From Methanocellales archaeon (GTDB lineage: Archaea > Halobacteriota > JAWCLZ01): a stretch of 64,000 nt of DNA. Shown piece after piece: positions 1 to 64,000 of the stretch. A model generated the notes under the pieces. It saw only the letters and a list, made by a program, of their open reading frames with translations, did not search any database and was not told the origin of the DNA. Position numbers and translations under genes: made by a program. Location: contig JAWCMA010000001.1 in assembly GCA_038850285.1 (NCBI GenBank), positions 53,168 through 117,167 of the forward strand, read 5' to 3'. Within the stretch, counting starts at the first letter, position 1, and every line of letters starts with the position of its first letter.

Positions 1-555
1 CACAGCACTGCCACTTAATGCAAAGCTCAAGAGTAGCATGACTACTATGCTTAAAACCAAGCTGAATGCTGTTCTCTCTATCATATCCAAATGCTCTATA
101 TTTGGAAATATGATTGCAAGTAATACATACCCTGGGAATAAGAGTAGCACTGGCAATGCAATTATTCTAAAGATGATCTCCTCGAAAGATGTTGCAAAAA
201 TCGCGGCATCAATAAGTAGAGTTATGATTGCAATAGCAAACAAATCATGGCTATAGTTGAATTCTCTTTTGAAGAAGTTTCTATGCAGGTAATCCAGCAG
301 CATTTTTTCCTGCCTTACGTGCTCCTGCAAGCTCTTTATTTGCTCTTCATACCCTCGTAGTTTACTGCTGCACTCAGGAGGAATAGATAGATTATTTAAT
401 TTGAGTACTTCAAGTGCATCTCGTAGCCTTGATTCCTCTATCCTTAGTCTCTGGATATCTGCAATGGCTTTTTTAATATTATGAACATGCTCTTTTTCCA
501 GCAGCTTTAACTTGGGAATTATTTTATCAATAATCCATCCCCATTTTTTATTCAA
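1..555 (-). CDS. DUF1616-like membrane protein with N-terminal helical-hairpin domain (runs off the window; absent from the ORF track)
   Basis: Hand translation from TTG at 555 is open to base 1: MNKKWGWIIDKIIPKLKLLEKEH...LLLFPGYVLLAIIFPNIEHLDMIERTAFSLVLSIVV. The FPGY..FP..LD..ER..S..LSI pattern is typical of DUF1616. Confidence 0.75.
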   Translation of the reverse strand, partial: MNKKWGWIIDKIIPKLKLLEKEHVHNIKKAIADIQRLRIEESRLRDALEVLKLNNLSIPPECSSKLRGYEEQIKSLQEHVRQEKMLLDYLHRNFFKREFNYSHDLFAIAIITLLIDAAIFATSFEEIIFRIIALPVLLLFPGYVLLAIIFPNIEHLDMIERTAFSLVLSIVVMLLLSFALSGSAV

Positions 556-577
556 TTTGCCAATATAAATTTTTTTG

Positions 578-1804
578 CTATATAGACTGCTTAGCAATGG
601 CATAGGTTATGCTGGAATCAATAACTTTAACGTCAAACCACTTCCCGAGGGGGAGGTTTTCTTTGATCACAATATTTCTATAGCAATTGTCTCTCGCAAT
701 AGTTGTATTTTGCTTCCCTCTCTCAGTTGTGAGTACCTTCAGCTGCTTGCCTATTATTGACCTATAATATTCTGAGGTTATTTGATGGTGAAGCTGGGTC
801 AAGATTCTAGACCGCTGTTTTTTCAATCTCTCTAGCATGTCTGGCATTTCATAAGCTAAAGTATGGGGCCTAGGTGAGAAACGAGTGATGTTAACCTTTA
901 CGGGCTTGATTTCAAGTAGGTTTTTCTTGGTTAATTCAAAGTCCTCCTTACTCTCCCCTGGGAATCCAACTATGTAGTCTGTGGAGAGTAAGAGCTCTGG
1001 ATAGCGAGCTCTAAAGGCATGCACAATTTCGCAATAATCTTCAATTCTATAGCCCCTATTCATTAGCTCTAATATTCTATTGGATCCTGATTGAACTGGT
1101 AAATGCAGGAATTTAAAGACCTTGGGGGATGCAAAAGCATCTAATAACTCCTCGATGATTGGCTTTGCAGTCGCTGGATTCATCATTCCAACTCTGATCA
1201 TAAAATCCCCTTTGATTTTAGAGATTTTCTTTATCAAAGCAGCTAGATTTGTGTTTAAATCAATGCCATAGGATGAAGTATCTTGAGCTGTGATTTGAAT
1301 TTCCCTTGCCCCTTGTTCAACAAGTATTTTCACCTGTGCTTCAATTGCATCTGGATTATAGCTCCTTAATTTCCCTCTTGCCTTCTTCACTATGCAGTAA
1401 GAGCAAGCTCCCAAGCACCCCTCGCATATTGAGATATAACCTATAGCGCCAGTTATGCCACTCGGTGGAGTTCTATCTTCAGCTGCAATTTTGCTCCCGA
1501 GTTTTTCGCAGATTTCATGTAAATTGCTGGGAGTAAGGGTTTCCACATTATAGTGCGCGAGAAGCTCAGGCTGGGCAGCTGGCAGGCACCCTGCGACTAT
1601 CAATTTTTTCGATGATAGATTTTTAATTCTCTTGAGCATTTTTCTCTCAGTGAACTTGGTAACCGTGCAGGTATTGATCACAGCTGCATCAGCTTGTTCA
1701 AAGCGATCAACTATGGTAAATCCAGCTTTTTTTAATAGATTTTCCATCTTCTTAGCATCGCATAGATTAGAAATACATCCATAGTTCTCGATATATACCT
1801 TCAT
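578..1804 (-). CDS. mtaB: tRNA methylthiotransferase, archaeal MtaB/MiaB-like radical SAM
   Basis: UPF0004 N-terminus (YGC..N..D, NTCTV, AGC), CLGACSYC radical SAM motif, HLPVQSGS, C-terminal TRAM domain. Confidence 0.88.
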   Translation of the reverse strand: MKVYIENYGCISNLCDAKKMENLLKKAGFTIVDRFEQADAAVINTCTVTKFTERKMLKRIKNLSSKKLIVAGCLPAAQPELLAHYNVETLTPSNLHEICEKLGSKIAAEDRTPPSGITGAIGYISICEGCLGACSYCIVKKARGKLRSYNPDAIEAQVKILVEQGAREIQITAQDTSSYGIDLNTNLAALIKKISKIKGDFMIRVGMMNPATAKPIIEELLDAFASPKVFKFLHLPVQSGSNRILELMNRGYRIEDYCEIVHAFRARYPELLLSTDYIVGFPGESKEDFELTKKNLLEIKPVKVNITRFSPRPHTLAYEMPDMLERLKKQRSRILTQLHHQITSEYYRSIIGKQLKVLTTERGKQNTTIARDNCYRNIVIKENLPLGKWFDVKVIDSSITYAIAKQSI

Positions 1805-1852
1805 TTCAATAATTTATTAACCCATTCAACATTTTATTTTTATTTTAGTTTT

Positions 1853-2560
1853 TTATTTTTTATGTTCAAGCATCCATTCTATGCTGCGGAGAATTCCATG
1901 TAGAGTAAATATCTCCTGCTCAGTTAATTCTGCTCTCCCGCAGATCCTGCGGAGCATGAGCATTGTTTTCCTCCGCTTGTGCTTTGGATACTCTACTTTT
2001 TCAAGTAGCTGTTCTATGTGTGAATAAAACTGCTCAAGTGACCTATGAGATGCAAGCTCGATCTCTCCTCCTTCTACCTTGCTCAACTCATAAAGTATAA
2101 CTCCAGCTGCTTGTGCTAAGTTCATAACTGGATACACAGGATTAGCTGGGATATTTACCACGATATCGCATTTCTCAATTACTTCATTAATCAACCCAGT
2201 GTCTTCCCTTCCGAAGAGCAGTGCAATCTTGCCTTTTTTCCCCTCAAGTTTTTTTCTCAATTGCTCTGGCGTTAGAACTGGTCTTCTTTTAAATTCGCAT
2301 TTTCCGGATTTCACTGCAGTTGTGGCTATGATCAATGAGACATCCATAATTGCTTCATCAAGGGTATCAACTTTCCTAGCTTTTTCTAATACATCGAAAG
2401 CATGAGAAGCCATAGCGCGAGCGAAGTCGCCAAGCTGAGGAGGCTTGACTAAAACCAACTCTTCGAATCCAAAGTTCTTCATAACCCTAGCAATAGAGCC
2501 TATGTTTCCCTCGTATTTAGGTTCAACTAAAATAACCCTGAGATTTAACTTGCTCATCAC
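1853..2560 (-). CDS. trmJ: TrmJ/LasT family SPOUT tRNA methyltransferase
   Basis: LVEPKYEGNIGSIARVMKNFG, LFGREDTGL, IPANPVYPVMNLAQA. Confidence 0.88.
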   Translation of the reverse strand: MMSKLNLRVILVEPKYEGNIGSIARVMKNFGFEELVLVKPPQLGDFARAMASHAFDVLEKARKVDTLDEAIMDVSLIIATTAVKSGKCEFKRRPVLTPEQLRKKLEGKKGKIALLFGREDTGLINEVIEKCDIVVNIPANPVYPVMNLAQAAGVILYELSKVEGGEIELASHRSLEQFYSHIEQLLEKVEYPKHKRRKTMLMLRRICGRAELTEQEIFTLHGILRSIEWMLEHKK

Positions 2561-3027
2561 TCACCTTTAATTTTCTCAATAACCTTTACCTCTGAGATGC
2601 GAGTAGTAGGATAATTCCCAGTTTTATCTTTCTCAGCTGATTTCACCATATCCCATATAGCTAAGAGAGCAGTAGTAGCTCCAGTGAGTGCCTCCATTTC
2701 AACCCCAGTTTTTCCCAGCGATTTAACCTCAACTTTTACCTCAATACTGCGCTTTGCAATCTTAAAACTCACATCCACGCTGGTGATTTGAAGAGGGTGG
2801 CAGAGTGGTATTAACTCTGGAGTGCGTTTCACAGCCATAATGGCTGCTACTCTAGCAATTGCAAGTACATTTCCCTTCTCAACCTTTCCCTCCTCTATGG
2901 CTTTAACTGTACTTGGCTTGAGGTAGATCCTCCCGCTGGCAATTGCTTTTCTCTCAACATCGCTTTTCCTGCTTATATCCACCATCTTAACTCTGTCCTC
3001 CTTAATATGGCTGAATTTAATCCTCAA
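2557..3027 (-). CDS. moaC: cyclic pyranopterin monophosphate synthase MoaC
   Basis: MVDIS, LIPLCHP, KTGVEMEAL, WDMVKS; start placed at TTG 3027 just after the upstream stop. Confidence 0.93.
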   Translation of the reverse strand: MRIKFSHIKEDRVKMVDISRKSDVERKAIASGRIYLKPSTVKAIEEGKVEKGNVLAIARVAAIMAVKRTPELIPLCHPLQITSVDVSFKIAKRSIEVKVEVKSLGKTGVEMEALTGATTALLAIWDMVKSAEKDKTGNYPTTRISEVKVIEKIKGE

Positions 3028-3028
3028 G

Positions 3029-4477
3029 TCAAACCCTCTTGGCAAGTGGGATATTTTCAATTACATCTGTTGCGAGAATTCCATAGTTCTTCTGCTCATA
3101 AGCAATATCCCCTGCTCTACCGCAGATGAAAGCACCAACTGAAGCTGCTTCAACTGGCCTGAACTTATGGAAGAGAGCCCCCACTATCCCAGCTAATACA
3201 TCCCCAGTGCCCCCAACAGTCATAGCTGCATTTCCAGTGCGATTTACCTTTACAGTTTCTCCATCGGAAATGATATCCATTCTGCCCTTGAGTAGTATCG
3301 TTAAGTTATTTTTACGCGAGAACTGCTGCACTATACCCATTCTCTCTCTCCAGTTTATAGGTAGCTCTATGCCGCTAATCACCTTAAACTCGCCAGAATG
3401 GGGAGTGATGATTGCACTGGTATTCTTGGGAATTGGTAGGTCAAGTGCGTGGAGGGCATCTGCATCTATTACCACTTTTCTGCATAGAGGAATTATGGCT
3501 CTCACAGCTCGCTTTGTATTCTCGCCTCTTCCAAGTCCCATTCCAATTATAGTTACATCGTGTCTTTCAATTAAGCTGGAGATTGCCTGTACATCTGCTT
3601 CAATCAAATAATCTGAGGAGAGGGGAGATACAATTAAATTTGGCGAGAAAGAAGCTATGGTATAGGCAACGCTCTTGGGAGCTGCAATTGTTACAACATC
3701 CGCGCCTGTTCGGAGTGCAGCAAGAGCAGTGAGCGCTGGAGCACCAGTGTGCGTCCCCCCTCCTATCACTAGCACTCTGCCATTGTCACCTTTATGGCTT
3801 TCTGGATCGCGTTCAAATCTCAGGTCTCCAGGGCCTACGAATAATTCTGCTTCTAATGGAATTCCTATGTCAGCAACTTCTATTTTCTCTTCCTTTATAT
3901 TTAGCAAGCCCTTCTTGAGTTTATGGAAGGTAACTATTAAATCAGCGTCCACGCATTTCTCAGCTTCCCCTGAATCAGGATCTAATCCGCTTGGGATGTC
4001 GATCGCTATTACAAATCCCTTGCTTTGATTGATCAGATCTATTGCAGTTGAAGCTGGCTCGCGAATTGCACCGCGTATTCCAGTTCCAAATATTCCATCT
4101 ATAACCACATCTGCGTTTTTAATCAAAGCTCCAATTTTCTCAAGTTCTCGAGAATCCTCTACTTCAATTATTTCAACCCCGCAGAATTCAAGTACCTCGA
4201 AATTTTTCTTTGCCTCTGGAGTTCTTATTTCATTTCTTCTACCAAGTAGGATTACTTTTACATCATATCCCTTTAAATGCCTAGCTGCAACAAAGCCATC
4301 CCCGCCGTTATTCCCTAGACCTGCGATGATCACAACTCTACCTTGCTTATATCTCCTTCTAACTGCATTTGCCACGCTTGCCCCAGCGTTCTCCATGAGT
4401 TGAAGTCTGCTGACACCGAGATATTCACAGTTCCTGTCAAGCGCGGCCATTTGCTTTGAGGTAATATAAGCCCTCAT
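3029..4477 (-). CDS. nnr: bifunctional NAD(P)H-hydrate epimerase/dehydratase (YjeF/Nnr)
   Basis: LMENAG, GNNGGDG, DIPSG, SHKGDNG, TPHSGE, GGTGDVLAG. Confidence 0.93.
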   Translation of the reverse strand: MRAYITSKQMAALDRNCEYLGVSRLQLMENAGASVANAVRRRYKQGRVVIIAGLGNNGGDGFVAARHLKGYDVKVILLGRRNEIRTPEAKKNFEVLEFCGVEIIEVEDSRELEKIGALIKNADVVIDGIFGTGIRGAIREPASTAIDLINQSKGFVIAIDIPSGLDPDSGEAEKCVDADLIVTFHKLKKGLLNIKEEKIEVADIGIPLEAELFVGPGDLRFERDPESHKGDNGRVLVIGGGTHTGAPALTALAALRTGADVVTIAAPKSVAYTIASFSPNLIVSPLSSDYLIEADVQAISSLIERHDVTIIGMGLGRGENTKRAVRAIIPLCRKVVIDADALHALDLPIPKNTSAIITPHSGEFKVISGIELPINWRERMGIVQQFSRKNNLTILLKGRMDIISDGETVKVNRTGNAAMTVGGTGDVLAGIVGALFHKFRPVEAASVGAFICGRAGDIAYEQKNYGILATDVIENIPLAKRV

Positions 4478-4504
4478 GATTTATATATTATTTTATTTAT
4501 TTTA

Positions 4505-4786
4505 TCAAGTGAATATAGGCAGCACTTTATTCTGAAGATAATCGAGATAAATTTTCTCGTGCTGAATTTCATTCTCAAGCGATTTTATTTCCTCGGGATA
4601 TTGATTCAATTTATGGCTGTACTCAGGGGGTATGTTTAACTTCAATTGCTTTAATATCTCAATTGCAATTTTTAATTTCTCCTCCTCTGTCTTCAATTCC
4701 TGTATTCTCTTTGTATAGATGTCTATCTTCGATTGATGTTCACTCTCAAGTTTTTTAAGTTGAAGCACAAATGATTTTTCATCCAT
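4505..4786 (-). CDS. hypothetical helical-hairpin/coiled-coil protein, paralogous to the N-terminal domain of the 1..555 CDS
   Basis: 93 aa with heptad pattern; 37/76 gapless identity (hand count) to the 1..555 protein supports it being real. Confidence 0.8.
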   Translation of the reverse strand: MDEKSFVLQLKKLESEHQSKIDIYTKRIQELKTEEEKLKIAIEILKQLKLNIPPEYSHKLNQYPEEIKSLENEIQHEKIYLDYLQNKVLPIFT

Positions 4787-4869
4787 ATTTAAGCCATAGG
4801 AATATATAGGCTAATAAAAGTTTCTTAACACCAAAATCTCTTTATAGGAAATGGAAAGTTGAAAAATAG

Positions 4870-6033
4870 ATGTCAAGTGCATATGTTGCTATTCTCCTCC
4901 TTGGAATCGTTAGCTTGATGGGAGATGTTGTTTACGAAGGCTCTCGCGGGCTAGTACCTGATTACTTCAATTTCCTAGGTGCAACTGCATTCATAATTGG
5001 ATTGTCTGGGGGAATTGGAGATTTCTTAGGCTATGCTTTAAGACTGGTAAGTGGGTTTTTAGCAGATACCACGCGGGCTTACTGGTTCTTCATATTTCTA
5101 GGCTATGGATTGATCATCGCGATCCCGCTTTTGGGATTTATATATAGTCTAGAGCTGGCTATAATTCTAGTTATTCTTGAGAGAATTGGAAAAGCCCTGC
5201 GCTCTCCATCCCGAGACACAGTGCTATCCATTTTGAGTAGAGATCTTGGAGCTGGAAAGGCCTTTGGAATTCATGAATTTTTAGATCAAATAGGCGCAGT
5301 TGCAGGCCCACTTATAGTTGCCTTTGTAATGTTTCATAGCTCCAATAACTACCAACAGACTTTTAGCTTGCTAATGCTGCCTTTCTTAGTCCTCATAATA
5401 GTGCTTTTTTACACCTATAGCAAGATAGGTTCTAAGATAGCTGAACCCACGAGTATTAGTAGTAGCAGAGTGCTCCAGAAGCCTTTTTATATTTATACAT
5501 TCGCTGTCATGTTAAATACAGTTGGACTCATTCCAGCTGCATTGATTTTATATAGAGCATCTGTCATTCTTCAACCTGAGCATAAGCAGTGGATGGTTCC
5601 TTTGATTTACCTACTCATACAGGGAATAGATGCAATCGCTGCTTTAATCGCTGGATATGCCTTTGATAAATTCGGAATTAAAATTCTAGCGCTGTCCTTC
5701 GCACTTTCAATCTTTCCACCTATATTTACACTCAGCTCTCAAGGCTTCGAAGCACTGATAATTGCCTCGATTTTCTTCGGAAGTATTCTTGGAATGCAGG
5801 AGTCTATCTATCGCGCTGCGGTATCGAAGCTAGCACCACTTGCCTCCAGAGGCACAGCCTATGGGGTATTCAACGCTGCCTATGGAATTTCTATTCTAAT
5901 GAGCGGCGCGATTTATGGCTTGATGATGGATTACAAAGCCACGCTTGCCTCCTTACTCTTATTCATATTTACAATGCAAACAGCTGCAATAGCTTCTTTA
6001 ATGCTTGTTGATGAAAAAAGAGCTATGGAATAG
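4870..6033 (+). CDS. MFS transporter
   Basis: About 12 hydrophobic segments; SGFLADTT and ERIGKALRSPSRD loop motifs. Confidence 0.88.
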   Translation: MSSAYVAILLLGIVSLMGDVVYEGSRGLVPDYFNFLGATAFIIGLSGGIGDFLGYALRLVSGFLADTTRAYWFFIFLGYGLIIAIPLLGFIYSLELAIILVILERIGKALRSPSRDTVLSILSRDLGAGKAFGIHEFLDQIGAVAGPLIVAFVMFHSSNNYQQTFSLLMLPFLVLIIVLFYTYSKIGSKIAEPTSISSSRVLQKPFYIYTFAVMLNTVGLIPAALILYRASVILQPEHKQWMVPLIYLLIQGIDAIAALIAGYAFDKFGIKILALSFALSIFPPIFTLSSQGFEALIIASIFFGSILGMQESIYRAAVSKLAPLASRGTAYGVFNAAYGISILMSGAIYGLMMDYKATLASLLLFIFTMQTAAIASLMLVDEKRAME

Positions 6034-7792
6034 TTAATAGAAGAGCTAAGAGGGACAGTGAAATGGCTGCGATTATCACTGAGGCAGCAAAAGCCCCTCC
6101 TATTGCTATTATTGTATTGGCTGCAGTGGCAAGTTGAGCAGTTTTATGAGCGCCGAATACATATACATCAACCATCTCGCTCCTGAGCCCTGCTTCAACT
6201 TCCTCTAGGTCTTCAAGTGCTTCAATTGCGAGTTGCTTAACTGCGTTTATCAGCCTATCGTGATCCATATATGCACCGATGAAAATTGCACCTGATTTTA
6301 TATTAACAGTATGGGTATCAGTGGTCATAACTTCAGCTTCATCTATACCAAGTGCTTTTACCTCTTCCACGATTTTATCCCTTAAGCCTTTTACCATGTT
6401 ATTGCCATCAATTAAGATATACGCAGTTCTCTGGCCAAGTACTTCCACTATCGCGAGTAAGATACCTAGCTCTCCCATGCCTTCTTCTCTGGTGAAAATA
6501 GGAGGCTGCTTTGCTATTCCAATTCTAATTTTGCCAAGTTCTTCCCTAGAGAGAACTTCCCAAGCTCGAGTGACTGCTTTAATTAAATCATAAGAGGCTT
6601 TACTTCCAGGTAGTATGATCCTTGCATATGGCTCTGTGCAGTTATGTGCATCTATAATTGCAGCATCCTTCGCTCCAGCCATTTTCACACTTGCTAGTGC
6701 TGCAAGTCCAACTCCAAATTCGATATCTTCAGTGGACTTGGGAGATAGGGTGGAGATAAATAGAGCTGAATCGCTGAATCTCTGAGCTAGAATCTTCACA
6801 TCCCCCTCAGCAATGCGAATAGATCTAGTGGCAAGGTTTGAGTATTCCATTTTAGATAGAGCTTTTTTCACCACCTCTATGATCTTAACTACCTCGCTCT
6901 TTGAAACCAAGTTGAAATCGTGATAGGCTGTGCCGTGGGGCACGAATACTGCGAAGTCAAAGCTCTTTGAGATCAACTGAGGAAGTGCTCCTCCACCTAT
7001 ATCCTTCATAGGCCCTGGGTGTACCATTGGTATAACGAATATAGCTTTAATTCTCCCCTCACTGCATCTGAAGCTCAATATACTCACAGGTATATTCGCT
7101 TCTTCTCCAAGTTTTTGAAAGATCCTCTCGAGCTCTTCACTCCCTTCATTGGTTTTTGAAATAAAGCATCTTATGAAGTCAAGCCCGCTTATTCCAAATA
7201 ACTTCCGAAAAGGCCTATCCATGAACTTTGCATATAAAAAAGCCGCTAGGGCGAAAATTATGCAGTATAGAAGGAGGAGTAGAAGTGACTCAGCGCTGGG
7301 ATAATAAAGCCAGAGCAGAGGTATGGAAATCAAGGTTTGAAATGAGGCTGGGAATATCACTCTAGCTATCTCTTTGCTTGATATCGTGATTAAAATTAAC
7401 ATGCGAAATGCAAATATTATTCCTATCCCCATTATAAAAATAATTAAAACTTCTCCTCTATGTAGAGTTTTAGCCGCAATTGCACCGATTCCTAGTATTA
7501 ATCCTAGGATCACTCCACTTGCGAGTGATAGGAATGCAGAGCGATTCAAGGTAAAGCTTTTATCGAATCTTAGAGCTAGTGGTGTCAAAAAAGTTGAAAG
7601 AACCGCGGGTAGAGCTATGAGCAAGAGTCCAGCTGCTAAATCTTTGGTTAAACTGCCAAAGTTAAAAACCCCTGCGCCTGTAATTGCCGCAAGGAAAATT
7701 AAAAAAGCAATGCTATGCTTCCAATTGGGCGCGGTGAATGCATATTTTGCGAGTGCTGCAGCTCTTTCATCGATTTCTCTTTTCACAGCCAT
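6023..7792 (-). CDS. DUF2070 family membrane protein
   Basis: Multi-TM N-terminal half; HPGP..GG, PHG..HDFN, IDAHN, DGNN, TTDTH motifs; ATG 7792 chosen. Confidence 0.85.
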   Translation of the reverse strand: MAVKREIDERAAALAKYAFTAPNWKHSIAFLIFLAAITGAGVFNFGSLTKDLAAGLLLIALPAVLSTFLTPLALRFDKSFTLNRSAFLSLASGVILGLILGIGAIAAKTLHRGEVLIIFIMGIGIIFAFRMLILITISSKEIARVIFPASFQTLISIPLLWLYYPSAESLLLLLLYCIIFALAAFLYAKFMDRPFRKLFGISGLDFIRCFISKTNEGSEELERIFQKLGEEANIPVSILSFRCSEGRIKAIFVIPMVHPGPMKDIGGGALPQLISKSFDFAVFVPHGTAYHDFNLVSKSEVVKIIEVVKKALSKMEYSNLATRSIRIAEGDVKILAQRFSDSALFISTLSPKSTEDIEFGVGLAALASVKMAGAKDAAIIDAHNCTEPYARIILPGSKASYDLIKAVTRAWEVLSREELGKIRIGIAKQPPIFTREEGMGELGILLAIVEVLGQRTAYILIDGNNMVKGLRDKIVEEVKALGIDEAEVMTTDTHTVNIKSGAIFIGAYMDHDRLINAVKQLAIEALEDLEEVEAGLRSEMVDVYVFGAHKTAQLATAANTIIAIGGAFAASVIIAAISLSLLALLLTIP

Positions 7793-7794
7793 TA

Positions 7795-8463
7795 TTAAAC
7801 TAACTCCGCTGTTTTTATTTCTAGAGTACCTCGATTGCCATACCACTTTGACTTGGCCTCTTTGATATTTATGCGTTTCTTGAAAAATGGAGCATTGGTA
7901 ACAAATGTTTCATACTCTCCCCCCTCGCCAGCTATGTTAATGCGGTATTTACTTCGCAGTTTAAGTAAATCAGCTAAAGCTGCTTCATCTAGCTTTCTCC
8001 CGAGCCAGCTTTCATTTAACCCCTCGGCTGCAACGTGTATTATTACTATCTCCATTGTTTTCACCATATCTCGCAGCAGCAGCTCTTGATCTTTTTTCCA
8101 GAGTGGGGAGAGCATTTCAATTCCAAGTTCACTGCAAATATGTTTTATCCTAGAGGCTTGGTATTCTGAGGCAATTGCACCTGTGATTATTCCATCGATA
8201 TTTGCACGGGAAATAGCTATTTTTAAGTCCTCTAGTTCCTCTTCCTCAATCCCGCTGGATTCTTGCATTATAAGTGGAATTCCACAGGCTTTTGAGTATA
8301 GTTCAAGGAGATGCAAATTATGAGAGTGATACATATAGGAATCTTCTCGCTTGGGGCGAATTGTTATTAACTTTGCGATGTTAACTCCATTTTGAAGCGC
8401 TAGATATATTGCGTAGGATGAGTCTTTTCCTCCTGAGGTTAACGCTCCATATTTTGCGGCCAT
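7795..8463 (-). CDS. dph6: diphthine--ammonia ligase family PP-loop ATPase
   Basis: SGGKDS, SYMYH, GAIASEYQ, GEGGEYET. Confidence 0.85.
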   Translation of the reverse strand: MAAKYGALTSGGKDSSYAIYLALQNGVNIAKLITIRPKREDSYMYHSHNLHLLELYSKACGIPLIMQESSGIEEEELEDLKIAISRANIDGIITGAIASEYQASRIKHICSELGIEMLSPLWKKDQELLLRDMVKTMEIVIIHVAAEGLNESWLGRKLDEAALADLLKLRSKYRINIAGEGGEYETFVTNAPFFKKRINIKEAKSKWYGNRGTLEIKTAELV

Positions 8464-8474
8464 AGAGGGATGCC

Positions 8475-8819
8475 TCAATGCTTTATTTCCTCTACCTCTA
8501 TAACCTTTAAAGGTATGTCTTTTAATGCTTTGCCAATTTCTTTTTTAGCAATTCGCTTAGCATGCTCTTCATTCTCAGCATTGTATACTTTTATCTCCAA
8601 TAGCAAGCCTACGAGTGCAATGTTGCCTGCGAGGAAAACACTATCAAGGGGTTCCCCGCAAGCTGGACAAGGTGTTGTGCCCACTGCGACTTCAACATAG
8701 CTTTTATCAGGATTCAAGCGCTTCCCTACTTCTGCCACTGCCACGTTCATTGCATCTTCAACGGTCTTGACATCCTTAACTATCCAACCTGCCTCTAGAA
8801 CTACGTAGTAATCAGGCAT
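8475..8819 (-). CDS. UPF0212/DUF555 family protein
   Basis: YYVVLEAGWIVKDV, CPACG, VYNAENEEHAKRIAK. Confidence 0.85.
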   Translation of the reverse strand: MPDYYVVLEAGWIVKDVKTVEDAMNVAVAEVGKRLNPDKSYVEVAVGTTPCPACGEPLDSVFLAGNIALVGLLLEIKVYNAENEEHAKRIAKKEIGKALKDIPLKVIEVEEIKH

Positions 8820-8821
8820 TT

Positions 8822-10420
8822 TTAATTCCTTCTCCCGAATATCTTGGTGAATAAATCATCAACTGCAGTCTTTTTGGCTTGTTTTTCTTTTTCTCTTTCT
8901 TTCTTTCTCTCTTCCTCTCTGTCCTTCTCTTCTTGCTTTTTTCTCTCAGTTATATCCACCGAAGCTCCTCCATGGTGCGTGCGCCTTATGCGTATTGAAA
9001 CAAAGATCGGCTTTTCTATATCGCTGCTTACAATAAGTGCAACCCCTGGGGGAAGTTGCTTTATTTCTTCCTCCACTTCGCTGCTCACTCCTTCTAGGCC
9101 TTTCATTATTGCTTTTACGTCAAGTGGATTTGTCACCTTCAATATGATTTGAGTGTTACATTGTGAAAGTACATTTTTATCTATCCTCGCTGGTCTTTGG
9201 GTTACCACAATTAATCCCAGTCCAAATTTTCTTCCCTCGCTAGCTATTGTGCGCAGGATTTCAGAACTAGGTGTTTTAGTAAATCCTTTCTCGGGACAGT
9301 ATCTATGGGCTTCTTCAACTATTATCACCCCAGGGGGTATTTTATTTGATTTTCTCGCTTCAAATAGCTCTCTGCAAAGCCTTGAAACGATTATTTGCTG
9401 AAGATCTGGATTCACTCCTTTCATATCCACTATGCTAGCTCTACCTCTTTGCATGAGTTCTTCTACAGATGTGGGTTTTTCTGAGAAGATACCGCTATTC
9501 TGCAGCATATCTAGGGCGCTTATCACTGACCACTTAGCCTTGCTATGCACGTGGCTGAGTTCTTTAATTATATCCTCTACTGTGTAATGTGCTTTTATAG
9601 CTTTGAGGTTTAAAATTGCTTCATAGAGCACACCCATTACTCTGCTTGGGTCGCGCGAGATCAACTCAGCTAGTTCTTGAGGTTCGAGATTTGAGCTATT
9701 TAATCTGAAGAGCTTGTCTGCAGTTGGATTTACTTTGAAATTAGCAGGGGTATATACAACAACTTGCGATGCATAGCTTTTCGGTTCAACTCCAAAGCGC
9801 TTCATTAATTGACGTTGCTCTATATTTCTATTCTCAATTTTCAAAGTGGCATACTCGCCATGGGGGTCTATGATTATAATTGGAACATTTTTCTCAAGAA
9901 GTTCTTCTATTATTACTCCAACCGTATAGGATTTACCTCCCCCAGTTTTAGCTATAATACTACAGTGCTTCTGAACCAGTTTATTTATATCCAGTTTTAC
10001 TTCCAAGTCATGTCCTTCCAACAAGCCTATGTAGGCATCTCCTCTTTCAAGTCCGAGACAGCGAGTTATTAATTCATTATCTGCTTTGAAAACCTTTGTA
10101 CCAGGGCTAAATGGGGTTCTTGGAATTCTAAGCAGTTGATTTTCATCTCTATAGCCTATAACTACTACTTTTGCTATTTCCCTCTCCCCTCCACTGAGGA
10201 TTTTCTTCCCCTCCACTAGCTCCATTGCTGATTCAACAGAATTCAAATCACTTGCTCGCGTTATTGAAACAACTTGTCCCAATACCCAGCCTTCGCTCTC
10301 GTGCCACATTTTGACATAGTCGTTTCTCCTCACTTGGTCTGGTGCTGAAACTAAAAACTTAAACTCGTGTGGCTTAGTTTCACCAAATACAACGCCTGCT
10401 AAGTCCCTCAATTGCCTCAC
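8822..10420 (-). CDS. HerA-like ATPase (HAS barrel plus DUF87 P-loop domain)
   Basis: AKTGGGKS Walker A, DPHGEY, EEAH, EGRKFG, TQRP. Confidence 0.88.
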   Translation of the reverse strand: MRQLRDLAGVVFGETKPHEFKFLVSAPDQVRRNDYVKMWHESEGWVLGQVVSITRASDLNSVESAMELVEGKKILSGGEREIAKVVVIGYRDENQLLRIPRTPFSPGTKVFKADNELITRCLGLERGDAYIGLLEGHDLEVKLDINKLVQKHCSIIAKTGGGKSYTVGVIIEELLEKNVPIIIIDPHGEYATLKIENRNIEQRQLMKRFGVEPKSYASQVVVYTPANFKVNPTADKLFRLNSSNLEPQELAELISRDPSRVMGVLYEAILNLKAIKAHYTVEDIIKELSHVHSKAKWSVISALDMLQNSGIFSEKPTSVEELMQRGRASIVDMKGVNPDLQQIIVSRLCRELFEARKSNKIPPGVIIVEEAHRYCPEKGFTKTPSSEILRTIASEGRKFGLGLIVVTQRPARIDKNVLSQCNTQIILKVTNPLDVKAIMKGLEGVSSEVEEEIKQLPPGVALIVSSDIEKPIFVSIRIRRTHHGGASVDITERKKQEEKDREEERKKEREKEKQAKKTAVDDLFTKIFGRRN

Positions 10421-10457
10421 TACCTCCAGTATACTCTAGCCTTCAAGGTTAAATATT

Positions 10458-10874
10458 CTATCTATGCTCCATCAGTCGCTTGCGATCCAAGATATGGAAG
10501 ACTTCAAAGCCAAGTTTGATGAGCTCGCTTGAGATAAACCTTCGATGGCAGCGAAAGAATAGTAATTGTGAGCACATGATAGCTGTTTGCTTATTGCGTG
10601 CAATTTCAAGTAGAATTTGCAATCCTTTTTTAAATTCCTCAGTCTGAGTGTATTTAAGATACCCCCCACTTCTATATCCACCAAGTTCTTTGATATGGAT
10701 ATATTCAATCCCTGCTCTTTCAATGTTTTCCTTCAAGTTTTCTTTTTTAAAATGCTCGAATTTAGAAGTTGGAAATCGGCGTACATCTATAAGGGCTTTT
10801 ATTCCATATTCCTTGAGCAGTGAAATAAACTCCTCTAAAGTGCGATTGCTAGTGCCAATTGTATATACCTTCAT
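10458..10874 (-). CDS. DUF488 family protein
   Basis: YTIGTSNR, DVRRFPTS, LGG, MC...RCHR. Confidence 0.85.
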   Translation of the reverse strand: MKVYTIGTSNRTLEEFISLLKEYGIKALIDVRRFPTSKFEHFKKENLKENIERAGIEYIHIKELGGYRSGGYLKYTQTEEFKKGLQILLEIARNKQTAIMCSQLLFFRCHRRFISSELIKLGFEVFHILDRKRLMEHR

Positions 10875-10924
10875 TAAAACTTAATATAAAATAAGAATTA
10901 TTTATTTTTTCCGCAGGTTTGCCT

Positions 10925-11440
10925 TCAATCAATTTCTTCTTCCACTATAAGAGTTTTTTCCCCTCTCTGAAGTGCAACCTTGCCAGTGCGAACCATCTCC
11001 TTTATGCCAAATTGCTTCAGCAGTTGACTCATTGCATTGATCTTATTCTCATCCCCAGTGACTTCAACGATCAAGCTATTTGGCGCTACATCGATTATCC
11101 TAGCCCTGAATATATCAACTATTTGCATGATTTCTGATCGAGTTTTTTGATCAGCATTTACTTTAATCAGCGCAAGTTCTCGACCTACTGATTCTTCATC
11201 CTCTAGATAGCCAACTTTTATGACTTCAATTAACTTATTCACCTGCTTCATAACTTGATCAAGCACTCGCTGGTCACCTTCAACCACGATTGTCATCCTT
11301 GAAATCTTGGGATTCTCAGTTACGCCCACAGCTAAACTATCAATATTGAAACCACGCCGCCTGAACAAGCCAGCTGTTCTCGCAAGCACGCCTGGTTTAT
11401 TTTCAACAATAACTGATAGAGTATGCTTCATCTCCATCAC
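10925..11440 (-). CDS. ilvH: acetolactate synthase small regulatory subunit
   Basis: VENKPGVLAR..GLFRRRGFNIDSLAVG ACT domain, RELALIKV, EMVRTG. Confidence 0.95.
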   Translation of the reverse strand: MMEMKHTLSVIVENKPGVLARTAGLFRRRGFNIDSLAVGVTENPKISRMTIVVEGDQRVLDQVMKQVNKLIEVIKVGYLEDEESVGRELALIKVNADQKTRSEIMQIVDIFRARIIDVAPNSLIVEVTGDENKINAMSQLLKQFGIKEMVRTGKVALQRGEKTLIVEEEID

Positions 11441-11503
11441 TCATCGCGTATATCGAAGATAGCAGTTGCATAATATCAATCTTTTGGCGCGAAACTAAAT
11501 TTA

Positions 11504-11575
11504 TGCCCCAGTCGGGATTTGAACCCGAGTCTTAGGCTCCGCAGGCCCAAAGGATATCCGCTACCCCACTGGGGC
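11504..11575 (-). tRNA. tRNA-Arg (anticodon GCG), no intron, CCA not encoded
   Basis: Reverse complement folds as a cloverleaf: acceptor GCCCCAG/CTGGGGC, anticodon arm TGGGC-CTGCGGA-GCCTA, T arm TCGGG-TTCAAAT-CCCGA. Confidence 0.95.
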
Positions 11576-11711
11576 TCTTTTTAAATTTGAACTGCATTAC
11601 CATAAAGCTGTCTATTGCTTATGCATTAACATTGCAAAACAATATTGGATTTAAAAACCAATATCTTTATCTCATTCAAAACAAATATTGCTGCCGAAAA
11701 TCTCGGCAATT

Positions 11712-12779
11712 ATGAATAGAGAATTAAAACTTAAGCTTCTATGTCAAGGAATGCGAATAGACCCAAGTAGTGGTGTAGGAAAGGGGAGGACAGCTGGAGC
11801 TGGGCCATTGGGGCAGTTCATTATAATAGATGGGCGGGGAATCAATGTTCCAACCAGTGGAGAAGCGGAGAATTCCCCTTTCCTATTGGTGAAAGAGGGG
11901 GGAAAGTTAAAGATCAAGGCTGAGGAGATAGAGATAGAGGTAAAGCTCCCTGAGCGCGTTAAATATTACAGTCAAATTACCTCAGATGGCATACCAATGA
12001 GAATGATAGCCCTGCGCCACGGAATAGATGTGCTTGCATCCACAGTTTATCAAAAATGCTTGAATTGGGAATATGGTAAAGCATGCAAATTCTGTGCAAT
12101 TGAAACTTCCTTAGAAAAAGGTATAACAACGCTCTTAAAAACACCAGCTCAACTTGCTGAAGTTGCAGAGGCTGCTTGGAAAAATGGAGATGCAGTTCAC
12201 GCAACACTTACAACTGGCGTGCCTAATTACGAGGATAGGGGAGCCAAGCTCTTGGGAGAGGCAACAAAGGCTATTAAAAAAGCAGTACCAGAAATGAAAG
12301 TGCACGTGCAACTAACTCCGCCTTTAAACTATGCTTATTTTGACTACCTCGCTGATTCTGGTGTTGATACCATTGGCTTGCATTTAGAAAGCGCTGATAT
12401 TGAAGTTTTAAGCAAAATCTGCCCAGCAAAGGCTGAACTTGGAGTTGAACATTTTTATAATGCAATAAAATACTGCGTTGGTATATTTGGTGAAAACCAA
12501 GTTAGCTCTTTCTTGATCGCTGGCCTGGGAGAAAAGCAAAGTAGTATCTTCAAAGCCTGTGAGCGTCTATCTCAAATTGGCGCTGTTTCCTACATAGTTC
12601 CTTTTAGACCCCTGCCGAGTACGCCTCTCAGAAGCTGGAAAATGCCAAGCTATGAATACATGCACGAGGTCTATGTGGAATGCGGCTTAATTATGAAGCA
12701 ATATGGCATAAAGCCTCATAGAAACAAAGCTGGGTGCGTGCGCTGCGGAGGATGCTCTTTAATTCAAGATTATATTTAA
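11712..12779 (+). CDS. radical SAM protein, MSMEG_0568-like family
   Basis: R..GAGP, ALRHG.DVLASTV.Q.C, extended CLNWEYGKACKFC motif, C-terminal AGCVRCGGCS. Confidence 0.78.
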   Translation: MNRELKLKLLCQGMRIDPSSGVGKGRTAGAGPLGQFIIIDGRGINVPTSGEAENSPFLLVKEGGKLKIKAEEIEIEVKLPERVKYYSQITSDGIPMRMIALRHGIDVLASTVYQKCLNWEYGKACKFCAIETSLEKGITTLLKTPAQLAEVAEAAWKNGDAVHATLTTGVPNYEDRGAKLLGEATKAIKKAVPEMKVHVQLTPPLNYAYFDYLADSGVDTIGLHLESADIEVLSKICPAKAELGVEHFYNAIKYCVGIFGENQVSSFLIAGLGEKQSSIFKACERLSQIGAVSYIVPFRPLPSTPLRSWKMPSYEYMHEVYVECGLIMKQYGIKPHRNKAGCVRCGGCSLIQDYI

Positions 12780-12804
12780 ATCTTTTAACTACATAAAAAC
12801 GTAT

Positions 12805-13089
12805 ATGGAAAAATACAAAGAAAAATACAAAGTTAGAATGAAGCAGGCTGACCTACGTGGAATACCACCTTGCTATCTTAAAAATGCCATCGATGCCATA
12901 CCATCGATTTTAAAAGAAATTCTCCACTCAGAGGGCTGCAGGGAAGAGGGAGATAAATTCAAGTTTGGAGGGGGATATGTGAAGATAAGCAGTGATGCAG
13001 TTCTTGAAATTGAAGGATTGAGCCAAACTGAGAAGGAAAAAATATTATCCAAACTTAAGATATTTGAAGTTCAACGAATAGAAACTTGA
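12805..13089 (+). CDS. hypothetical protein
   Basis: 94-aa ORF filling the gap between genes; no recognised motif. Confidence 0.55.
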   Translation: MEKYKEKYKVRMKQADLRGIPPCYLKNAIDAIPSILKEILHSEGCREEGDKFKFGGGYVKISSDAVLEIEGLSQTEKEKILSKLKIFEVQRIET

Positions 13090-13096
13090 GAGAAAT

Positions 13097-14179
13097 CTAG
13101 AGAAATTTAAAAGGCTTTTTAATATACCGCCCTCTTATTAAAATCTCCAAGCCGCATTTTGGGCATTTTTTATCCTCGCCAAGTATATAATCCACAACTT
13201 GATATCCAACTCTAACTATCAAAAGCTCGCCGCAGTTAGGGCAGTAGGTATTTTCATATCTATGTCCGTGAACATTGCCAATGTAGGGATACATTATGCC
13301 CTCTTTCTTCGCAGCTTCATACGCCCTCTCTAAGATTTCAACTTTAGTTGGTGGCTTGCGATAAAGAAATGCAGGATAGTAGCGAGTGAAGTGAATAGGA
13401 ATATCAGGACCTGCATACTTTAAATGCTTATGAATTATCTCTTCAATGCAGGCTTCATCGTCATTGACTTCGGTGACAATTAGAAACACAAGTTCTAAAT
13501 GTAAACCTAGTTTTTTCGCCTCCATCACATTTCTCCAGATAGCTTCTGCTTTCACTCCTCCGCAGAACTTTTCATAAACTTGAGCATCGCCTTTAATATC
13601 GATCTTTAACCCATCTAAGCCAGCTTCTTTTAAATTGCGAAGTGCCTCTAAACTCATATAGCCATTGGATACAAAGCAATTGTAGAGTCCTTTTTCTCTA
13701 GAGAGCTTGAAACAGTCAAGTGCAAATTCATATAGCAAAGTTGGCTCTTGAAAACTTATGCAAAGTCCATTATCGTTTGATCGAAGCGCCATATCAACAA
13801 TTTCACTTGGCGAGAAAAACCTAGCTCTTCTTGGATCAGGCTCGGCCTTAGATAGCGAGTGATTCTGACACCATGGACACGAAAAGTTACAGCTCCAAGT
13901 GGAAAATGTAAGCGCTGTGGAGCCAGGGTAGTAGTGGAAAAATGGCTTGATTTCAATGGGCCTGCTCTCCACAGCTGAGATATCTCCGTACACAAGGGTA
14001 TATAACTCGCCATCTAGGTTAACGCGAGTTTTACAATAGCCTTTTCTACCATCGCTGATTTCGCAGCCCCGCATGCAGAGTTCGCATTTAACCTTGCCTT
14101 CAGGGAGTTGCTTGTAGAGTTTAGCTGGCCTCACAACTGGGAAGCTCGAAAGGAGTACCATTATTAATAAAATGGTCAT
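13097..14179 (-). CDS. amrS: AmmeMemoRadiSam system radical SAM enzyme (PflA-like)
   Basis: CELCMRGC..G.C, PIEIKPFFHYYPG, CNFSCPWCQN, YIGNV, TYCPNCG; start may be ATG 14161. Confidence 0.85.
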   Translation of the reverse strand: MTILLIMVLLSSFPVVRPAKLYKQLPEGKVKCELCMRGCEISDGRKGYCKTRVNLDGELYTLVYGDISAVESRPIEIKPFFHYYPGSTALTFSTWSCNFSCPWCQNHSLSKAEPDPRRARFFSPSEIVDMALRSNDNGLCISFQEPTLLYEFALDCFKLSREKGLYNCFVSNGYMSLEALRNLKEAGLDGLKIDIKGDAQVYEKFCGGVKAEAIWRNVMEAKKLGLHLELVFLIVTEVNDDEACIEEIIHKHLKYAGPDIPIHFTRYYPAFLYRKPPTKVEILERAYEAAKKEGIMYPYIGNVHGHRYENTYCPNCGELLIVRVGYQVVDYILGEDKKCPKCGLEILIRGRYIKKPFKFL

Positions 14180-14258
14180 TTAAAGCTTATTCTTTTCCTA
14201 ATTTAAAATCAATTTGAGTCAAAATTCTTATTTTTAAGTAAATTTAATTGATAGGTAT

Positions 14259-15092
14259 ATGAAGCAGAAGCTGGAATTCTACAAGCTGCAGGCGAATGGC
14301 AATGATTTCATTTTAATCGATGAATTCAAAGAAATAGTAATTCCTGATGGAGAAAAAGCTAAGTTTGCAGTGAAATACTGCAATAGGAGATTTGGAATAG
14401 GTGGCGATGGGGTTTTATTTCTAGGCAGCTCTGAAATAGCTGATTTAAAAATGCGTCTTTTTCAACAGGATGAATCTGAAGCTGAGATGTGCGGCAATGG
14501 CGTGCGGTGCTTGGTAAAACATGCCATCGATAAAGGCTATGTAAAACTCGGGAGGTGCACTGTTGAGACTTTGGCAGGTGTAATTGCAGTTGAAACGCGA
14601 AGAGAACTTGGGAAAATCTTGGCAAAGGTAAATATAGGCAAGCCTAAATTCGACTGCAAATCCATCCCTGCCCTAGGAGAGGGTGAGTTTTTGGAGAGGG
14701 AAGTAGAGGGATATAAGATTTCAGCAGTGAATACAGGTGTTCCTCACGCAGTGATCTTCGTCTCCGATCTCGAGTTTCCAATAAATACAATTGCCCCGAA
14801 GATTAGGTATTCCAAAGTCTTTCCAAAGGGAGCGAATGTTAATTTTGTCAAGCTTGAAGAAAAAAGCCTGAGGATTAGAACATATGAGCGTGGAGTTGAG
14901 GATGAAACCCTCAGTTGTGGAACAGGTGCTGTTGCTAGTGCAGCGATAGCTAATAGACTTGGATTGATTGGAAATGAAGTTGATGTATATACAAAGGGTG
15001 GTTTGCTTAGAATTTTTCTAAAAGATGGAAATGCATATCTCGAGGGAACTTGCGAAACTGTCTATCGCGGAGAGATTATGGAAAATGTATAA
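14259..15092 (+). CDS. dapF: diaminopimelate epimerase
   Basis: GNDF, GIGGDG, EMCGNG, NTGVPH, ERGVEDETLSCGTG. Confidence 0.95.
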   Translation: MKQKLEFYKLQANGNDFILIDEFKEIVIPDGEKAKFAVKYCNRRFGIGGDGVLFLGSSEIADLKMRLFQQDESEAEMCGNGVRCLVKHAIDKGYVKLGRCTVETLAGVIAVETRRELGKILAKVNIGKPKFDCKSIPALGEGEFLEREVEGYKISAVNTGVPHAVIFVSDLEFPINTIAPKIRYSKVFPKGANVNFVKLEEKSLRIRTYERGVEDETLSCGTGAVASAAIANRLGLIGNEVDVYTKGGLLRIFLKDGNAYLEGTCETVYRGEIMENV

Positions 15093-15204
15093 TTTTTTTA
15101 GTGTTTTTTCGAAAGGACAAGATTGACACTTTATTTGACAACTATATCTATATATCAATTGATTTAAATAGTTGCAGAAAATAAATTGTAATGGTGAATA
15201 CCAA

Positions 15205-15477
15205 ATGAAGCCCGGTGAGATACCGGTAAAGAGTATAGAGTTGAAGAGGGGGAAATTCGAGGTATATAGAGTTGGAAACATGCGATTCGAGCGGTTATCA
15301 GACTGCGGAGAGCCTGGGAAGGACCTGTGGATTGGATTCATCGAGAGTGGCGATAAAGATATACCTGTTTATGCTCGAAAAGGGGAGGGCTTTACATTAG
15401 AGGAAATTAGGAAATGCTGGGAATCAACGGGGAAATTTTTAGATAGCGTTGAGAAAAAAGTTAAGAAGACCAAATAA
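15205..15477 (+). CDS. hypothetical protein
   Basis: About 90-aa ORF; ATG 15205 preceded by GGTGA; no recognised motif. Confidence 0.55.
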   Translation: MKPGEIPVKSIELKRGKFEVYRVGNMRFERLSDCGEPGKDLWIGFIESGDKDIPVYARKGEGFTLEEIRKCWESTGKFLDSVEKKVKKTK

Positions 15478-15575
15478 TTTTAATAAATTTATATTTCTCC
15501 CCATTGCTGGAAAAAGTCTACATTGCTGGAAAAGTCTATTATCCTATAGCTCAATTCTTTTTTCCAAGTGAGAAT

Positions 15576-16553
15576 ATGAAGATGAAAACCCTAATTTTAA
15601 CTTCTCAAGATGTGAAGAAAGTAATAAAAATGGAGCAAGTGATTGAAGCAATGGAAGAATGCTTTAGAGAACACGGCTTGGGAAAAACGATTATGCCTGC
15701 GAAGGTCTACATCAATCTACCGCAATACGCTGGGGATTTCAGAGCCATGCCTAGCTATATTAAAGATGTTGCTGGAGTGAAATGGGTGAATGTTCATTTG
15801 AATAATCGAGAGAAAAATCTCCCAACGGTTATGGCAGTTTATATCTATAGCGATCCAACCACTGGTTTTCCCCTCGCTATAATGGATGGAACCTTGATAA
15901 CAAGCTATAGAACTGGTGCTGGAGCAGCAGTTGCCTCGAAGTACCTCGCGAGGGGGGATTCAAAAACACTGGGCTTAGTGGGCTGCGGTGTTCAAGCTTA
16001 TACCCAGCTACTTGCCATCAGCAAGCTCTTTCAACTTGAGGAAGTGAAGATATATGATATCTCAAGTAAAGCAATGGATGAATTCGCAGAGAGAAATAAA
16101 GATTTCAACATCTCTAAAACTTCCCTCAAAAACGCAGTTGCCTGTGATATTGTTTCCACCACTACACCCTCTAGGTCTCCAATTGTGAAACGCGCTTGGA
16201 TTAAAAAGGGCACGCATATAAATGCAATTGGCGCAGACGCACCTGGCAAAGAAGAGCTTGACCCTAAGATTTTGCTCGACGCAAAAGTAGTGGTAGACGA
16301 CTACGAACAAGCGTGGCACAGCGGGGAAATCAATGTACCTGCTAGTAAAAAAATCTTGACCCGCAAGGATATCTATGCTTCCCTAGGAGAGATCGTAGCG
16401 GGAATTAAAAAAGGCCGCATTGGTAAAGAGATAACGGTTTTTGACTCAACTGGACTAGCAATTCAAGATGCAGTTACCGCGAGAACTATTTATACTGCTG
16501 CGAAGCAGATGAATTTGGGAATGGAAGTAGATCTAATTGGGGAGGGCACATGA
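15576..16553 (+). CDS. ala: archaeal alanine dehydrogenase (ornithine cyclodeaminase/mu-crystallin family)
   Basis: MPAKVY, GDFRAMP, GVKWVNVH, RTGA, GADAPGKEE, FDSTGLAIQD. Confidence 0.85.
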   Translation: MKMKTLILTSQDVKKVIKMEQVIEAMEECFREHGLGKTIMPAKVYINLPQYAGDFRAMPSYIKDVAGVKWVNVHLNNREKNLPTVMAVYIYSDPTTGFPLAIMDGTLITSYRTGAGAAVASKYLARGDSKTLGLVGCGVQAYTQLLAISKLFQLEEVKIYDISSKAMDEFAERNKDFNISKTSLKNAVACDIVSTTTPSRSPIVKRAWIKKGTHINAIGADAPGKEELDPKILLDAKVVVDDYEQAWHSGEINVPASKKILTRKDIYASLGEIVAGIKKGRIGKEITVFDSTGLAIQDAVTARTIYTAAKQMNLGMEVDLIGEGT

Positions 16554-17221
16554 TTTATAGAAAATGGCGCCACATTACTAAGTTAGATCCAGATCGAAAG
16601 ATCACTCAAGGTGATATCGATAGAATAGCGACTAGTGGCACAGATGCAATAATGATCGGCGGTACTCAGAAAATAACTCCAGCGAAGGTGAAGCGCTTGA
16701 TATCCATGCTCAAGAGGCATAAAATTCCTAAAATACTTGAGCCATCGAAGCCAGAAGCAGTATGCTATGAAGATGTAGATGCAGTCTTTGTGCCAAGTGT
16801 TATAAATACTCAAGATATAACTTGGCTGATAGGCAAGCATCGAGAATGGGTGCAGCACTACCAAGTGAGGTGGGAAAAAATCGTACCAGAGGCATATATA
16901 GTGCTAAACCCTGACTCAGCAGTTGCAAATCTCACTAAATCGAGAACAAATCTAAGCAAAGAAGAAGTCGCAGCCTACGCTAGACTCGCGGAGAATTACT
17001 TTAAATTTCCAATAGTATACATAGAATATAGCGGTAAATATGGAGATCCAGAAGTCGTGAAAGCTGCGAAGGAGAGCTTGAAAAAAGCCGCTTTATTCTA
17101 CGGCGGGGGGATAGCCTCTAGAGAGCAAGCCCTTGAGATGAAGAAATACGCGGATACCATTATAGTTGGAAATGCAGTTTATGAGGCTGGGTTTGAAAGA
17201 TTCCTTGAGACAATAGTTTAA
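16550..17221 (+). CDS. geranylgeranylglyceryl phosphate synthase, group I (PcrB-like)
   Basis: WRHITKLDPD, SGTDAIMIGGT, EAYIVLNPDS, YIEYSG, FYGGGI, VGN. Confidence 0.92.
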   Translation: MIYRKWRHITKLDPDRKITQGDIDRIATSGTDAIMIGGTQKITPAKVKRLISMLKRHKIPKILEPSKPEAVCYEDVDAVFVPSVINTQDITWLIGKHREWVQHYQVRWEKIVPEAYIVLNPDSAVANLTKSRTNLSKEEVAAYARLAENYFKFPIVYIEYSGKYGDPEVVKAAKESLKKAALFYGGGIASREQALEMKKYADTIIVGNAVYEAGFERFLETIV

Positions 17222-17224
17222 GCT

Positions 17225-17280
17225 GCTAATTATAAGCTAATTATTAAGCTAAATTAAGCTAATTATTAAGCTAATTTATT
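17225..17280. repeat. degenerate 10-12 bp tandem repeat GCTAATTA(T)TAA, about 5 copies
   Basis: Read directly in the intergenic region. Confidence 0.8.
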
Positions 17281-17317
17281 AAATATTAAATACCCAAAAG
17301 CTTTATATTAATTTAAG

Positions 17318-17731
17318 ATGAATCCCATTTCCCTTATACCTGCTTTATTCATATTTGCAGTAATTGCAATCTTCATCCTCTTCATAGCTTTAGCTATATT
17401 CAGTGCAGCGAACTTCGGTGGGTTAATAATGATAGGCCCCATTCCAATTGCATTTGGATCTACAACTGAGGTCACAACTATAGCAATGGTGATTGGACTC
17501 CTACTTATCATAGTTTACTTCCTATTCCTCTTCCTCCTCCGACGTGGAATGGAAAGGGAAATGGAGAAGCCAGAGCAGCTTGAGCGAAGAACAGAGGTCA
17601 AGGGAGGGGGCGTGGTAATGATAGGCCCCATTCCCGTAATATTTGGCTCAGACATGAGGTATGCTTCCTTGGCAATAGCACTAACTATAATTTTAATGCT
17701 CCTCGCGCTGATATTGATGTTTGCAATATAG
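17318..17731 (+). CDS. DUF131 (TIGR00304) membrane protein with two internal repeats
   Basis: GGLIMIGPIPIAFGS and GGVVMIGPIPVIFGS. Confidence 0.85.
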   Translation: MNPISLIPALFIFAVIAIFILFIALAIFSAANFGGLIMIGPIPIAFGSTTEVTTIAMVIGLLLIIVYFLFLFLLRRGMEREMEKPEQLERRTEVKGGGVVMIGPIPVIFGSDMRYASLAIALTIILMLLALILMFAI

Positions 17732-17804
17732 CTCATTTAATTGCAAGTTTCTTCATTTAATTTTTGCAAGTTTCTTTATACTTGAACTGGTAATTCTATT
17801 AACA

Positions 17805-18626
17805 ATGGAGCTAAAAAGACTTGCAATTGTCACAAAACCTAGCTCGAGAGAAGCAGTTGAAATAGCTAGGAAAATAATAGCTGCATTTGAAGGAAAAGTG
17901 GATTTCACTTTAGACCCAAAAACTGCTCTAGCTCTTGGTATTGCTAAAGGCAAGCCTATTAGAAGGATGGATGTAGATTTAATAGTGGTTATCGGCGGGG
18001 ATGGCACAGTTCTGCGCACTCTCCAAAGGCTAATTAAACCAGTTCCAGTGATTGGAATTAACATAGGCGAGGTGGGATTTTTAGCGGATTTGAATCCAGA
18101 CAATGCTATTGCAGGGATCAACTCCCTGCTTCAAGGCTTTGAAGTAGAGAAGCGAATGCGCCTAGCTGTTAGCATAAATGAAAGATCACTCCCCCCAGCG
18201 GTGAATGAAGCAGTAATTGTAACAGCTAGACCCGCAAAGATAAGCCATTTTAAACTCTCGATTGATAATCGAAAACTCGATGAATTTCGAGCTGATGGTG
18301 TGGTTATAGCAACCCCAACTGGCTCAACAGCATATGCAATGAGCGCAGGTGGACCAATAATTGATCCCAGAGTAGATGCCTTTATCATAGTACCACTTGC
18401 ACCATTTAAACTCTCAGCTAGACCTTGGGTGGTGCCAGCTGAGAGCGAGATCTCAGTTGAAATACTCCGCCCTGATAAGGAATCAGTTTTGGTTGTTGAT
18501 GGCCAATTCAAGCAAATTGTTAGAATGAATGATAAAATCAAATTCACTAAATCAAAATCTCCAGCGTTTTTCGTTAAAACCTCCAAGGATTTTTACTCCA
18601 AGGTTAGAGATAAACTTGTGATCTAG
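17805..18626 (+). CDS. nadK: NAD kinase
   Basis: GGDGT, GFL, NE, DGVVIATPTGSTAYAMSAGGP; ATG 17805 chosen. Confidence 0.95.
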   Translation: MELKRLAIVTKPSSREAVEIARKIIAAFEGKVDFTLDPKTALALGIAKGKPIRRMDVDLIVVIGGDGTVLRTLQRLIKPVPVIGINIGEVGFLADLNPDNAIAGINSLLQGFEVEKRMRLAVSINERSLPPAVNEAVIVTARPAKISHFKLSIDNRKLDEFRADGVVIATPTGSTAYAMSAGGPIIDPRVDAFIIVPLAPFKLSARPWVVPAESEISVEILRPDKESVLVVDGQFKQIVRMNDKIKFTKSKSPAFFVKTSKDFYSKVRDKLVI

Positions 18627-18689
18627 AGAAATTAATTGTGATCTAAATGGAGAAATTAAAGTAATGTGATCTAAATGGAGAAATTAAAG
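18617..18689. repeat. tandem duplication with 28-bp period (TGTGATCTAAATGGAGAAATTAAAG x2 plus a partial copy)
   Basis: Copies at 18637-18661 and 18665-18689; partial copy at 18617. Confidence 0.9.
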
Positions 18690-19100
18690 GCATATTTCGC
18701 TGGAGCCATGAAAGGAGGGAGGAAATATCTTGAGGAATATAAAGCAATTGTAAAACAGCTCCGGGATATGAACATCGATGTGCTCACTCAACATGTGATT
18801 GATAATTCACTTGATCTTGGCTTGACCAAGCAGCAGATCTTCCAACGAGACTTAAAATCCCTTCGAGAGGCGGATTTCGTGGTTGCTGAGGTCTCAATGC
18901 CAAGTTTGGGCGTTGGCTATGAAGTCTGCGAGGCTCTTCATTTAGGGAAGCCAACGCTATGCCTATGCCGTGAAGAGGTCGATCTATCTACATTGATAAA
19001 TGGAAATCCCTCTCCCCTCATTAGAATACAGAGATATCGCGATGTTCAAGAATGTGCTTCTATAATAAAGGAATTCATAAGAGAGTTCATCCAACGCTAG
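18675..19100 (+). CDS. nucleoside 2-deoxyribosyltransferase family (Rcl/DNPH1-like N-hydrolase)
   Basis: YFAGAMKGGR, VLTQHV, IFQRD, VAEVSMPSLGVGYE. Confidence 0.85.
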   Translation: MEKLKAYFAGAMKGGRKYLEEYKAIVKQLRDMNIDVLTQHVIDNSLDLGLTKQQIFQRDLKSLREADFVVAEVSMPSLGVGYEVCEALHLGKPTLCLCREEVDLSTLINGNPSPLIRIQRYRDVQECASIIKEFIREFIQR

Positions 19101-19140
19101 ATGGAAAAAGATTTATCGCTCTGCACCATCTTAGAAAAAT

Positions 19141-19785
19141 ATGGCTGGCTATCTTGAGAAAATAGAGGAAGCTGCGAAGAAATTCATGGAAAACTCTAAA
19201 CCAGCTCATGATTTTGACCACGTGAAGCGAGTGCTGCGCCTTGTAGAGCGAATAGGTAAAGCTGAAAATGGTGATCTTGAGATTCTACGTGCAGCTGCGT
19301 TTCTCCACGACATTGGAAGAATAGAGGAGGAAAAAACAGGGGAATGCCACGCTGAAAAAGGAGCACTTCTTGCTAGGAAAATTTTAATGGACTGCGGCTT
19401 TCCAGAGAGCAAGATAGAAGCTGTGCTACACTGTATAGAGAGCCATAGATTCAGGGGCAATTTAAAGCCACATAGCTTGGAGGCAAAAATTCTCTATGAT
19501 GCTGATAAACTCGATGCAATTGGGGCAATAGGAATAGCCAGAGCATATTCATTTGGAGGGGAAAGAGGCCAGAAATTATATACCAATAGCACCAAGGTGA
19601 ATAAATTTGAATTGAAAAAACAAATTGATCTAGAGCATACCCCTGTGGTGGAATTCGCTATAAAGCTGGGTAAAATAAAAGAGCACTTGTACACTAAAAC
19701 AGCGCGGGAAATCGCTAGAGGGAGACATAGGTTCATGGTTAAATTTTATGAGCGGTTGCAAAAAGAGGTCGAGGGCGAGCTTTAG
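19141..19785 (+). CDS. HD-domain phosphohydrolase
   Basis: HDFDHV.RV, LHDIG, HA..G, SHRF, DADKLDAIGAIG. Confidence 0.9.
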   Translation: MAGYLEKIEEAAKKFMENSKPAHDFDHVKRVLRLVERIGKAENGDLEILRAAAFLHDIGRIEEEKTGECHAEKGALLARKILMDCGFPESKIEAVLHCIESHRFRGNLKPHSLEAKILYDADKLDAIGAIGIARAYSFGGERGQKLYTNSTKVNKFELKKQIDLEHTPVVEFAIKLGKIKEHLYTKTAREIARGRHRFMVKFYERLQKEVEGEL

Positions 19786-19824
19786 CTCGTGGGAAATTTT
19801 ATATCTAAATAGTTCTAATTCTGC

Positions 19825-20211
19825 TTGGGTGCAATTGTTTTGACTAGCGAGATATCGCTGGTGAAGGGTGAGGGTAGAACAAAAATTTGCTTGTTAGCTA
19901 GAAAAATAGGCAGAGATTTAATTATAACCATAACAGGTGGGAGAGAGCACGCGGGTGCAATTGGGATTGGGTTATTTATAAATGACAAGGCAACTTCCTC
20001 GGTTATAACCCTTCCAAATCACAGGGAAGATGCAATAGCGAAGCAAGCAGCTGAGGAAATAGCTAAGGAGCTGAGGACAAATACAGTGGTTATAGCAGGT
20101 ATTCACTTGGATAATATTACTAGAGAGGAAATAGATGAAGTGGTAAAGAATTCAAAGACATTAGTCGCTGAACTTATCGCTGAATTTAAGAGAAGGGAGG
20201 GGGGAGTTTGA
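19825..20211 (+). CDS. LpdD-like (PAC4-fold) accessory protein of the UbiX/UbiD system
   Basis: GRDLIITITGG..HAGA, TLPNHRED, VVIAGIHLDNITREEI; overlaps the ubiX start. Confidence 0.7.
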   Translation: MGAIVLTSEISLVKGEGRTKICLLARKIGRDLIITITGGREHAGAIGIGLFINDKATSSVITLPNHREDAIAKQAAEEIAKELRTNTVVIAGIHLDNITREEIDEVVKNSKTLVAELIAEFKRREGGV

Positions 20212-20765
20212 GAATCGCAGTTGCAATCACAGGTGCAAGTGGAGTGCTATATGGCATTCGATTACTTGAGGTACTTAGAAACCATCGAGAGGTTGAAAGC
20301 CATTTTATCGTCTCCAAAAATGCTAAGCAGATAATTAAGATAGAGAGCAATAAAACCATTGAGGAGATAAAAGCACTGGCGAATTATTCATATGAAGAGG
20401 ATGAATTACTAGCACCCATAGCAAGTGGTTCCTTTGAGTTGGATGCCATGGTTATAATACCCTGCAGCATGAAAACCCTAGCTGCGATTGCAAATGGCTA
20501 TGCAGATAATCTGATAACTAGAGCAGCTGACGTTTGCCTTAAGGAAGAGCGTAGGTTAATACTCGTGACCAGAGAAACTCCACTTAGCACGATGCACCTT
20601 GAGAACATGCTTAAAGCTAGAAAAGCCGGTGCGATTATCATGCCAGCTTCACCAGCATTTTACATTAAATATGAAAAAGTAGAGGATTTAATTGATTTCA
20701 TCGTAGGCAGAGTACTCGATCTTCTCCACCTTGAGCATAGCTTATATAAAAGGTGGGGCGAATGA
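20208..20765 (+). CDS. ubiX: flavin prenyltransferase UbiX
   Basis: ITGASG, IASGS, PCSMKT, RAADV.LKE.R, RETP, PAFY. Confidence 0.95.
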   Translation: MRIAVAITGASGVLYGIRLLEVLRNHREVESHFIVSKNAKQIIKIESNKTIEEIKALANYSYEEDELLAPIASGSFELDAMVIIPCSMKTLAAIANGYADNLITRAADVCLKEERRLILVTRETPLSTMHLENMLKARKAGAIIMPASPAFYIKYEKVEDLIDFIVGRVLDLLHLEHSLYKRWGE

Positions 20766-22021
20766 GCTTGAGGGATTTTTTAGAGAAATTAAGGCTAGAG
20801 GGACTGCTCCTCAACATCGAGGAAAGGGTTTCACCTGAATTTGAAGCGCCTAAAATCGCTAGAGAGCACTCTAAACCGATTTTCTTCAAAGATGTGGCTG
20901 GGAAAAAAGCAGTGATGAATGTAATTTCAAGTCGGGAAATACTAGCACTTGCTCTAGGAGTAAGGAAAGAGGAAATAGTGAGATATCTCGCCGGGGTAAA
21001 GCCTGAGGGTGAAATAAAAATTGTGGAAGAGATGCCTTTTCTGGAGAGGCAATTCAAAGCTGATTTATCTAAGCTCCCTATAATGCGGCATTATCGAGAG
21101 GATGCAGGTAAATATATAACCGCTGGAGTTGTGATTTCGAGACTTGGCGAGGAATACAATGCCTCGGTGCATCGCATGCTTGTGCTTGATAAGAGAACCC
21201 TTGCGGTTAGATTAGTGCCACCTAGGCATTGCTATCTAATGCATAAAAAAGCCGCGGAGCAACGTAGGGAGCTACCGGTTGGAGTTGCAATTGGAGTGGA
21301 CCCTCTTTTCTTGCTTGCAGCATGCACTAGAGTGCCTGAGTGCAGGGAATTTCAATATACTAGTGCACTATCTGGCAAACCACTTGAGCTTTATGAGCTT
21401 GAGAATGGAGTTCAAGTGCCAGATGCTGAAATAGTATTAGAAGGCTATGTAGACCCTGAGGCTAGAGCTAGAGAGGGGCCATTTGTGGATATAACTGGTA
21501 CTTTAGATATAGTCAGAGAGGAACCAGTGATAAAGCTTAATAGAATATACATGCGTAGAGATGCAATCTATCAAGGTATACTCCCAGGTGGAAGTGAGCA
21601 TAAACTATTGATGGGCGTGCCATATGAACCTAAAATTTATAAAACAGTTGGCGAGGTTGCTCGAGTGAGAAATGTATTACTCACTGAGGGGGGGTGCTGT
21701 TATTTCCACGCGGTGGTGCAAATAGAAAAGCAAACTGAGGGCGATGGCAAAAATGCAATTCTAGCTACCTTCACTGCTCATCCGAGTTTGAAGCACGTTG
21801 TAGTGGTTGATGATGACATCGATATTTATAATCAAGTGGAAGTGGAATATGCAATTGCCACGCGCGTGCGGGGAGATAGAGATATATTGATAATACCCCG
21901 CGCTAGGGGTTCATCTTTAGATCCAGCTATTGCAGAGGATGGAACTACTACCAAAGTAGGGATAGATGCCACGAAGCCTTTGATTGGAAGAGAGAAGTTC
22001 AAGCGAGTTGAAATGGAATAG
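20762..22021 (+). CDS. UbiD family decarboxylase, probably anhydromevalonate phosphate decarboxylase
   Basis: D.GKYIT.G, N.SVHR, EGPFVD, GG..YFHAVV, VVDDDID, GSSLDP, KVGIDAT. Confidence 0.88.
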   Translation: MSLRDFLEKLRLEGLLLNIEERVSPEFEAPKIAREHSKPIFFKDVAGKKAVMNVISSREILALALGVRKEEIVRYLAGVKPEGEIKIVEEMPFLERQFKADLSKLPIMRHYREDAGKYITAGVVISRLGEEYNASVHRMLVLDKRTLAVRLVPPRHCYLMHKKAAEQRRELPVGVAIGVDPLFLLAACTRVPECREFQYTSALSGKPLELYELENGVQVPDAEIVLEGYVDPEARAREGPFVDITGTLDIVREEPVIKLNRIYMRRDAIYQGILPGGSEHKLLMGVPYEPKIYKTVGEVARVRNVLLTEGGCCYFHAVVQIEKQTEGDGKNAILATFTAHPSLKHVVVVDDDIDIYNQVEVEYAIATRVRGDRDILIIPRARGSSLDPAIAEDGTTTKVGIDATKPLIGREKFKRVEME

Positions 22022-22091
22022 CTTTAGGTTTTCAATAGCTAGTTTTTAATAGCTCTAGGTTTTTCAATAGCTAGTTTTTAATAGCTCTAGG
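22017..22091. repeat. about 32-bp tandem duplication of the trm1 3' end
   Basis: AATAGCT(T/C)TAGGTTTT(T)CAATAGCTAGTTTTT x2 plus a partial third copy. Confidence 0.85.
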
Positions 22092-23149
22092 ATTTCCTTC
22101 AAATTTGCATTGGTTTTGAAGCCAATGCTTGAGAAATGCGTTCTACTTGCTTTAAAACCACACTTCATAAGTTTCTCTATAACCTCTTCTATTTTAAGGG
22201 GTGCTATTTTGAGTATTTTGCATAACTTATGATGGTTATAATAAGAGAAAACTTGGATTTCTTCCCTGCATAGTGAGAGTAATTTCCTAGCTTGCTCTTT
22301 CTTCCCGAGCTCTTTTTTCTCAACTTCCTTGAGAGTTTTGCTTAAGAATCTTTTATCCCCTAGCTCGCCCAACCAGAGGATACCTCCAGCTTTCAAAATC
22401 CCCCCACAGTTTGGGCACTTAGCTGGTAATTGTGGAATGATTCCCTTGATAGATGCTCTATATAGGCATGTGAAGCAGTGCACGAAATAGCCAAGTTTTT
22501 CTAATGTTAAATCTGCCTTCGCTGCTCCCTTCTCTATCTTTATGTAAACTCTATAGTAATGCTGCTCTGCATATGAAAGCAGAGGCTTTGCTGCTTTATC
22601 ATATTTCGCGAGCTCACGCGCGATTTTACCTATCAATATTCGCACTCCAACTTCATTGTAGTACTCAGTTTTAAGTGGAAATGCTTGATAATTGCGAATC
22701 CCTGCTTTGAGATGTGAACCGCATAGTGGGGCTGTATCTGTTGCAGTAATGCAGAGCAGTTTTCTAGCTGATCTACAAGCTGCATCGAGAAATGGCACTG
22801 GAGATCCAAAGGGGTCGATATCAACGATGTCGAAGTGCTCCTTAATGAGGAGTATGTTTGCATTCATATTGCTTGGCCAGGCTAGGTCTTCTAAGCGATT
22901 GAGAGCTATATTTTGCTTAATTGCCTCGTAAGCGCTGGTATCTATATCATTCACAGTGCATTTGAGTCCAACTTCCTTAGCAATTCTAATTCCGCGAATC
23001 CCACTTGCAGCTAAAGCATCGAGAAATGTCATACCTAGGTTGGAGAAGGCTGCTATGCATGCTATGCTTATATCTCTATTTAGCTCCATTTTTGGGTTGT
23101 AGAAAACTTTACTTGGTTTAATCACCACTTGACCTTCTTTAATCAGCAT
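22064..23149 (-). CDS. trm1: tRNA (guanine26-N2)-dimethyltransferase Trm1
   Basis: VFYNP.MELNRD, ASGIRGIR, DIDPFGSP, TATD, Zn finger, SRTHF. Confidence 0.95.
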   Translation of the reverse strand: MLIKEGQVVIKPSKVFYNPKMELNRDISIACIAAFSNLGMTFLDALAASGIRGIRIAKEVGLKCTVNDIDTSAYEAIKQNIALNRLEDLAWPSNMNANILLIKEHFDIVDIDPFGSPVPFLDAACRSARKLLCITATDTAPLCGSHLKAGIRNYQAFPLKTEYYNEVGVRILIGKIARELAKYDKAAKPLLSYAEQHYYRVYIKIEKGAAKADLTLEKLGYFVHCFTCLYRASIKGIIPQLPAKCPNCGGILKAGGILWLGELGDKRFLSKTLKEVEKKELGKKEQARKLLSLCREEIQVFSYYNHHKLCKILKIAPLKIEEVIEKLMKCGFKASRTHFSSIGFKTNANLKEILELLKTSY

Positions 23150-23651
23150 TCAATCTCCCCGCTATCTCCCTCGCAAGGGAATCTCTATTATGCTCATTAA
23201 GCACATATACCTCGAAGGTGGATCGAATTCTCTGGATTAAAGGGTGTGTGGAACGCTGGTGAAATGTAACTAGCATGGATTTATTACTCTGCAGTGCAGT
23301 TTCAACTGCTAATAGGAAGTCCTTTGAATACAGCTCCATTGGAGCAATTTCATCTATAACTATTAAATCACAATTCAAGGCATTCTTAATCGCTTCTACT
23401 CCAACTTCATTTAAATCCCTTAGGTTCACCTTGTATTTGCCAACAATTGGGCCCTCTTTTTGATTCACATGTGCAAGTATGCCTTTTTTACCAGTTGCGA
23501 TATCAACTATTTCAAATCCAACTCTCTGCCTCCCAACTCTTATATCTCCGCTTATCATCCCACCTGCTTTTTTGCTTATGCTTGAGATCACTTTTTTGCA
23601 GAGAGTTGACTTTCCAATCCCAGGCCTGCCTGTGATAGCAATTCTAATCAT
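23139..23651 (-). CDS. nucleoside-triphosphatase, THEP1 family
   Basis: ITGRPGIGKST, RVGF, VGKY.V, IDEIAPME. Confidence 0.9.
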   Translation of the reverse strand: MIRIAITGRPGIGKSTLCKKVISSISKKAGGMISGDIRVGRQRVGFEIVDIATGKKGILAHVNQKEGPIVGKYKVNLRDLNEVGVEAIKNALNCDLIVIDEIAPMELYSKDFLLAVETALQSNKSMLVTFHQRSTHPLIQRIRSTFEVYVLNEHNRDSLAREIAGRLNAD

Positions 23652-23694
23652 GCAAAAGCAATATCACAGCGCAGGCATATTTAGATTATGAATT

Positions 23695-24852
23695 ATGAAT
23701 ATGATTTCAATTAAGATCAAGCAAGATGTGCTCTTCTGGATCTATTTCTCCATCTTTTTAATTTCACTCAGCTTAGGCGCTTATAATCCGCTCATCCCAC
23801 TTTATGCTCAGCAACTTGGTGCTTCTTACTTGGACTTAGGAATAATTGGATCTGTTTGGGCTCTGCCCTATGTATTCCTCCCTATTTTAATAGGGATGTT
23901 TTCTCAGAAGATAAATAGACAATGGATATTTTTCACTGGAATTGGAAGTAGTGCTTTAACTGCAGCTCTATTTCCATTTGCTCAAAATGTATCTCATTTA
24001 ATTGCAATTCGAATCTTTGGAGGCATAGCCTATGCATTTATGTGGCCAGTAGTAGAGGCAATAATCTCAGACATCACCACCAACGAGGCTAGAGCAAAAG
24101 CAATGGGTAGATATAGCTTCTCCTGGGGAATTGGCTTCTTAATTGGGCCAGCGATTGGGGGATTTGTTCTTGAAAAAAGCGGTTTTAATTTACTCTTCTT
24201 AATCTCCTTCTTAATTGGCCTCCTCGCAAGTATTATTGCAGTTAATTGCTTGAAAATTCCAAGTGCTAGGGGGGAAGTTGTATTTTCTCAGATTAATTTT
24301 TCAATGAAAACTCTTGCATCGCTCTATCTCGCAATAGCTAGTTACAGCTTAGCACTTGGCACTGTTTTCTCCCTCTTCCCTGCTTATGCCAGTGTGAAAG
24401 GTATTACTTCCCTGGAGATTGGCATTCTCTTCGCAGTTCTAGGCTTAGTTAGAGTAGTGGTTTTCCTTCAATCTGAAGCGATTTCGAAGATTGGGGAGAA
24501 AAAAGCTATATTAATTGCCTTGCTAGCGCAATCTTTGATATTGCCATTGCTACCTTATCTCCAGAGTTTCTTAGCCTTGCTTTTTGGCGTGGCTTTGCTT
24601 GGGATAACTCTAGGCATTCTCTCGCCCATAACCATAGCTGCAGTTTCAAAGATGATCCCTAGGGAAAAAATTGGACTTGCGATTGGTGCAGTTGAAACCA
24701 CCTTTGGCATAGGGTGGACTCTAGGTCCGCTAATCGGGGGAATTGCAGCTCAAAATCTAGGCGAGGAATATCCATATATAATAGCGGGTTTCATCAGCTT
24801 ATTCGTTGCAATTCCAATTACTAGAGAAATCCTAAAGCATAAATATGGATAA
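23695..24852 (+). CDS. MFS transporter
   Basis: About 12 TM segments; GFLIGPAIGG and GWTLGPLIGG. Confidence 0.88.
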   Translation: MNMISIKIKQDVLFWIYFSIFLISLSLGAYNPLIPLYAQQLGASYLDLGIIGSVWALPYVFLPILIGMFSQKINRQWIFFTGIGSSALTAALFPFAQNVSHLIAIRIFGGIAYAFMWPVVEAIISDITTNEARAKAMGRYSFSWGIGFLIGPAIGGFVLEKSGFNLLFLISFLIGLLASIIAVNCLKIPSARGEVVFSQINFSMKTLASLYLAIASYSLALGTVFSLFPAYASVKGITSLEIGILFAVLGLVRVVVFLQSEAISKIGEKKAILIALLAQSLILPLLPYLQSFLALLFGVALLGITLGILSPITIAAVSKMIPREKIGLAIGAVETTFGIGWTLGPLIGGIAAQNLGEEYPYIIAGFISLFVAIPITREILKHKYG

Positions 24853-24870
24853 GATTAAAAACCAACTGCT

Positions 24871-25356
24871 ATGAAACAGCTCTGGGCTCCTTGGCGAATG
24901 AAATACATAAAATCTAAAAAAAAGCAGAAATGCTTCCTCTGCCTTGAGTCAAAAAAGGATGAAGAACTAGTGATATATAAAGGTGAGAAGTGCTTCGTTA
25001 TCTTAAATGCCTATCCCTATAACAATGGACATATCATGATAGCTCCCTATCGACATATCTTGAGGCTTCAGGACTTAAGTGAGGAGGAAACTCGAGAGTT
25101 CTTCGATCTAACTAAGCAAAGCTTGGCAGTTTTGGATCAAACGATGAAGCCAGAGGGCTACAATATCGGCATCAACTTAGGTAAAGCAGCTGGAGCTGGA
25201 GAGGCACATTTGCACCTCCACGTAGTACCAAGGTGGGTAGGTGATACAAACTTCATGCCCATCTTAGCAGATGTCAAGGTAATGCCTGAGCATCTAGATC
25301 GAAACTGCAAAATATTGAGAAGGGCATTTAAGAAGCATGGCACTGGAAGTATTTGA
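24871..25356 (+). CDS. HIT family hydrolase (Ap4A phosphorylase-like)
   Basis: LWAPWR, CFLC, NAYPYNNGH, HLHLHVVPRW.GD.NF. Confidence 0.92.
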   Translation: MKQLWAPWRMKYIKSKKKQKCFLCLESKKDEELVIYKGEKCFVILNAYPYNNGHIMIAPYRHILRLQDLSEEETREFFDLTKQSLAVLDQTMKPEGYNIGINLGKAAGAGEAHLHLHVVPRWVGDTNFMPILADVKVMPEHLDRNCKILRRAFKKHGTGSI

Positions 25357-25882
25357 AGAGAGAAACGAGTCGAATTTCTCAGGCAGCATTATTCACATCG
25401 ATACAGTTGGGAATATTAGAAATGAGTTCACTAATTCTAGAAGATACTCTGAGTTATCGCCTTTTATTGTTGGATTAATCGATAGAAATAAACTCAAAAT
25501 TATGTATGCCCTAGATAAACCAAGCATATCATTATTTCGCGGTCGAGTAATTGCGTTGATCAATGAATTCCAGAAGCCATACTTTGCCTTCAATGCAACG
25601 GTTGTTCAAGCAGTTCTATATCACTTCACTGGCCAGAAGATCGATATAGCTGGAGAGCTAAATAGAAAAGCCTTTGAAAGTAGGCTATTTGCAATCCACG
25701 CTTTAAACATACCTCAATATGGCGATCCCTTCTCTGATCAAGATAAACTCTGCACTCAAGCTTGGCTCAAGGGAGAGATTGAGAAATGCGTGGCACACGT
25801 TAGAGCTTGTCTCTTAAAAGAACGGGATATATTTATAAAGCGCGGGTTTCGAAAGCCTGAGGAAATAAAGTTGAGGAGGTGA
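25337..25882 (+). CDS. hypothetical protein, possibly a degenerate RNase H-fold/DEDD exonuclease
   Basis: 181-aa ORF overlapping the HIT gene; IIHIDT, FAFN and AHVRACLLKE are spaced like ExoI/II/III (inference). Confidence 0.55.
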   Translation: MALEVFEERNESNFSGSIIHIDTVGNIRNEFTNSRRYSELSPFIVGLIDRNKLKIMYALDKPSISLFRGRVIALINEFQKPYFAFNATVVQAVLYHFTGQKIDIAGELNRKAFESRLFAIHALNIPQYGDPFSDQDKLCTQAWLKGEIEKCVAHVRACLLKERDIFIKRGFRKPEEIKLRR

Positions 25883-26006
25883 AGGGGTTTAAAAGAGAAG
25901 TCTAAGGTTTAAAAGTGTAAAGGAGCTTAAAAAAGAAGTGAATTAATATTTTAAGAACTGATAAAAAGTGTGAATGTTAAAAAATTAAAAATGGAAAAGG
26001 TGTGAA

Positions 26007-26231
26007 ATGCGTGTAACGAGAAAACTTGAAACTGGCGATTCCTACTTCGATGTCTATTTCTGCGATGAATGCGGGAGAGAAGTGAATCCAATGATGTGCG
26101 TGGAAATAAGACTGCCATTTAACCATGAATCAATACTATGGTGCCTTGCGTGCTTGAGAAAACTGGGTTTATATAATGTTATTATGCGCTATCAAAGTCA
26201 CTTCGCAGATAAAGATAGAGTGTGGAGATAA
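26007..26231 (+). CDS. small Zn-finger protein
   Basis: CDECG...WCLAC; AAGGTG upstream of the ATG. Confidence 0.65.
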   Translation: MRVTRKLETGDSYFDVYFCDECGREVNPMMCVEIRLPFNHESILWCLACLRKLGLYNVIMRYQSHFADKDRVWR

Positions 26232-26245
26232 CTTGAGGAGATAAC

Positions 26246-26851
26246 TTGAGGGAAGAAGTTGTATTTCCAAGTGAGGAGGGCCTCTTATATGGCACGCTTT
26301 TTGGGGTTGGCGAGCTAGGTGTGGTGCTCTGTCCTCCTCATCCTTTATATGGTGGTTCTAGGTTTGACCATCGCTTAATTGAAATTGCACTTGAACTTGA
26401 GAGAAATGGAATAACTGCCCTCACTTTTGACTACCGCAGAGAGTTCGCCCGTGGGAGAGGTGAAATTCAAGATGCAATATCTGCACTTCGCTATTTTCGA
26501 ACCCGAGTTAAAAAAATTGGTATCTTTGGGTATTCATTTGGAGCAGTGGTTGCCTCCAACGCTGCCTTTAAATTTGATTTAAGCATAAGTGGAAGTGCAT
26601 TCCTCGCGATTTTGAAGCAAACTGATGATATTCAAGCTATGGTGAATCAAAGGTCACCCAAGCTCTTCATACATGGAAAAAGAGATCAGATCGCTCCCTA
26701 TGCTGAGTTCGAGGAGCTATATCAAAGTGCAAGCGAACCTAAGCAGTGCTTGATTCTTGAAGACGAAGACCACTTTTTCCACCATAGCGTTGAAGAAATT
26801 GCTATCTCAGTGGCGAAATTCTTCAAAAGGTGCTTCGAATTTTATAAATAA
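26246..26851 (+). CDS. alpha/beta hydrolase (COG2945-like)
   Basis: PPHPLYGG, GYSFG nucleophile elbow, HG..D, DHFF. Confidence 0.9.
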   Translation: MREEVVFPSEEGLLYGTLFGVGELGVVLCPPHPLYGGSRFDHRLIEIALELERNGITALTFDYRREFARGRGEIQDAISALRYFRTRVKKIGIFGYSFGAVVASNAAFKFDLSISGSAFLAILKQTDDIQAMVNQRSPKLFIHGKRDQIAPYAEFEELYQSASEPKQCLILEDEDHFFHHSVEEIAISVAKFFKRCFEFYK

Positions 26852-26872
26852 CTCTATATTTTAACCATAGTT

Positions 26873-28483
26873 CTATAGCTTTTTAACTACCCTCTCTATA
26901 ACTTCACTTGGGCTGATTGCTTCAAGTGTTCTAGCTGTTATATCCTCTAGCATGACCTCAATTGCCAATTTAAGGGCTTGCTCATCCACATATAAAATTC
27001 GATGTGCATTTGTCTCTCTACTTCTAGCTGAGAAATAAAAGGGAAGCGTCAGGGCAGAGGCAAGCTGAAGGCATTTATATATAGCGCGTGGAGAAGCGTG
27101 CACTAATTGATCTTCTTCCACGAATTCCTTTACGAAGATTTTAAGGCTCAAGGTAACTCTCTTGATTTGATCCTCTAGGAACTGTATCTTAGCTGGCTTG
27201 TATTTCCACATCCCAGTGTTTATGGCATAGATCAAGGTTACGTGGTCTCTAATTAGCTTTGGAGTTATCTCTTCATATCTACCTACACCTAAAGCGTGTC
27301 TCTCAATTGACTCCACTATAGAGAGGAATCTATCCTTGGTCATGCGGTGCAAGCGGCAGAAGCAGCGGTCTTCAATTGCACGGAAATTTGGATCAGGCAC
27401 GGTTAATCTATAGCCCCTTCTCTCTACTTTTACATTGTAATTTGCATTCAAGAAGGAGGTGAAAACATATGGTCCAATTGTTTCATGCGCTGATTCATAT
27501 TTCAATGGCTTTTGCTCCATCGCGAGTTTGAGTCTCTCCACCATTCCACGTTCATGGAAGAACCACTCATTGAACTCCGGGACTAAGAAGACCATTTTCT
27601 TGCCTTCGTAGTACTGCCCCATTTGGAGAAACATATATGGAGTTATGCCCCCGCAGTATCTATATCTCCCAGGTATGCCATGTGGCTCGAGCTGGAGTTT
27701 TTCATTGCCCATCACAAAATCTATACTGGAATAAGTTTTTCCAGTTCCAATATCCCCGAAGAAAGCAAGGTGAAAGCCTGTACTTGTGAGGCGCTCGCCA
27801 TTTGGCTTGAGTACTTCCACATCTGCAATTCCAAATAACTGGCTCCATGAGAGGAGTACGTCTATAGCTGCCACCCCACCATATTCCTCGCAGTATCTAT
27901 AAATCGAGGTCAAGTCAATTTGCTTCGCGAATTCAATAACTTTCTCTTCATCAATTTCCTTGAGATAATTCTTCAAGCACGAGTCCATTTTTTTGACCAA
28001 TATCTGCTCGCTGGGCTTGGTCTCTTCTTTTATAGTGGTCTTGGTTTTTCTTCTTATGTACTCCATGAGGTGCTTTGCATTTGGCACTATGTATCGAGCG
28101 AAGTGATGTTTATAGCTCTCCACCGGGCGGATTTGAATTTGATAGGATTCTTCTTTTTCATGGAGAGCAATGAAGAAGTAATGCTCATAGGTATGCAGCA
28201 AGCTTGAAATTGCATCTTTAATTAACTTTTCATCCGCATAAGTTTTGTCAGCTTCAATCACAATTCCATCAGGTGCTATTTCTATTACATCTCGAATTAT
28301 CTCTCTCCCAATTGCCATTCTAGCATTTCTCACTAGTTCTTCCCATTCTTCTCTACCGAAGAGGAAGGTGCCAGCTTCATCGTTTATGCTACGAGTCGCT
28401 AGTTCCTCTGCAGTAAAAATGCCTATGCTATTGAGATCTTTCATTCGCTTTCTACCTATTCCAGAGATTTCAAGCAGCTCCAT
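26873..28483 (-). CDS. HhH-domain / MCM-like AAA+ ATPase
   Basis: N-terminal ISGIG...L.SIGI.T.EELA HhH; GDIGTGKT Walker A; VPEF Walker B variant; LAMEQ; ANYN; EDR; SPR. Confidence 0.72.
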   Translation of the reverse strand: MELLEISGIGRKRMKDLNSIGIFTAEELATRSINDEAGTFLFGREEWEELVRNARMAIGREIIRDVIEIAPDGIVIEADKTYADEKLIKDAISSLLHTYEHYFFIALHEKEESYQIQIRPVESYKHHFARYIVPNAKHLMEYIRRKTKTTIKEETKPSEQILVKKMDSCLKNYLKEIDEEKVIEFAKQIDLTSIYRYCEEYGGVAAIDVLLSWSQLFGIADVEVLKPNGERLTSTGFHLAFFGDIGTGKTYSSIDFVMGNEKLQLEPHGIPGRYRYCGGITPYMFLQMGQYYEGKKMVFLVPEFNEWFFHERGMVERLKLAMEQKPLKYESAHETIGPYVFTSFLNANYNVKVERRGYRLTVPDPNFRAIEDRCFCRLHRMTKDRFLSIVESIERHALGVGRYEEITPKLIRDHVTLIYAINTGMWKYKPAKIQFLEDQIKRVTLSLKIFVKEFVEEDQLVHASPRAIYKCLQLASALTLPFYFSARSRETNAHRILYVDEQALKLAIEVMLEDITARTLEAISPSEVIERVVKKL

Positions 28484-28560
28484 TTCGAGGATCACTATAG
28501 ATTGTTTTTTGAAGATAAAAACTTTTACATAGGGGAAAAAAGAAATAAAGAAATTGGACT

Positions 28561-28707
28561 ATGGGTTTGTGTTTAGATTGTAGAATTAAACTTGAAGCTA
28601 AACTAGCTGAGGAGGATATATTTTTTGAGTTTTTAGAGGCTTTTCAAGAGAAGCCTAAGCACGTTGGAGAGATCTGCGAATGCTGTGGAAGGCAATTCTT
28701 TGATTAG
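28561..28707 (+). CDS. 48-aa Zn-finger microprotein (absent from the ORF track)
   Basis: MGLCLDCRIKLEAKLAEEDIFFEFLEAFQEKPKHVGEICECCGRQFFD; two CxxC pairs; fills the gap. Confidence 0.6.
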   Translation: MGLCLDCRIKLEAKLAEEDIFFEFLEAFQEKPKHVGEICECCGRQFFD

Positions 28708-30428
28708 CCTCTGGCTCTCTGCTGTTCATACATTTCGATGATCTCCTTCACTGTATTTGCATCTCCAGCGCTTTTATCCTGCCTTATGAATCCCACCGCG
28801 CGGGGGAAGCGCAGAGCGTAACCTATTTCTTTTTCAGTTCTCCCGCAAGTGTGAAGGGGGGAGCGGGTTATTTCATCAGCCATAACTGTTATGACGTACT
28901 TCGGTTCAACCCATACATCTGGGATGATGAGGGAATCTACTCTAGCGTGGCGATGTGGAATTGCAATTTCATCAAGCATCCCCTTGAGTTTTACCCAGTT
29001 TTCCTCGCTGAATCCAGATCCAACTTTTGCAATTGTCTTGAAGGTATCGCTTTCTTCATCGTAAACTGAGCATAAGATAGCTCCAATTCCAAGTTTTGCT
29101 CTAAAGCCCTTTCCCTTGAAATAGCCCACTATACAGACATCTATAGTATCAGCTAGTTCGCCTTTGTAGCTTCTCTTGAGCTTTATCCAGTTAAAATTTC
29201 GAGCACCTGCAGAATATGGAGCATCTAATCTCTTTGCAACAACTCCCTCCAGGCCTTTTTCCACGAATTCCTCGAAATAGTTTTTAATCTCCGTGGGATC
29301 GCCTGTGTAGATCACCTTTGCAACATCTATTGGTCCATCTGATGTGATTATTTGCTCCATTTTCTCGCGGCGCTCAATATATGGCTTTTGAGTATAATCC
29401 ACTCCATCCACAAATAGTAGTTCGAATGCAAAGAGCTTCAAGGGATATTCCTTGGCTAGTTCCTCCACGCCGTGTTTGCGCTTGCGTGTTATTGTAACTT
29501 GAAATGGAAAGAGCTCTCCTGTTTCTTCATTATATGCAAGGGCTTCTCCTTCTATAATTGCTTGCTTCGCTTTAATTTGCCTCTTAGCTGCTTCCACGAT
29601 CTCTGGGAACATCGCGGTGGTGCGCTCGAGATTTCTCGAGAAAATTTCCACCTTATCTCCATCTTTATGTATCTGGCATCTAAAGCCATCGTATTTAGGT
29701 TCAATCGCAGCTTTACCTATCTTTTGAACTATATCCTCGGATGAGGGGAGGCGCTCGCAAAGTGCCATTCTAATTGGGGAGAAAACCTTTATTTTGAATT
29801 CCCTTATTCCCTTTTCTCCCTTCTCAAAGAGGGTTTTAGCTACTAGTCCTAGGTCTGAGCATAGGTTATATGCTCGCTCAAGTTCAGGTCGAAATTTTCT
29901 AGTTCCAGCTTTAGCTTGTGCTAGAGCGTCTAATATGGTTGGATCTCCTATTCCAAGTCTTAGCCTTCCTGCTACGAATCTAGCGATATATTTTGATTCA
30001 ATGGGTGAAGCATTGGAAAATAAATTAGCTAGAATTGTTATCTTTTTCTCAACGCTTCCTTCACCAGTTGTTAGAGCCACTTTTAAAAGTCGGTCGTAAA
30101 CCTCGCTTACCTCCAACTCTGAGCCTTTGCTTCTGGAAAATTTCTCAGCTACGATTCCCAAGTCACCTGCATTCTTGAATTCCTCCTCAACCCTCTGGAG
30201 AGTTACTCCAGCTGATTGAGAAATCGCTCGAATAAGCAATTTCTCGCTAACCCCCATTTCAACTCCGCGAAATGGAGGTAGAATTTGCTCTTGACATAGA
30301 TATATTATCTTCTCAATTTCATTGCTATCCGCTTTCTTGAAAAGCTCAGCTAGAATATTGAACATCTCTAGCCTCTTTGTAGTTGCCTCGAGTTTTTCAA
30401 AGTAACTTGCTAGCTCTGAAAATTTCAT
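28704..30428 (-). CDS. lig: ATP-dependent DNA ligase
   Basis: DNA-binding domain with GDLG, KYDGFR motif I, EGE, EGVVAK, WIKLK, LRFPR. Confidence 0.96.
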   Translation of the reverse strand: MKFSELASYFEKLEATTKRLEMFNILAELFKKADSNEIEKIIYLCQEQILPPFRGVEMGVSEKLLIRAISQSAGVTLQRVEEEFKNAGDLGIVAEKFSRSKGSELEVSEVYDRLLKVALTTGEGSVEKKITILANLFSNASPIESKYIARFVAGRLRLGIGDPTILDALAQAKAGTRKFRPELERAYNLCSDLGLVAKTLFEKGEKGIREFKIKVFSPIRMALCERLPSSEDIVQKIGKAAIEPKYDGFRCQIHKDGDKVEIFSRNLERTTAMFPEIVEAAKRQIKAKQAIIEGEALAYNEETGELFPFQVTITRKRKHGVEELAKEYPLKLFAFELLFVDGVDYTQKPYIERREKMEQIITSDGPIDVAKVIYTGDPTEIKNYFEEFVEKGLEGVVAKRLDAPYSAGARNFNWIKLKRSYKGELADTIDVCIVGYFKGKGFRAKLGIGAILCSVYDEESDTFKTIAKVGSGFSEENWVKLKGMLDEIAIPHRHARVDSLIIPDVWVEPKYVITVMADEITRSPLHTCGRTEKEIGYALRFPRAVGFIRQDKSAGDANTVKEIIEMYEQQRARG

Positions 30429-30490
30429 TCACACCACATGGGATATCTTTTATAATCACGTCTAATAATTCTAATGGTGTAATCACAAGT

Positions 30491-31669
30491 ATGGCAAGCA
30501 TCGAAGACCGAGTCCTTCTACTACTTTCAATCAAAGAGCCTGGGAAGAAAATCGATTTTGAGCATATAAGGGAAAAGATAGTTAGAGATGAGAAATCAAG
30601 GGATAAATCAAGGGATAAATCAAGGGATAAATCAAGGGATAGAGATACGATAGAGGATACAATAGAGAATGCAGCAGGTGGTTTAGTTAATGAATTGAAG
30701 AAGTGCCTTGAAACTCTAGCGAGGCAGGGGTTAATTAAGGAAGAAAGAGGCAGCTATGCTATAACTGAGAAAGGGGAAAGGAGAATTCTAGAGCGGTTAA
30801 AGCAAGTGGGCGGGGATTTGAATCTATCCTATCGCTTGGTCTTGAAGGCCAAGAAATACTATCCAGTTATTGGAGAAGCAATGCTTCCATTCCTCAGGGA
30901 TAGAGCTGTTAGTGTGATCAAAGTTTTCAGCGATGAAGTTGAGCCGTTGAGTAAAATAAAGCCACTCTTCGTTAGATATGCTCGCTATAAACCTATTCCA
31001 GTTTTCATAGAGATCAAAGACCTTGAGACTTTATTGAGATACGTTGACCAACACGCCATTGATTTCATACCATATGTTCACAGACTTCAAGCTAGAGAGC
31101 CTGACTGGTTCATCCTTGATCTCGACGCGGGTGAAGAACTTCAAAAGCACCCTATGAGTTTTGAGCTGATTAAAAATGTGGCTCAAAAGGCAGTTGAGGT
31201 ACTAGAGGAAAATGAAATCGAGCCTTGCATAAAATTTAGCGGCTCGAGAGGGATTCAAATCTGGGCAAAGTTTGATAATAGCAAGCTTCAAAGCGAGGGG
31301 GATTTATTTGCAGTTTATAGAAGACTTGCTGTGACTGTGCAGCAAAAAACTGAGCAAAAACTTCAGAAGGAGTTTAAAAACTTGATCAACCCCAACAAGC
31401 CAATTACCACTTCCCAAGTTGCTAAGAAAGAAGAAAGAGCTGATCAAATTTTGATAGACTGGAGCTCTATGAAGCCAAATGGAGATGTTAGAGCGCCCTT
31501 CAGCATGCACTATAAAACTGCTTTAATCTCAACTCCTATACCTAAATCACATCTCCTTGAATTTGAAATTCAAGAAGCTCAGCCTGAGTATGTGATGAGA
31601 AATCTAGCTAAATTAACCTCCGCCTTTGAACTTAGAGCTTCTAATCCGACTAAGCTGCTGAGGAATTGA
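30491..31669 (+). CDS. LigD polymerase-domain-like primase-polymerase (AEP) with N-terminal winged helix
   Basis: PDWFILDLD, KFSGSRGIQ, ILIDW, RAPFS, STP; N-terminal L..L...GLI......Y.IT.KG wHTH; ATG 30491. Confidence 0.82.
   Translation: MASIEDRVLLLLSIKEPGKKIDFEHIREKIVRDEKSRDKSRDKSRDKSRDRDTIEDTIENAAGGLVNELKKCLETLARQGLIKEERGSYAITEKGERRILERLKQVGGDLNLSYRLVLKAKKYYPVIGEAMLPFLRDRAVSVIKVFSDEVEPLSKIKPLFVRYARYKPIPVFIEIKDLETLLRYVDQHAIDFIPYVHRLQAREPDWFILDLDAGEELQKHPMSFELIKNVAQKAVEVLEENEIEPCIKFSGSRGIQIWAKFDNSKLQSEGDLFAVYRRLAVTVQQKTEQKLQKEFKNLINPNKPITTSQVAKKEERADQILIDWSSMKPNGDVRAPFSMHYKTALISTPIPKSHLLEFEIQEAQPEYVMRNLAKLTSAFELRASNPTKLLRN
30593..30667 (+). repeat. in-frame 12-bp tandem repeats (AAATCAAGGGAT x4, KSRD; GATACRATAGAG x2, DTIE)
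   Basis: Read directly from the sequence. Confidence 0.92.
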
Positions 31670-31670
31670 A

Positions 31671-32909
31671 ATGAGGATATATAGCTTAAGCAGTAGCAAT
31701 AGATGTGTCTTCTGCAAGGGATCTAAATTCCTCTGCGGCAAAGAGCGATGTCCCATTCTTGTGAAGCTATATGCGCAGCAGCAAACTAAGCCATTGATCG
31801 ATTCCCTGAGTTTAGAGGGCTCCTCACCCCCTGGGGTTTTCATTGGTAGAATTGGCTATCCCTATGTTTCAATAGGTCCTTTAGTTCCACCTATCCAAGG
31901 TGATACTTTTCTATTAGATACCCCTGAGCTCTGGGTGGGCAAGAGCATAGATGAAATAGTGAATTTCAGATTCCAGCTCGTTAGAGGGAAATATAGAGTG
32001 AATGTGAGAAACGTTGAGGGTGAAAGGATAGTTGAGGCTACTCGAGAACTCGCTATGGCTTTAAACCCAGCTGATGTGGAGGTTGAGTTTCATAAAAAAC
32101 CCCGGGTAGAAATAGCGCTTGATGATGAAGTGCAGCCTCACGGCCCGAGTGCACCTTTGAAGAAGATTGATGTAAATTCAATTAAAATAGACAGGAGAAT
32201 TGAAAAAGCATATAGCGATACTGATTTAAAGGCAAGTGAAGCGGTTTTGAATCTCTATAGAAGTGGAGTGTTGATATCCAAAATACAGCGTGCCTTCAGC
32301 GCAGGCGTATTAGGGGAGAAAAAAGCTAGGCGATTTGTGCCAACTAGGTGGAGCATCACCGCGGTTGATAGCATTATCTCAAGTACATTGATGGAAAGAG
32401 TTAAAGCAAATCCCTTGATAAATGAATTCCAAATTTATGAATCAATCTCACTTGATAATAGATTCATCGTGATCCTCATGCCATTTTCTTGGAGCTATGA
32501 ATTAATTGAAGCTTGGTATCCAAATACAATTTGGAACCCAACTGGTAGAGAAACTGTGATATTCTCTGACCACGAGGGCTTCTCAGGGAGAACCACTTAC
32601 GCGAAAATTGGAGGATGCTATTACGCCGCGAGACTAGCTGTTTGCGAATATCTTGAAAAAATAGGGAGGCAAGCTAGAGTATTAATTCTTCGGGAAGCGC
32701 ATCCTGGCTATATAATGCCAGTTGGCGTGTGGAATGTGCGGGAGAGTGTAAGAAATGCTCTTCGAAGCGCACCTCATAGGTTTAGCAGTTTGAGGGAGGT
32801 ATTCAATTATATCACAGCCAAGCTCTGCATACCTATTCAAAAGTGGCTGCTTCATAGTACGCTACTCAAGCAGCTGCTCCATCAAAGGACTCTTGAGGAT
32901 TATACTTAG
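31671..32909 (+). CDS. nreA: DNA repair protein Nre
   Basis: CVFCKG..LCG..RCP, SPP.VFIGR.GYP, VPTRWSITAVD, GGCYYAARL, PVGVW.VRE, C-terminal PIP-like QRTLEDY. Confidence 0.92.
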   Translation: MRIYSLSSSNRCVFCKGSKFLCGKERCPILVKLYAQQQTKPLIDSLSLEGSSPPGVFIGRIGYPYVSIGPLVPPIQGDTFLLDTPELWVGKSIDEIVNFRFQLVRGKYRVNVRNVEGERIVEATRELAMALNPADVEVEFHKKPRVEIALDDEVQPHGPSAPLKKIDVNSIKIDRRIEKAYSDTDLKASEAVLNLYRSGVLISKIQRAFSAGVLGEKKARRFVPTRWSITAVDSIISSTLMERVKANPLINEFQIYESISLDNRFIVILMPFSWSYELIEAWYPNTIWNPTGRETVIFSDHEGFSGRTTYAKIGGCYYAARLAVCEYLEKIGRQARVLILREAHPGYIMPVGVWNVRESVRNALRSAPHRFSSLREVFNYITAKLCIPIQKWLLHSTLLKQLLHQRTLEDYT

Positions 32910-32918
32910 AGGGGAAAT

Positions 32919-33731
32919 ATGCAAGTGAGAATTAGGGAGATAAAATGTAAAACTGCACTCTCTCCCTCTCTTTTACCTGGCTATGACTATGCTTTAAATC
33001 CATATAGAGGCTGCGAGCATGCTTGCATATACTGCTATTCCCCCTCAGTGCTTAGATGCAGGGAAAAATGGGGGACATTTGTAGAGCCAAAGGTGAATAT
33101 AGCTCGCGTACTATCTCGAGAGCTAAGGGATAAGCCAAAGGGAGTTGTTGGAATAAGCAGTGTCACTGATCCCTATCAGCCTCTGGAGAGGAAATATGAG
33201 CTGACAAGGAGATGCTTGGAATTACTTTTGAAGTATAATTTTCCCATCTCAATTCAAACCAAATCAGCATTAGTAATGCGAGACCTAGATTTGATCAAGC
33301 AGTTTTCTAATAAAGACGTTGGGTTAACAATCACCACCATTGAAGATGAATTGCGGAGGAAATATGAACCCATTGCGAGTAGCGTGAAAGAGCGATTGCT
33401 TGCTTTGAGAAAGATAGCTGAGTGTGGAATCACCAGCTGGGTCTTTATTGGTCCCATAATGCCATTTATAAGCGATAGAAATGGCTCTCTTGAAGAGCTG
33501 CTTAGAGCAATTGCAGATTCAGGGGTGAGCTACATCTTAATCGATAAATTGAGAATGAAGCCAGGGATCTGGGATAATATTGAAAAATTCCTCGTTGATT
33601 ATGATGCAACATTGATTCCTAGTTACAAGGAGATATTATTCAAGCGGGATGATAGTTACTTTATTAATGTGAGGCGTAGAGTAATGGAGCTATGCAAGCA
33701 GCTAGGTTTGAAGTGCGAGTCTTGCTTTTAG
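32919..33731 (+). CDS. spore photoproduct lyase-like radical SAM protein (COG1533)
   Basis: LNPYRGCEHACIYCY, SSVTDPYQP.E, QTKS.L..RD.D, EP.AS...RL. Confidence 0.88.
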   Translation: MQVRIREIKCKTALSPSLLPGYDYALNPYRGCEHACIYCYSPSVLRCREKWGTFVEPKVNIARVLSRELRDKPKGVVGISSVTDPYQPLERKYELTRRCLELLLKYNFPISIQTKSALVMRDLDLIKQFSNKDVGLTITTIEDELRRKYEPIASSVKERLLALRKIAECGITSWVFIGPIMPFISDRNGSLEELLRAIADSGVSYILIDKLRMKPGIWDNIEKFLVDYDATLIPSYKEILFKRDDSYFINVRRRVMELCKQLGLKCESCF

Positions 33732-33741
33732 GCATTAGCAT

Positions 33742-33906
33742 TCATTTCTTCTTCAAGCCCTTGAGCATTTCCTCGATTTTTGGCTCAGTAACGATGTGGC
33801 CTAGCAAGCGAACCTCTACTTCAATGCTGCCGCATTTGGGGCATTTTTCAGGTCGCTCGACAGCTAAGAATTCGTGGCTGCATTTCTTGCATAGCCAGTT
33901 TGGCAT
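33742..33906 (-). CDS. small Zn-ribbon protein
   Basis: MPNWLCKKCSHEF...PEKCPKCGS. Confidence 0.65.
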   Translation of the reverse strand: MPNWLCKKCSHEFLAVERPEKCPKCGSIEVEVRLLGHIVTEPKIEEMLKGLKKK

Positions 33907-33984
33907 AGGAGAAATATTAAGCTGCAAGGCTAATAAATATTTGGTAAAAATATTTGGTATATTTTTGGAATTAATCTAGGACTT

Positions 33985-34332
33985 TTAATTGAGGACTTTA
34001 AAGTCTTTCAATTCGCTCTCCAGCTCGGCTTTCTTTTGATTTAATGCTTCAAATTCAGCATCGAGTTCATTTAACAGGGTTTTAAATGTCTTTTTCGCTA
34101 CTTCGATGCTCTGGACGAAGCCTATGCTGACATAATTGTCCTTTATAGCTGTAAACTGAATCCCTTTTTTATTATCTATCCTCACCACTTTTTCAACTAT
34201 TTTTGTAGAAATTTCTTTCTCAAAAGTTACATCTAGGGTTATATTGCTTTCTGAAAAACAAGTGATTTTAAAATTGAAGCGAATTCCACTCTTTGGTAAC
34301 TTATATTTATATATATTTTCCTCTTGCTGCAT
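33985..34332 (-). CDS. hypothetical protein with C-terminal coiled coil
   Basis: 115-aa AT-rich ORF; no recognised motif. Confidence 0.6.
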   Translation of the reverse strand: MQQEENIYKYKLPKSGIRFNFKITCFSESNITLDVTFEKEISTKIVEKVVRIDNKKGIQFTAIKDNYVSIGFVQSIEVAKKTFKTLLNELDAEFEALNQKKAELESELKDFKVLN

Positions 34333-34533
34333 TTCATCACTAAGCAGCTCAAATGAAATATAAATGTTTTAAAATTATTAAATTTTTGTTAAAATTATCA
34401 ATTTTAAGAATCAAATTTGATATTATGTTAGTTTTTTCAATTTTGATAAAATTAATTTTAAGAATCAAGTTTGATTTTTGAATCAACAGCTTTATCTCAA
34501 GTCTAATTCAAAAATTTAATTTGGATTGAAATA

Positions 34534-34725
34534 ATGCAAAGCACAGAAAGATATTATATAATTGGCTTGCTGTCCTTCACTATAGGAGAATTGATTCTCA
34601 GCTTGGTTGAAAGCGATTTCAAATTCCCCAGCTATATCGTAGTTTCCACCTTGTATACATATTTCTTCATAAAAGCTGCAAAAGCAGCGTTTAAAAAAGC
34701 CAAGACGAAAAATTATGAACTCTGA
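34534..34725 (+). CDS. small putative 2-TM membrane protein
   Basis: Two hydrophobic stretches; overlaps the start of the downstream pilin-like gene. Confidence 0.4.
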   Translation: MQSTERYYIIGLLSFTIGELILSLVESDFKFPSYIVVSTLYTYFFIKAAKAAFKKAKTKNYEL

Positions 34726-36022
34726 AGATGCAGTTTCAGATGCAATTGGATTCATTTCAATATTTGCCTTAACCATTGCCTCAGTGGGATTTATATTCAC
34801 ATTGAGCTTGCCTGAAATCCTCGATTCCCAAGAGGTTGTTAAACTACAAAATATTGAGCAAGCATTCACAGTGCTTGATTCAAAAATTAGCTTAAGCGCA
34901 CTAGGCGAGTCACCATCTCAAGTTGTAGCACTAGATACCTCCAGCGGAAGCGCTGCAATTTTAAGCGATAGTTCACTGAAAATCCTAATGCGTCAGAGCG
35001 GAGTGGATCATATGATTTACAACAGCACCCTTGGAACTCTACTTTATGAATTAAATGGCGAAGAAATCGCATATGAAGGAGGCGGAGTGTGGAGGAAATA
35101 TGCAAATGGAGGTGTGGTGATGGTAAGCCCTCCTGAGTTTCATTACAATGGCGAGACCCTTACCTTTCCAATTATAAGATTGAATGGCAGTGCTAGAGTT
35201 GCAGGTGGCATTGCAACACTGCATGCTAATTCAGAAGGGATAACTGTATTCTTCCAAAATACAACTGCAAATCCGCTATTCCAAAACCCTGTTTATGGGA
35301 GTACTACCATTGTAATTGTTAAAAGCAAATACTATAAAGCTTGGGCGGAGTATATGCAGGAGCGCACTGAATTTCATGGCGTGGTTGCTCACGATAATCT
35401 AAGCGAAGTAGCAGCTTATTTAAATTCAAGGCCAGCTCCATCGATGAACTTCACCATCCCGCTTGATATAATTGGTCTAAATACCTCTAACTCCACGCCA
35501 GTCAGCAATTTTACATTTGAATTCTATAATGTGACCAGCAACTTCGAGCTTGAATTAATAGGCAGCAATTCTCAAGGAAGGAATTTGAGTATCACCATGC
35601 AAAAGAAATCAGGAGAGGGGACAGAGGGCATTGCGGTAGCTATATCTTATCAAGAGCAAGCCAAAGAAATTGAAAATTGGGAAGCAGTAAAATGGATTGC
35701 AATTGAAAATGAAACAGCCTTTATCAACCTTTTGAATACCTCCATAAATCTAAGTTATACAAGCAATGATAATTCCTGGAGCTGGCTCTATGAAGAGGTA
35801 CCATATAATAAAAGCTATACCAAAGGCATGCAAATTGATCTACCCCTTGCAATTCAGCATTACTTCCGCTTGCTCGGCCCTACTTTCACATTTAATTATG
35901 GCTCAAAACATCAAGGATTTAATGAAACCTCGGGCAGGGTTTATCTTCAATATGAATGCATGCCTCCTGTGATTACCTTTTTACATATAGTGGAACATAA
36001 AGTGAATTTAAATATAGTATAG
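34715..36022 (+). CDS. archaeal type IV pilin-like/adhesin protein with class III signal peptide
   Basis: EDA|VSDAIGFISIFALTI N-terminus, IAYEGGGVW, SPPEFHY..TLTFP, many N-x-S/T sequons. Confidence 0.75.
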   Translation: MNSEDAVSDAIGFISIFALTIASVGFIFTLSLPEILDSQEVVKLQNIEQAFTVLDSKISLSALGESPSQVVALDTSSGSAAILSDSSLKILMRQSGVDHMIYNSTLGTLLYELNGEEIAYEGGGVWRKYANGGVVMVSPPEFHYNGETLTFPIIRLNGSARVAGGIATLHANSEGITVFFQNTTANPLFQNPVYGSTTIVIVKSKYYKAWAEYMQERTEFHGVVAHDNLSEVAAYLNSRPAPSMNFTIPLDIIGLNTSNSTPVSNFTFEFYNVTSNFELELIGSNSQGRNLSITMQKKSGEGTEGIAVAISYQEQAKEIENWEAVKWIAIENETAFINLLNTSINLSYTSNDNSWSWLYEEVPYNKSYTKGMQIDLPLAIQHYFRLLGPTFTFNYGSKHQGFNETSGRVYLQYECMPPVITFLHIVEHKVNLNIV

Positions 36023-36067
36023 CTATTTCTAGAAAAGCTAATTGCCAATGAATATCTTTTTGAAATT

Positions 36068-36553
36068 ATGCATGCGAAAAGGCGCTTGAAGAGCTATAAA
36101 TTCGATGGCGAGGTCAATTCCCTCTGGTACTGGCATAAAGTAAAAAATCCCATTCGAGTGATAATAAACTTTCTCGTGATCTACATCTGCCGCTTCATGC
36201 CCTCGCTCAGGCTAAAGAATCTGCTCTATCGCGCTATTGGGATTAAAGTGGGTAGAAATGTAGCTATAGGTCTAGGCGCAATGCTTGATATCTTCTTCCC
36301 GGAGCTTATTGAAATAGGTGAAAACAGCATAATTGGCTATAACTCAGTAATTCTTGCACACGAGTTTTTGATCAAAGAACTGCGCGTTGGCGAGGTGAAA
36401 ATTGGCAGAAATGTACTCATAGGGGCAAATGTAACCATTTTACCTGGAATTGAAATCAAAGACGGCGCAATTATATCAGCTATGTCTCTGGTGAATACAG
36501 ATCTAACCTCAAATTGCTTCGCCGGGGGAGTACCAGCTAGGGAGATAAAATGA
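36068..36553 (+). CDS. hexapeptide-repeat acetyltransferase, YvoF-like (prenylglycerol O-acetyltransferase)
   Basis: NSLW, KN.LYR, D..FPE.I.IG.N.IIGYN..ILAHE.LI.E.R.G.V match my recollection of B. subtilis YvoF. Confidence 0.8.
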   Translation: MHAKRRLKSYKFDGEVNSLWYWHKVKNPIRVIINFLVIYICRFMPSLRLKNLLYRAIGIKVGRNVAIGLGAMLDIFFPELIEIGENSIIGYNSVILAHEFLIKELRVGEVKIGRNVLIGANVTILPGIEIKDGAIISAMSLVNTDLTSNCFAGGVPAREIK

Positions 36554-37134
36554 TGAAGCTCTGGGAGAAGCTTGTATCAGGGAAAGCGCTATCTATCATC
36601 GCAATTATAAATGCAGGTGGAACTGCATTTGGATTCTATTACTATCGCCATCAACTAGCGGGCAGTTCACCCTGGCTATGGATCTTCATCCCAGACTGCC
36701 CGCTTTACACTCTTTTTTTCTTAATCTGGTATTTATTAACCTCAATCAAAAGGGAAAGTCATCTTTTCAGCCTTCTAACTGCAGCTGGCTTGATGAAATA
36801 TGGATTCTGGACCACATTGGTAGTCGCGCTATATCGCGATTATTTCCTCAGCTATAATTATCCCCTCTATGCCACTCTTTTCTTACTTCACATTGGCATG
36901 GCATTGGAGTCAATTTTAATCCTGCCAAGCGTTGAAACCAGAAAAATGCAAGTTCTCGCCGTCCTCCTCTGGTTCCTGCTTAATGATTATGCGGATTATT
37001 ATCTAAATACATATCCCTACATTCCAACTTCATTTTTAGATTTAATTAAAAATATCACCATAGCCTCTACCTTCGGATCCATAGCAATTGCAGTGCTCCT
37101 TGCAAAAAAACTTGCTCATCTACGCGCATATTGA
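36550..37134 (+). CDS. DUF1405 (YpjA-like) membrane protein
   Basis: N..GT.FGFYYY..QL, FIPDCP, KYG.W, H..M, LND..DY. Confidence 0.85.
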   Translation: MMKLWEKLVSGKALSIIAIINAGGTAFGFYYYRHQLAGSSPWLWIFIPDCPLYTLFFLIWYLLTSIKRESHLFSLLTAAGLMKYGFWTTLVVALYRDYFLSYNYPLYATLFLLHIGMALESILILPSVETRKMQVLAVLLWFLLNDYADYYLNTYPYIPTSFLDLIKNITIASTFGSIAIAVLLAKKLAHLRAY

Positions 37135-38294
37135 ACACTTGCTTGCCAAAATCTCTCAAAAAATCTAGGATGAGCAACAGCGTGAATATGGGTATATTGA
37201 GCAATCGTGTTCTGCGCTATAATTCCATCTTTCTTTCCAGCAATTCCCTCCCCGCGCTTTACTTCAAATGCAAATTTTACATCATCCTCGACATATGCGC
37301 GGGAATAGTGATATTCATGGCCTCTTAAGATGTCGCCTTCCTCTGCAATTATGCAGTTCTCCCTTGCCCTTAACTCAACATAGCCTGCAAGTTTTTGCCC
37401 CATTTTAATATTAACGGGCACCACGCCTGCCATTTCATATCTCTTGCCTTTGATCTCTATCCATTGAGAAAGATAGATTAAACCCCCGCATTCGCCATAT
37501 ATTGGCATGCCTTCTTCAGCAGCTTTTTTAATGACCTGAAGCATTTGCTTATTCCTCGAGAGCTGCTCAGCATATAACTCTGGATACCCTCCGCCTATTA
37601 ATAGTCCATTTACCTCCGGGAGCTCATCATTCAAAGGAGAGAAATATATGATTTGAGCTCTCCTCTCAAGTTCTTCCAAGTTATAGGGATGATAAAAGCA
37701 AAAAGCTTGATCCCTCGCTACTCCAATTACAGGCTTATTTTCAACTTCCTTCTGAGTATTTTTAACTTCAAATTTGCATTCCCTTCCTAGCTTGATTATT
37801 CCCTCGATGTTTAAATATTGCGCGATCTCCAGGAGCTTTTCCACCCCTAGATTTAATTCATCTTCAAATCTAGCTCCAGCGAGCTGCTTTCTCTGGATCT
37901 CGACTTCTGAGAGGCGCGGTATTCTCCCCAGCAGGGTTTTCCCTGCTATAACTTTAATTGCTTCATTGCACTCAACAACAGCTATCACAGGTAAATTCAA
38001 AACCTCAGCAATCTCCTTGCTTTCCGCGATATTTCTCTCGCCCTCGACCACTGCGAAGTCGAATTCATCCTTTTTCCTAGAATAAACATATCTAACTCCA
38101 TTTCTGCCCATGGTGAAGATATCAAGGTTTTCCGCAGCTGTTTTCGCCAATAGAGAGGGATGACTTGGATGCGCGTAATCCGGGCCTGTTTTAAATGGCA
38201 TCACTCTATAGCCCATATTTTTAAGCCTAGCTATCAACGCAAGTGCAATAGCTTTTCTCTGCTGGGTGTTGCCAGCTACCATGAATCCCTTCAT
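37116..38294 (-). CDS. cobyrinate a,c-diamide synthase-like protein (CbiA/CobB/CfbB) with degenerate ATPase domain
   Basis: FKTGPDY, NLD, RDQAFCFY, GGGYPE, YGECGG, GHEYH intact; P-loop replaced by AGNTQQRKA. Confidence 0.78.
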   Translation of the reverse strand: MKGFMVAGNTQQRKAIALALIARLKNMGYRVMPFKTGPDYAHPSHPSLLAKTAAENLDIFTMGRNGVRYVYSRKKDEFDFAVVEGERNIAESKEIAEVLNLPVIAVVECNEAIKVIAGKTLLGRIPRLSEVEIQRKQLAGARFEDELNLGVEKLLEIAQYLNIEGIIKLGRECKFEVKNTQKEVENKPVIGVARDQAFCFYHPYNLEELERRAQIIYFSPLNDELPEVNGLLIGGGYPELYAEQLSRNKQMLQVIKKAAEEGMPIYGECGGLIYLSQWIEIKGKRYEMAGVVPVNIKMGQKLAGYVELRARENCIIAEEGDILRGHEYHYSRAYVEDDVKFAFEVKRGEGIAGKKDGIIAQNTIAQYTHIHAVAHPRFFERFWQASVQYARR

Positions 38295-39757
38295 CTCGCG
38301 CTTACCCCTGCTATTTTGAAGATCTGGTCTATATCCACGCTGCACCTCACCAGATCTGCTAGTGCTTTAAAGGGATCTCTCTTTATACTGAGGTTAATAT
38401 CAATATCTCTGCATCCCTTTTGCTCCTTGAGGTACTGCAGAAAAGCCAGCCTAAAGTGTTCATTCTCAAATAAGCCGTGGAGATATGTCCCGAGAGTTAA
38501 TCCTGAGTCATCGATGCAGCCATCGCTGCCAAAGATATGCCTCTTAGGTTGAGTTTCCGTCACTCCCATGTGTATCTCATAGCCCCATATATATCTATCC
38601 TTAATTCGACCTAAGATTGGCCCAAAGCCTCGAATTTTTTTGCGCACTTGCTTTGTTTGCTTTTCATAGCGCTCGAATCTAGTTAGAGCTGGTAGCAATC
38701 CGAGACCGCGAACTACGGCTTTTCTATCGCCTTCAATTGCCTCATCCACTATAGCCTCGCCCAGCATTTGATAGCCACCGCAGATCCCAATTATGGGAAT
38801 TTTACCAGCGAAATTCAAAATTTGTGCATCCATTTTCGCTTCTCGAAGAGCCTGTAAATCCGCTATGGTATTCTTGGTGCCTGGAATTATTATTGCATCT
38901 GGATTGCCAAGATCTTCATATAAGCCAACGTAGCGCACGCTTACTTCTTTCTCAAGCGGCTCGAAATCTGTGAAATTTGAAATTCTCGGGAGCTTAATAA
39001 CTGCAATTTCAATGGGTGAATTTCTTCTCTTCTTCTCCCTAAGCGATACTGAGTCTTCGGATGGGATATCTATATTTGAATAGGGAATTACACCTAGCAC
39101 TTTAACCTTAGTCAGTCTCTCCAACTGCCTTAACCCCGGTTCTAAGATCCTGAGGTCTCCTCGAAATTTATTGATTATTAATCCCTTAACAAGTTTTCTT
39201 TCCTCCTTTCTAAGTAAAGCCAAGCTGCCGTATAGGCTAGCAAAGACACCGCCGCGCTCGATATCGCCAACTAGTATAACAGGTGCTTTAACAAGTTTTG
39301 CAACCCGCATGTTAACAATATCTCTATCGTAGAGGTTGATCTCAGCTGTGCCGCCTGCGCCTTCGATAATTATTAACTCAAATTTCTTGCTTAATCTATG
39401 CAAAGCAGCTTTCACGATTTCCAGCATCCCATGGCTATCCCTATAATATTCCCCAGCCCTTCGATCGGCATAGGGCTTTCCAAGCACAACCACCTGTGAA
39501 ATCATATCGCCTTTTGGCTTAAGCAGCACTGGATTCATGTCCACTTCTGGCTCTAATCCAGCGGCTTTTGCTTGTATAGCTTGAGCGATTCCAATTTCAA
39601 AGCCATCCTTGGTTACCCAGGAATTGAGACTCATATTCTGCGCTTTAAAAGGCGCTACTTTGATTCCTCTGTCTGCGAAGATTTTGCAAAGCGCAGTTAC
39701 CAGAGTGCTCTTGCCAACGTGTGAAGCAGTTCCCTGTATCATTAGATATTTTGTCAT
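38291..39757 (-). CDS. cobQ: cobyric acid synthase
   Basis: QGTASHVGKS, PFKAQNMSLNS, EGAG, ISNFTDF, PGTKNT, GICGGYQMLG, GYEIH. Confidence 0.95.
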   Translation of the reverse strand: MTKYLMIQGTASHVGKSTLVTALCKIFADRGIKVAPFKAQNMSLNSWVTKDGFEIGIAQAIQAKAAGLEPEVDMNPVLLKPKGDMISQVVVLGKPYADRRAGEYYRDSHGMLEIVKAALHRLSKKFELIIIEGAGGTAEINLYDRDIVNMRVAKLVKAPVILVGDIERGGVFASLYGSLALLRKEERKLVKGLIINKFRGDLRILEPGLRQLERLTKVKVLGVIPYSNIDIPSEDSVSLREKKRRNSPIEIAVIKLPRISNFTDFEPLEKEVSVRYVGLYEDLGNPDAIIIPGTKNTIADLQALREAKMDAQILNFAGKIPIIGICGGYQMLGEAIVDEAIEGDRKAVVRGLGLLPALTRFERYEKQTKQVRKKIRGFGPILGRIKDRYIWGYEIHMGVTETQPKRHIFGSDGCIDDSGLTLGTYLHGLFENEHFRLAFLQYLKEQKGCRDIDINLSIKRDPFKALADLVRCSVDIDQIFKIAGVSAR

Positions 39758-39818
39758 CTATGAAAAGCAATTGTTTTATTTTACTATTAATTATTAATCC
39801 TTTACAGCGAGGTAGAAA

Positions 39819-40142
39819 TTGAATCGAGAAAAGTGCGAGTATTATCCCTGTCACTTTGAAGGGCAGGATTGCAGGCTGTGCTACTGTCCTTTCTATCCAT
39901 GTCAAGACTTCAGGACTAGGGGGAAATATAAAGCTCAAGCATGCGAGGTGATCTGGAGCTGCAGGGATTGCGATTTTATCCATCGAAAGGAAGTGGCTGA
40001 TGAGGTTATCCAGGAGTTAATGCAGATATGCGATGAAAAAGATTTTCAGAATATTAGATTTAAAATCGAAGGGGATAAGCTTAGTCGAATCTTTGAAAAA
40101 ATAGCGAAGAAATATCTCGAGAATCTGGAGAAGCGGCGATGA
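39819..40142 (+). CDS. cysteine-rich small domain protein (cobalamin-associated)
   Basis: CEYYPCHF..QDC..CYCPFYPC...WSC..C..IH. Confidence 0.85.
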   Translation: MNREKCEYYPCHFEGQDCRLCYCPFYPCQDFRTRGKYKAQACEVIWSCRDCDFIHRKEVADEVIQELMQICDEKDFQNIRFKIEGDKLSRIFEKIAKKYLENLEKRR

Positions 40143-41068
40143 ATTCCATGGATGCTGCTATCATATTGCTGCTTGCAATTCTCTGGGATGTGACCCTTGG
40201 CGAGCCGCCTCCTTTTCTTCACCCTGTGGTGTGGATGGGGAGAGCCATTGATTTTTTCCAGCGTAAAGCTCCTCCTCGCAAGAGAAGGCTTTATGGCACT
40301 TGCATGGCTATTTTCTTAATTGGCTTCATAGCTTTTTCAGGCTATCTCGCGGTGGAACTTATGATCTCTTTCAACCGCGGACTCGGGGCTTTAACTGGTG
40401 CTTTTCTCCTTAAGAGCACCTTTGCTTTTAAAAGCTTGGTTCAAGCTGCTGGTAGAGTTGCCAAATCGCTTGAGGGGGGAGATATAGAAATTGCAAGGCA
40501 GCATTTGCATTGGCTGTGCAGCCGCAATGCAAGTAAATTAACTCACCATGGGATTGCTTCCACTGCGATTGAATCATGCGGGGAGAACTTCGTGGATGCC
40601 ATTCTCTCTCCACTTTTTTATTACACCCTTTTCAGCTTCTCAGGTTTTGGAATTTTCGCAGCTCTTGCTTTTAAAGTAGCAAGCACTCTTGATTCGATGA
40701 TTGGCTATAAAGCTGAGCCATTTAGAGATATTGGTTTTTTCGCTGCAAAGCTTGATGATTTGCTGAATTTCCCAACCGCTAGAATTTCAATTCTTTTACT
40801 CTCCCTCGCCTTGGGCTCTCCTTTGAAATCGATCAGCATTGCTTTGAGGGATGGCGGTAAAACAGCAAGTCCAAATTCAGGTTATCCCATGGCAGCGCTT
40901 GCAGGTGCGCTTGAAGTTAGGCTTGAGAAAAGGAATTCTGAGGAAAGCTATGTGCTTGGAGGGGAATTCAAACTGCCTTTAGCTGGGGATATTAAAAGGG
41001 CAGTGAAAGCTGTAAAGCGTGCTTCACTAGTTAGTTTTGCCATTTCATTAATTGCACTACTGCTATAA
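40139..41068 (+). CDS. cbiB: adenosylcobinamide-phosphate synthase CbiB/CobD
   Basis: GEPP..HPVVWMG, ES..EN..D, LDSMIGY, DD.LNF..AR, SPNSG.PMAA. Confidence 0.93.
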   Translation: MNSMDAAIILLLAILWDVTLGEPPPFLHPVVWMGRAIDFFQRKAPPRKRRLYGTCMAIFLIGFIAFSGYLAVELMISFNRGLGALTGAFLLKSTFAFKSLVQAAGRVAKSLEGGDIEIARQHLHWLCSRNASKLTHHGIASTAIESCGENFVDAILSPLFYYTLFSFSGFGIFAALAFKVASTLDSMIGYKAEPFRDIGFFAAKLDDLLNFPTARISILLLSLALGSPLKSISIALRDGGKTASPNSGYPMAALAGALEVRLEKRNSEESYVLGGEFKLPLAGDIKRAVKAVKRASLVSFAISLIALLL

Positions 41069-41150
41069 AGAAGAGAAAAGGAAAAGGAAAAAAATAAAAT
41101 AAAAAATAATGTAAGAAAAAATTTTAATATTAGAATTTTGCATAATATAT

Positions 41151-41211
41151 AATGACCGTGAGTTTAAGTTTTCTACCCTCCTCAAAACCTCCTTAAACTC
41201 TCACGGTCATT
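41151..41211. other. long imperfect inverted repeat (hairpin) between convergent genes
   Basis: AATGACCGTGAGTTTAAG ... CTTAAACTCTCACGGTCATT, 18 bp pairing with a 2-nt bulge. Confidence 0.75.
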
Positions 41212-41224
41212 TTCTCGCTTAATT

Positions 41225-41368
41225 CTACTTCTGCTTGCTGTTTAATTTTTCCTCTAAGAGGATATCCTCTATAATAAAATCATAAGAGCGCTTGCTCCAC
41301 AGCCAGTCCTCTTTCTCGCGCTGCGAGTGAAACTTCCTTTGCACTTCGCAAAACTCCATCCCGCTCAT
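41225..41368 (-). CDS. 47-aa hypothetical microprotein (absent from the ORF track)
   Basis: MSGMEFCEVQRKFHSQREKEDWLWSKRSYDFIIEDILLEEKLNSKQK, directly downstream of nfi. Confidence 0.4.
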   Translation of the reverse strand: MSGMEFCEVQRKFHSQREKEDWLWSKRSYDFIIEDILLEEKLNSKQK

Positions 41369-41390
41369 ACCTATGACCCCTATTCTATCA

Positions 41391-42077
41391 TTATTTTATA
41401 TTTAAATATGTTTTGCTTTTGCTTTTACTTTTTTCATTTTCAAAGCTCTTAGCTTCATTTGCAAATAAGTGAGCTAGTCTCAAAGGCTCAGGTAGCTTAT
41501 GGCCTCGCAAGCAATGCTTCACGATTTTCACTGCACTTTTAAGCGAGATTTTATGCCCGGGAGCGACCACTATGGGACGGCAGTTTGACTTGCTCAGCAG
41601 CAGTACTGCTGTTTTCCTTCCTTCCTGCATTATAAATTTGAATTCTCCCTCCCGCTGAGGCTTGCTTTGAATTTCTCCGCAGAGAAGGCTCTTGCTAACT
41701 CCAATTGCTGAGATGTCAAGTTCCACGCCCACGTGGGAGGCTAGTCCAGCTTTACGAGGATGATTAATCCCGCAGCCATCGACGATTAAAATATCTGGTT
41801 TAATTTCCAACCTGCTGAAGGCTTTGATTATCGCTAAACCCTCTCGGAAGAAGAGATAGCCGGGTAGATATGGAAATTTTATTTCATCAATTGCCATAGA
41901 GCGAGTTTTAATTTCCAAGCTCTCATAATCGAGGACCGCGATGCAGGAAATGATTTTGCTATTGAAAAAAGCTTGATCCACTCCGCCTATTAACTTAAGC
42001 GCTGGGAATCGATCTTTCAATATAACTCTTGCTGCAACTTCCCTCTGAATTTCATTAAGGGCTTCATATTCAATCAT
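41391..42077 (-). CDS. nfi: endonuclease V
   Basis: GGVD, FPYLPG.L.FRE, VDG.GINHPR..GLASH.G, IGVSK, LPEP.R.AH. Confidence 0.93.
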   Translation of the reverse strand: MIEYEALNEIQREVAARVILKDRFPALKLIGGVDQAFFNSKIISCIAVLDYESLEIKTRSMAIDEIKFPYLPGYLFFREGLAIIKAFSRLEIKPDILIVDGCGINHPRKAGLASHVGVELDISAIGVSKSLLCGEIQSKPQREGEFKFIMQEGRKTAVLLLSKSNCRPIVVAPGHKISLKSAVKIVKHCLRGHKLPEPLRLAHLFANEAKSFENEKSKSKSKTYLNIK

Positions 42078-43621
42078 AGTACATCTAGGGTAATTGAGAT
42101 GAAAACTGGACCTCTTATATCAATTTTTTTCTTCCGGTCCATTATGAATTTTCTAACTGAATCGGAGATCTTCACATTTACATCCCCCGCAGAGCGGACT
42201 ATTTTAACCTTCACCTCAGCTTCTTTTTTACCTAGTAGTACTGCTTTTTCAAACTCGCTGGCCGCTAGATTTGCAATTGCCTCGATATAGCTTATGCCTG
42301 TAGATACATTGTGGGTTTTGATATCGCCTATGATATTTCCATTCTCCACATAAATCTTATTGAAGGCAGCGGGACCTAGTAGCTTCTTACCTTTTTCTTT
42401 TTCTCTGATTTTCACTTCAACCTTTTTATCATACAGCTTGCCTTTATAAGCGAGAAATTCGCAGGGTGCTATTGCATTGCCATATTTCTTTGCAGTTTCC
42501 AGAATAGCTTGGGCAATAGCTATGCCTTCAATGGAATCTGGCTTTCGGTCTATTTCGATTAATTCGACTATTTGCTCATCGCTATATTCAAGCATTGAAT
42601 AAAGCTCTGGGTAGTGGACTTCTCTTATATCATTTATTCCCTCGCTTATCATGATTATCCTCCCAAGTCCAGGTCCGGAATTGAAAACTGGGTATTTAAT
42701 TCCATAGTTGGCAAGAGCAACTGGGGAGTACATTCCGATCTCGCTAACCTCCACCCATCCCAGTTTTTCGTGGTTTATATATACCTCATAATTAGTGCCA
42801 GGTGCGTAGTAGGCAGGTGCATTTGGCTTGGGCTGGAATTTAACTTCTGGAAATCCTATTCTATTGAAGAATTCCTGGGTGATATATTTTCCATCCTCAA
42901 TTGTTAGATCGCTGTTCATCACAGCCATGCTGAGATTGTAATGCGCTTTGAGATGCGTTGGGTCTTCGCGCTGCTCTCTGCGATAGCGCCAGCCGAAGGT
43001 AAAGAGCATGATTGGTAACTCTCTTTTTCCCTGAATCTCCCTCAAGGTAGGGAACCAAGCTGTGGTAAGATGTGAGACCAACGCGAGATTCGTTGGCTTT
43101 GGCTCTATATACTTGAGCTCTTGAAATACCTCGTTTATTAGGTAAAGGGCGTCTTCAGTTTTTATTTTCAAACGCGTTACCAGAGCCTCTGTAAAATCTT
43201 CTCCTGCTGCTATTTTCTCCCGCTTGTAATCCCTCAGAATCTGCTGTAGCTCCTTGTATTTATCAAAATTTGGGAGTCTTTTTTTTATTAATTGTTTTTT
43301 CTCATCCGATAATCCAATGTCCGGCCTAGGTATTGAAGCAAGGTAGTACAGGCGGTCTATAATCGCAGGTGCTTCTGGACCATATTGAAGTCTTATGTGA
43401 TTGTCTTCCCAAATTGGCTTCAGCACCACTTCATCAAAGCCCATTTCAAGCAACTGATCTTTGATTTTATCGGAGTATAAAGTGAGCAAGTGCTTTTTGC
43501 CCTTTCTCTCAGGCAGTTTGAAGGAGGTACGCTTTCCACTTACTAGCTTGGCTGTTTCCAGCCAGGTTTTCTCAAAATTCTGCTTTGCATTTTCTCTGAT
43601 TTTCTTCACATCGAATTCCAT
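42074..43621 (-). CDS. sepS: O-phosphoseryl-tRNA(Cys) synthetase
   Basis: QYGPEAPAI.DR.YYLA..PRPDIG, RREQRED..HL, GMYSPVALANY.I.YPV, LLGPAA.N, IDIRGPVF. Confidence 0.9.
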   Translation of the reverse strand: MEFDVKKIRENAKQNFEKTWLETAKLVSGKRTSFKLPERKGKKHLLTLYSDKIKDQLLEMGFDEVVLKPIWEDNHIRLQYGPEAPAIIDRLYYLASIPRPDIGLSDEKKQLIKKRLPNFDKYKELQQILRDYKREKIAAGEDFTEALVTRLKIKTEDALYLINEVFQELKYIEPKPTNLALVSHLTTAWFPTLREIQGKRELPIMLFTFGWRYRREQREDPTHLKAHYNLSMAVMNSDLTIEDGKYITQEFFNRIGFPEVKFQPKPNAPAYYAPGTNYEVYINHEKLGWVEVSEIGMYSPVALANYGIKYPVFNSGPGLGRIIMISEGINDIREVHYPELYSMLEYSDEQIVELIEIDRKPDSIEGIAIAQAILETAKKYGNAIAPCEFLAYKGKLYDKKVEVKIREKEKGKKLLGPAAFNKIYVENGNIIGDIKTHNVSTGISYIEAIANLAASEFEKAVLLGKKEAEVKVKIVRSAGDVNVKISDSVRKFIMDRKKKIDIRGPVFISITLDVL

Positions 43622-43631
43622 TAAAATCAAC

Positions 43632-46600
43632 CTAAATTAGAGCTCTAGGTTCTTTCGGCATTTTTATTTCAATTCCAAGGTAGCCCTGTATTGAGTTTAT
43701 TGAGATCTTACCCTTTTTTATCGCTTCAACTGCATCTGCACTTGCACGAGCTGCTTGAAGGGTGGTAACATAGGGAACTCCTAGGTCTACTGCGCTCCGC
43801 CTGATCTCATAGCCGTCTTTTCTCGCTTGACTTAGCTTTGAAGCTGGTGTATTGATTATCAATCCAATTTCCCCTCTTCGCATTAAATCGATTACATTGG
43901 GAGAGCCTTCTGATATTTTTTTAATGCTCTCAATTTTTAATCCGTGTTTTTGCAGAAATGAGGCTGTGCCACTTGTTGCCACAAGCTCGTATCCCGCTTC
44001 TGAGAACTTGCGGGCTATTTTCACCATTGCGAGTTTATCTTCATCTCGAATGGAAATAAATATCTTGCCTTTCAATGGCAGTGGATTGCCAGCTGCAAGT
44101 TCTGCTTTGAAGAAGCTCAATCCAAAATCTCTATCTATTCCCATTACCTCGCCTGTGCTCTTCATCTCAGGACCTAAAATTGGATCTGCACCCGGGAGTT
44201 TGTCGAAGGGTAAAACTACCTCTTTAATTGAAATATACCTTGGTTTGGGCTCCTCAATATAGCCAAGTTCTCTCAGCGTATGACCTATCATTACCTTCGC
44301 CGCTATTTTTGCCAGCGGGATTCCAGTTGCCTTGGAAACATAGGGAATGGTTCTACTCGCTCTTGGATTTGCCTCCAGCACGTAGACTTTACCTCCTCTC
44401 ACTGCCATTTGTATATTAATCAAGCCAATTACTTTTAATCCCAGTGCAATTTTCCTAGTGTAATCGCGTATGATATCTAGAATTTCCTTGCTCAGCGATT
44501 GGGTGGGTATTACTGTGGCTGAGTCGCCTGAATGCACGCCTGCTTCTTCTATGTGCTCCATTATAGCTCCTATTAAAACATCATTTCCATCGCAAACCGC
44601 GTCAACGTCTATTTCAATGGCATTGTCGAGGAAATCGTCAATCAAAACCGGATGCTCGCGGGATACCTTAACCGCTTCCTTCATATACTGCTCAAGTTCT
44701 ACTTCATTGTTGACTATTTCCATTGCTCTTCCGCCTAAGACATAGCTTGGTCTTACTAATACAGGGTAGCCGATTTTCCTCGCGATTTGCTTTGCTTCTT
44801 CATAGGACATTGCACACCCACTATTGGGCTGGAGAATCTTGAGTTTCTTGCAGAGGTTTGAAAATAGTTCTCTATCCTCAGCTACCTCGATCATCTCAGG
44901 AGGGGTTCCTAAGATTTTGGTGGGCAGGTCTTTTCTGCGTTTAAGCTCTCTTTGAAGGGGCATGGTTAAGTTTATAGAAGTTTGCCCTCCAAATTGCACC
45001 ATTATTCCATAGGGTTTTTCCCGCTCTATTATATTCATCACATCTTCTAAGGTAATTGGCTCAAAGAAGAGCTTATCAGAGGTATCGTAATCTGTGGAAA
45101 CTGTTTCAGGATTGTTATTAATAATCTGCGCCTCAATTCCTTCCTCGCGAAGGGCAAGTACAGCGTGCACGGTGCAGTAGTCGAATTCTATTCCTTGGCC
45201 AATGCGAATTGGCCCGGAGCCTATTATTAATACCTTTTTGCGCTTAGATGGATTTGCCTCGCATTGATCTTCATAGGTGGAGTAGTAATAGGGTGTTTTA
45301 GCTTCGAATTCCGCGGCACAGGTGTCAACCATTTTATAGGTTGGATTTATCCCGTGGCTTCGCCTGTAGTTGTTAACTCTAATTCGGGATTTCTTCACCA
45401 ACGCTGCTATTCGCTCGTCAGTGAAGCCCATGCGCTTGGCTTTTCTAACATTTTCAGGAGTTAAGCCTTCGCGTTGAAGTTCTTCTTCCATTTCAATTAT
45501 TAATTTAATTTTTTTAATGAAAAATGGATCCCACTTTGTTAACCGCGCTATTTCCTCTATTGAGAATCCAGATTTTAATGCTTTATATATAGCGAATAGC
45601 CTTTCATCAGTGGGATGCTCAAGTAAATCAATTATTTCCTCCTGTGTCCAGTTACCATAGCCTAGGTCTTTGTCTATATCAAGGGAGCGCATGGCTTTTT
45701 GCAGGGCTTCTTCAAAGGTTCGCCCAATTGCCATTACTTCGCCTGTGCTCTTCATCGAAGTGCCAAGTCTTTTATCAGCTGTGGGAAATTTATCAAATGG
45801 CCAGCGCGGTATCTTAACCACTACATAGTCAATGGTTGGCTCAAAACTCGCTGGAGTGCTCTTGGTTACGTCGTTTTTAATTTCATCGAGGTATAGTCCA
45901 ACTGCTATCTTCGCAGCCACTCTTGCAATGGGGTAACCTGTTGCCTTTGATGCAAGCGCTGAAGACCTCGAAACCCTTGGGTTAACCTCTATAACTCTAT
46001 ATTCGTGGTCTTTCAATGCAAATTGAATATTGCATCCTCCCTCTATACCCAGTGCTCGAATTATTTTAATTGCAGCGCTTCTGAGCATTTGATGATCCTC
46101 ATCGGAGAGGGTTTGAGAAGGGGTTACTACTATCGATTCCCCAGTATGTATACCCATTGGGTCTATATTCTCCATGTTGCAGATCGTTATGCAGGTATTT
46201 CGCGCGTCTCTCATAACTTCATATTCAAATTCCTTCCAACCTAGCACGCATTCTTCGATCAGCACTTGATGAATGCGCGACCGCTTCAAACCAGAATCCA
46301 CAATTATCTTAAGCTCCTCCATGCTATTTGCAATCCCGCTTCCCGTGCCGCCCAATGTGTAAGCTGGTCTTATGATCACAGGCAACCTGAGTTCTTCTGC
46401 GACTTGCACTGCATCTTCAACTGTGGTAACAGCTTTGCTTCTAGGTACTTTCTCCCCTATCCTCTGCATTGCGATTCGGAATCTATCCCTATCCTCCGAA
46501 TCATAAATGGCTTCCAAGGGCGTGCCGAGAACTTTCACACCATATTTATCTAGCACTCCCATTTCAGCTAGCTCGCTTGTTATATTTAAAGCCGTCTGCC

Positions 46601-46874
46601 CGCCTAGGCCTGCGATTATGCCATCAGGTCTCTCTTTTTCGATGATCTCAGCCACTATCTCAGGTACAATTGGTTCTATGTATATCGCATCTGCCATATC
46701 TGGATCAGTCATTATTGTTGCCGGGTTGGAGTTCACTAAAACAACGCTCACCCCTTCCTCGCGCAGTGCCTTGCAAGCTTGGGTGCCTGAGAAGTCAAAT
46801 TCAGCCGCTTGTCCAATTATTATTGGCCCAGAGCCTATTACCAGTACTTTTTTAATATCACTTCGCCTAGGCAG
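43632..46874 (-). CDS. carB: carbamoyl-phosphate synthase large subunit (CTG start)
   Basis: Frame continues upstream of the track start as [36 protein letters not shown]; two ATP-grasp halves and an MGS domain. Confidence 0.96.
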   Translation of the reverse strand: [1080 protein letters not shown]

Positions 46875-46880
46875 TTTTTC

Positions 46881-47972
46881 TCACCTCTTTACTTCCACCA
46901 TCTCAACGATTTTGTCAAAAAACCAAGAGGTATCTCTAGGTCCTGGTGAAGCCTCTGGGTGATATTGAACGCTTTCGATGGCAAGTTCTCTATTGCGCAT
47001 GCCTTCTATTGTGCCATCATTTGCATTGATCTGGGTAACTTCAAGACCAGTGCCAGCGAGCGTTTCTGGATTAACTGCATAGCCATGGTTTTGAGAAGTG
47101 ATGTATACAATACCACTTTCAAAATCCTTCACAGGCTGATTCGCTCCACGATGGCCAAATTTAAGTTTATAGGTAGCAGCACCGAGCGCTAGTGCTATAA
47201 TTTGATGCCCTAAACAAATGCCAAAGATAGGAAGTTTGCCTAAGAATTGCTTTACCACGCCTATAACATTTTTCACATTCACAGGATCCCCAGGGCCGTT
47301 GGAGATCAAAAGAGCATCTGGCTCAAATGCCTTGATTTCTTCATAGCTAGCTGTCGAGGGTACAACCACGAGGTCTAAGTTGCGCATCGCAAGATTTTTT
47401 ATTATATTTCTTTTAACCCCGCAGTCTAATACCACGAAACGCTTGCCCTCCCCTGGTATGCTATATGCCTGCTTGCAGGTTACCTCTCCCACGAGGTCGA
47501 AGGTTGGAAAAATTTTTTTAAGGTTTCTAGCTAGCTCTAAAGCTCTTTCCTCCTCTTTTTTACCCAGCTTTTCATCAACTATGAGTGCAGCTAGCATTGT
47601 TCCAAATTTTCTAGTTTTAATGGTAAGCATCCTAGTATCAACCTCGCACATCCCAGGTATGCCTTCGCTCTTGAGATATTCCTCTAGTGTTAGCTTAGAG
47701 AGATGGTGCGAGGGATGGTCGCAGATCTCGCGGACGACAAAGCCCTCTGCTTTTATTGAATCACTCTGGAGATTTACCTTGCTCACTCCATAATTTCCAA
47801 TTAAGGGATAGGTGAGCATGAGAATTTGACCATTATAACTGGGATCTGTCAAAGCCTCTTCATAACCAGTTATTGAAGTTGCAAAAACGAGTTCCCCTAG
47901 AGCAATACCTCGCGCTCCAAAGCCCGTGCCGTGCACAACTGTGCCATCTTCCAGTGCGAGTATTGCCTTCAT
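46881..47972 (-). CDS. carA: carbamoyl-phosphate synthase small subunit
   Basis: LEDG, TDPSY.GQI, SNGPGDP, GICLGHQ, HRG.N.PV, QNHG, QYHPE. Confidence 0.96.
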   Translation of the reverse strand: MKAILALEDGTVVHGTGFGARGIALGELVFATSITGYEEALTDPSYNGQILMLTYPLIGNYGVSKVNLQSDSIKAEGFVVREICDHPSHHLSKLTLEEYLKSEGIPGMCEVDTRMLTIKTRKFGTMLAALIVDEKLGKKEEERALELARNLKKIFPTFDLVGEVTCKQAYSIPGEGKRFVVLDCGVKRNIIKNLAMRNLDLVVVPSTASYEEIKAFEPDALLISNGPGDPVNVKNVIGVVKQFLGKLPIFGICLGHQIIALALGAATYKLKFGHRGANQPVKDFESGIVYITSQNHGYAVNPETLAGTGLEVTQINANDGTIEGMRNRELAIESVQYHPEASPGPRDTSWFFDKIVEMVEVKR

Positions 47973-48019
47973 TTGATTCTTGAGAATAATATAGAAACTA
48001 GGGTAAATATTTTACGATG

Positions 48020-48850
48020 CTATCTCGCTAGATCTTCAAACTCGCGCATAACAGCTTGAAAGCTTCCAGTTGCATTCACCACTGCGTAATCTAATTCAAA
48101 GTTAACTATATAATAGGTAAAGTTTCGAGGTTTAGCATAGAGCTCTCTTGATAGCAAGTTAGATTTAAATCCATTTAAATCACTTTCATTTGCACTTCTG
48201 TTTAGATGAAGCACTGCTTCGAATTGATAGCTATTTTTTCCAGCATAGCTGGTGCCTATGTAATAAGCATCGTAAACATAGGGAGCTTGAGTTCTAATAA
48301 GCGCGAAGTCTGCATTCAATCTAGATCGCGCCATCAGCGGGAGAAAGGTTTGATAAGCGGACCAGTTGGTGTTATTCAGCATTAAGTCCATAGTTTCATT
48401 TACCCTTCCCGAGAACCCAAAGATTATTGGCGAAGTTTCAGTTACTATAGCTAGTCCCTGTGGAGTGATCTTTACTTCTAAATCATGATAGCTATAAGTT
48501 GAGGTATAATTGAGCTTGACCTCTCTCTGGTTTACCTCATGAAGCTCAACCCAGCTTCGGTCAAGGTAATCCGCGATTAGAGCTTTGGTTACGATTGCAC
48601 GATACTGCTCATAGGGAGGAAGGGCTCCTAGATCTCTAATCAATCTCTCAAGCTCTGTACCTTTGATGTTCTCCACACTAGCGAATTGCACTAGAAACGG
48701 GGAACTTGGCACTAGCTTCAAAGCATTTTTCAATGTATTAAAATCTTTTTTTATGCGCACAGGTTCTTCAGTGGTGGTGAAGAAGGCAGCGAGCATCGAG
48801 AATATCATTATTATGATTAAAATTAGAGCTCCCATTTGTTTTGCTTTCAT
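48020..48850 (-). CDS. hypothetical secreted or membrane-anchored protein
   Basis: Basic then hydrophobic N-terminus; N-glycosylation sequons. Confidence 0.7.
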   Translation of the reverse strand: MKAKQMGALILIIIMIFSMLAAFFTTTEEPVRIKKDFNTLKNALKLVPSSPFLVQFASVENIKGTELERLIRDLGALPPYEQYRAIVTKALIADYLDRSWVELHEVNQREVKLNYTSTYSYHDLEVKITPQGLAIVTETSPIIFGFSGRVNETMDLMLNNTNWSAYQTFLPLMARSRLNADFALIRTQAPYVYDAYYIGTSYAGKNSYQFEAVLHLNRSANESDLNGFKSNLLSRELYAKPRNFTYYIVNFELDYAVVNATGSFQAVMREFEDLAR

Positions 48851-49037
48851 ATGGAAAGAATTGAGAGTGCTCTGGGATTTAAATTTATCCTATTAAAATT
48901 CAAATTTGATGCTGATAGTGGTATCCTAGAAGGAGAAATACATTACATACTGCTAGAGTGATAATGTTAACACCGATGCTCATTTAGGCGAAATGTTTAT
49001 CGTGGCTATGTATTTTATTACTTCCTAGGTGGGTAAG

Positions 49038-49400
49038 ATGAATCAATCAGATCCGATAGAGGAACTCTACAGAAAGTTTACAGTTGAATTTGGCGGACCA
49101 AACATTTTTTCGAGAAAAGCCACTAGGGAAAAATACCTCAAAGAAGCCATTAAGCTGGGATACAGCGCTTGCGAGAGTGAAATTGCAAATCTTAAAAGGG
49201 CAATTTCAGAGCTTGAGGGAAAAATTTCGAGTATTTCAAAGCCTGCAATCTCTCCCCGGGAATACAATCTTGAAATTGAAGCAAAATATCATAAAGCTCG
49301 AGCGGAAAATCTACTTGATGCTTTAATAAAAACTATAAGGGAGTATGAGAAGGTGATTGCTGATTTGCAAGATGAAATTGTTAAATTGCATGGTTATTAA
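49038..49400 (+). CDS. hypothetical coiled-coil protein
   Basis: About 120 aa with heptad repeats; AGGTGG upstream. Confidence 0.6.
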   Translation: MNQSDPIEELYRKFTVEFGGPNIFSRKATREKYLKEAIKLGYSACESEIANLKRAISELEGKISSISKPAISPREYNLEIEAKYHKARAENLLDALIKTIREYEKVIADLQDEIVKLHGY

Positions 49401-49408
49401 AAGCTTAC

Positions 49409-49440
49409 TGATTATTGATTATTGATTATTGATTATTGAT
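49409..49440. repeat. 7-bp tandem repeat TGATTAT x4.5
   Basis: Read directly from the sequence. Confidence 0.85.
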
Positions 49441-49528
49441 TTACTCACAATAATTTCTAGTGTTTACAGATATATAGATAGTAAGATATAAGTAGGAGCT
49501 AATTGCGATGATCAATCAGTGAAAAAAT

Positions 49529-49861
49529 GTGAGCATTAGATCGATTTTTTACCTAATTGTAGGTTTTCTTTTGCTCAGCGGATGCATAGGTGGAGATAGA
49601 ATTGGTGATATTCTTAAGAAGCCCGAGGAGTACAGTGGGAAGATGGTGAACCTCAGAGGAGAGGTGACGGAGGTATTCTCGATTCCTCTCGTCTCCCAAG
49701 GAGCTTATAAGTTGGATGATGGCAGCGGGAGCATTTGGATTATAACCGAGAGCGGCACACCTGCAAAGGGCAAAACCGTTTCAGTAAAGGGAACGGTAAA
49801 AACCGCGTTCGTATTAGGTGGAATAAGAGGAACCGTGGTTATAGAAGAAAGCAGGAGTTAA
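49529..49861 (+). CDS. OB-fold lipoprotein
   Basis: LLLSGC lipobox; I.DIL..P..Y.GK.V...G.V; Y.LDDGSG.IW. Confidence 0.8.
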   Translation: MSIRSIFYLIVGFLLLSGCIGGDRIGDILKKPEEYSGKMVNLRGEVTEVFSIPLVSQGAYKLDDGSGSIWIITESGTPAKGKTVSVKGTVKTAFVLGGIRGTVVIEESRS

Positions 49862-49989
49862 AGGTAATCTCAGCTTTTATGAACTCTTGCATTAGCTTCT
49901 TCGACCACAATGCAAGTTCTATTTATCCTCAAAAGTTCAAGCTTTAATGCTCTGCATTTATTTCCAAAGAGCCCGAAATTTCGAGTGCC

Positions 49990-51174
49990 TTAGAAGTCTG
50001 TCATTACTCTGAATTGATCGATTTCTTCTTTCAATAGCTTGAGGAACTGCCTAGCGCTGCCTTCTACATCCTTTGCATTTGTTATTGCTCTACCAACTAT
50101 TATGATATCCGCCCCTCCTTCGATCGCTTCCTTTGCATTCTCCGCCTTTATTCCCCCTGCTACAGCTACTAAGATTTTTTCAGAGATTTTTTTCACTTCC
50201 TCTATGTTCCATTTATGCTTTGCAGCCTTTGGCTCTAGGTCTATTGCTCTATGGAGCTCAACCACTTCTGGTTTATTGCTTAAGCTTTTAAGCAGAGATA
50301 TTGGGTCGTTTACGTTTAGCATATCTATAACTGCATATATACCGGTTTTTTTCGCCTCAGCTATCGCCTTTTCAATGGTTGCAATTGGAGCGAGTCCAGA
50401 AACCACTACGGCATCTGCGCCTTCGTCTGCTGCAATTCTAACCTCAAGATTGCCAGTATCAAGGGTTTTTAAATCAGCTACTATGAAAACGCTGGGATTG
50501 ATTTCGCGGATTTTTTGTATTATTCCCAATCCATAGCGCTTAATCAAAGGCGTTCCTGCTTCTATGATTAAATGATCGGTTCTCGGTAGCTGCTTTACTA
50601 CGCTGAGCATTTGTTCTAGATTTGGAATATCAAGGGCGACTTGTAGATATGGGGGGTCGAAGAGCTTTGTTACGTGTCTATAACCCATTACTGGATGTAG
50701 AGATCTATCCTTCTCATATAGTACTTTTTCTATAGATGGGAAGCCTTCCATTGCGCGCTGAATAGCAAGTTTTGTGGCACCATAGTTGTAGCGATAGATC
50801 TTGCTGTAATCTTTTGCCTCTGGATGGATGAATACACTGACCACAACCACCCAGTCTTCGACTCTATCTCTAGGTATTATGCCTTCTTCAACTGCATCTG
50901 CAACTGCTTTGGCTACTGCGCTTTGAGCTGGACCGAAAATTTGAGCTGCTTGTTCCATGTTTTTAATTGTTACTTTAGGCACCACTAAAGTCGCGGGTTT
51001 GGTAGGTAGATTTGGGCGGATGACAGCGAGCATTGGAGTGTGGCCCGCTGAAAGGTGGGCCAGTCCACTTGCAAATGCTTTGCCAACCGGCCCTTTTTTC
51101 TCCCCTATAATTAAATCGATATGTGCAATTTCAGGCTCGCTACCAATAAGTGCTTCACCTATTAAGTACAACAT
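49990..51174 (-). CDS. fae-hps: bifunctional formaldehyde-activating enzyme / hexulose-6-phosphate synthase
   Basis: [59 protein letters not shown]. Confidence 0.95.
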
Positions 51175-51221
51175 TAGCACCTCTTTTCTCTTTTAAATGT
51201 GCTTCTTTATTATAAAGTTGA

Positions 51222-51683
51222 TCACGCTGTTTTCCGCTTTAGGATCACTTCGAGCACGCCATTCTTGAAACTCTGCTTCATGCTTTTAGTATCAACTTCC
51301 GCTGGTAGTTCAATTTTTTCATAGAGATTTAATTCATTTATAGTGCGAATCTCCAACTCCCTATCGCTTAAGTATAGTTCAACTTCATCCTGCTTTGTTC
51401 CATTTAAATCCGCCACCACGTGGATTTCATCGCCTATTTCAAAGACATCAATTAGAATTCTAGGTTTGCCCTCGCTGACTTCAATTTTTCTCCTCTTTCC
51501 AGTCCTTTTTTCAGGTGGAAAATGATATGGCTCTATTTCTCCCCAGTCCTCGAAGTAGCTTTCAAATTCCCTTAGATAATTACTCATGAATCGGTTGAAG
51601 ATTTCTTCGAATTCATCGATTTCTTCGAATTCATCGAATTCATCGAATTCATCGAATTCATCGAATGATTTCCTTTTCTTCAA
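51222..51683 (-). CDS. hsp20: small heat shock protein Hsp20
   Basis: [21 protein letters not shown]; TTG start at 51683; N-terminal DEF repeats. Confidence 0.88.
51598..51666 (-). repeat. 9-bp in-frame repeat (TTCGATGAA variants) encoding FDE/FEE
   Basis: Read directly; spans the cdc48 stop. Confidence 0.8.
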
Positions 51684-53904
51684 GTTCTTCCCCCGTGATT
51701 GTTGCAAATTTTGCAAATTCCTCTGATAATCGCTCATACTGCTTTAGTGCATCTCTAGAGGTAGTTGGTTTAACTCGCTTGAGTGCTTCTTCTAGATGTT
51801 TCTTATAGATTTTTAGATATTGAGCGTGCTCCTTCACTTCTTCTCTGCTCATCCCTAGCTTAATTAGCTCTCGAAGTGCTAGCATTGCAGCTTCTCTGCA
51901 AATAGCCTCGAGATCCGCTCCTACATAGCCCTCGGTTTTCTCTGCAAGCTCGTTGATATTAACATCATCTGCTAAAGGCTTGCCTTTTAAGTGTATTTTG
52001 AAGATTTCTTCCCGCTCCTTCTTACCTGGAGGGGGGATGTAGATCAATCGGTCGAATCTGCCTGGGCGGAGAAGCGCTGTATCTATTAGATCAGGGCGAT
52101 TTGAGGCTGCAAGTACAACTACATCCTTGAGTTCCTCCATCCCATCGAGTTCAGTTAATATCTGGCTAACAACTCGCTCGGTTACGTGGGAATCGAAGCT
52201 TGAAGCACTCCGCTGCGGTGCTATGGCATCGAGTTCGTCAAAGAAGATAATTGCGGGAGCACTCTGTCTTGCTTTTCTAAATGTTTCTCTCACTGCTCTC
52301 TCGCTTTCACCAACATATTTGCTTAATAGTTCAGGGCCCTTTATGCTTATGAAGTTTGCCTCGGTTTTACTTGCCACTGCTTTAGCGAGAAGTGTTTTCC
52401 CAGTTCCAGGGGGACCGAAGAGAAGTATTCCTCTAGGGGGCTTGGTTTTTATGGCTTCAAATGCCTCTGGATATTTAAGCGGCCATTCCACAGCTTCTCT
52501 GAGTTCTTGCTTCGCCTTTTCCAAGCCGCCGACGTCCTCCCAGTCTACATCTGGGACTTCTATGAATACTTCTCTCATTGCACTTGGCTCTATATTCTTA
52601 AGCGCTTCGAGGAAGTGTTTGTTCTTCACCTTGAGTTTTTCAAGTACTTCCTGCGGGATTTCTTCTTCCATTTTAATCTTAGGCAGTATTTCTCGCAGTG
52701 CGTGCATCGCTGCTTCTTTGCAGAGGGCAGCTATATCTGCACCTACGAAGCCATGGGTTACATCAGCTAGATGCCCTAGGTCGATGTCTTTTGCAAGGGG
52801 CATCCCTCGAGTATGCACTTGCAGTATTTCCAAGCGGCCATTTCGATCTGGCACGCCTATTTCGATTTCACGGTCGAACCTACCTGGTCTGCGGAGCGCG
52901 GGATCCACGGCGTTTGGCCTATTCGTTGCTCCTATCACTACCACTTGGCCTCTTGATTTCAAGCCGTCCATTAGCGAGAGAAGCTGGGCCACCACTCTTC
53001 TCTCCACCTCTCCAGTTACCTCTTCTCGCTTTGGAGCTATTGAATCGATTTCATCTATGAATATAATCGCAGGAGCATTCTCCTCAGCTTCTTTGAAGAT
53101 ATCGCGAAGCTGTTTTTCGCTCTCTCCATAATACTTCGACATTATCTCAGGACCGCTAAGGGAGATGAAGTGAGCATCGGTTTCATTTGCCACTGCCTTG
53201 GCAATTAGGGTTTTCCCTGTGCCAGGTGGTCCATGTAGCAGTACTCCTTTGGGAGGCTCCACTCCAAGCTTTTGAAAGATCTCAGGATGCCTCAGAGGAA
53301 GCTCGATCATTTCTCTTATTAATCCGATTTCACGTTTTAAGCCACCTATATCTTCATATGAAACGTGGGTAATTTTTTTCTCTACTTCTTCCACTGGTCT
53401 TTCTTTTAAAACAATCTGGGTATCTCTAGTTGCGATCACTGTTCCCGCGGGTTGAGTTGCAGTTACGATGAAGGTAAGTGGATTTCCAAGCATTTCCACT
53501 CGCAGCTTCTGGCCCTTGAAAACTGGTCTGCCCTCTAAGATTCTCAGGATATATTGCTCTCCGCCTACTATTCTCACTGGCTGCGTTGGGGCTATTGTAA
53601 TTTTAACCGCTGGCTGGGCTTCAACTTTTCGAACGGTAACTAGATCATCGATTCCAACTTTGGCATTGCTTCTGGTATTTCCATCTATCCGGATTATCCC
53701 CTTTCCAGCATCCTCTGGGTAACCTGGCCATACGATAGCACTTGCTTTATCTTTTCCCTCTATTTCCACTATATCACCGCTTACTAGGCTGAGTTTTTGC
53801 ATTGTTTCCATGTCTATTCTTGCTATACCTCTACCTGCATCGCGATGATATGCCTCGGCAACTCTAAGCTGCACTTCTTTCTTTTCTTTCTCTGCCATTT
53901 TCAT
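51658..53904 (-). CDS. cdc48: Cdc48/VCP-like AAA+ ATPase
   Basis: N domain and two AAA modules (GPPGTGKT x2, IDEID/FDELD, RPGRFDR x2). Confidence 0.96.
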
Positions 53905-54611
53905 TCCTCCAAATTTATGTACCAAACTTCCTTTCCATTCTCGATTTTATTGATCACCATTCCTCTTTTCCTCATTTTTTCAAGCTGTTCAACTACATCC
54001 TCGTGAGGCACATTTATCTCTCGAGCTATTTTCTCAAGGGTTGCATTTTCTTCTCTGAATAGCAGCATTAAAATTTCTGCTTCAAGGTAATCTGTAGCAA
54101 TTTCTCCAATTGCTTTAACACCTCTCTCGGTAACCTCGGTTAGCATTGCTTGGGTGCAGCGCTGTACTAGACTTAAATCTCTATAAAATGCGCGCAGGTG
54201 ATAGAATTCCTCTCGCAGTTCTTTCAAGCTCTTTCGCTCCTCAGCGCTGAAGTATTCCAGTACACCCTGGAAGTTCCGCAGTGCACTTTCAAAGATATCG
54301 CGATATTTCCGCGGAAATTCTTCTTCACTGAAGTTGAGAGCGATTGAGCTGAATTCAAATAAATAGGGTGAGAGTATTATTTCTAAATGGAAATCCTCTG
54401 AAATTTGGAAGTATTTTCGCCTCTGCTCATCTATATATGCTTCTATTAATCCAGCTTGCTCTAGCTTGCTTAAGTGCTCCAGCACTGCCTTTGGACCTAT
54501 TTCAAGTCTTTCCACTAGCTCGCTGACATAGCAAGGCCTAATTGAGAGCAATCGCAGGATTCTACGTCGATTCACGTTTCCTAGTAAATCAAGTAACTCC
54601 TCGCTATTCAT
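53901..54611 (-). CDS. ArsR-type heat-shock regulator (HSR1/Phr family)
   Basis: [19 protein letters not shown]...HL..LE.AGL...RKYF; first gene before cdc48-hsp20. Confidence 0.85.
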
Positions 54612-54612
54612 A

Positions 54613-54660
54613 TTAACCTCAAGTTACTAACCTTAAGTTAGTAAAAAAGTAATATATAAA
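54613..54660 (-). promoter_or_regulatory. heat-shock operon promoter with HSR1-type operator CTAAC-N5-GTTAG and TATA box
   Basis: TTACTAAC-CTTAA-GTTAGTAA at 54624-54644; second site TTAAC-N5-GTTAC at 54613-54627; TTTATATA on the minus strand at 54653-54660. Confidence 0.85.
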
Positions 54661-54666
54661 TATTTC

Positions 54667-54704
54667 GCTTATTGCTTATTGGCTTATTGGCTTATTGGCT
54701 TATT
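54667..54704. repeat. 7-8 bp tandem repeat GCTTATT(G) x5
   Basis: Read directly from the sequence. Confidence 0.85.
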
Positions 54705-54757
54705 TTATTGTTTTTTTATGCAGTTTATATAAACCTTGGCAGCGAACATAGAATTAA

Positions 54758-55447
54758 ATGTTTCGAGTTATATTGGCACTTGATCTAATGAATGGAATCG
54801 CAGTCCATGCAATTCGAGGCGAGCGCCATTTATATAGACCACTTAAGAGCCAGATCTGCGACTCCTCAAATCCAAGGGAGATAATAGCTATGCTTAACCC
54901 GCGGGAAGTCTATATCGCTGACTTAGATAGAATCACTAGAACTGGGGATAATCTTGAGGTAATTAAAGAAATTTCGAAGCAATGCAGTGCAATGGTGGAT
55001 GTGGGAATCAGAAGCTATGGAGAATTAATTGAAGCTAAGAAACTAACTCTCAAGCTAGTTCTGGGAACTGAAACTGCAAATTTGAAGCTCATTAAAGCTG
55101 CAGCTGAATATGAGGTTGCGGTAAGTATAGATATAAAGAAAAACAAACTCCTGAGTCTAGATCCAGATCTGCCAAGTTCTCCAGTTGAAGCTGCTAAAAT
55201 AATCAGTGAAATGGGCATAGCAGAACTCATCGTTCTAAATCTAGATAGAGTAGGCACAGCATCCGGTATAGATTTGACGCTTCTAAAGCAAATCATAGCT
55301 CAAGTAAGGGGGAAAAGCAGAATAATAGCTGGCGGTGGAGTTAGAAATGAAGCGGATTTAAAAAATCTAGAGAAAATAGGAGTAAATGGAGCAATCGTTG
55401 CAACTGCAATACACAGTGGAAGTATTCCTAGGGAGAGACTGCGCTAA
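54758..55447 (+). CDS. HisA/HisF-related TIM barrel (MJ0703-like, linked to C1 cofactor biosynthesis)
   Basis: LDL..G.AVHA..GER..Y.PL.S, YIADLD.I, LGTET, L.RVGT..G, GGGVR. Confidence 0.85.
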   Translation: MFRVILALDLMNGIAVHAIRGERHLYRPLKSQICDSSNPREIIAMLNPREVYIADLDRITRTGDNLEVIKEISKQCSAMVDVGIRSYGELIEAKKLTLKLVLGTETANLKLIKAAAEYEVAVSIDIKKNKLLSLDPDLPSSPVEAAKIISEMGIAELIVLNLDRVGTASGIDLTLLKQIIAQVRGKSRIIAGGGVRNEADLKNLEKIGVNGAIVATAIHSGSIPRERLR

Positions 55448-56217
55448 AATTTTATACTCAATTCTTCACTGGCAAGTGCTCTTAGCCTTTGATCGATTTC
55501 TAGAACTCCAAGCTGTAGATTTTTATTATTATCAAAATCTCTGGCAATTCTCCCCAGTTCAACCTCGCTCAAGTTCCTCAATTCTTCTATGGCTTTAATT
55601 AAATTGGGCACTGCTCTAGTGATATTATCCACAATGGTAATGGTAGCAGTTCTAGCGGTTCGACATAGTGGATTTAAATCCACTGCTATAACCTTTTTAC
55701 CCATCTTAACAAGAGCCTCACAGCGGTCTCCATCTTCAAGCGGTACAAAAACTACGTCCGCGGAATAAATTCCTTGGCTATCGACCTTTGCTCTTTCATG
55801 CGATATACCTGGAATTCTCGCATCCGCTTTAGCGCCGAGAACTATGGAAGCGCCTCGCTTTTTCAAGTCTTCCATTATCCTCTCAACCCTCTCATCAGTG
55901 CGGTGGAAAAGGTTTACTTCGATGGGTGCATTCAATAGCTTGGAGAGCATTACAAGTTCACTGCCTGCAAGTGCAGCTGCATTGCCATTAACCGAGATAA
56001 CAGGTTTCTTAGCTGTTAAGAGCTGTGCAGCAGCTGCCTTTGTTGCTTGCTTAGCACTCTCAATTGTTTTCTCTCCGAGGATGTAGTCAAATGCCTCCCC
56101 TCTCCCCTGTGCAATTAATCCTTGAATGCTCGCTATTCCCTTTTGATAGCCCTCCACCAGCTTCTCTCGAGTAACAAGTGACGCATAGCGCGGGTGGTCT
56201 TTAGGAATTTCAGTCAT
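55444..56217 (-). CDS. pps: phosphopantothenate synthetase (4-phosphopantoate--beta-alanine ligase)
   Basis: IP.DHPRY.SL..RE, GRGEAFDY.LGE, SVNGN, EVNLFHR, VPLEDGDR, DLNPL. Confidence 0.93.
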   Translation of the reverse strand: MTEIPKDHPRYASLVTREKLVEGYQKGIASIQGLIAQGRGEAFDYILGEKTIESAKQATKAAAAQLLTAKKPVISVNGNAAALAGSELVMLSKLLNAPIEVNLFHRTDERVERIMEDLKKRGASIVLGAKADARIPGISHERAKVDSQGIYSADVVFVPLEDGDRCEALVKMGKKVIAVDLNPLCRTARTATITIVDNITRAVPNLIKAIEELRNLSEVELGRIARDFDNNKNLQLGVLEIDQRLRALASEELSIKF

Positions 56218-56270
56218 GCAGCATTACCTATACAGCATAAGGGATAAATATTAATTTTAAGCGAATTACT

Positions 56271-56510
56271 TTATTTGCTTATTTGCTGGCAAAACATTGT
56301 TTCAGAGGCCTTGACATTTGGAGTTGCTCGAATCTTGTCGTAAACTATATTGATAATTTCATCAGAGTTTTTGGCTTCTATTCTCGCAACCACATCATAT
56401 CTACCTGTAACTAGGCAAACTGCAGTAACTCCTTCAATCTTAGCAAGTTTCTTGGCAACTTCTCTATCTTTCCCAGGCTCGGTATTGATCAAACTCAGGG
56501 CTAAAACCAT
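56271..56510 (-). CDS. stand-alone Lrp/AsnC ligand-binding (RAM) domain protein
   Basis: LIN.EPG, V.G.YD, KIR....V..SET. Confidence 0.85.
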   Translation of the reverse strand: MVLALSLINTEPGKDREVAKKLAKIEGVTAVCLVTGRYDVVARIEAKNSDEIINIVYDKIRATPNVKASETMFCQQISK

Positions 56511-56559
56511 TGCTTCACCTCCAAGAATTCTTAATACTTGAAATTACAAAAACCTTGCC

Positions 56560-57648
56560 CTAAGGAATAGACCCAAAAGGTGCAGGGGTGAAGCAAAGCG
56601 CTCCTAATATTAAAATCACAGCAGCTAGAAATAGTCTTTTTTTATCAAGTTTTGCGGTATCATCAAGGGGAGAGGGATGCTCTGCAGAAGCGAATAGAGA
56701 GGTGAAAAAACCCCAGAAGATCCAGATGAAGCCATTTGCATTCATTCCATATAGCACGTAGATTCCAAAGACCATGAGTAAAAATGGAACCGCCATTGAA
56801 AGATATTTAAATTTTCTGCCCATTATTGAGCGCATTATATGCCCGCCATCTAATTGACCAGCTGGTAATAAATTGAAAACAGTTACAATCATCCCAACCC
56901 AACCTGCGAATGCCACTGGATGCATTATGGTTTGCTCAGATAGCTTAACATTTGAAATACTTGCAATTGCCTCGAATAGAAAGGGAGTATCTATTTCAAT
57001 ATATTGAGCATCCTCCTGTGAAAGAGCTATTGGAGGTAATGAGAGGCCAATTGCAGTTACAATTATCGAAGCAATTATTCCCAGCAATGGACCAGCTATA
57101 CCCACATCGAAGAGGGTTTTTCGATCGGGAATTGGACTCCTTTGCTTGATCACTGCTCCAAGCGTGCCAATTACTGAGGGAAATGGAATGAAATATGGTA
57201 GCGAGGTTTGCACTCCACGTTTCCTGCTAACGATGTAGTGTCCAAATTCATGAGCGCCAAGTACACTCATAATTGCAATGGTGAAGGGCAAGCCTTTAAA
57301 TACATTTAAAGGGTCTTGAAATGGATTAACTCCAAACATAGTAGAACCCATAAACATTGTGGAGAAAAAAGTTGCAATTGCTAGCAATATATTTAATGAG
57401 CTACCTTCTGCGGGATAAACTGCTTTGGTGACAATGATTAAGTTCTCGCCAAGTCTATGTGTAAGCATGATTTGATAGCCATATCTAGAAAAACTCCCCC
57501 AGAGCCTTTGATAAGCTGTAACTTGATCAACAAGTGGATCGCCAAAAATATAAATTTGGTCTCCTTCGGGTGATTGTGTAATTTCATAGATGCGAAATAC
57601 TTCACTTACCTTGGATATCAACTCAATAGGCAAAACCTGCTTATTCAT
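56560..57648 (-). CDS. site-2 protease (M50 family)
   Basis: HEFGH, LPYFIP, AGPL.G, NLLPAGQLDGGH. Confidence 0.92.
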   Translation of the reverse strand: MNKQVLPIELISKVSEVFRIYEITQSPEGDQIYIFGDPLVDQVTAYQRLWGSFSRYGYQIMLTHRLGENLIIVTKAVYPAEGSSLNILLAIATFFSTMFMGSTMFGVNPFQDPLNVFKGLPFTIAIMSVLGAHEFGHYIVSRKRGVQTSLPYFIPFPSVIGTLGAVIKQRSPIPDRKTLFDVGIAGPLLGIIASIIVTAIGLSLPPIALSQEDAQYIEIDTPFLFEAIASISNVKLSEQTIMHPVAFAGWVGMIVTVFNLLPAGQLDGGHIMRSIMGRKFKYLSMAVPFLLMVFGIYVLYGMNANGFIWIFWGFFTSLFASAEHPSPLDDTAKLDKKRLFLAAVILILGALCFTPAPFGSIP

Positions 57649-57677
57649 TTTTATTTTTCCATTTCCATTTCCATTCC

Positions 57678-58076
57678 TTATATCATATCTATATATCCAT
57701 CTGTTCCATTTACAAATATAAGTGCATTATTCTTAACCACCTCTAGCGGGTCGATCTCAAGAGAGTCCACAGCTGGAATGCCTGCTAGGATCGCACCCAC
57801 AGCTATAACTGCCTCGCACTTCCTATTCACTATAGCAGCTGGGGCTGCGCGATTTTGCTTCAGCTGATAAAGCACATATGAGCCCACGGTTGAGCCTTTT
57901 CCATGGGGGAAAATCAAAACTCTATTTTTTATAGTTTTTCCATAAAGCTCGTGTTCCCTTTCAATTATCCTCCCAGTTTTCGGATCAACGCTGCCTAGGA
58001 ATGATATGGGCTCTTTAGTTACAATTGCTCTTCCTAGAGCACTTCCCTTTGATATACCTCTTCCTTTAATTCTCAT
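57678..58076 (-). CDS. aconitase X swivel subunit (DUF126), phosphomevalonate dehydratase small subunit
   Basis: ISFLG.VDP.TG, KGSTVGSY. Confidence 0.9.
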   Translation of the reverse strand: MRIKGRGISKGSALGRAIVTKEPISFLGSVDPKTGRIIEREHELYGKTIKNRVLIFPHGKGSTVGSYVLYQLKQNRAAPAAIVNRKCEAVIAVGAILAGIPAVDSLEIDPLEVVKNNALIFVNGTDGYIDMI

Positions 58077-59227
58077 TCACACGCCCTCTGCAGGCAATTT
58101 TCAAGGGAATCAAAGCAAGCTTCAACTTTCTGTAAACTAGATAGGTAATTCAAAGCCTTTCCAGAGTTAATTAGTACTTTAGGAAAAATTTCAACTGCCG
58201 GTGAAACTACCATGCAGGTATCGCAGTAAATTTTCGCCCCGCTCTTCTCAATCTGCTTCACTAGCAATTTATTCCTTTCACTAAGCCCTCTTGAGGTAAA
58301 AATCCAAGTCTCGCGCTTTATTTTTTTTCCATTTAACAATTTGGCAATTTTTTTCAACTCATTCAAAGAACAATGCGGGCATCCAATTGCAATTAAATCC
58401 ACGTCTTCAGTTTTGCCATAAATATTCTCAAGCTCACCTGGCTCGATTGTTATCTTCTCTTTAGGCAGCGTGAAATTAGCGCTTTCAGGAGTCACACCTT
58501 TAACGTGGAATAGTGCTACTCCACCCCTTGCTGCTAATGCAGCGCTCAGTGCTTTAAGCTCATCCTTCCTTGGTTTTTGCTCTGCGAAGGTGAATATGGG
58601 TATTTTATCACCTAGGTACTTGCCAGCTATATAGCCAAGTGCAGCGTAGTCTGAATCCTTAAGCTTGAATTTAATTTCAATTAATACTTGAGGAGCTCTA
58701 TTCTCCTTGCAATGCATACCATAATTTGGGGTTTTACCAATCAATGCAGCGGCAAGTGCACTTGGAGCACCCTCTCTATTTGTCATTGCTCCAATAACTG
58801 AATTGGCATATATCACAGCTGAACTCTCCCCCCAAGCTAGGTGATCGCCTTTTTTAATTCTATGTAAATAGTAGGGGGTGCAAGTGCAATTTGTTTTTAC
58901 CCCGAGTTTTTCATATGCTCTTAAAATCGCCATTTGCTTGGCTGCAAATTTATTTGAGATTCCCATTTCAATCCAACGCTTTCTATCCAAGCCCGCTGGG
59001 TTAAGTGAAGCAGGCACTTTAACTTTGCCTTTTAGACTTTTAAGATACCTAAGTCCTGCCTCGCCAATGGTTTTATAGCTTACACCTGAGATATGAGCGC
59101 TTTTAACTGGAATCAATTTCTCCGCTCCATATATCTTTCCCAGTGCCACCAAGATTTCCATGCACTTTTGAAGTGTAGCTCCAAACTCCCCATTGTAAAT
59201 TTTCTCCTCCTCTCTCGTGAGATGCAT
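58073..59227 (-). CDS. aconitase X catalytic subunit (DUF521), phosphomevalonate dehydratase large subunit
   Basis: SGVSYKTIG.AG, CTCTPY, W.ESSA..YANSV.GA.TNRE, GCPH, DTCMVV. Confidence 0.9.
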   Translation of the reverse strand: MHLTREEEKIYNGEFGATLQKCMEILVALGKIYGAEKLIPVKSAHISGVSYKTIGEAGLRYLKSLKGKVKVPASLNPAGLDRKRWIEMGISNKFAAKQMAILRAYEKLGVKTNCTCTPYYLHRIKKGDHLAWGESSAVIYANSVIGAMTNREGAPSALAAALIGKTPNYGMHCKENRAPQVLIEIKFKLKDSDYAALGYIAGKYLGDKIPIFTFAEQKPRKDELKALSAALAARGGVALFHVKGVTPESANFTLPKEKITIEPGELENIYGKTEDVDLIAIGCPHCSLNELKKIAKLLNGKKIKRETWIFTSRGLSERNKLLVKQIEKSGAKIYCDTCMVVSPAVEIFPKVLINSGKALNYLSSLQKVEACFDSLENCLQRACE

Positions 59228-59874
59228 TAGTTTTCCCTCAGCTTTTTATAGAATTTCTCCCAGTTCAACTTCGTTGCTATACAGCCTGCCTCATCAAGCA
59301 CAATTCCCTGTGCTGGTATCTTATGCTTATGGCACATATCTAAGCCATCTCTAACTTCTTCCACGCATCCTACACCTAGAATAGCACTTGGCTTATATTT
59401 AGCGATCATTCGCCTTATAAAGCTTGAGCCTGGAACTATAAATACTTTGTAACCAAGCCGCTCCGCTTCTTCCTTGGCATCTTTTAATTTGCATCTCCCG
59501 CAAGCTATGCATTGAATACCCTCTGGACTTAGCTTAGCTGGACATTCTATAGAGCGAAGGCACTGTGGAAGGAAAATTGCTTTCTTAGCTATTGGAATCG
59601 CTTTATATGGCTTTAAATTGATCAGGTTTATTAAGTCTATGCATACTAAGTCCACAACTGCATCTTCTGTACCAACAAGTCGAAAAATCGCTCTAATTGG
59701 TGCTTCAAGAGCGATGATTGCTAATATGAATAGATTTGGGAAAGGAAAATAGCCAGTTTTAAATGAAATTGAAATCAATATAGCGAGAATAACAGCAGCG
59801 ATGATTATGAAGAGAATTAAGTAAAAGACAATTTCTCCTACGATTAAGAAAAGCGCTTCAAGCTGCCAAGTCAT
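59227..59874 (-). CDS. DUF116 family Cys-rich membrane protein
   Basis: FLPQCLR..ECPA, C..CGRC, IVPGSS, GVGC, GC; N-terminal TM segments. Confidence 0.87.
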   Translation of the reverse strand: MTWQLEALFLIVGEIVFYLILFIIIAAVILAILISISFKTGYFPFPNLFILAIIALEAPIRAIFRLVGTEDAVVDLVCIDLINLINLKPYKAIPIAKKAIFLPQCLRSIECPAKLSPEGIQCIACGRCKLKDAKEEAERLGYKVFIVPGSSFIRRMIAKYKPSAILGVGCVEEVRDGLDMCHKHKIPAQGIVLDEAGCIATKLNWEKFYKKLREN

Positions 59875-59937
59875 AGTAGCTAATTCCAATTCAAATAGCT
59901 TAAGCTTATATTTTTTCATGAAAGAGTAAAGAGAGGT

Positions 59938-61728
59938 GTGAACTTGACTGGCAAAGCTTTTTTACTAGGTAATGAAGCAATCGCTAGAGGATTGCTTGAA
60001 AGTGGGGTTAAGGTTGCCACTGGTTACCCAGGCACTCCTTCCTCAGAGATAATAGAGGTACTCGCGAAGGAAGCTAAAAAATATGGCGTACACGTGGAGT
60101 GGTCGGTGAATGAAAAAGCAGCTCTTGAGGTAGCTATAGGTGCTGCTTGGAGTGGAGTGCGCTCAGCAGCAGTGATGAAGCACGTGGGATTGAATGTAGC
60201 CGCTGATCCCTTTTTAACCCTCGCTTACACTGGTGCTAGAGGTCTTGTTTTAATCGTATGCGATGATCCCTCTTGTCATTCTTCTCAAAATGAACAGGAT
60301 TCGCGGAGATATGCATATTTTGCAAAGATACCATGTTTAGATCCCGCTTCACCCGTGGAAGCGAAGGAGATGGTTTCCTATGCCTTTAATCTCTCTGAGA
60401 AATATGACATACCTATTATGCTCAGATCCACAACGCGAGTGTCGCATGCGAAGAGCGATATTGAACTAGGAGAAATAGTGCCAAAGAAGGTGAAAGCTGA
60501 GTTTAAAAAAGCACCTGAGCGCCGAGTAATGCTGCCAGCTCATGCCAGGCCGCTTTTAAAAGAGCTAAATAAAAAACAAAATGAAATTAAAATTGAACTT
60601 GAAAAATCACCTTGGAATTCGCTCTTAATTAGAAAAGGAGCAAAGTTAGGTGTGGTTGCAAGTGGTATTTCAAGTGCATATGCAAATGAAGCGATCGCTA
60701 AACTTGAAGCAAAAGTTTCATTTTTGAAAATTGGCACATACCCTGTTCCAGAGGGGATGATTAAAAAACTATTGAAAAATGTCAAGGCAATTCTAGTGAT
60801 TGAAGAGCTTGAGCCAGTAGTGGAAGAGCAAATCCGCATGCTTCTTGAGAGAAAAATAAGAATAATGGGCAAAGCAAGCAAGCACATCCCCCGGGAGGGG
60901 GAATTAACCCTCGATATCGTTGAAACTGCAATCGCGAGAGCCGCTGGTAAGCGACTTAGAAGTGCCAATCTAGAGCAGCAGCCTCTCCCACCTAGGCCTC
61001 CAGTGATGTGCGCAGGGTGCCCGCATAGAGCAACCTTTTATGCAATGCGCGAAGTTTTTGGAAGAAACTCAATATTCCCAAGTGATATAGGCTGCTATAC
61101 CCTTGGCGTGCAGCTTGGCACGGTTGATACCACGCTTTGCATGGGCTCAAGCACATCGCTTGCAGCGGGAATATATTTTGCTGGGGAGCAAACTCCCATT
61201 TGCGCAACCATAGGCGATTCAACCTTTCTCCATAGCGGTATAACTGGGCTTATGAATGCAGTGTACAATAAAGCTAAATTCACCTTGGTGATTTTGGATA
61301 ATCTCACCACAGGCATGACAGGCCACCAACCTCATCCAGGCACTGGTATCACTGCAACTGGGGAGATAACTACGAGGATTTCACTGGAAGCAATCGCGCG
61401 CGCCTGCGGTGTGGAATTAGTCGAAGTAATTGATCCCTATGATTTAAAAAATGCCAAGCAAGTGCTCGAGAGAGCTAGGAATAGCGCTGGAGTAAGCGTA
61501 ATCATCTCGAGGCAAGCATGCGTTATCACCGCACAGCGAATGAGAATCAAGCGAAATAAATATGAAGTAAGCGAAACCTGCATTGGCTGCAAGAAATGCA
61601 TCGCATATGGCTGCCCCGCTATAGAACTTCATGGAGAAAGAGCATATATCACCGAGGCATGCACCGGCTGCGGGGTGTGCTCTCAACTTTGCTCCGCAAG
61701 TGCTATTAAAGTGAGGGATGCAAAATGA
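59938..61728 (+). CDS. iorA: indolepyruvate ferredoxin oxidoreductase alpha subunit
   Basis: LGNEAIARG, GYPGTPSSE, MKHVGLNVAAD, SSQNEQD, CAGCPHR, DIGCY, GDSTF.HSG, ferredoxin C-terminus. Confidence 0.95.
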   Translation: MNLTGKAFLLGNEAIARGLLESGVKVATGYPGTPSSEIIEVLAKEAKKYGVHVEWSVNEKAALEVAIGAAWSGVRSAAVMKHVGLNVAADPFLTLAYTGARGLVLIVCDDPSCHSSQNEQDSRRYAYFAKIPCLDPASPVEAKEMVSYAFNLSEKYDIPIMLRSTTRVSHAKSDIELGEIVPKKVKAEFKKAPERRVMLPAHARPLLKELNKKQNEIKIELEKSPWNSLLIRKGAKLGVVASGISSAYANEAIAKLEAKVSFLKIGTYPVPEGMIKKLLKNVKAILVIEELEPVVEEQIRMLLERKIRIMGKASKHIPREGELTLDIVETAIARAAGKRLRSANLEQQPLPPRPPVMCAGCPHRATFYAMREVFGRNSIFPSDIGCYTLGVQLGTVDTTLCMGSSTSLAAGIYFAGEQTPICATIGDSTFLHSGITGLMNAVYNKAKFTLVILDNLTTGMTGHQPHPGTGITATGEITTRISLEAIARACGVELVEVIDPYDLKNAKQVLERARNSAGVSVIISRQACVITAQRMRIKRNKYEVSETCIGCKKCIAYGCPAIELHGERAYITEACTGCGVCSQLCSASAIKVRDAK

Positions 61729-62330
61729 GCTTTGATTTGATCATCGCAGGGGTTGGCGGTCAGGGAGCGATTTTGCTTAGTGATATCATAGGCAGCGCTG
61801 CAGTGAAAGCAGGTAAATCAGTGAGAGCAGCTGAAACCCACGGCATGGCACAGCGGGGCGGAAGTGTTGAAATTCACTTGCGAATTAATTGCAAATATGG
61901 CTCGCTTGTAGCTCTTCGCAGCGCGAATGTTTTACTTGGCCTTGAACCACTTGAGGCACTGCGCTACGCTAGATATTTAGCTGAAGATGGCATTGCAATC
62001 GTAAATATGGCGAAGATCCCCCCTCAATCGGTTATACTTGGAAAAGCAGTTTATCCCGCGGATGAAGAAATCACTACTAGTTTGAGGCAATTTTGCAGAG
62101 CAGTAATCACGCTTGATGCTGTTGAGCTGGCTAAGCTCGCTGGAACTTCAATTGCAATGAATATTGTAATGCTTGGAGCACTCTCTAAATTCCTCCCGAT
62201 ATCGGAAAAGCTGCTGAGGGTGAGCATCGCTGCTCACGTGCCCAAGAAAATGATTGAAGTTAACTTAAAAGCCTTTGAACTAGGTAAAGCAGTTACTTCG
62301 AAGGTTTCTTCGCAGCTTTTATATGAATGA
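61725..62330 (+). CDS. iorB: indolepyruvate ferredoxin oxidoreductase beta subunit
   Basis: GVGGQG, ETHGMAQRGGSV, EPLEALR, N.VMLGA, N.KAF..G. Confidence 0.95.
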   Translation: MSFDLIIAGVGGQGAILLSDIIGSAAVKAGKSVRAAETHGMAQRGGSVEIHLRINCKYGSLVALRSANVLLGLEPLEALRYARYLAEDGIAIVNMAKIPPQSVILGKAVYPADEEITTSLRQFCRAVITLDAVELAKLAGTSIAMNIVMLGALSKFLPISEKLLRVSIAAHVPKKMIEVNLKAFELGKAVTSKVSSQLLYE

Positions 62331-62360
62331 ATTGAATGAATAAAACAGAATCGCCATTTC

Positions 62361-62531
62361 TTATTTTGTTATAGCGCAAACTTTTAGCTTCTCATCATAC
62401 CAAGCGCAGTCTTGCTCCATGCAGAGGAATAGCTTGCTTTTCTTTTCCCAAAGGGTATCATCAATTTCATTCCTAATGCTCAGTAAAATGGTTTGAGCAA
62501 CGAATAATGGGCAATTCTTTTGAACCTTCAT
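62361..62531 (-). CDS. 56-aa Cys4 microprotein (absent from the ORF track)
   Basis: MKVQKNCPLF...LCMEQDCAWYDEKLKVCAITK. Confidence 0.6.
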   Translation of the reverse strand: MKVQKNCPLFVAQTILLSIRNEIDDTLWEKKSKLFLCMEQDCAWYDEKLKVCAITK

Positions 62532-62632
62532 CTTGATCAATCCCGCTAATTACCCTATTCAAAACCAGTATTTACATCTAACGATTTTTTCGCATGATAA
62601 TTATTTTAAATTATCATTTTAATTTTTAATTT

Positions 62633-63448
62633 TTAATTTTTAAGCAAGTCCACTGCGACTCTATGCACACTTGGAGCATAGCTTCCACATTTCTTCACTC
62701 TAACTACGCTCACTGGAAATCTTTCCACTAGCATTTTCTCTAAATCAGCCATTTCATCTCGTGCCGCGAAGATATAGCAGTGAATCACTCCATACTCTCT
62801 CGCAAGCGGCAGAGCTAGCTTTAAATATCCAAATCTTTCCCCAGGCTTAAGATATGGAGAGGGCATTATTATGCGGTCAAACTTTCTCTCTATATGCGGT
62901 AAAATAGTTTCAACATCTCCTTGGATTATAGATATTTTTCTGCAGACTTTGTTTAACTCTAAGTTTTCCTTGAAATAAGCAGCTGCTACTGGATTTTTCT
63001 CTATCGCTAGGATTTTAACCTCTTTCTCCCGCGCAATTACAATTGGAAATGGACCAACGCCTGCGAATAAACATAAAATACTCTCCCCAGTTTTTACCAG
63101 AGAGGCGATTCTAGCTCTCTCCATCGCTAGCTTTTGAGTGAAATGAACTTTGGTGGGATCTAATTTGAAGCTGCATTGATTTTCTCGATGAATGGTTTCA
63201 GTGGTATTCCCATATAAGAACTCGTAGCTTGCGACTCTGAATTCTGTGTCAGTAGAACCAATCCTGCGAAGCACAGTTTTCACATTCCTATGGGCTTCCA
63301 CAAGCTTTCTAGCGATCAAATGCTTTTTATGCTCAAGGGAAGGCGGGATGTAAATTAATGCTATGTTGCCTATCAAATCAAAGCGATCTCTCATTAATTT
63401 AAGTTCTTCTTTTTCAAGCTCCTGCTGCAAAAGAGCTTTTAATCCCAT
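62633..63448 (-). CDS. Trm5/Taw2 (Met-10+) family SAM-dependent tRNA transferase
   Basis: FDLIGNIA, T.HREN.C.F.LD..KVHF, FAGVGPF, FDRIIM, Y.P. Confidence 0.85.
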   Translation of the reverse strand: MGLKALLQQELEKEELKLMRDRFDLIGNIALIYIPPSLEHKKHLIARKLVEAHRNVKTVLRRIGSTDTEFRVASYEFLYGNTTETIHRENQCSFKLDPTKVHFTQKLAMERARIASLVKTGESILCLFAGVGPFPIVIAREKEVKILAIEKNPVAAAYFKENLELNKVCRKISIIQGDVETILPHIERKFDRIIMPSPYLKPGERFGYLKLALPLAREYGVIHCYIFAARDEMADLEKMLVERFPVSVVRVKKCGSYAPSVHRVAVDLLKN

Positions 63449-63481
63449 TAATATTTAAAAAAGCAATGTAGGAATAAAAAA

Positions 63482-63799
63482 TTATTCTTTCTCCTTCTCA
63501 GCTCTTGAAGCACGATAAAGCTGCAAACCCCTGCTGGAGACCCACGAGCCGCAGAATCCCATGACGAATAGAAAGACTGCTTTTATGATTATTGCAAGCA
63601 AATTAGATTGCAAGTTTATCTCCCCGCCCTGTGGATTGATTTGAATAGAAGAATTTTCCACAGGCGCTGAGAATTGAGAATATGCCAGTTGGAAAACAAA
63701 TAGCATGAGCACTATGCCTAGGAAAAATACTCCTAGACCAGCTATCGCTCCAGTGTTATATCGCTTAACCTGCGCTTTTGAATCAGATAATTTCTCCAT
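63482..63799 (-). CDS. hypothetical 2-TM membrane protein
   Basis: Two hydrophobic helices; GGGGA upstream of the ATG. Confidence 0.7.
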   Translation of the reverse strand: MEKLSDSKAQVKRYNTGAIAGLGVFFLGIVLMLFVFQLAYSQFSAPVENSSIQINPQGGEINLQSNLLAIIIKAVFLFVMGFCGSWVSSRGLQLYRASRAEKEKE

Positions 63800-63820
63800 C
63801 CGATCCCCTAATAAATATAT

Positions 63821-63848
63821 TTTTGAATTTTGAATTTTGAATTTTGAA
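63821..63848. repeat. 7-bp tandem repeat TTTTGAA x4
   Basis: Read directly from the sequence. Confidence 0.8.
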
Positions 63849-63861
63849 TATATAAAACTTC

Positions 63862-64000
63862 TTATAGCAGATTTAAAATTAAAGGGAGCATTATCACGCC
63901 CATGGCGTGGGTCCTCCTTACATGCATAAAAGCTGGGAGCAGTCCAACTGGAATTGAAATTGCAAAGACCGCAAATCCAAAGAGTCCGGTTAATAGCAAA
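63862..64000 (-). CDS. C-terminus of an archaeal TctA-like (DUF112) membrane protein, partial
   Basis: ...LLLTGLFGFAVFAISIPVGLLPAFMHVRRTHAMGVIMLPLILNLL*. Confidence 0.6.
   Translation of the reverse strand, partial: LLLTGLFGFAVFAISIPVGLLPAFMHVRRTHAMGVIMLPLILNLL

Follow-up and report, generated by a model that had tools for sequence, protein, structure and literature searches.

Within a 64,000-nucleotide stretch of DNA from a Methanocellales archaeon (the window), an open reading frame on the reverse strand (26873..28495) encodes a predicted AAA+ ATPase. Starting from an in-frame ATG at 28483, the protein has 536 amino acids. A TATA-like, A/T-rich stretch lies about 30–40 nt upstream of this ATG. 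In an RNA library from another study (run X6), two contigs of 307 and 202 nt are identical to the gene at 27797-28103 and 28249-28450, and nothing of the neighbouring ligase gene is covered. This is a weak hint of expression, as DNA carry-over is possible, and no meaning attaches to the parts without coverage.

The upstream neighbour, 220 bp away and on the same strand, encodes a three-domain ATP-dependent DNA ligase; beyond it lies a divergent block of PrimPol, Nre and radical-SAM genes (Table 1). The short zinc-ribbon ORF between ligase and ATPase is intact, with 87.5% amino acid identity to its counterpart in contig C12 and 77% to that in the same-genus genome G002. The order radical SAM–Nre–PrimPol / ligase–zinc ribbon–ATPase is kept in all three copies from the genus (window, contig C12 and G002). 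The source assembly encodes at least three full-length ATP-dependent ligases including this one, which may thus be accessory. Adjacency of Nre and SplB genes has been described before; according to the same report, NreA is needed for the repair of mitomycin-C damage in Haloferax (PMC4929162).

Table 1. Features of the ATPase gene and its upstream neighbours, in window coordinates.
Feature	Position	Strand	Residues and remarks
Whole gene	26873..28483	(-)	536-aa predicted MCM-fold AAA+ ATPase with (HhH)2 head
Stop codon	26873-26875	(-)	
Alternative start, GTG	28495	(-)	
(HhH)2 head	28298..28483	(-)	aa 1-62; RadA/Rad51-N / Y-family-polymerase-thumb type
Small α/β domain	28034..28297	(-)	aa 63-150; two β-hairpins, one short helix, long C-terminal helix
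Three-helix neck before AAA+ core	27830..28009	(-)	aa 159-218
AAA+ α/β core	27344..27829	(-)	aa 219-380
Walker A, GDIGTGKT	27734..27757	(-)	aa 243-250; G243, G246, T247, G248, K249 invariant
β2 / pore-loop-1 region, HGIPGRYRYCGGIT	27641..27682	(-)	aa 268-281; strongly conserved
Walker B variant, VFLVPEFNE	27566..27592	(-)	aa 298-306; Asp position is Pro; catalytic Glu E303 kept
LKLAMEQ helix	27512..27532	(-)	aa 318-324; MCM counterpart HEAMEQQ; K319, A321, E323 invariant
Pre-sensor-1 β-hairpin	27464..27508	(-)	aa 326-340; strands 326-330 and 335-340 in model
Sensor 1 strand, FLNANYN	27434..27454	(-)	aa 344-350; N348, Y349, N350 invariant; sensor Asn N348 or N350
Arg-finger motif, AIEDR	27365..27379	(-)	aa 369-373; MCM counterpart SRFD; E371, R373 invariant
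Helical lid	26876..27343	(-)	aa 381-536; sensor 2 and invariant R412/H414 pair
Sensor 2, ASPR	27086-27097 (S464-P-R466)	(-)	aa 463-466, within lid; S464, R466 invariant
C4 zinc-ribbon ORF	28561..28707	(+)	48 aa; between ligase and ATPase; genus-specific neighbourhood, not part of the ATPase
Three-domain ATP-dependent DNA ligase	28704..30428	(-)	upstream same-strand neighbour
Divergent block, whole	30383..33731	(+)	
wHTH + LigD-type PrimPol	30383-31669	(+)	divergent block
Nre	31671-32909	(+)	divergent block
Radical-SAM / SplB-like gene	32919-33731	(+)	divergent block

Domain architecture and catalytic motifs

Four parts make up the AlphaFold model of the ATPase (pLDDT 86), namely an (HhH)2 head, a small α/β domain, a neck of helices, and the AAA+ module together with its lid. 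The head displays the two Gly-hydrophobic-Gly hairpins and the five-helix unit of the HHH_5/RadA-N type; the first hairpin is GIG at residues 8–10, and the second lies near G21 (SIGIF). Across 13 sequences of the HhH clade, G8, G10, K12, L28, A29 and R31 are invariant. The match to Pfam HHH_5 (E 2.2e-4, 22.1 bits) does not reach the cut-off of 27 bits, although a VIA structure search with residues 1–62 gives Z scores of 7.4–9.7 and rmsd values of 1.5–1.9 Å over 54–62 residues. The matched structures are the thumbs of Pol iota and Rev1, the helicase-like domain of POLQ, AF1548, NusA AR2, and the N-domains of Rad51 and RAD51C. For residues 63–150, structure searches with a separate model of residues 1–158 (pLDDT 89) found no convincing known relative. 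The best matches were ribosomal uL23-like chains, whose Z scores of 6.0–7.2 are in the background range of the tool, and no fold is assigned to this domain.

The neck is conserved across the family (E159, Y197, G202, D208, L211), and the structural alignments with MCM proteins, which start at model residues 154–176, extend over it. As no MCM match starts earlier than residue 154 and the model contains no OB barrel, the N-terminal tier of MCM has no counterpart in the predicted structure. There is no CxxC pair that could form a zinc finger, the cysteines being located solely at positions 169, 198, 277, 374, 376 and 471, and no C-terminal winged helix follows the lid in the model. The domain composition given in the initial annotation, namely a RadA/NusA-type HhH and an unknown middle domain in a protein devoid of Zn-finger and OB domains, is therefore borne out.

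The same applies to the series of MCM motifs that it had read from the sequence. All quoted strings are present in the translation, in the same order as in MCM proteins, and the motif residues marked as invariant in Table 1, together with E303, F304 and N305, are identical throughout an alignment of 40 family sequences with 32–93% identity to the query. On this sequence evidence, the motif strings are genuine and not due to chance. Spacing is near-identical to that in archaeal MCMs from the genomes of relatives: 26 residues separate AMEQ from sensor 1 (25 in MCM), and 26 separate sensor 1 from the Arg finger (28 in MCM).

The replacement of the Walker B Asp by Pro, also pointed out at the outset, extends across homologues. 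Among 80 family proteins, the position is occupied by Pro in 65, Thr in 8, Lys in 3, and Gln, Glu or Arg in one each; Asp occurs in none, and in the remaining protein the motif is absent. An acidic residue three positions further on (PEFN-D/E) is found in 74 of the 80. The family-wide absence of the Asp implies that Mg2+ must be handled differently, or that hydrolysis may be slow.

In the pore-loop-1 region, H268, G269, P271, G272, R275, Y276, G278 and G279 are invariant in the 40-sequence alignment. The helix that follows is uninterrupted over residues 282–292 (DSSP of the predicted model), with no strand between β2 and β3; the helix-2-insert hairpin, which is important for unwinding by MCM, is thus predicted to be absent. 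In keeping with this, only 22 residues lie between GITP and Walker B, nine fewer than the 31 that follow GLTA in MCM. The pre-sensor-1 hairpin is retained and has the length found in MCM (22 residues from AMEQ to ANYN in both), with E330, G337, P338 and Y339 invariant. Its tip is non-basic and lacks the conserved Lys that the tip of the MCM hairpin bears. Of the two pore hairpins of MCM, the model thus keeps one and lacks the other.

In MCM and other AAA+ proteins, the Arg finger and sensor 2 act in trans; their conservation here makes sense only for an oligomer. A homodimer prediction for residues 157–536 with ATP and Mg scored 0.18, against a mark of 0.42, which speaks neither for nor against an oligomer.

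Relationship to MCM proteins in fold and sequence

By fold, MCM proteins are the closest structures to the core and lid of the predicted model. The 50 best Foldseek matches listed are all MCM chains (E from 1.1e-9). An independent VIA-wide search of 48,161 chains has MCMs in its top 11 rows, with Z scores of 18.9–23.0 and rmsd values of 3.5–4.4 Å over 278–319 aligned residues; these include MCM8/9 at Z 18.9–20.3. The match covers residues ~160–520. The next families span Z 12.2–15.7, among them BchI (15.7), BrxL (15.5), RavA (15.2), a MoxR-type ATPase (14.5) and ComM (13.3). A MoxR/chelatase-like ATPase, which had been named as an outcome that would overturn the MCM assignment, is disfavoured by this ranking, since MCMs take all of the top 11 rows and BchI, RavA and MoxR come after them. 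MoxR/RavA and the Mg-chelatase subunit BchI, which are reported to belong to the same AAA+ super-clade (Iyer et al. 2004), do resemble the ATPase in the pre-sensor-1 hairpin and the arrangement of core and lid. The ATPase has no match to the Pfam profile AAA_3 (MoxR), and a true MoxR is encoded elsewhere in the source genome, on contig C10.

Sequence methods give a different picture. There is no match to the Pfam MCM family (PF00493) at E <= 10, and the family profile retrieves no MCM and nothing relevant from PDB sequences. In hhalign comparisons with sequences from the genomes of relatives (5 archaeal MCM, 6 MoxR and 4 LonB), the C-terminal part of the family gives P-loop-sized alignments only: 17 P-loop columns with the MCMs (probability 10%), and a probability of 0.7% with the MoxR sequences. 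This negative result is weak because the alignments of the relatives have little depth (Neff about 2). When 1.84 billion representatives were searched with the profile, this yielded 208 matches without retrieving the MCM superfamily, and no canonical MCM architecture occurs among the best 150 of the 208. The description as an MCM-like AAA+ protein with HhH in place of the N-terminal tier consequently holds for the fold (Foldseek, VIA), but no sequence method links the protein to MCM. The Walker B signatures also differ, with [PT]EFN[DE] in the family and DE[FI]DK in MCM. The ESM Atlas gave scores of up to 0.90 to unnamed viral clusters and 0.89 to one MCM/Mg-chelatase cluster, which was taken as a lead only and not used.

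A canonical MCM of 706 amino acids and the ATPase gene are both present in genome G002. In the source assembly, neither PF00493 nor a tblastn search using the same-genus MCM detected a canonical MCM. This is attributed to an assembly gap, as the assembly comprises 1.28 Mb, in comparison to 1.5–1.6 Mb in congeners, which have MCM. Replacement of the canonical MCM by the HhH ATPase was considered and rejected, given the co-occurrence of both genes in G002 and the presence of MCM in congeners.

MCM-type AAA+ modules joined to a non-MCM N-terminus are also known from mobile elements, for example BcMCM from a Bacillus cereus prophage (PMC2715239). Fold matches to such helicases have much lower Z scores (SCCmec Cch 12.2, SaPIbov1 Rep 9.3), and the ATPase lacks a primase-like or replication-initiator N-domain. 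Relatives were found neither among IMG/VR viral contigs nor among GenBank phages or PLSDB plasmids, collections in which sampling of archaeal viruses and plasmids is sparse; the suggestion of a domesticated mobile-element helicase thus gained no support.

Family distribution and genomic context

The ATPase belongs to a small, patchily distributed and unannotated family without a Pfam model. The 208 matches of the profile search are clusters at 50% identity, and genomes of 185,579 species contain at least 356 matching loci. The gene is present in 4 of 21 related genomes, and orthologues also occur in Thermofilum adornatum and Fervidicoccus fontis. A search of open-access articles returned no description of the family. 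Most members form a main subfamily with a different N-terminal domain, which matches no recognised DNA-binding family and also occurs in fusions with TIR domains and with a Ras-like GTPase. Inteins occur in 2 of the 150 best representatives, in one immediately behind Walker B and in the other (P0181) immediately ahead of the Arg finger; insertion at such sites is typical of ATPases of DNA metabolism.

Neighbourhoods were counted for the best 80 of the at least 356 public loci. In seven, belonging to three separate clades of the tree, the ATPase gene directly follows, in the same orientation, a gene for a DNA methyltransferase that is either PglX-like or of type IIG, at an intergenic distance of −7 to 14 bp; two further loci have a methyltransferase within 1 kb. 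PADLOC identifies the partners as PglXI (1.5e-59) and type IIG REase-MTase (4.9e-102 and 3.4e-57). The linked clades include bacterial members (Stahlbacteria, Levyibacteriota). These operons of other clades were not visible to the initial annotation, which had only the window sequence. A PADLOC match of one methyltransferase-linked homologue to ‘mad8’ (E 0.0017) was too weak to use. In a Bathyarchaeia clade, the ATPase gene is located behind that of a coiled-coil protein, for which tblastn found no homologue in the source genome. The HhH clade has a methyltransferase partner in none of its 14 loci.

No replication or repair gene is a family-wide conserved neighbour in the 80 public loci. The ligase/PrimPol/Nre/radical-SAM block is not beside the ATPase in 79 of them, and Nre occurs within 8 kb in one (Bathyarchaeia L068, about 2.5 kb away). 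An orthologue from the sister genus (L001/L110, 84% identical) keeps the downstream flank and lacks the ligase block; another (L111, 64% identical) has no neighbour in common with the window. At other Methanocellales loci, the ATPase gene adjoins hyp hydrogenase-maturation genes, by names read from the sequences.

Proposed mode of action and alternatives

On the strength of the structural model, the gene product belongs to a family, mainly archaeal and so far unstudied, of predicted MCM-fold, ATP-driven motors with another, presumably DNA-binding front end. The favoured reading, with a probability of roughly 55%, is that of an active, oligomeric and probably ring-forming AAA+ ATPase that works as an MCM-type DNA translocase or remodeller tethered by its HhH domain, and not as a replicative helicase. 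DNA is the substrate that we infer, because the head matches the DNA-binding HhH domains of Y-family polymerases, POLQ and Rad51, and because of the methyltransferase operons in three clades and the intein sites.

The motor module would represent an MCM-type fold from which the OB/Zn tier at the N-terminus, the helix-2-insert hairpin and the winged helix at the C-terminus have disappeared; this lineage would have gained the N-terminal (HhH)2 and small α/β domains. The (HhH)2 heads may keep the assembly attached to the DNA backbone irrespective of sequence. K249/T250 of Walker A would bind ATP, and E303 would be the catalytic base for its hydrolysis; sensor 1 (N348 or N350) would work in cis, and an adjacent subunit would supply R373 (Arg finger) and R466 (sensor 2), as is the case in MCM. 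The channel could be lined by the retained pre-sensor-1 hairpin together with the invariant R275-Y276-x-G-G loop, and these would move DNA, with the direction and type of movement presumed. The mode of action might resemble that of BrxL or MCM8/9, which are non-replicative MCM-type motors, or that of RuvA (HhH) and RuvB in one chain. The latter is a working analogy only: a (HhH)2 clamp on the DNA backbone and an AAA+ ring motor are common to both systems, but RuvB, a weak fold match (Z 7.9), belongs to another AAA+ clade, RuvA and RuvB are separate chains, and nothing indicates Holliday-junction binding by the ATPase.

Several observations weigh against an MCM-type DNA motor: the lack of sequence-level homology to MCM, the absent helix-2 insert, the loss of the Walker B Asp, and a hairpin tip with an invariant E330 instead of a conserved Lys. 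In addition, the N-domains of most of the family match no DNA-binding family, no repair or replication neighbour is conserved, and some HhH modules, NusA AR2 among them, bind proteins and not DNA.

A special case of the favoured reading would make the ATPase the dedicated motor of the adjacent repair island (ligase, PrimPol, Nre, SplB-like), for example opening DNA at adducts or crosslinks like MCM8/9. The close same-strand ligase gene, the gene order kept throughout the genus, the role of NreA and the rank of MCM8/9 among the fold matches are in its favour. However, the adjacency ends at the genus border, the gene has other neighbours elsewhere in Methanocellales, and the opposite-strand zinc-ribbon ORF and the TATA-like stretch argue for a promoter of the ATPase's own. 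A repair translocase for the neighbouring genes, as initially suggested, is thus improbable.

The chances are similarly low that the family provides motors for defence systems comparable to BrxL of BREX, with the window copy orphaned or re-purposed. The methyltransferase-linked loci, the fold match to BrxL, the TIR and GTPase fusions and the patchy spread are suggestive, and some clades adjoin a PglX-type methyltransferase, as BrxL does. BrxL, especially the short type-4 form, likewise combines N-terminal DNA-binding domains with an MCM-family AAA+ module and has no MCM N-tier (PMC12839542, PMC10164562). Yet the window protein has no PADLOC match at E <= 0.01, including to BrxL models, and no Lon-like C-domain, and its BrxL match ranks below the MCMs. 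Among the Pfam-scanned ORFs at 19.8–36 kb, several of which have no Pfam family, there is no methyltransferase, nuclease or recognised defence gene, and no BREX gene (PglZ, BrxA/B/C, PglX). The HhH clade is without methyltransferase partners, the downstream flank is syntenic over two genera, as would be expected under vertical inheritance, and relatives are missing from the viral and plasmid collections searched.

Less probable still is an ATPase that remodels proteins or complexes (a MoxR/RavA-like chaperone or an unfoldase-type pore), with the HhH head as a protein-binding module. The invariant R-Y-x-G-G loop lies between β2 and helix 2, at the site of the aromatic pore loop in classical AAA unfoldases; the acidic hairpin tip, the MoxR-type, RavA and BchI fold matches and the presence of NusA AR2 among the head matches are also compatible with this view. 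MCMs nevertheless beat MoxR-type chains by 4–8 Z units and with longer alignments, DNA is indicated by the methyltransferase operons and the intein sites, and no vWA, chelatase or other MoxR partner was seen among the minority of neighbouring ORFs that were annotated. A degenerate, non-hydrolysing ATP-binding scaffold is very improbable: the Walker B Asp position is indeed substituted, but the catalytic Glu, sensor 1, Arg finger and sensor 2 are invariant, which is unexpected for a dead site, and the acidic residue of PEFN-D/E is widely kept.

Extending the DNA-motor reading to the whole family leads to a more tentative proposal. The family may be a previously unrecognised MCM-derived one of archaea and a few bacteria, with an engine for DNA translocation that does without the helix-2 insert and the Walker B Asp and has exchangeable front ends and partners, forming minimal BREX-like immunity pairs with PglX-like or type IIG methyltransferases, teaming up with a coiled-coil protein in Bathyarchaeia, and serving genome maintenance with (HhH)2 in Methanocellales and Micrarchaeota. 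If so, prokaryotes would have, in the (HhH)2 form, a counterpart to the division between MCM2-7 for replication and MCM8/9 for repair. Few MCM-type motors act outside replication (MCM8/9, BrxL and some mobile-element helicases); to these the family adds a branch that is conserved and unannotated. The OB/Zn tier and the helix-2 insert, both thought central to MCM action, have been dropped in this branch, and the Walker B Asp has been changed; a member that still moves DNA would reveal the minimal MCM engine, and one that works with a methyltransferase would offer a simpler model than BREX for an MCM-like ring in immunity.

For annotation purposes, a new family model is justified, to replace the label ‘hypothetical protein’. 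In UniRef, a single homologue record carries the automatic name ‘MCM domain-containing protein’.

Predicted structure and closest fold

The ATPase gene lies in a minus-strand reading frame of 540 codons (26873..28495), and a start at the ATG at 28483 gives a window protein of 536 amino acids. An A/T-rich, TATA-like stretch about 30–40 nt upstream of this ATG may, by the archaeal consensus, be a promoter. Every motif string quoted in the initial annotation, made from the sequence alone, is present in the translation. The DNA sequencing runs containing the stretch are labelled as hot-spring metagenomes; two contigs with an exact match inside the ATPase gene, in one metatranscriptome from a separate study, are a weak hint that it is transcribed.

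Pfam matches only HHH_5, below threshold (aa 2–33, E 2.2e-4, 22.1 bits, cut-off 27), and neither an AAA nor an MCM family; an NCBIfam scan gave nothing useful. An AlphaFold2 model was built with a 40-sequence family alignment (mean pLDDT 86.2, pTM 0.68). In Foldseek against the PDB, ranks 1–50 of the matches listed are all MCM chains (E 1.1e-9 to 3.3e-8). The Foldseek-independent search VIA, covering 48,161 representative chains, places MCMs in its first eleven entries (yeast, human, fly and worm Mcm2-7 subunits, archaeal MCMs and MCM8/9), with Z 18.9–23.0 and rmsd 3.5–4.4 Å over 278–319 residues. Next come BchI (Z 15.7), BrxL (15.5), RavA (15.2), a MoxR-type ATPase (14.5), ComM (13.3) and SCCmec Cch (12.2); generic AAA+ proteins reach at most 9.3. 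Because MCMs lead by more than 3 Z units and their alignments start within the helical neck (model residues 154–176), MCM is the closest known fold of the predicted structure, in agreement with the original description as an MCM-like AAA+ ATPase.

Features of the window protein (aa; domains from the AlphaFold2 model) and of its neighbourhood (window nt)
Feature	Position	Motif or strand	Invariant residues (40 sequences) or remarks
Head, five short helices	aa 1-62
β-hairpin/helix/β-hairpin/long-helix domain	aa 63-150
Disordered link	aa 148-156
Neck, three helices	aa 159-218
Five-stranded AAA+ core	after the neck
Walker A	aa 243-250	GDIGTGKT	G243, G246, T247, G248, K249
Loop	aa 268-279	H268-G-x-P-G-x-x-R275-Y276-x-G-G279	invariant
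Walker B region	aa 298-306	VFLVPEFNE	E303, F304, N305
AMEQ helix	aa 318-324	LKLAMEQ	K319, A321, E323
Pre-sensor-1 hairpin			E330, G337, P338, Y339, F341
Sensor 1	aa 344-350	FLNANYN	N348, Y349, N350
Other			D364, P365
Arg finger	aa 369-373	AIEDR	E371, R373
Helical lid	to the C-terminus		R412, H414
Sensor 2	aa 463-466	ASPR	S464, R466
Other			R518
C4 zinc-ribbon-like ORF, 48 aa, two Cys pairs	28561-28707	(+)	between ligase and ATPase gene, opposite strand
Three-domain ATP-dependent DNA ligase	28704-30428	(-)	upstream of ATPase gene, same strand
wHTH + LigD-type PrimPol, Nre, radical-SAM/SplB-like gene	30383-33731	(+)	diverge from ligase
DUF7289 + DUF7308 protein	34715-36022	(+)	preceded by three 95-117-aa ORFs without Pfam family

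Residues 1–158 were also modelled alone with 13 HhH-clade sequences (pLDDT 89.4). The head matches the Pol iota thumb (Z 9.7, rmsd 1.6 Å over 55 residues, identity 26%), the POLQ helicase-like domain (Z 9.3), Rev1 and AF1548 (both 8.6), NusA AR2 (8.4), the Rad51 N-domain (8.3) and a RAD51-paralogue chain of the BCDX2 complex (8.2); these matches bear out the earlier assignment of a RadA/NusA-type HhH. The middle domain, aa 63–150, had been called unknown, and structure search indeed returns uL23-like ribosomal proteins alone, at Z 6.0–7.2, inside the tool's stated background. This (HhH)2-type N-terminus is restricted to a clade of Methanocellales and Micrarchaeota; the remainder of the family has another N-domain, bearing an F-R-G-x-Y-Y-T motif. 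The latter N-domain, which the window protein lacks, is also fused to TIR domains (P0288, P0291), a Ras-like GTPase (P0303) and a cytidylyltransferase-like domain (P0312), in the manner of a shuffled sensor or adaptor module.

Conserved residues and differences from MCM

The classical Walker B aspartate is replaced by proline, as first noted, and the aspartate is missing from the homologues too. Among 80 family proteins (those of the genomic loci and the window), the position is P in 65, T in eight, K in three and Q, E or R in one each, but never D; a single protein lacks the EFN motif. Of 172 homologues with a P-loop, 123 have P here, 43 T, three K and one G, and two lack the motif. Three residues further on, an acid is present in most of the 80 proteins (D in 68, E in six).

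Motif intervals were measured against five canonical MCMs of related genomes (L086–L090). In residues, window protein against MCM, they are 58 and 63 from Walker A to Walker B, 22 and 31 from G(I/L)T(P/A) to Walker B, 20 and 17 from Walker B to AMEQ, 26 and 25 from AMEQ to sensor 1, 26 and 28 from sensor 1 to the Arg finger, and 93 and 102 from there to sensor 2. The 9-residue shortfall before Walker B coincides exactly with the site of the MCM helix-2-insert hairpin, and helix 282–292 is unbroken in the model; from these two points we conclude that the protein, as modelled, lacks this hairpin. The pre-sensor-1 hairpin is kept at MCM length, although its tip is not basic. Also missing, unlike in MCM, are the C-terminal winged helix and the OB/Zn tier, the latter as the initial annotation had stated.

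Profile comparison does not bring out the relationship to MCM: with shallow alignments, hhalign aligned only the P-loop of the family with MCM (probability 10%), MoxR (0.7%) and LonB (35%), and the family profile against PDB sequences was empty. If the MCM family is defined by sequence and N-tier, the window protein falls outside it, and it belongs to neither BrxL nor MoxR. By analogy, its putative motor would work like that of MCM or BrxL. A DNA-binding head on an MCM-family AAA+ module has BrxL as precedent (PMC12839542, PMC10164562); no description of the family itself was found in openly searchable full text.

Distribution and relation to canonical MCM

A word-indexed protein search scored 7,998 candidates, of which 558 were relatives at E ≤ 0.001. 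Identity to the window protein runs from 93% to 34% in the 120 listed, whose named hosts are Methanocellales, Micrarchaeia, Bathyarchaeia, Thermofilum, Hadarchaeota, Thermococci, Woesearchaeota, Fervidicoccaceae and Freyarchaeota. Among the hosts in culture are Thermofilum adornatum, T. pendens and Fervidicoccus fontis. No precomputed Pfam domain is recorded for 119 of these 120, the other having HHH_5; the sources name them ‘hypothetical protein’, save for ‘MCM domain-containing protein’, assigned automatically to one UniRef record, and a few names from JGI that are evidently spurious. In an exhaustive HMMER search of 1.84 billion cluster representatives, the family profile matched only 208 (E ≤ 0.001; 83 at ≤ 1e-30), so the family is compact; with so few matches, and none of the 150 listed having canonical MCM architecture, the MCM superfamily was not picked up by the profile. 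Scanning one genome for each species gave at least 356 relatives among at least 598 pattern matches. The idea of a domesticated mobile-element helicase gained no support: IMG/VR, GenBank phages and PLSDB yielded no relatives of the ATPase family.

Among 21 genomes (the window's own and 20 relatives), the profile matches four. In the window's taxonomic family it scores two of three, in another one of one, and in eleven others none. PF00493 is above cut-off in 20 of the 21 and falls short only in the window's own assembly, where its weak match is to a LonB protease only and where tblastn with the same-genus MCM found no canonical MCM. Most simply this is an assembly gap, which is likely given 1.28 Mb against 1.5–1.6 Mb in congeners. 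The same-genus genome G002 (completeness 100%) carries a 706-aa MCM together with the family gene; the family is therefore no substitute for MCM. This coexistence, a patchy distribution and the lack of both OB tier and helix-2 insert disfavour a replicative role; the favoured reading is a non-replicative DNA translocase or remodeller (probability about 0.55).

Genomic context and candidate roles

That the ATPase specifically serves the neighbouring repair island, as the repair translocase originally proposed, is unlikely. The PrimPol, Nre and SplB-like genes form a tight same-strand block. The Nre–SplB pairing, and a function of NreA in repair of mitomycin-C damage, are described in PMC4929162; the window's genus extends the pairing by a primase-polymerase and a ligase. 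By tblastn, the gene order is kept whole, UbiD through radical-SAM gene, on C12, another contig of this assembly (ATPase 93% identical), and in G002 (91%), whereas the sister genus (G003/L001, 84%) keeps only the downstream flank (hydrolase, orf181, HIT, MFS, NTPase, Trm1) and the more distant G018 (64%) shares no window neighbour. The linkage to repair genes is therefore limited to the genus. At the more distant Methanocellales loci of the HhH clade the ATPase gene is followed by convergent hyp hydrogenase-maturation genes, recognised by eye in the sequences.

The 48-aa ORF has a 4-nt overlap with the ligase stop; as it is intact in C12 (87.5% amino acid identity) and G002 (77%), it is probably a genuine small gene. 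The assembly has two copies of a block of 16 kb that extends from about 2 kb before a proteasome-chaperone-like gene, via UbiX/UbiD, as far as the radical-SAM gene (window 17764–33744, G000:C1:70931-86911, against G000:C12:1-15519; 81–83% nucleotide identity). Outside it C12 is unrelated. Either C12 comes from a second species of the genus and was co-binned, or the block is an old, large duplication; CheckM-type contamination stands at only 1.5%. Besides the ligase on C1, the 1.28-Mb assembly has ATP-dependent ligases on C34, C12 and C8, and one on C4 interrupted by a TAG codon or split between two frames.

A defence role is likewise improbable for the window protein. Context was compared at the best 80 of at least 356 relatives' loci and a 24-kb window segment (987 ORFs, clustered by BLASTP), with a FastTree tree of the C-terminal module (80 leaves; L052, where no family ORF was called, left out). 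In three separate clades a large DNA methyltransferase gene lies immediately upstream on the same strand: PglX-like N6/N4 enzymes at L009, L017, L023 and L079 (gaps −7 to 2 bp; PADLOC PglXI 1.5e-59) and type IIG enzymes at L051, L053 and L061 (PADLOC 4.9e-102 and 3.4e-57; Pfam Eco57I, N6_Mtase, MmeI_Mtase). At L031 and L045 a methyltransferase lies within 1 kb on the opposite strand. These clades include CPR and Stahlbacteria bacteria, L009 and L079 being from Stahlbacteria and Levyibacteriota, and the pairs look like a two-gene restriction/BREX-like module. The Bathyarchaeia clade has a 540–560-aa protein of no Pfam family with a long Arg/Glu-rich coiled coil (about 547 aa; for example L024:1453-3096). 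In 23 sources its gene lies upstream of the ATPase gene, on the same strand and no more than 150 bp away; 31 sources have it within 8 kb. The HhH clade (14 leaves) has neither partner, and the window's genome no homologue of the coiled-coil protein.

Inteins occur in two of the 150 listed representatives, directly after TEFNDWFKY (Walker B) in P0196 and directly before AVEDR (Arg finger) in P0181; one has a LAGLIDADG domain, the other an HTH insert. Given these sites, the (HhH)2 head and the methyltransferase operons of other clades, DNA is most likely the substrate, and a protein remodeller is a doubtful alternative. The predicted fold, the intact catalytic and trans-acting residues and the retained pore hairpin argue for a working, oligomeric MCM-type ATPase; a dead scaffold is very improbable. 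At the C-terminus (alignment columns ~700–713), other Methanocellales orthologues finish in ...LP[KR]LFD[SG] or ...AKLYG(S), which is faintly reminiscent of a C-terminal PCNA-binding tail; the window protein terminates sooner, in ...VVKKL, without it.

Follow-up and report, generated by a model that had tools for sequence, protein, structure and literature searches.

The mycobacterial LigC/Prim-PolC system is described as an excision-repair complex and is reported to interact with BER enzymes (PMC5663958). For archaea, the adjacency of the nreB and splB genes has already been published (Giroux and MacNeill 2016, via PMC4929162), and the word "ligase" is absent from the main text of the latter review. 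The related Haloferax volcanii NreA is described to act in PCNA-dependent repair of mitomycin C damage (PMC7776575, PMC4929162). A fourth system with comparable components is archaeal and bacterial NHEJ, with Ku, a LigD-type ligase, a polymerase (Pol), and a phosphoesterase (PE), represented here by the polymerase structure of Methanocella paludicola (PDB ID 5DMU).

Here, we describe a four-gene locus of a hot-spring archaeon of the Methanocellales, located in a 64,000-nucleotide stretch of DNA (the window) from a genome bin with 93% completeness and indications of mixed populations. The initial annotation of the window had proposed a "Ku-less" repair system in which a ligase, a primase-polymerase (AEP), Nre, and a radical SAM (rSAM) protein form a PCNA-coupled pathway of lesion processing, gap filling, and sealing, and it knew of no description linking the four genes. 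The latter statement has to be narrowed, since the Nre-SplB adjacency was already in print.

Locus layout and encoded proteins

The four open reading frames (Table 1) were found where they had been annotated, and their spacings were confirmed by reading the sequence. The ligase and AEP genes are arranged head-to-head with 62 bp between their starts, followed by spacers of 1 nt between AEP and Nre and of 9 nt between Nre and rSAM (AGGGGAAAT), the latter containing a purine-rich run that precedes the rSAM start. The AEP start at the ATG at 30491 is backed by 17 homologues; the TTG at 30383, which is the listed ORF start, was rejected and would overlap the ligase gene. A 540-aa P-loop protein is encoded in the flanks of the four genes.

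Table 1. Features of the four-gene locus, with positions in the window
Feature	Coordinates	Strand	Length and evidence
Type A ligase	28704..30428	-	574 aa; Pfam and NCBIfam matches
Divergent intergenic region	30429..30490	.	62 bp; sequence read
AEP (wHTH-fused primase-polymerase, LigD-Pol/Prim-PolC fold)	30491..31669	+	392 aa; PF21686
Nre, NreB-type clade	31671..32909	+	412 aa; Nre_N and Nre_C
COG1533-type radical SAM	32919..33731	+	270 aa; Radical_SAM

The intergenic region carries two A/T-rich TATA-like boxes, TTTATAAT and TAATAATT, and is conserved in all four aligned versions, two of which are found in the bin (contig C1, which carries the window, and contig C12), one in a genome of the same genus (G002), and one in a sister genus (G003). 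We regard the region as a putative bidirectional promoter of the archaeal kind, and the tight spacing together with the conserved promoter region fits an operon. The C12 version is 83% identical to that of C1, and the C1, C12, and G002 versions are mutually 81-83% identical in DNA. All 12 pairwise comparisons of their cluster genes give dN/dS values of 0.05-0.14 (0.05-0.07 for the ligase), and the genes are under purifying selection.

The AEP matches the LigD_Prim-Pol family (Pfam ID PF21686) with 82 bits at a cut-off of 27.4, while its 69 bits to the ligD_pol model TIGR02778 do not reach the cut-off of 214.7. Its N-terminal wHTH is a weak match to HTH_45, at 24.5 bits below the cut-off of 25.5. 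The Asp triad is retained (DLD, DWS), the profile aligning to the LigD Pol motifs of PDB IDs 2FAO and 2IRU, and all 18 sequences compared share the residues D210, D212, D323, and Q256. In motif II (SGSRGxQ), Gln256 occupies the position where the LigD Pol structures 2FAO and 2IRU have His (SGxxGxH). The AEP is therefore a candidate polymerase of predicted activity, with an intact Asp triad but a replaced motif II His.

The top Foldseek match of the AlphaFold2 model of the AEP (pLDDT 91.1) is Prim-PolC (PDB ID 5OP0; E 2.4e-11, TMt 0.62), followed closely by LigD Pol and the NHEJ polymerase of M. paludicola. For NHEJ polymerases, the TMt values are 0.67 (PDB ID 5DMU) and 0.66 (2R9L). The top matches being chains of Prim-PolC (structures of the mycobacterial system: PDB IDs 5OP0, 6SA0, and 6SA1), the predicted structure suggests a likeness to the mycobacterial system, as does the genetic pairing of a LigD-Pol-type AEP with an ATP-dependent ligase. 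However, the archaeal AEP is only remotely similar in sequence, its profile scoring at most 27.8 bits against solved LigD-type polymerases, and it differs by the N-terminal wHTH and the Gln in motif II. The AEP family is distinct from the NHEJ polymerase.

The ligase is composed of DBD, adenylation, and OB domains (DNA_ligase_A_N, PF04675, 154 bits; DNA_ligase_A_M, PF01068, 190 bits; DNA_ligase_A_C, PF04679, 59 bits; all above cut-offs), an ATP-dependent architecture of the Lig1 type, and matches TIGR00574 with 470 bits (cut-off 217.8). Its best solved match is the S. solfataricus ligase (PDB ID 2HIV) with 494 bits, human Lig1 reaching 281 bits. By sequence, it is classed as Sso/Lig1-like, in agreement with the Lig1/crenarchaeal type that had been read from its motifs. 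LigC is a two-domain ligase, whereas the cluster ligase has three domains; furthermore, the cluster adds Nre and the radical SAM protein.

The Nre protein contains the Nre_N (345.6 bits) and Nre_C (143.8 bits) domains, a Cys4 motif at the N-terminus, and the PIP-like C-terminus QRTLEDYT. The C12 and G002 copies, like the majority of the other Nre proteins sampled, also have a PIP-like C-terminus. With this motif, Nre is probably tethered to PCNA, the gene of which is present. In a 43-row tree from a quick IQ-TREE run, with a 288-aa row (L104) dropped, the protein belongs to an 11-row clade (SH-aLRT 98) in which 10 rows are rSAM-adjacent, apart from the second, NreA-type copy of the two-Nre genomes. 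The match to the NreA_Halo model NF041387 (274 bits) does not reach the cut-off of 700. By its sequence, Nre is a member of the rSAM-linked NreB-type clade, whereas the Haloferax work concerned the NreA type. No NreA-type copy is encoded in the genome, both of whose Nre matches are the cluster copies. The proposed PCNA coupling gains from the PIP-like motif and the PCNA gene, but its model protein is of the other type: Haloferax NreA shares the family (Nre_N and Nre_C) and the C-terminal PIP-type motif, whereas it lies in another clade and is not rSAM-linked, and its phenotype might be carried over to the window Nre by analogy. The AlphaFold2 model of Nre (pLDDT 89.4) resembles OB-fold and S5-domain-2 structures weakly at best (Z < 8), and the fold comparison gave no hint of catalysis.

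The rSAM protein is a member of the radical SAM superfamily (Radical_SAM, Pfam ID PF04055, 56.7 bits), with a CxxxCxxC motif whose three Cys residues (C32, C36, and C39) are kept by all nine Nre-linked homologues compared. It shares this core with SPL/SplB, both being part of the broad COG1533-like group, but an assignment as SPL orthologue was rejected, with scores below the cut-offs of the SPL models (PF20903, 19 bits, cut-off 27; TIGR04070, 26 bits, cut-off 400), leaving it loosely SPL-like. The PA0069, Rv2578c, and mob_pairB models score 145-162 bits, all under their cut-offs, and a profile search with nine homologues found no solved relative. The closely spaced Nre and rSAM genes, the rSAM-adjacent clade, the Cys4 N-terminus, and the PIP-like C-terminus liken the window pair to the published NreB-SplB pair, the difference being that it appears to share a promoter region with a ligase and, in this genus, is probably co-transcribed downstream of an AEP.

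Recurrence of the gene linkages

The four-gene order is seen only in one genus (C1, C12, and G002); among 80 AEP loci outside the assembly it occurs once, in the same-genus genome G002. The four-gene set is confined to one small family. The initial annotation had named uniqueness to this genome as an argument against its proposal, and the linkage is indeed near-unique, being restricted to one genus, but the ligase-AEP, Nre-AEP, and Nre-rSAM pairs recur.

The ligase adjoins the AEP in 4 of the 80 loci, in three arrangements or lineages: head-to-head in G002 and in two Hydrothermarchaeota loci (L020 and L064), and co-directional in another Methanocellales MAG (L079, equal to G058). All six AEP-adjacent ligases lie within one nine-row clade (SH-aLRT 98) of a 31-row tree. 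Among 40 sampled Nre loci, seven have an adjacent rSAM gene, and each of these seven belongs to the Nre clade of the window. In three other ligase-Nre adjacencies (L100, L130, and L131), the ligase is of another type and the Nre comes from the NreA clade. Within the fetched flanks (up to 8 kb), a ligase is absent in 76 and Nre in 78 of the 80 AEP loci, only 50 of which are covered for 2 kb or more in both directions. A search for fused Nre or AEP proteins found none, which is weak evidence. The AEP protein is present in only 3 of 61 related genomes, and Nre in 187 of 201.

In other phyla, the head-to-head partner of the AEP is EndoV (19 of 80 loci) or an HhH-GPD/EndoIII-like glycosylase (9 of 80, six of them within 116-146 bp). 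These neighbours point to excision repair, and they parallel the BER interaction reported for the mycobacterial system.

It is possible that the ligase-AEP and NreB-rSAM pairs are two independent modules that merely share a damage-responsive promoter region, without any hand-over of substrate, a reading to which we give tentative weight. Either pair occurs alone elsewhere, 6 of the 7 rSAM-linked Nre loci having no ligase or AEP and L020, L064, and L079 having no Nre or rSAM gene. SPL is a direct-reversal radical SAM enzyme, and an enzyme of this kind would leave no gap to fill. The sister genus G003 bears on both sides: its ligase (80% identity) faces Nre (78%) and rSAM (66%) with the AEP absent, indicating that the AEP is dispensable there or a later addition, yet the ligase and the Nre-rSAM pair keep the common promoter region, the conserved stretch standing directly before Nre-rSAM. 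In addition, Nre is head-to-head with an AEP in an unrelated phylum (Hydrothermarchaeum, L018). With these linkages, the two supposed modules are crossed in three independent ways, which argues against their independence.

NHEJ genes and ligase paralogues of the lineage

As annotated initially, the window encodes neither Ku nor PE, and no Ku gene is found on contig C1. The whole assembly yields a single PE match (C24) and a single Ku match (C30), which is a decayed fragment. All three sister genomes encode Ku, a canonical NHEJ polymerase (254-281 bits on PF21686), and PE. In G002, the cluster coexists with Ku, a short ligase linked to Ku, PE, and a canonical NHEJ Pol that reaches 254.6 bits on PF21686, versus 79.8 for the cluster AEP. 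With a distinct AEP family, an ordinary NHEJ set in the sister genomes, and a PE gene and a decayed Ku fragment kept in the assembly, the "Ku-less" label is misleading. Ku and PE encoded elsewhere had been named as a sign of ordinary NHEJ, and both do occur in the lineage, in a gene set of their own. Although the cluster shares with NHEJ an AEP of the same broad fold and an ATP-dependent ligase, its AEP is not linked to Ku, the sister genomes encode the canonical Pol separately, and their Ku-linked ligase is a two-domain protein of 313 aa. The cluster is not a variant of Ku-dependent NHEJ, and the lineage has a separate, ordinary NHEJ gene set.

A Ku-independent, microhomology-type end joining, with the AEP extending or aligning broken ends for the ligase to join, corresponds to the initial "Ku-less" framing and could be considered from the proximity of the AEP fold to the NHEJ polymerases 5DMU and 2R9L and from the assembly, in which neither an intact Ku nor a canonical NHEJ Pol was found. 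We regard it as very unlikely. The assembly is incomplete and shows signs of mixing, as stated above, and a contig with Ku and a ligase that was binned in G001 has a 154-nt overlap, at 99.35% identity, with the end of G000:C33. G002 has the cluster in addition to its NHEJ set, and the usual AEP neighbours are EndoV and glycosylase genes, with no Ku among the recurrent neighbours when cluster representatives were scanned for the 80 loci.

The cluster ligase represents type A of three Lig1-type paralogues in the genome family, the assembly encoding two others on C34 (551 aa) and C4 (where an assembly N-gap interrupts the gene). It is therefore not the sole ligase, which bears out the earlier suggestion of a second ligase and removes the concern that it might be the only replicative one. 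That it is nevertheless a housekeeping or replicative enzyme with incidental neighbours is very unlikely in our view. The full three-domain Lig1 architecture would suit this role, and in all nine genomes searched from the families f7 and f11, clade members are the sole ligase match. However, types B and C are each present in all four genomes of the family, type C groups in the tree with the main ligases of neighbouring families, the type A clade is repeatedly AEP-linked, and the ligase-promoter-Nre-rSAM layout is kept across two genera.

A mobile-element remnant with the AEP as replication primase, brought to mind by the many prokaryotic AEPs described as encoded by mobile elements (PMC5862659), the patchy AEP distribution among relatives, and the two locus versions in the bin, is highly improbable given the even GC content (0.41-0.42), flanks syntenic with the sister genomes, strongly purifying selection, an AEP most like LigD-type repair polymerases rather than PrimPol-helicase fusions, and the absence of mobile-element Pfam families (integrase, transposase, capsid, plasmid gene) from 12 scanned flanking ORFs.

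A proposed repair module

The locus is composed of two recurrent archaeal gene pairs under one putative bidirectional promoter. By analogy with mycobacterial Prim-PolC/LigC, the ligase and the AEP would fill short gaps and then seal the nick, whereas NreB and the rSAM protein may recognise a bulky or cross-link-type lesion and either reverse it or process it chemically. In the combined pathway, PCNA-bound NreB would mark the lesion and the rSAM enzyme would act on it, the resulting gap would be filled by the AEP, and the ligase would seal the filled gap. We infer each of these biochemical steps, as well as the kind of lesion and any physical interactions. The pathway of lesion processing, gap filling, and sealing that was proposed initially is partly supported. 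The reading that we favour, with about even confidence, is that in this archaeal family the cluster may serve as a PCNA-tethered module of co-regulated genes for processing lesions, filling gaps, and sealing, a LigC/Prim-PolC analogue combined with NreB-rSAM.

Composition and conservation of the cluster

The cluster comprises a DNA ligase gene divergent from genes for a wHTH-fused primase-polymerase resembling LigD-Pol and Prim-PolC (AEP), an Nre protein and a COG1533-type radical SAM protein (rSAM), and all four open reading frames were found at the positions that the initial annotation had assigned to them. The 62 bp reported between the ligase and AEP start codons hold with AEP read from ATG 30491, from which its N-terminus, MASIEDR, is aligned with the N-termini of 17 homologues; the start TTG 30383, taken from a mechanical listing, was rejected because of its overlap with the ligase. 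The two spacers downstream of AEP also agree with the earlier description, the second being the purine-rich AGGGGAAAT. For the rSAM protein, the PA0069, Rv2578c and "mobile pair B" models give 145-162 bits, in each case below the cut-off, and the true SPL model gives only 26 bits.

Features of the cluster, its flanks and related loci elsewhere in the assembly (window positions unless a contig is named)
Feature	Position	Strand	Description
HhH/P-loop protein	26873-28495	-	540 aa; N-terminal helix-hairpin-helix, Walker A GDIGTGKT; 208 bp downstream of ligase
Zinc-ribbon ORF 1	28561-28707	+	48 aa; CxxC...CxxC; overlaps ligase stop codon
Ligase	28704-30428	-	574 aa; three Lig1-type domains; TIGR00574 470 bits
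AEP	30491-31669	+	start ATG 30491; LigD_Prim-Pol 82 bits, weak wHTH (Pfam/NCBIfam)
Tandem repeats in AEP	30593-30667		perfect 12-nt repeat, 4.1 copies; encodes KSRD repeats; also a second 12-nt repeat
Nre	31671-32909	+	Nre_N and Nre_C (Pfam/NCBIfam); 1 nt after AEP
rSAM	32919-33731	+	radical SAM protein (Pfam/NCBIfam); 9 nt after Nre
Zinc-ribbon ORF 2	33742-33906	-	54 aa; CxxC...CxxC
DUF7289/DUF7308 protein	34715-36022		shortly downstream of cluster
Ligase paralogue	C34:3952-5607		Lig1-type, three domains
Ligase paralogue	C4:5776-7493		Lig1-type, three domains; broken only by an assembly N-gap
COG1533-like radical SAM gene	C25:7186-8064		292 aa; PA0069 model 130.6 bits; not Nre-linked
Ku fragment	C30:867-1043 (L007)		65 aa; several stops

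The assembly that includes the window (on contig C1) comprises 1.28 Mb in 39 contigs, with 93% completeness and 1.5% contamination, and near-identical DNA is contained in hot-spring metagenome runs. Its GTDB family consists of four species; this assembly (G000), G001 and G002 represent one genus, G003 a second one. Contig C12 bears a second, intact copy of the entire cluster: C12:1-15519 is colinear with C1:70931-86911 (window 17764-33744) at about 83% identity, and a third version in G002 (L017) is 81-83% identical to both. The C1 and C12 copies may result from a genuine segmental duplication, or they may be fragments of a sister population that entered the same bin. Co-binning would be expected to produce other such pairs, and the bin does contain further stretches that are 83-88% identical (C32/C33, and C1:67387-70400 with C3:11302-14278), all similar pairs, C1/C12 included, amounting to about 27 kb; the remainder of C12, however, has no counterpart elsewhere in G000, which counts against co-binning, and has orthologues of 82-86% identity in G001 and G002.

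Purifying selection acts on each of the four genes, with dN/dS of 0.05-0.14 in 12 of 12 comparisons. G003 lacks only AEP, its ligase (80% identity) being head-to-head with Nre (78%) and rSAM (66%). The ligase-side intergenic region is kept in all four versions (C1, C12, G002 and G003) and includes two TATA-like boxes, which are probably overlapping divergent promoters. The apparent lack of the cluster in the same-genus G001 was rejected as evidence, since its contig C11 begins at window position 35184, 1.4 kb downstream of the cluster. As to synteny, the pairwise links recur in other lineages, and the complete four-gene set, in its order, is limited to one genus.

The tandem repeat in the AEP gene is accompanied by a second 12-nt repeat, and together they lengthen the wHTH linker by about 22 residues; both are absent from the C12 and G002 copies and from other homologues. 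The small zinc-ribbon ORFs at the two cluster edges show 77-88% protein identity between copies, the 48-aa ORF being found in C12 and G002 and the 54-aa ORF in G002 only, as C12 stops short of its position. The structural neighbors of the 540-aa protein in the ESM Atlas are MCM/AAA-like and primase-associated domains; it was dropped as a possible fifth component because, apart from the C12 copy, G002 was its sole carrier among the 140 loci L017-L156. The DUF7289/DUF7308 protein has paralogous copies at other places in the sister genomes, at 67-69% DNA identity.

Relation to end joining and to other ligases

The initial annotation had framed the cluster as a Ku-less system, with neither Ku nor the phosphoesterase of NHEJ (PE) in the window. 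The observation stands for the window itself; the search of the assembly revealed a stand-alone PE on C24 and a decayed Ku on C30, and no canonical NHEJ polymerase was found in G000. The Ku fragment adjoins a transposase-like ORF, as read directly from the sequence rather than from a domain scan. G001, G002 and G003 each encode a full-length Ku, a canonical NHEJ polymerase (254-281 bits) and PE, with Ku followed in G001 and G002 by a 313-aa LigD-type ligase. The Ku-less framing therefore fails, because G002 has the cluster together with an ordinary NHEJ set, which indicates that the cluster is a separate pathway. Over its first 154 nt, the G001 contig with Ku and the short ligase (C37, L160) matches the end of G000:C33 at 99.35% identity; the organism may thus have an intact Ku that was binned elsewhere, and its apparent Ku deficiency could stem from assembly or binning.

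The proposed Lig1/crenarchaeal character of the cluster ligase is borne out by its best match, the S. solfataricus enzyme (PDB ID 2HIV, 494 bits; human Lig1, 281 bits). The 1.28-Mb genome encodes three Lig1-type three-domain ligases with 33-39% mutual identity, of which the C34 paralogue is nearest to the Pyrococcus, Thermococcus and Archaeoglobus ligases. The cluster type is found in three of the four genomes of the family and each of the two other paralogue types in all four, one of the latter (type C) grouping with the main ligases of neighboring families in a 31-row tree. In the same tree, the window ligase falls into a nine-row clade (SH-aLRT 98) made up of the ligases that adjoin AEP, six in all, together with that of G003 and two from family f7. 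The search for other ligases and the tree thus confirm the earlier guess that the cluster enzyme is a second ligase, and place it in a clade repeatedly tied to AEP.

The wHTH-AEP family and the Nre-rSAM pair

The wHTH-AEP proteins are compact, at about 375 aa, and the family has members in Hydrothermarchaeota, Methanomethylicia, Nitrososphaeria, Bathyarchaeia, Hadarchaeota, Njord-/Hodarchaeota and a few Methanocellales; among 61 relatives, the protein was found in 3. A profile search of 1.84 billion representatives yielded 28 representative clusters at E <= 1e-30, all of at most 388 aa, with LigD-length proteins at E ~1e-13 or weaker. A search for longer proteins found no fused form of either AEP or Nre, a weak negative result in both cases. 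The AEP residues D210, D212 and D323 line up with the catalytic aspartates of LigD Pol, whereas in motif II the His of LigD Pol is replaced by an invariant Gln. The AF2 model (pLDDT 91.1) is nearest to Prim-PolC (PDB ID 5OP0, E 2.4e-11), with LigD Pol domains and the Methanocella NHEJ polymerase almost equal.

We sampled 80 AEP loci from different genomes, and in 50 of them each flank reaches 2 kb or more. Among the 80, the complete four-gene order is found in a single locus, that of G002; AEP has a ligase as neighbor in four and Nre in two. The commonest neighbor is EndoV (19 of 80), mostly head-to-head at 87-516 bp, in 17 Hadarchaeota-type loci (L080-L096), one of Hydrothermarchaeales and one of Hodarchaeaceae (L019, L078). 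An HhH-GPD/EndoIII-like glycosylase adjoins AEP in nine loci (within L023-L032, L061), six of them head-to-head at 116-146 bp. The family is conserved, spans at least six archaeal lineages and is repeatedly head-to-head with repair genes; no description of it or of its EndoV and glycosylase links was found in the literature searched. This pan-archaeal family is more general than the window locus and is the lead most worth pursuing. Separately, in the Njordarchaeota-type loci L056, L060, L069, L070, L071 and L075, AEP lies beside a different radical SAM protein of 375 aa with C-terminal zinc ribbons, a second, independent adjacency of this kind.

Of 201 genomes in the phylum, 187 have Nre. Among 40 Nre loci from 36 genomes, picked from 150 listed matches to cover families and hence not random, seven have an rSAM homologue next to Nre, and four have a ligase no more than 1.5 kb away. 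In a 43-row tree, the window Nre falls into an 11-row clade (SH-aLRT 98) with rSAM adjacent in 10 rows, and in genomes with two Nre proteins the other copy falls into the other main clade. The window Nre is accordingly classed as NreB, the type that PMC4929162 describes as having SplB-like genes next to it; an Nre search of the assembly found no NreA-type copy. The Haloferax mitomycin C result, which the initial annotation had cited, concerns NreA. A third COG1533-like radical SAM gene was also seen on C25 (see the table).

The Nre C-terminus, QRTLEDYT, fits the pattern Qxx[L]xx[aromatic] found at most Nre C-termini, a predicted PIP-like motif, and a PCNA gene was found in the genome. The Nre model (pLDDT 89.4) gave no Foldseek match in the PDB at E <= 0.001; a wide search, with Z < 8 only, gave an OB-fold-like resemblance for residues 44-172 and an S5-domain-2-like one for residues 250-370. 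These resemblances, weak leads rather than assignments, would suit a DNA-binding adaptor. The complex prediction for Nre (27-row alignment) with rSAM (9 rows) gave no answer (score 0.00), speaking neither for nor against an interaction.

A putative repair module

The best-supported reading is that the cluster is a co-regulated repair module joining a Prim-PolC/LigC-like pair, in which AEP and the ligase would perform gap filling and sealing, to an NreB-rSAM pair that would be held to PCNA via the Nre PIP motif; all biochemical steps of the module we infer. Links among the four genes recur independently: ligase-AEP pairs occur in three arrangements, AEP-Nre pairs span two phyla, ligase-Nre-rSAM is shared by two genera and Nre-rSAM is widespread. 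The nearest precedents are SOS-linked bacterial operons with SplB-like genes (PMC3765255) and LigC/Prim-PolC in BER (PMC5663958); by analogy with the mycobacterial LigC/Prim-PolC system, the cluster AEP and ligase would be paired for gap filling and sealing.

The link between the four genes had been presented as undescribed. Our literature search found only its Nre-SplB part, already published according to PMC4929162, and the primary NreB paper (Giroux and MacNeill 2016) could mention ligase or AEP neighbors. The locus is less remarkable than it was initially proposed to be: its four-gene order is limited to a single genus, one of its links had been published before and the Ku-less framing fails.

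A broader, tentative proposal, which we consider rather unlikely as it stands, is that wHTH-AEP is the dedicated short-patch polymerase of a widespread archaeal excision repair, its partner being, according to lineage, EndoV, a glycosylase resembling EndoIII, a ligase of Lig1 type or Nre, and that in this hot-spring family of Methanocellales-like archaea it is wired with a dedicated ligase to NreB-rSAM in a full PCNA-tethered pathway, in which radical-based lesion processing would be followed by Prim-Pol gap filling and then by sealing. With NreB-rSAM, the ligase and the Prim-PolC-like polymerase under one promoter region, the event order is testable and the four proteins could be co-purified. 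The locus bears on two questions in archaeal repair, the role of Nre and its SplB-like partners and the identity of the polymerase and ligase completing excision repair; the proposal, if true, would provide the first mechanistic context for Nre and the archaeal SplB-like enzymes.
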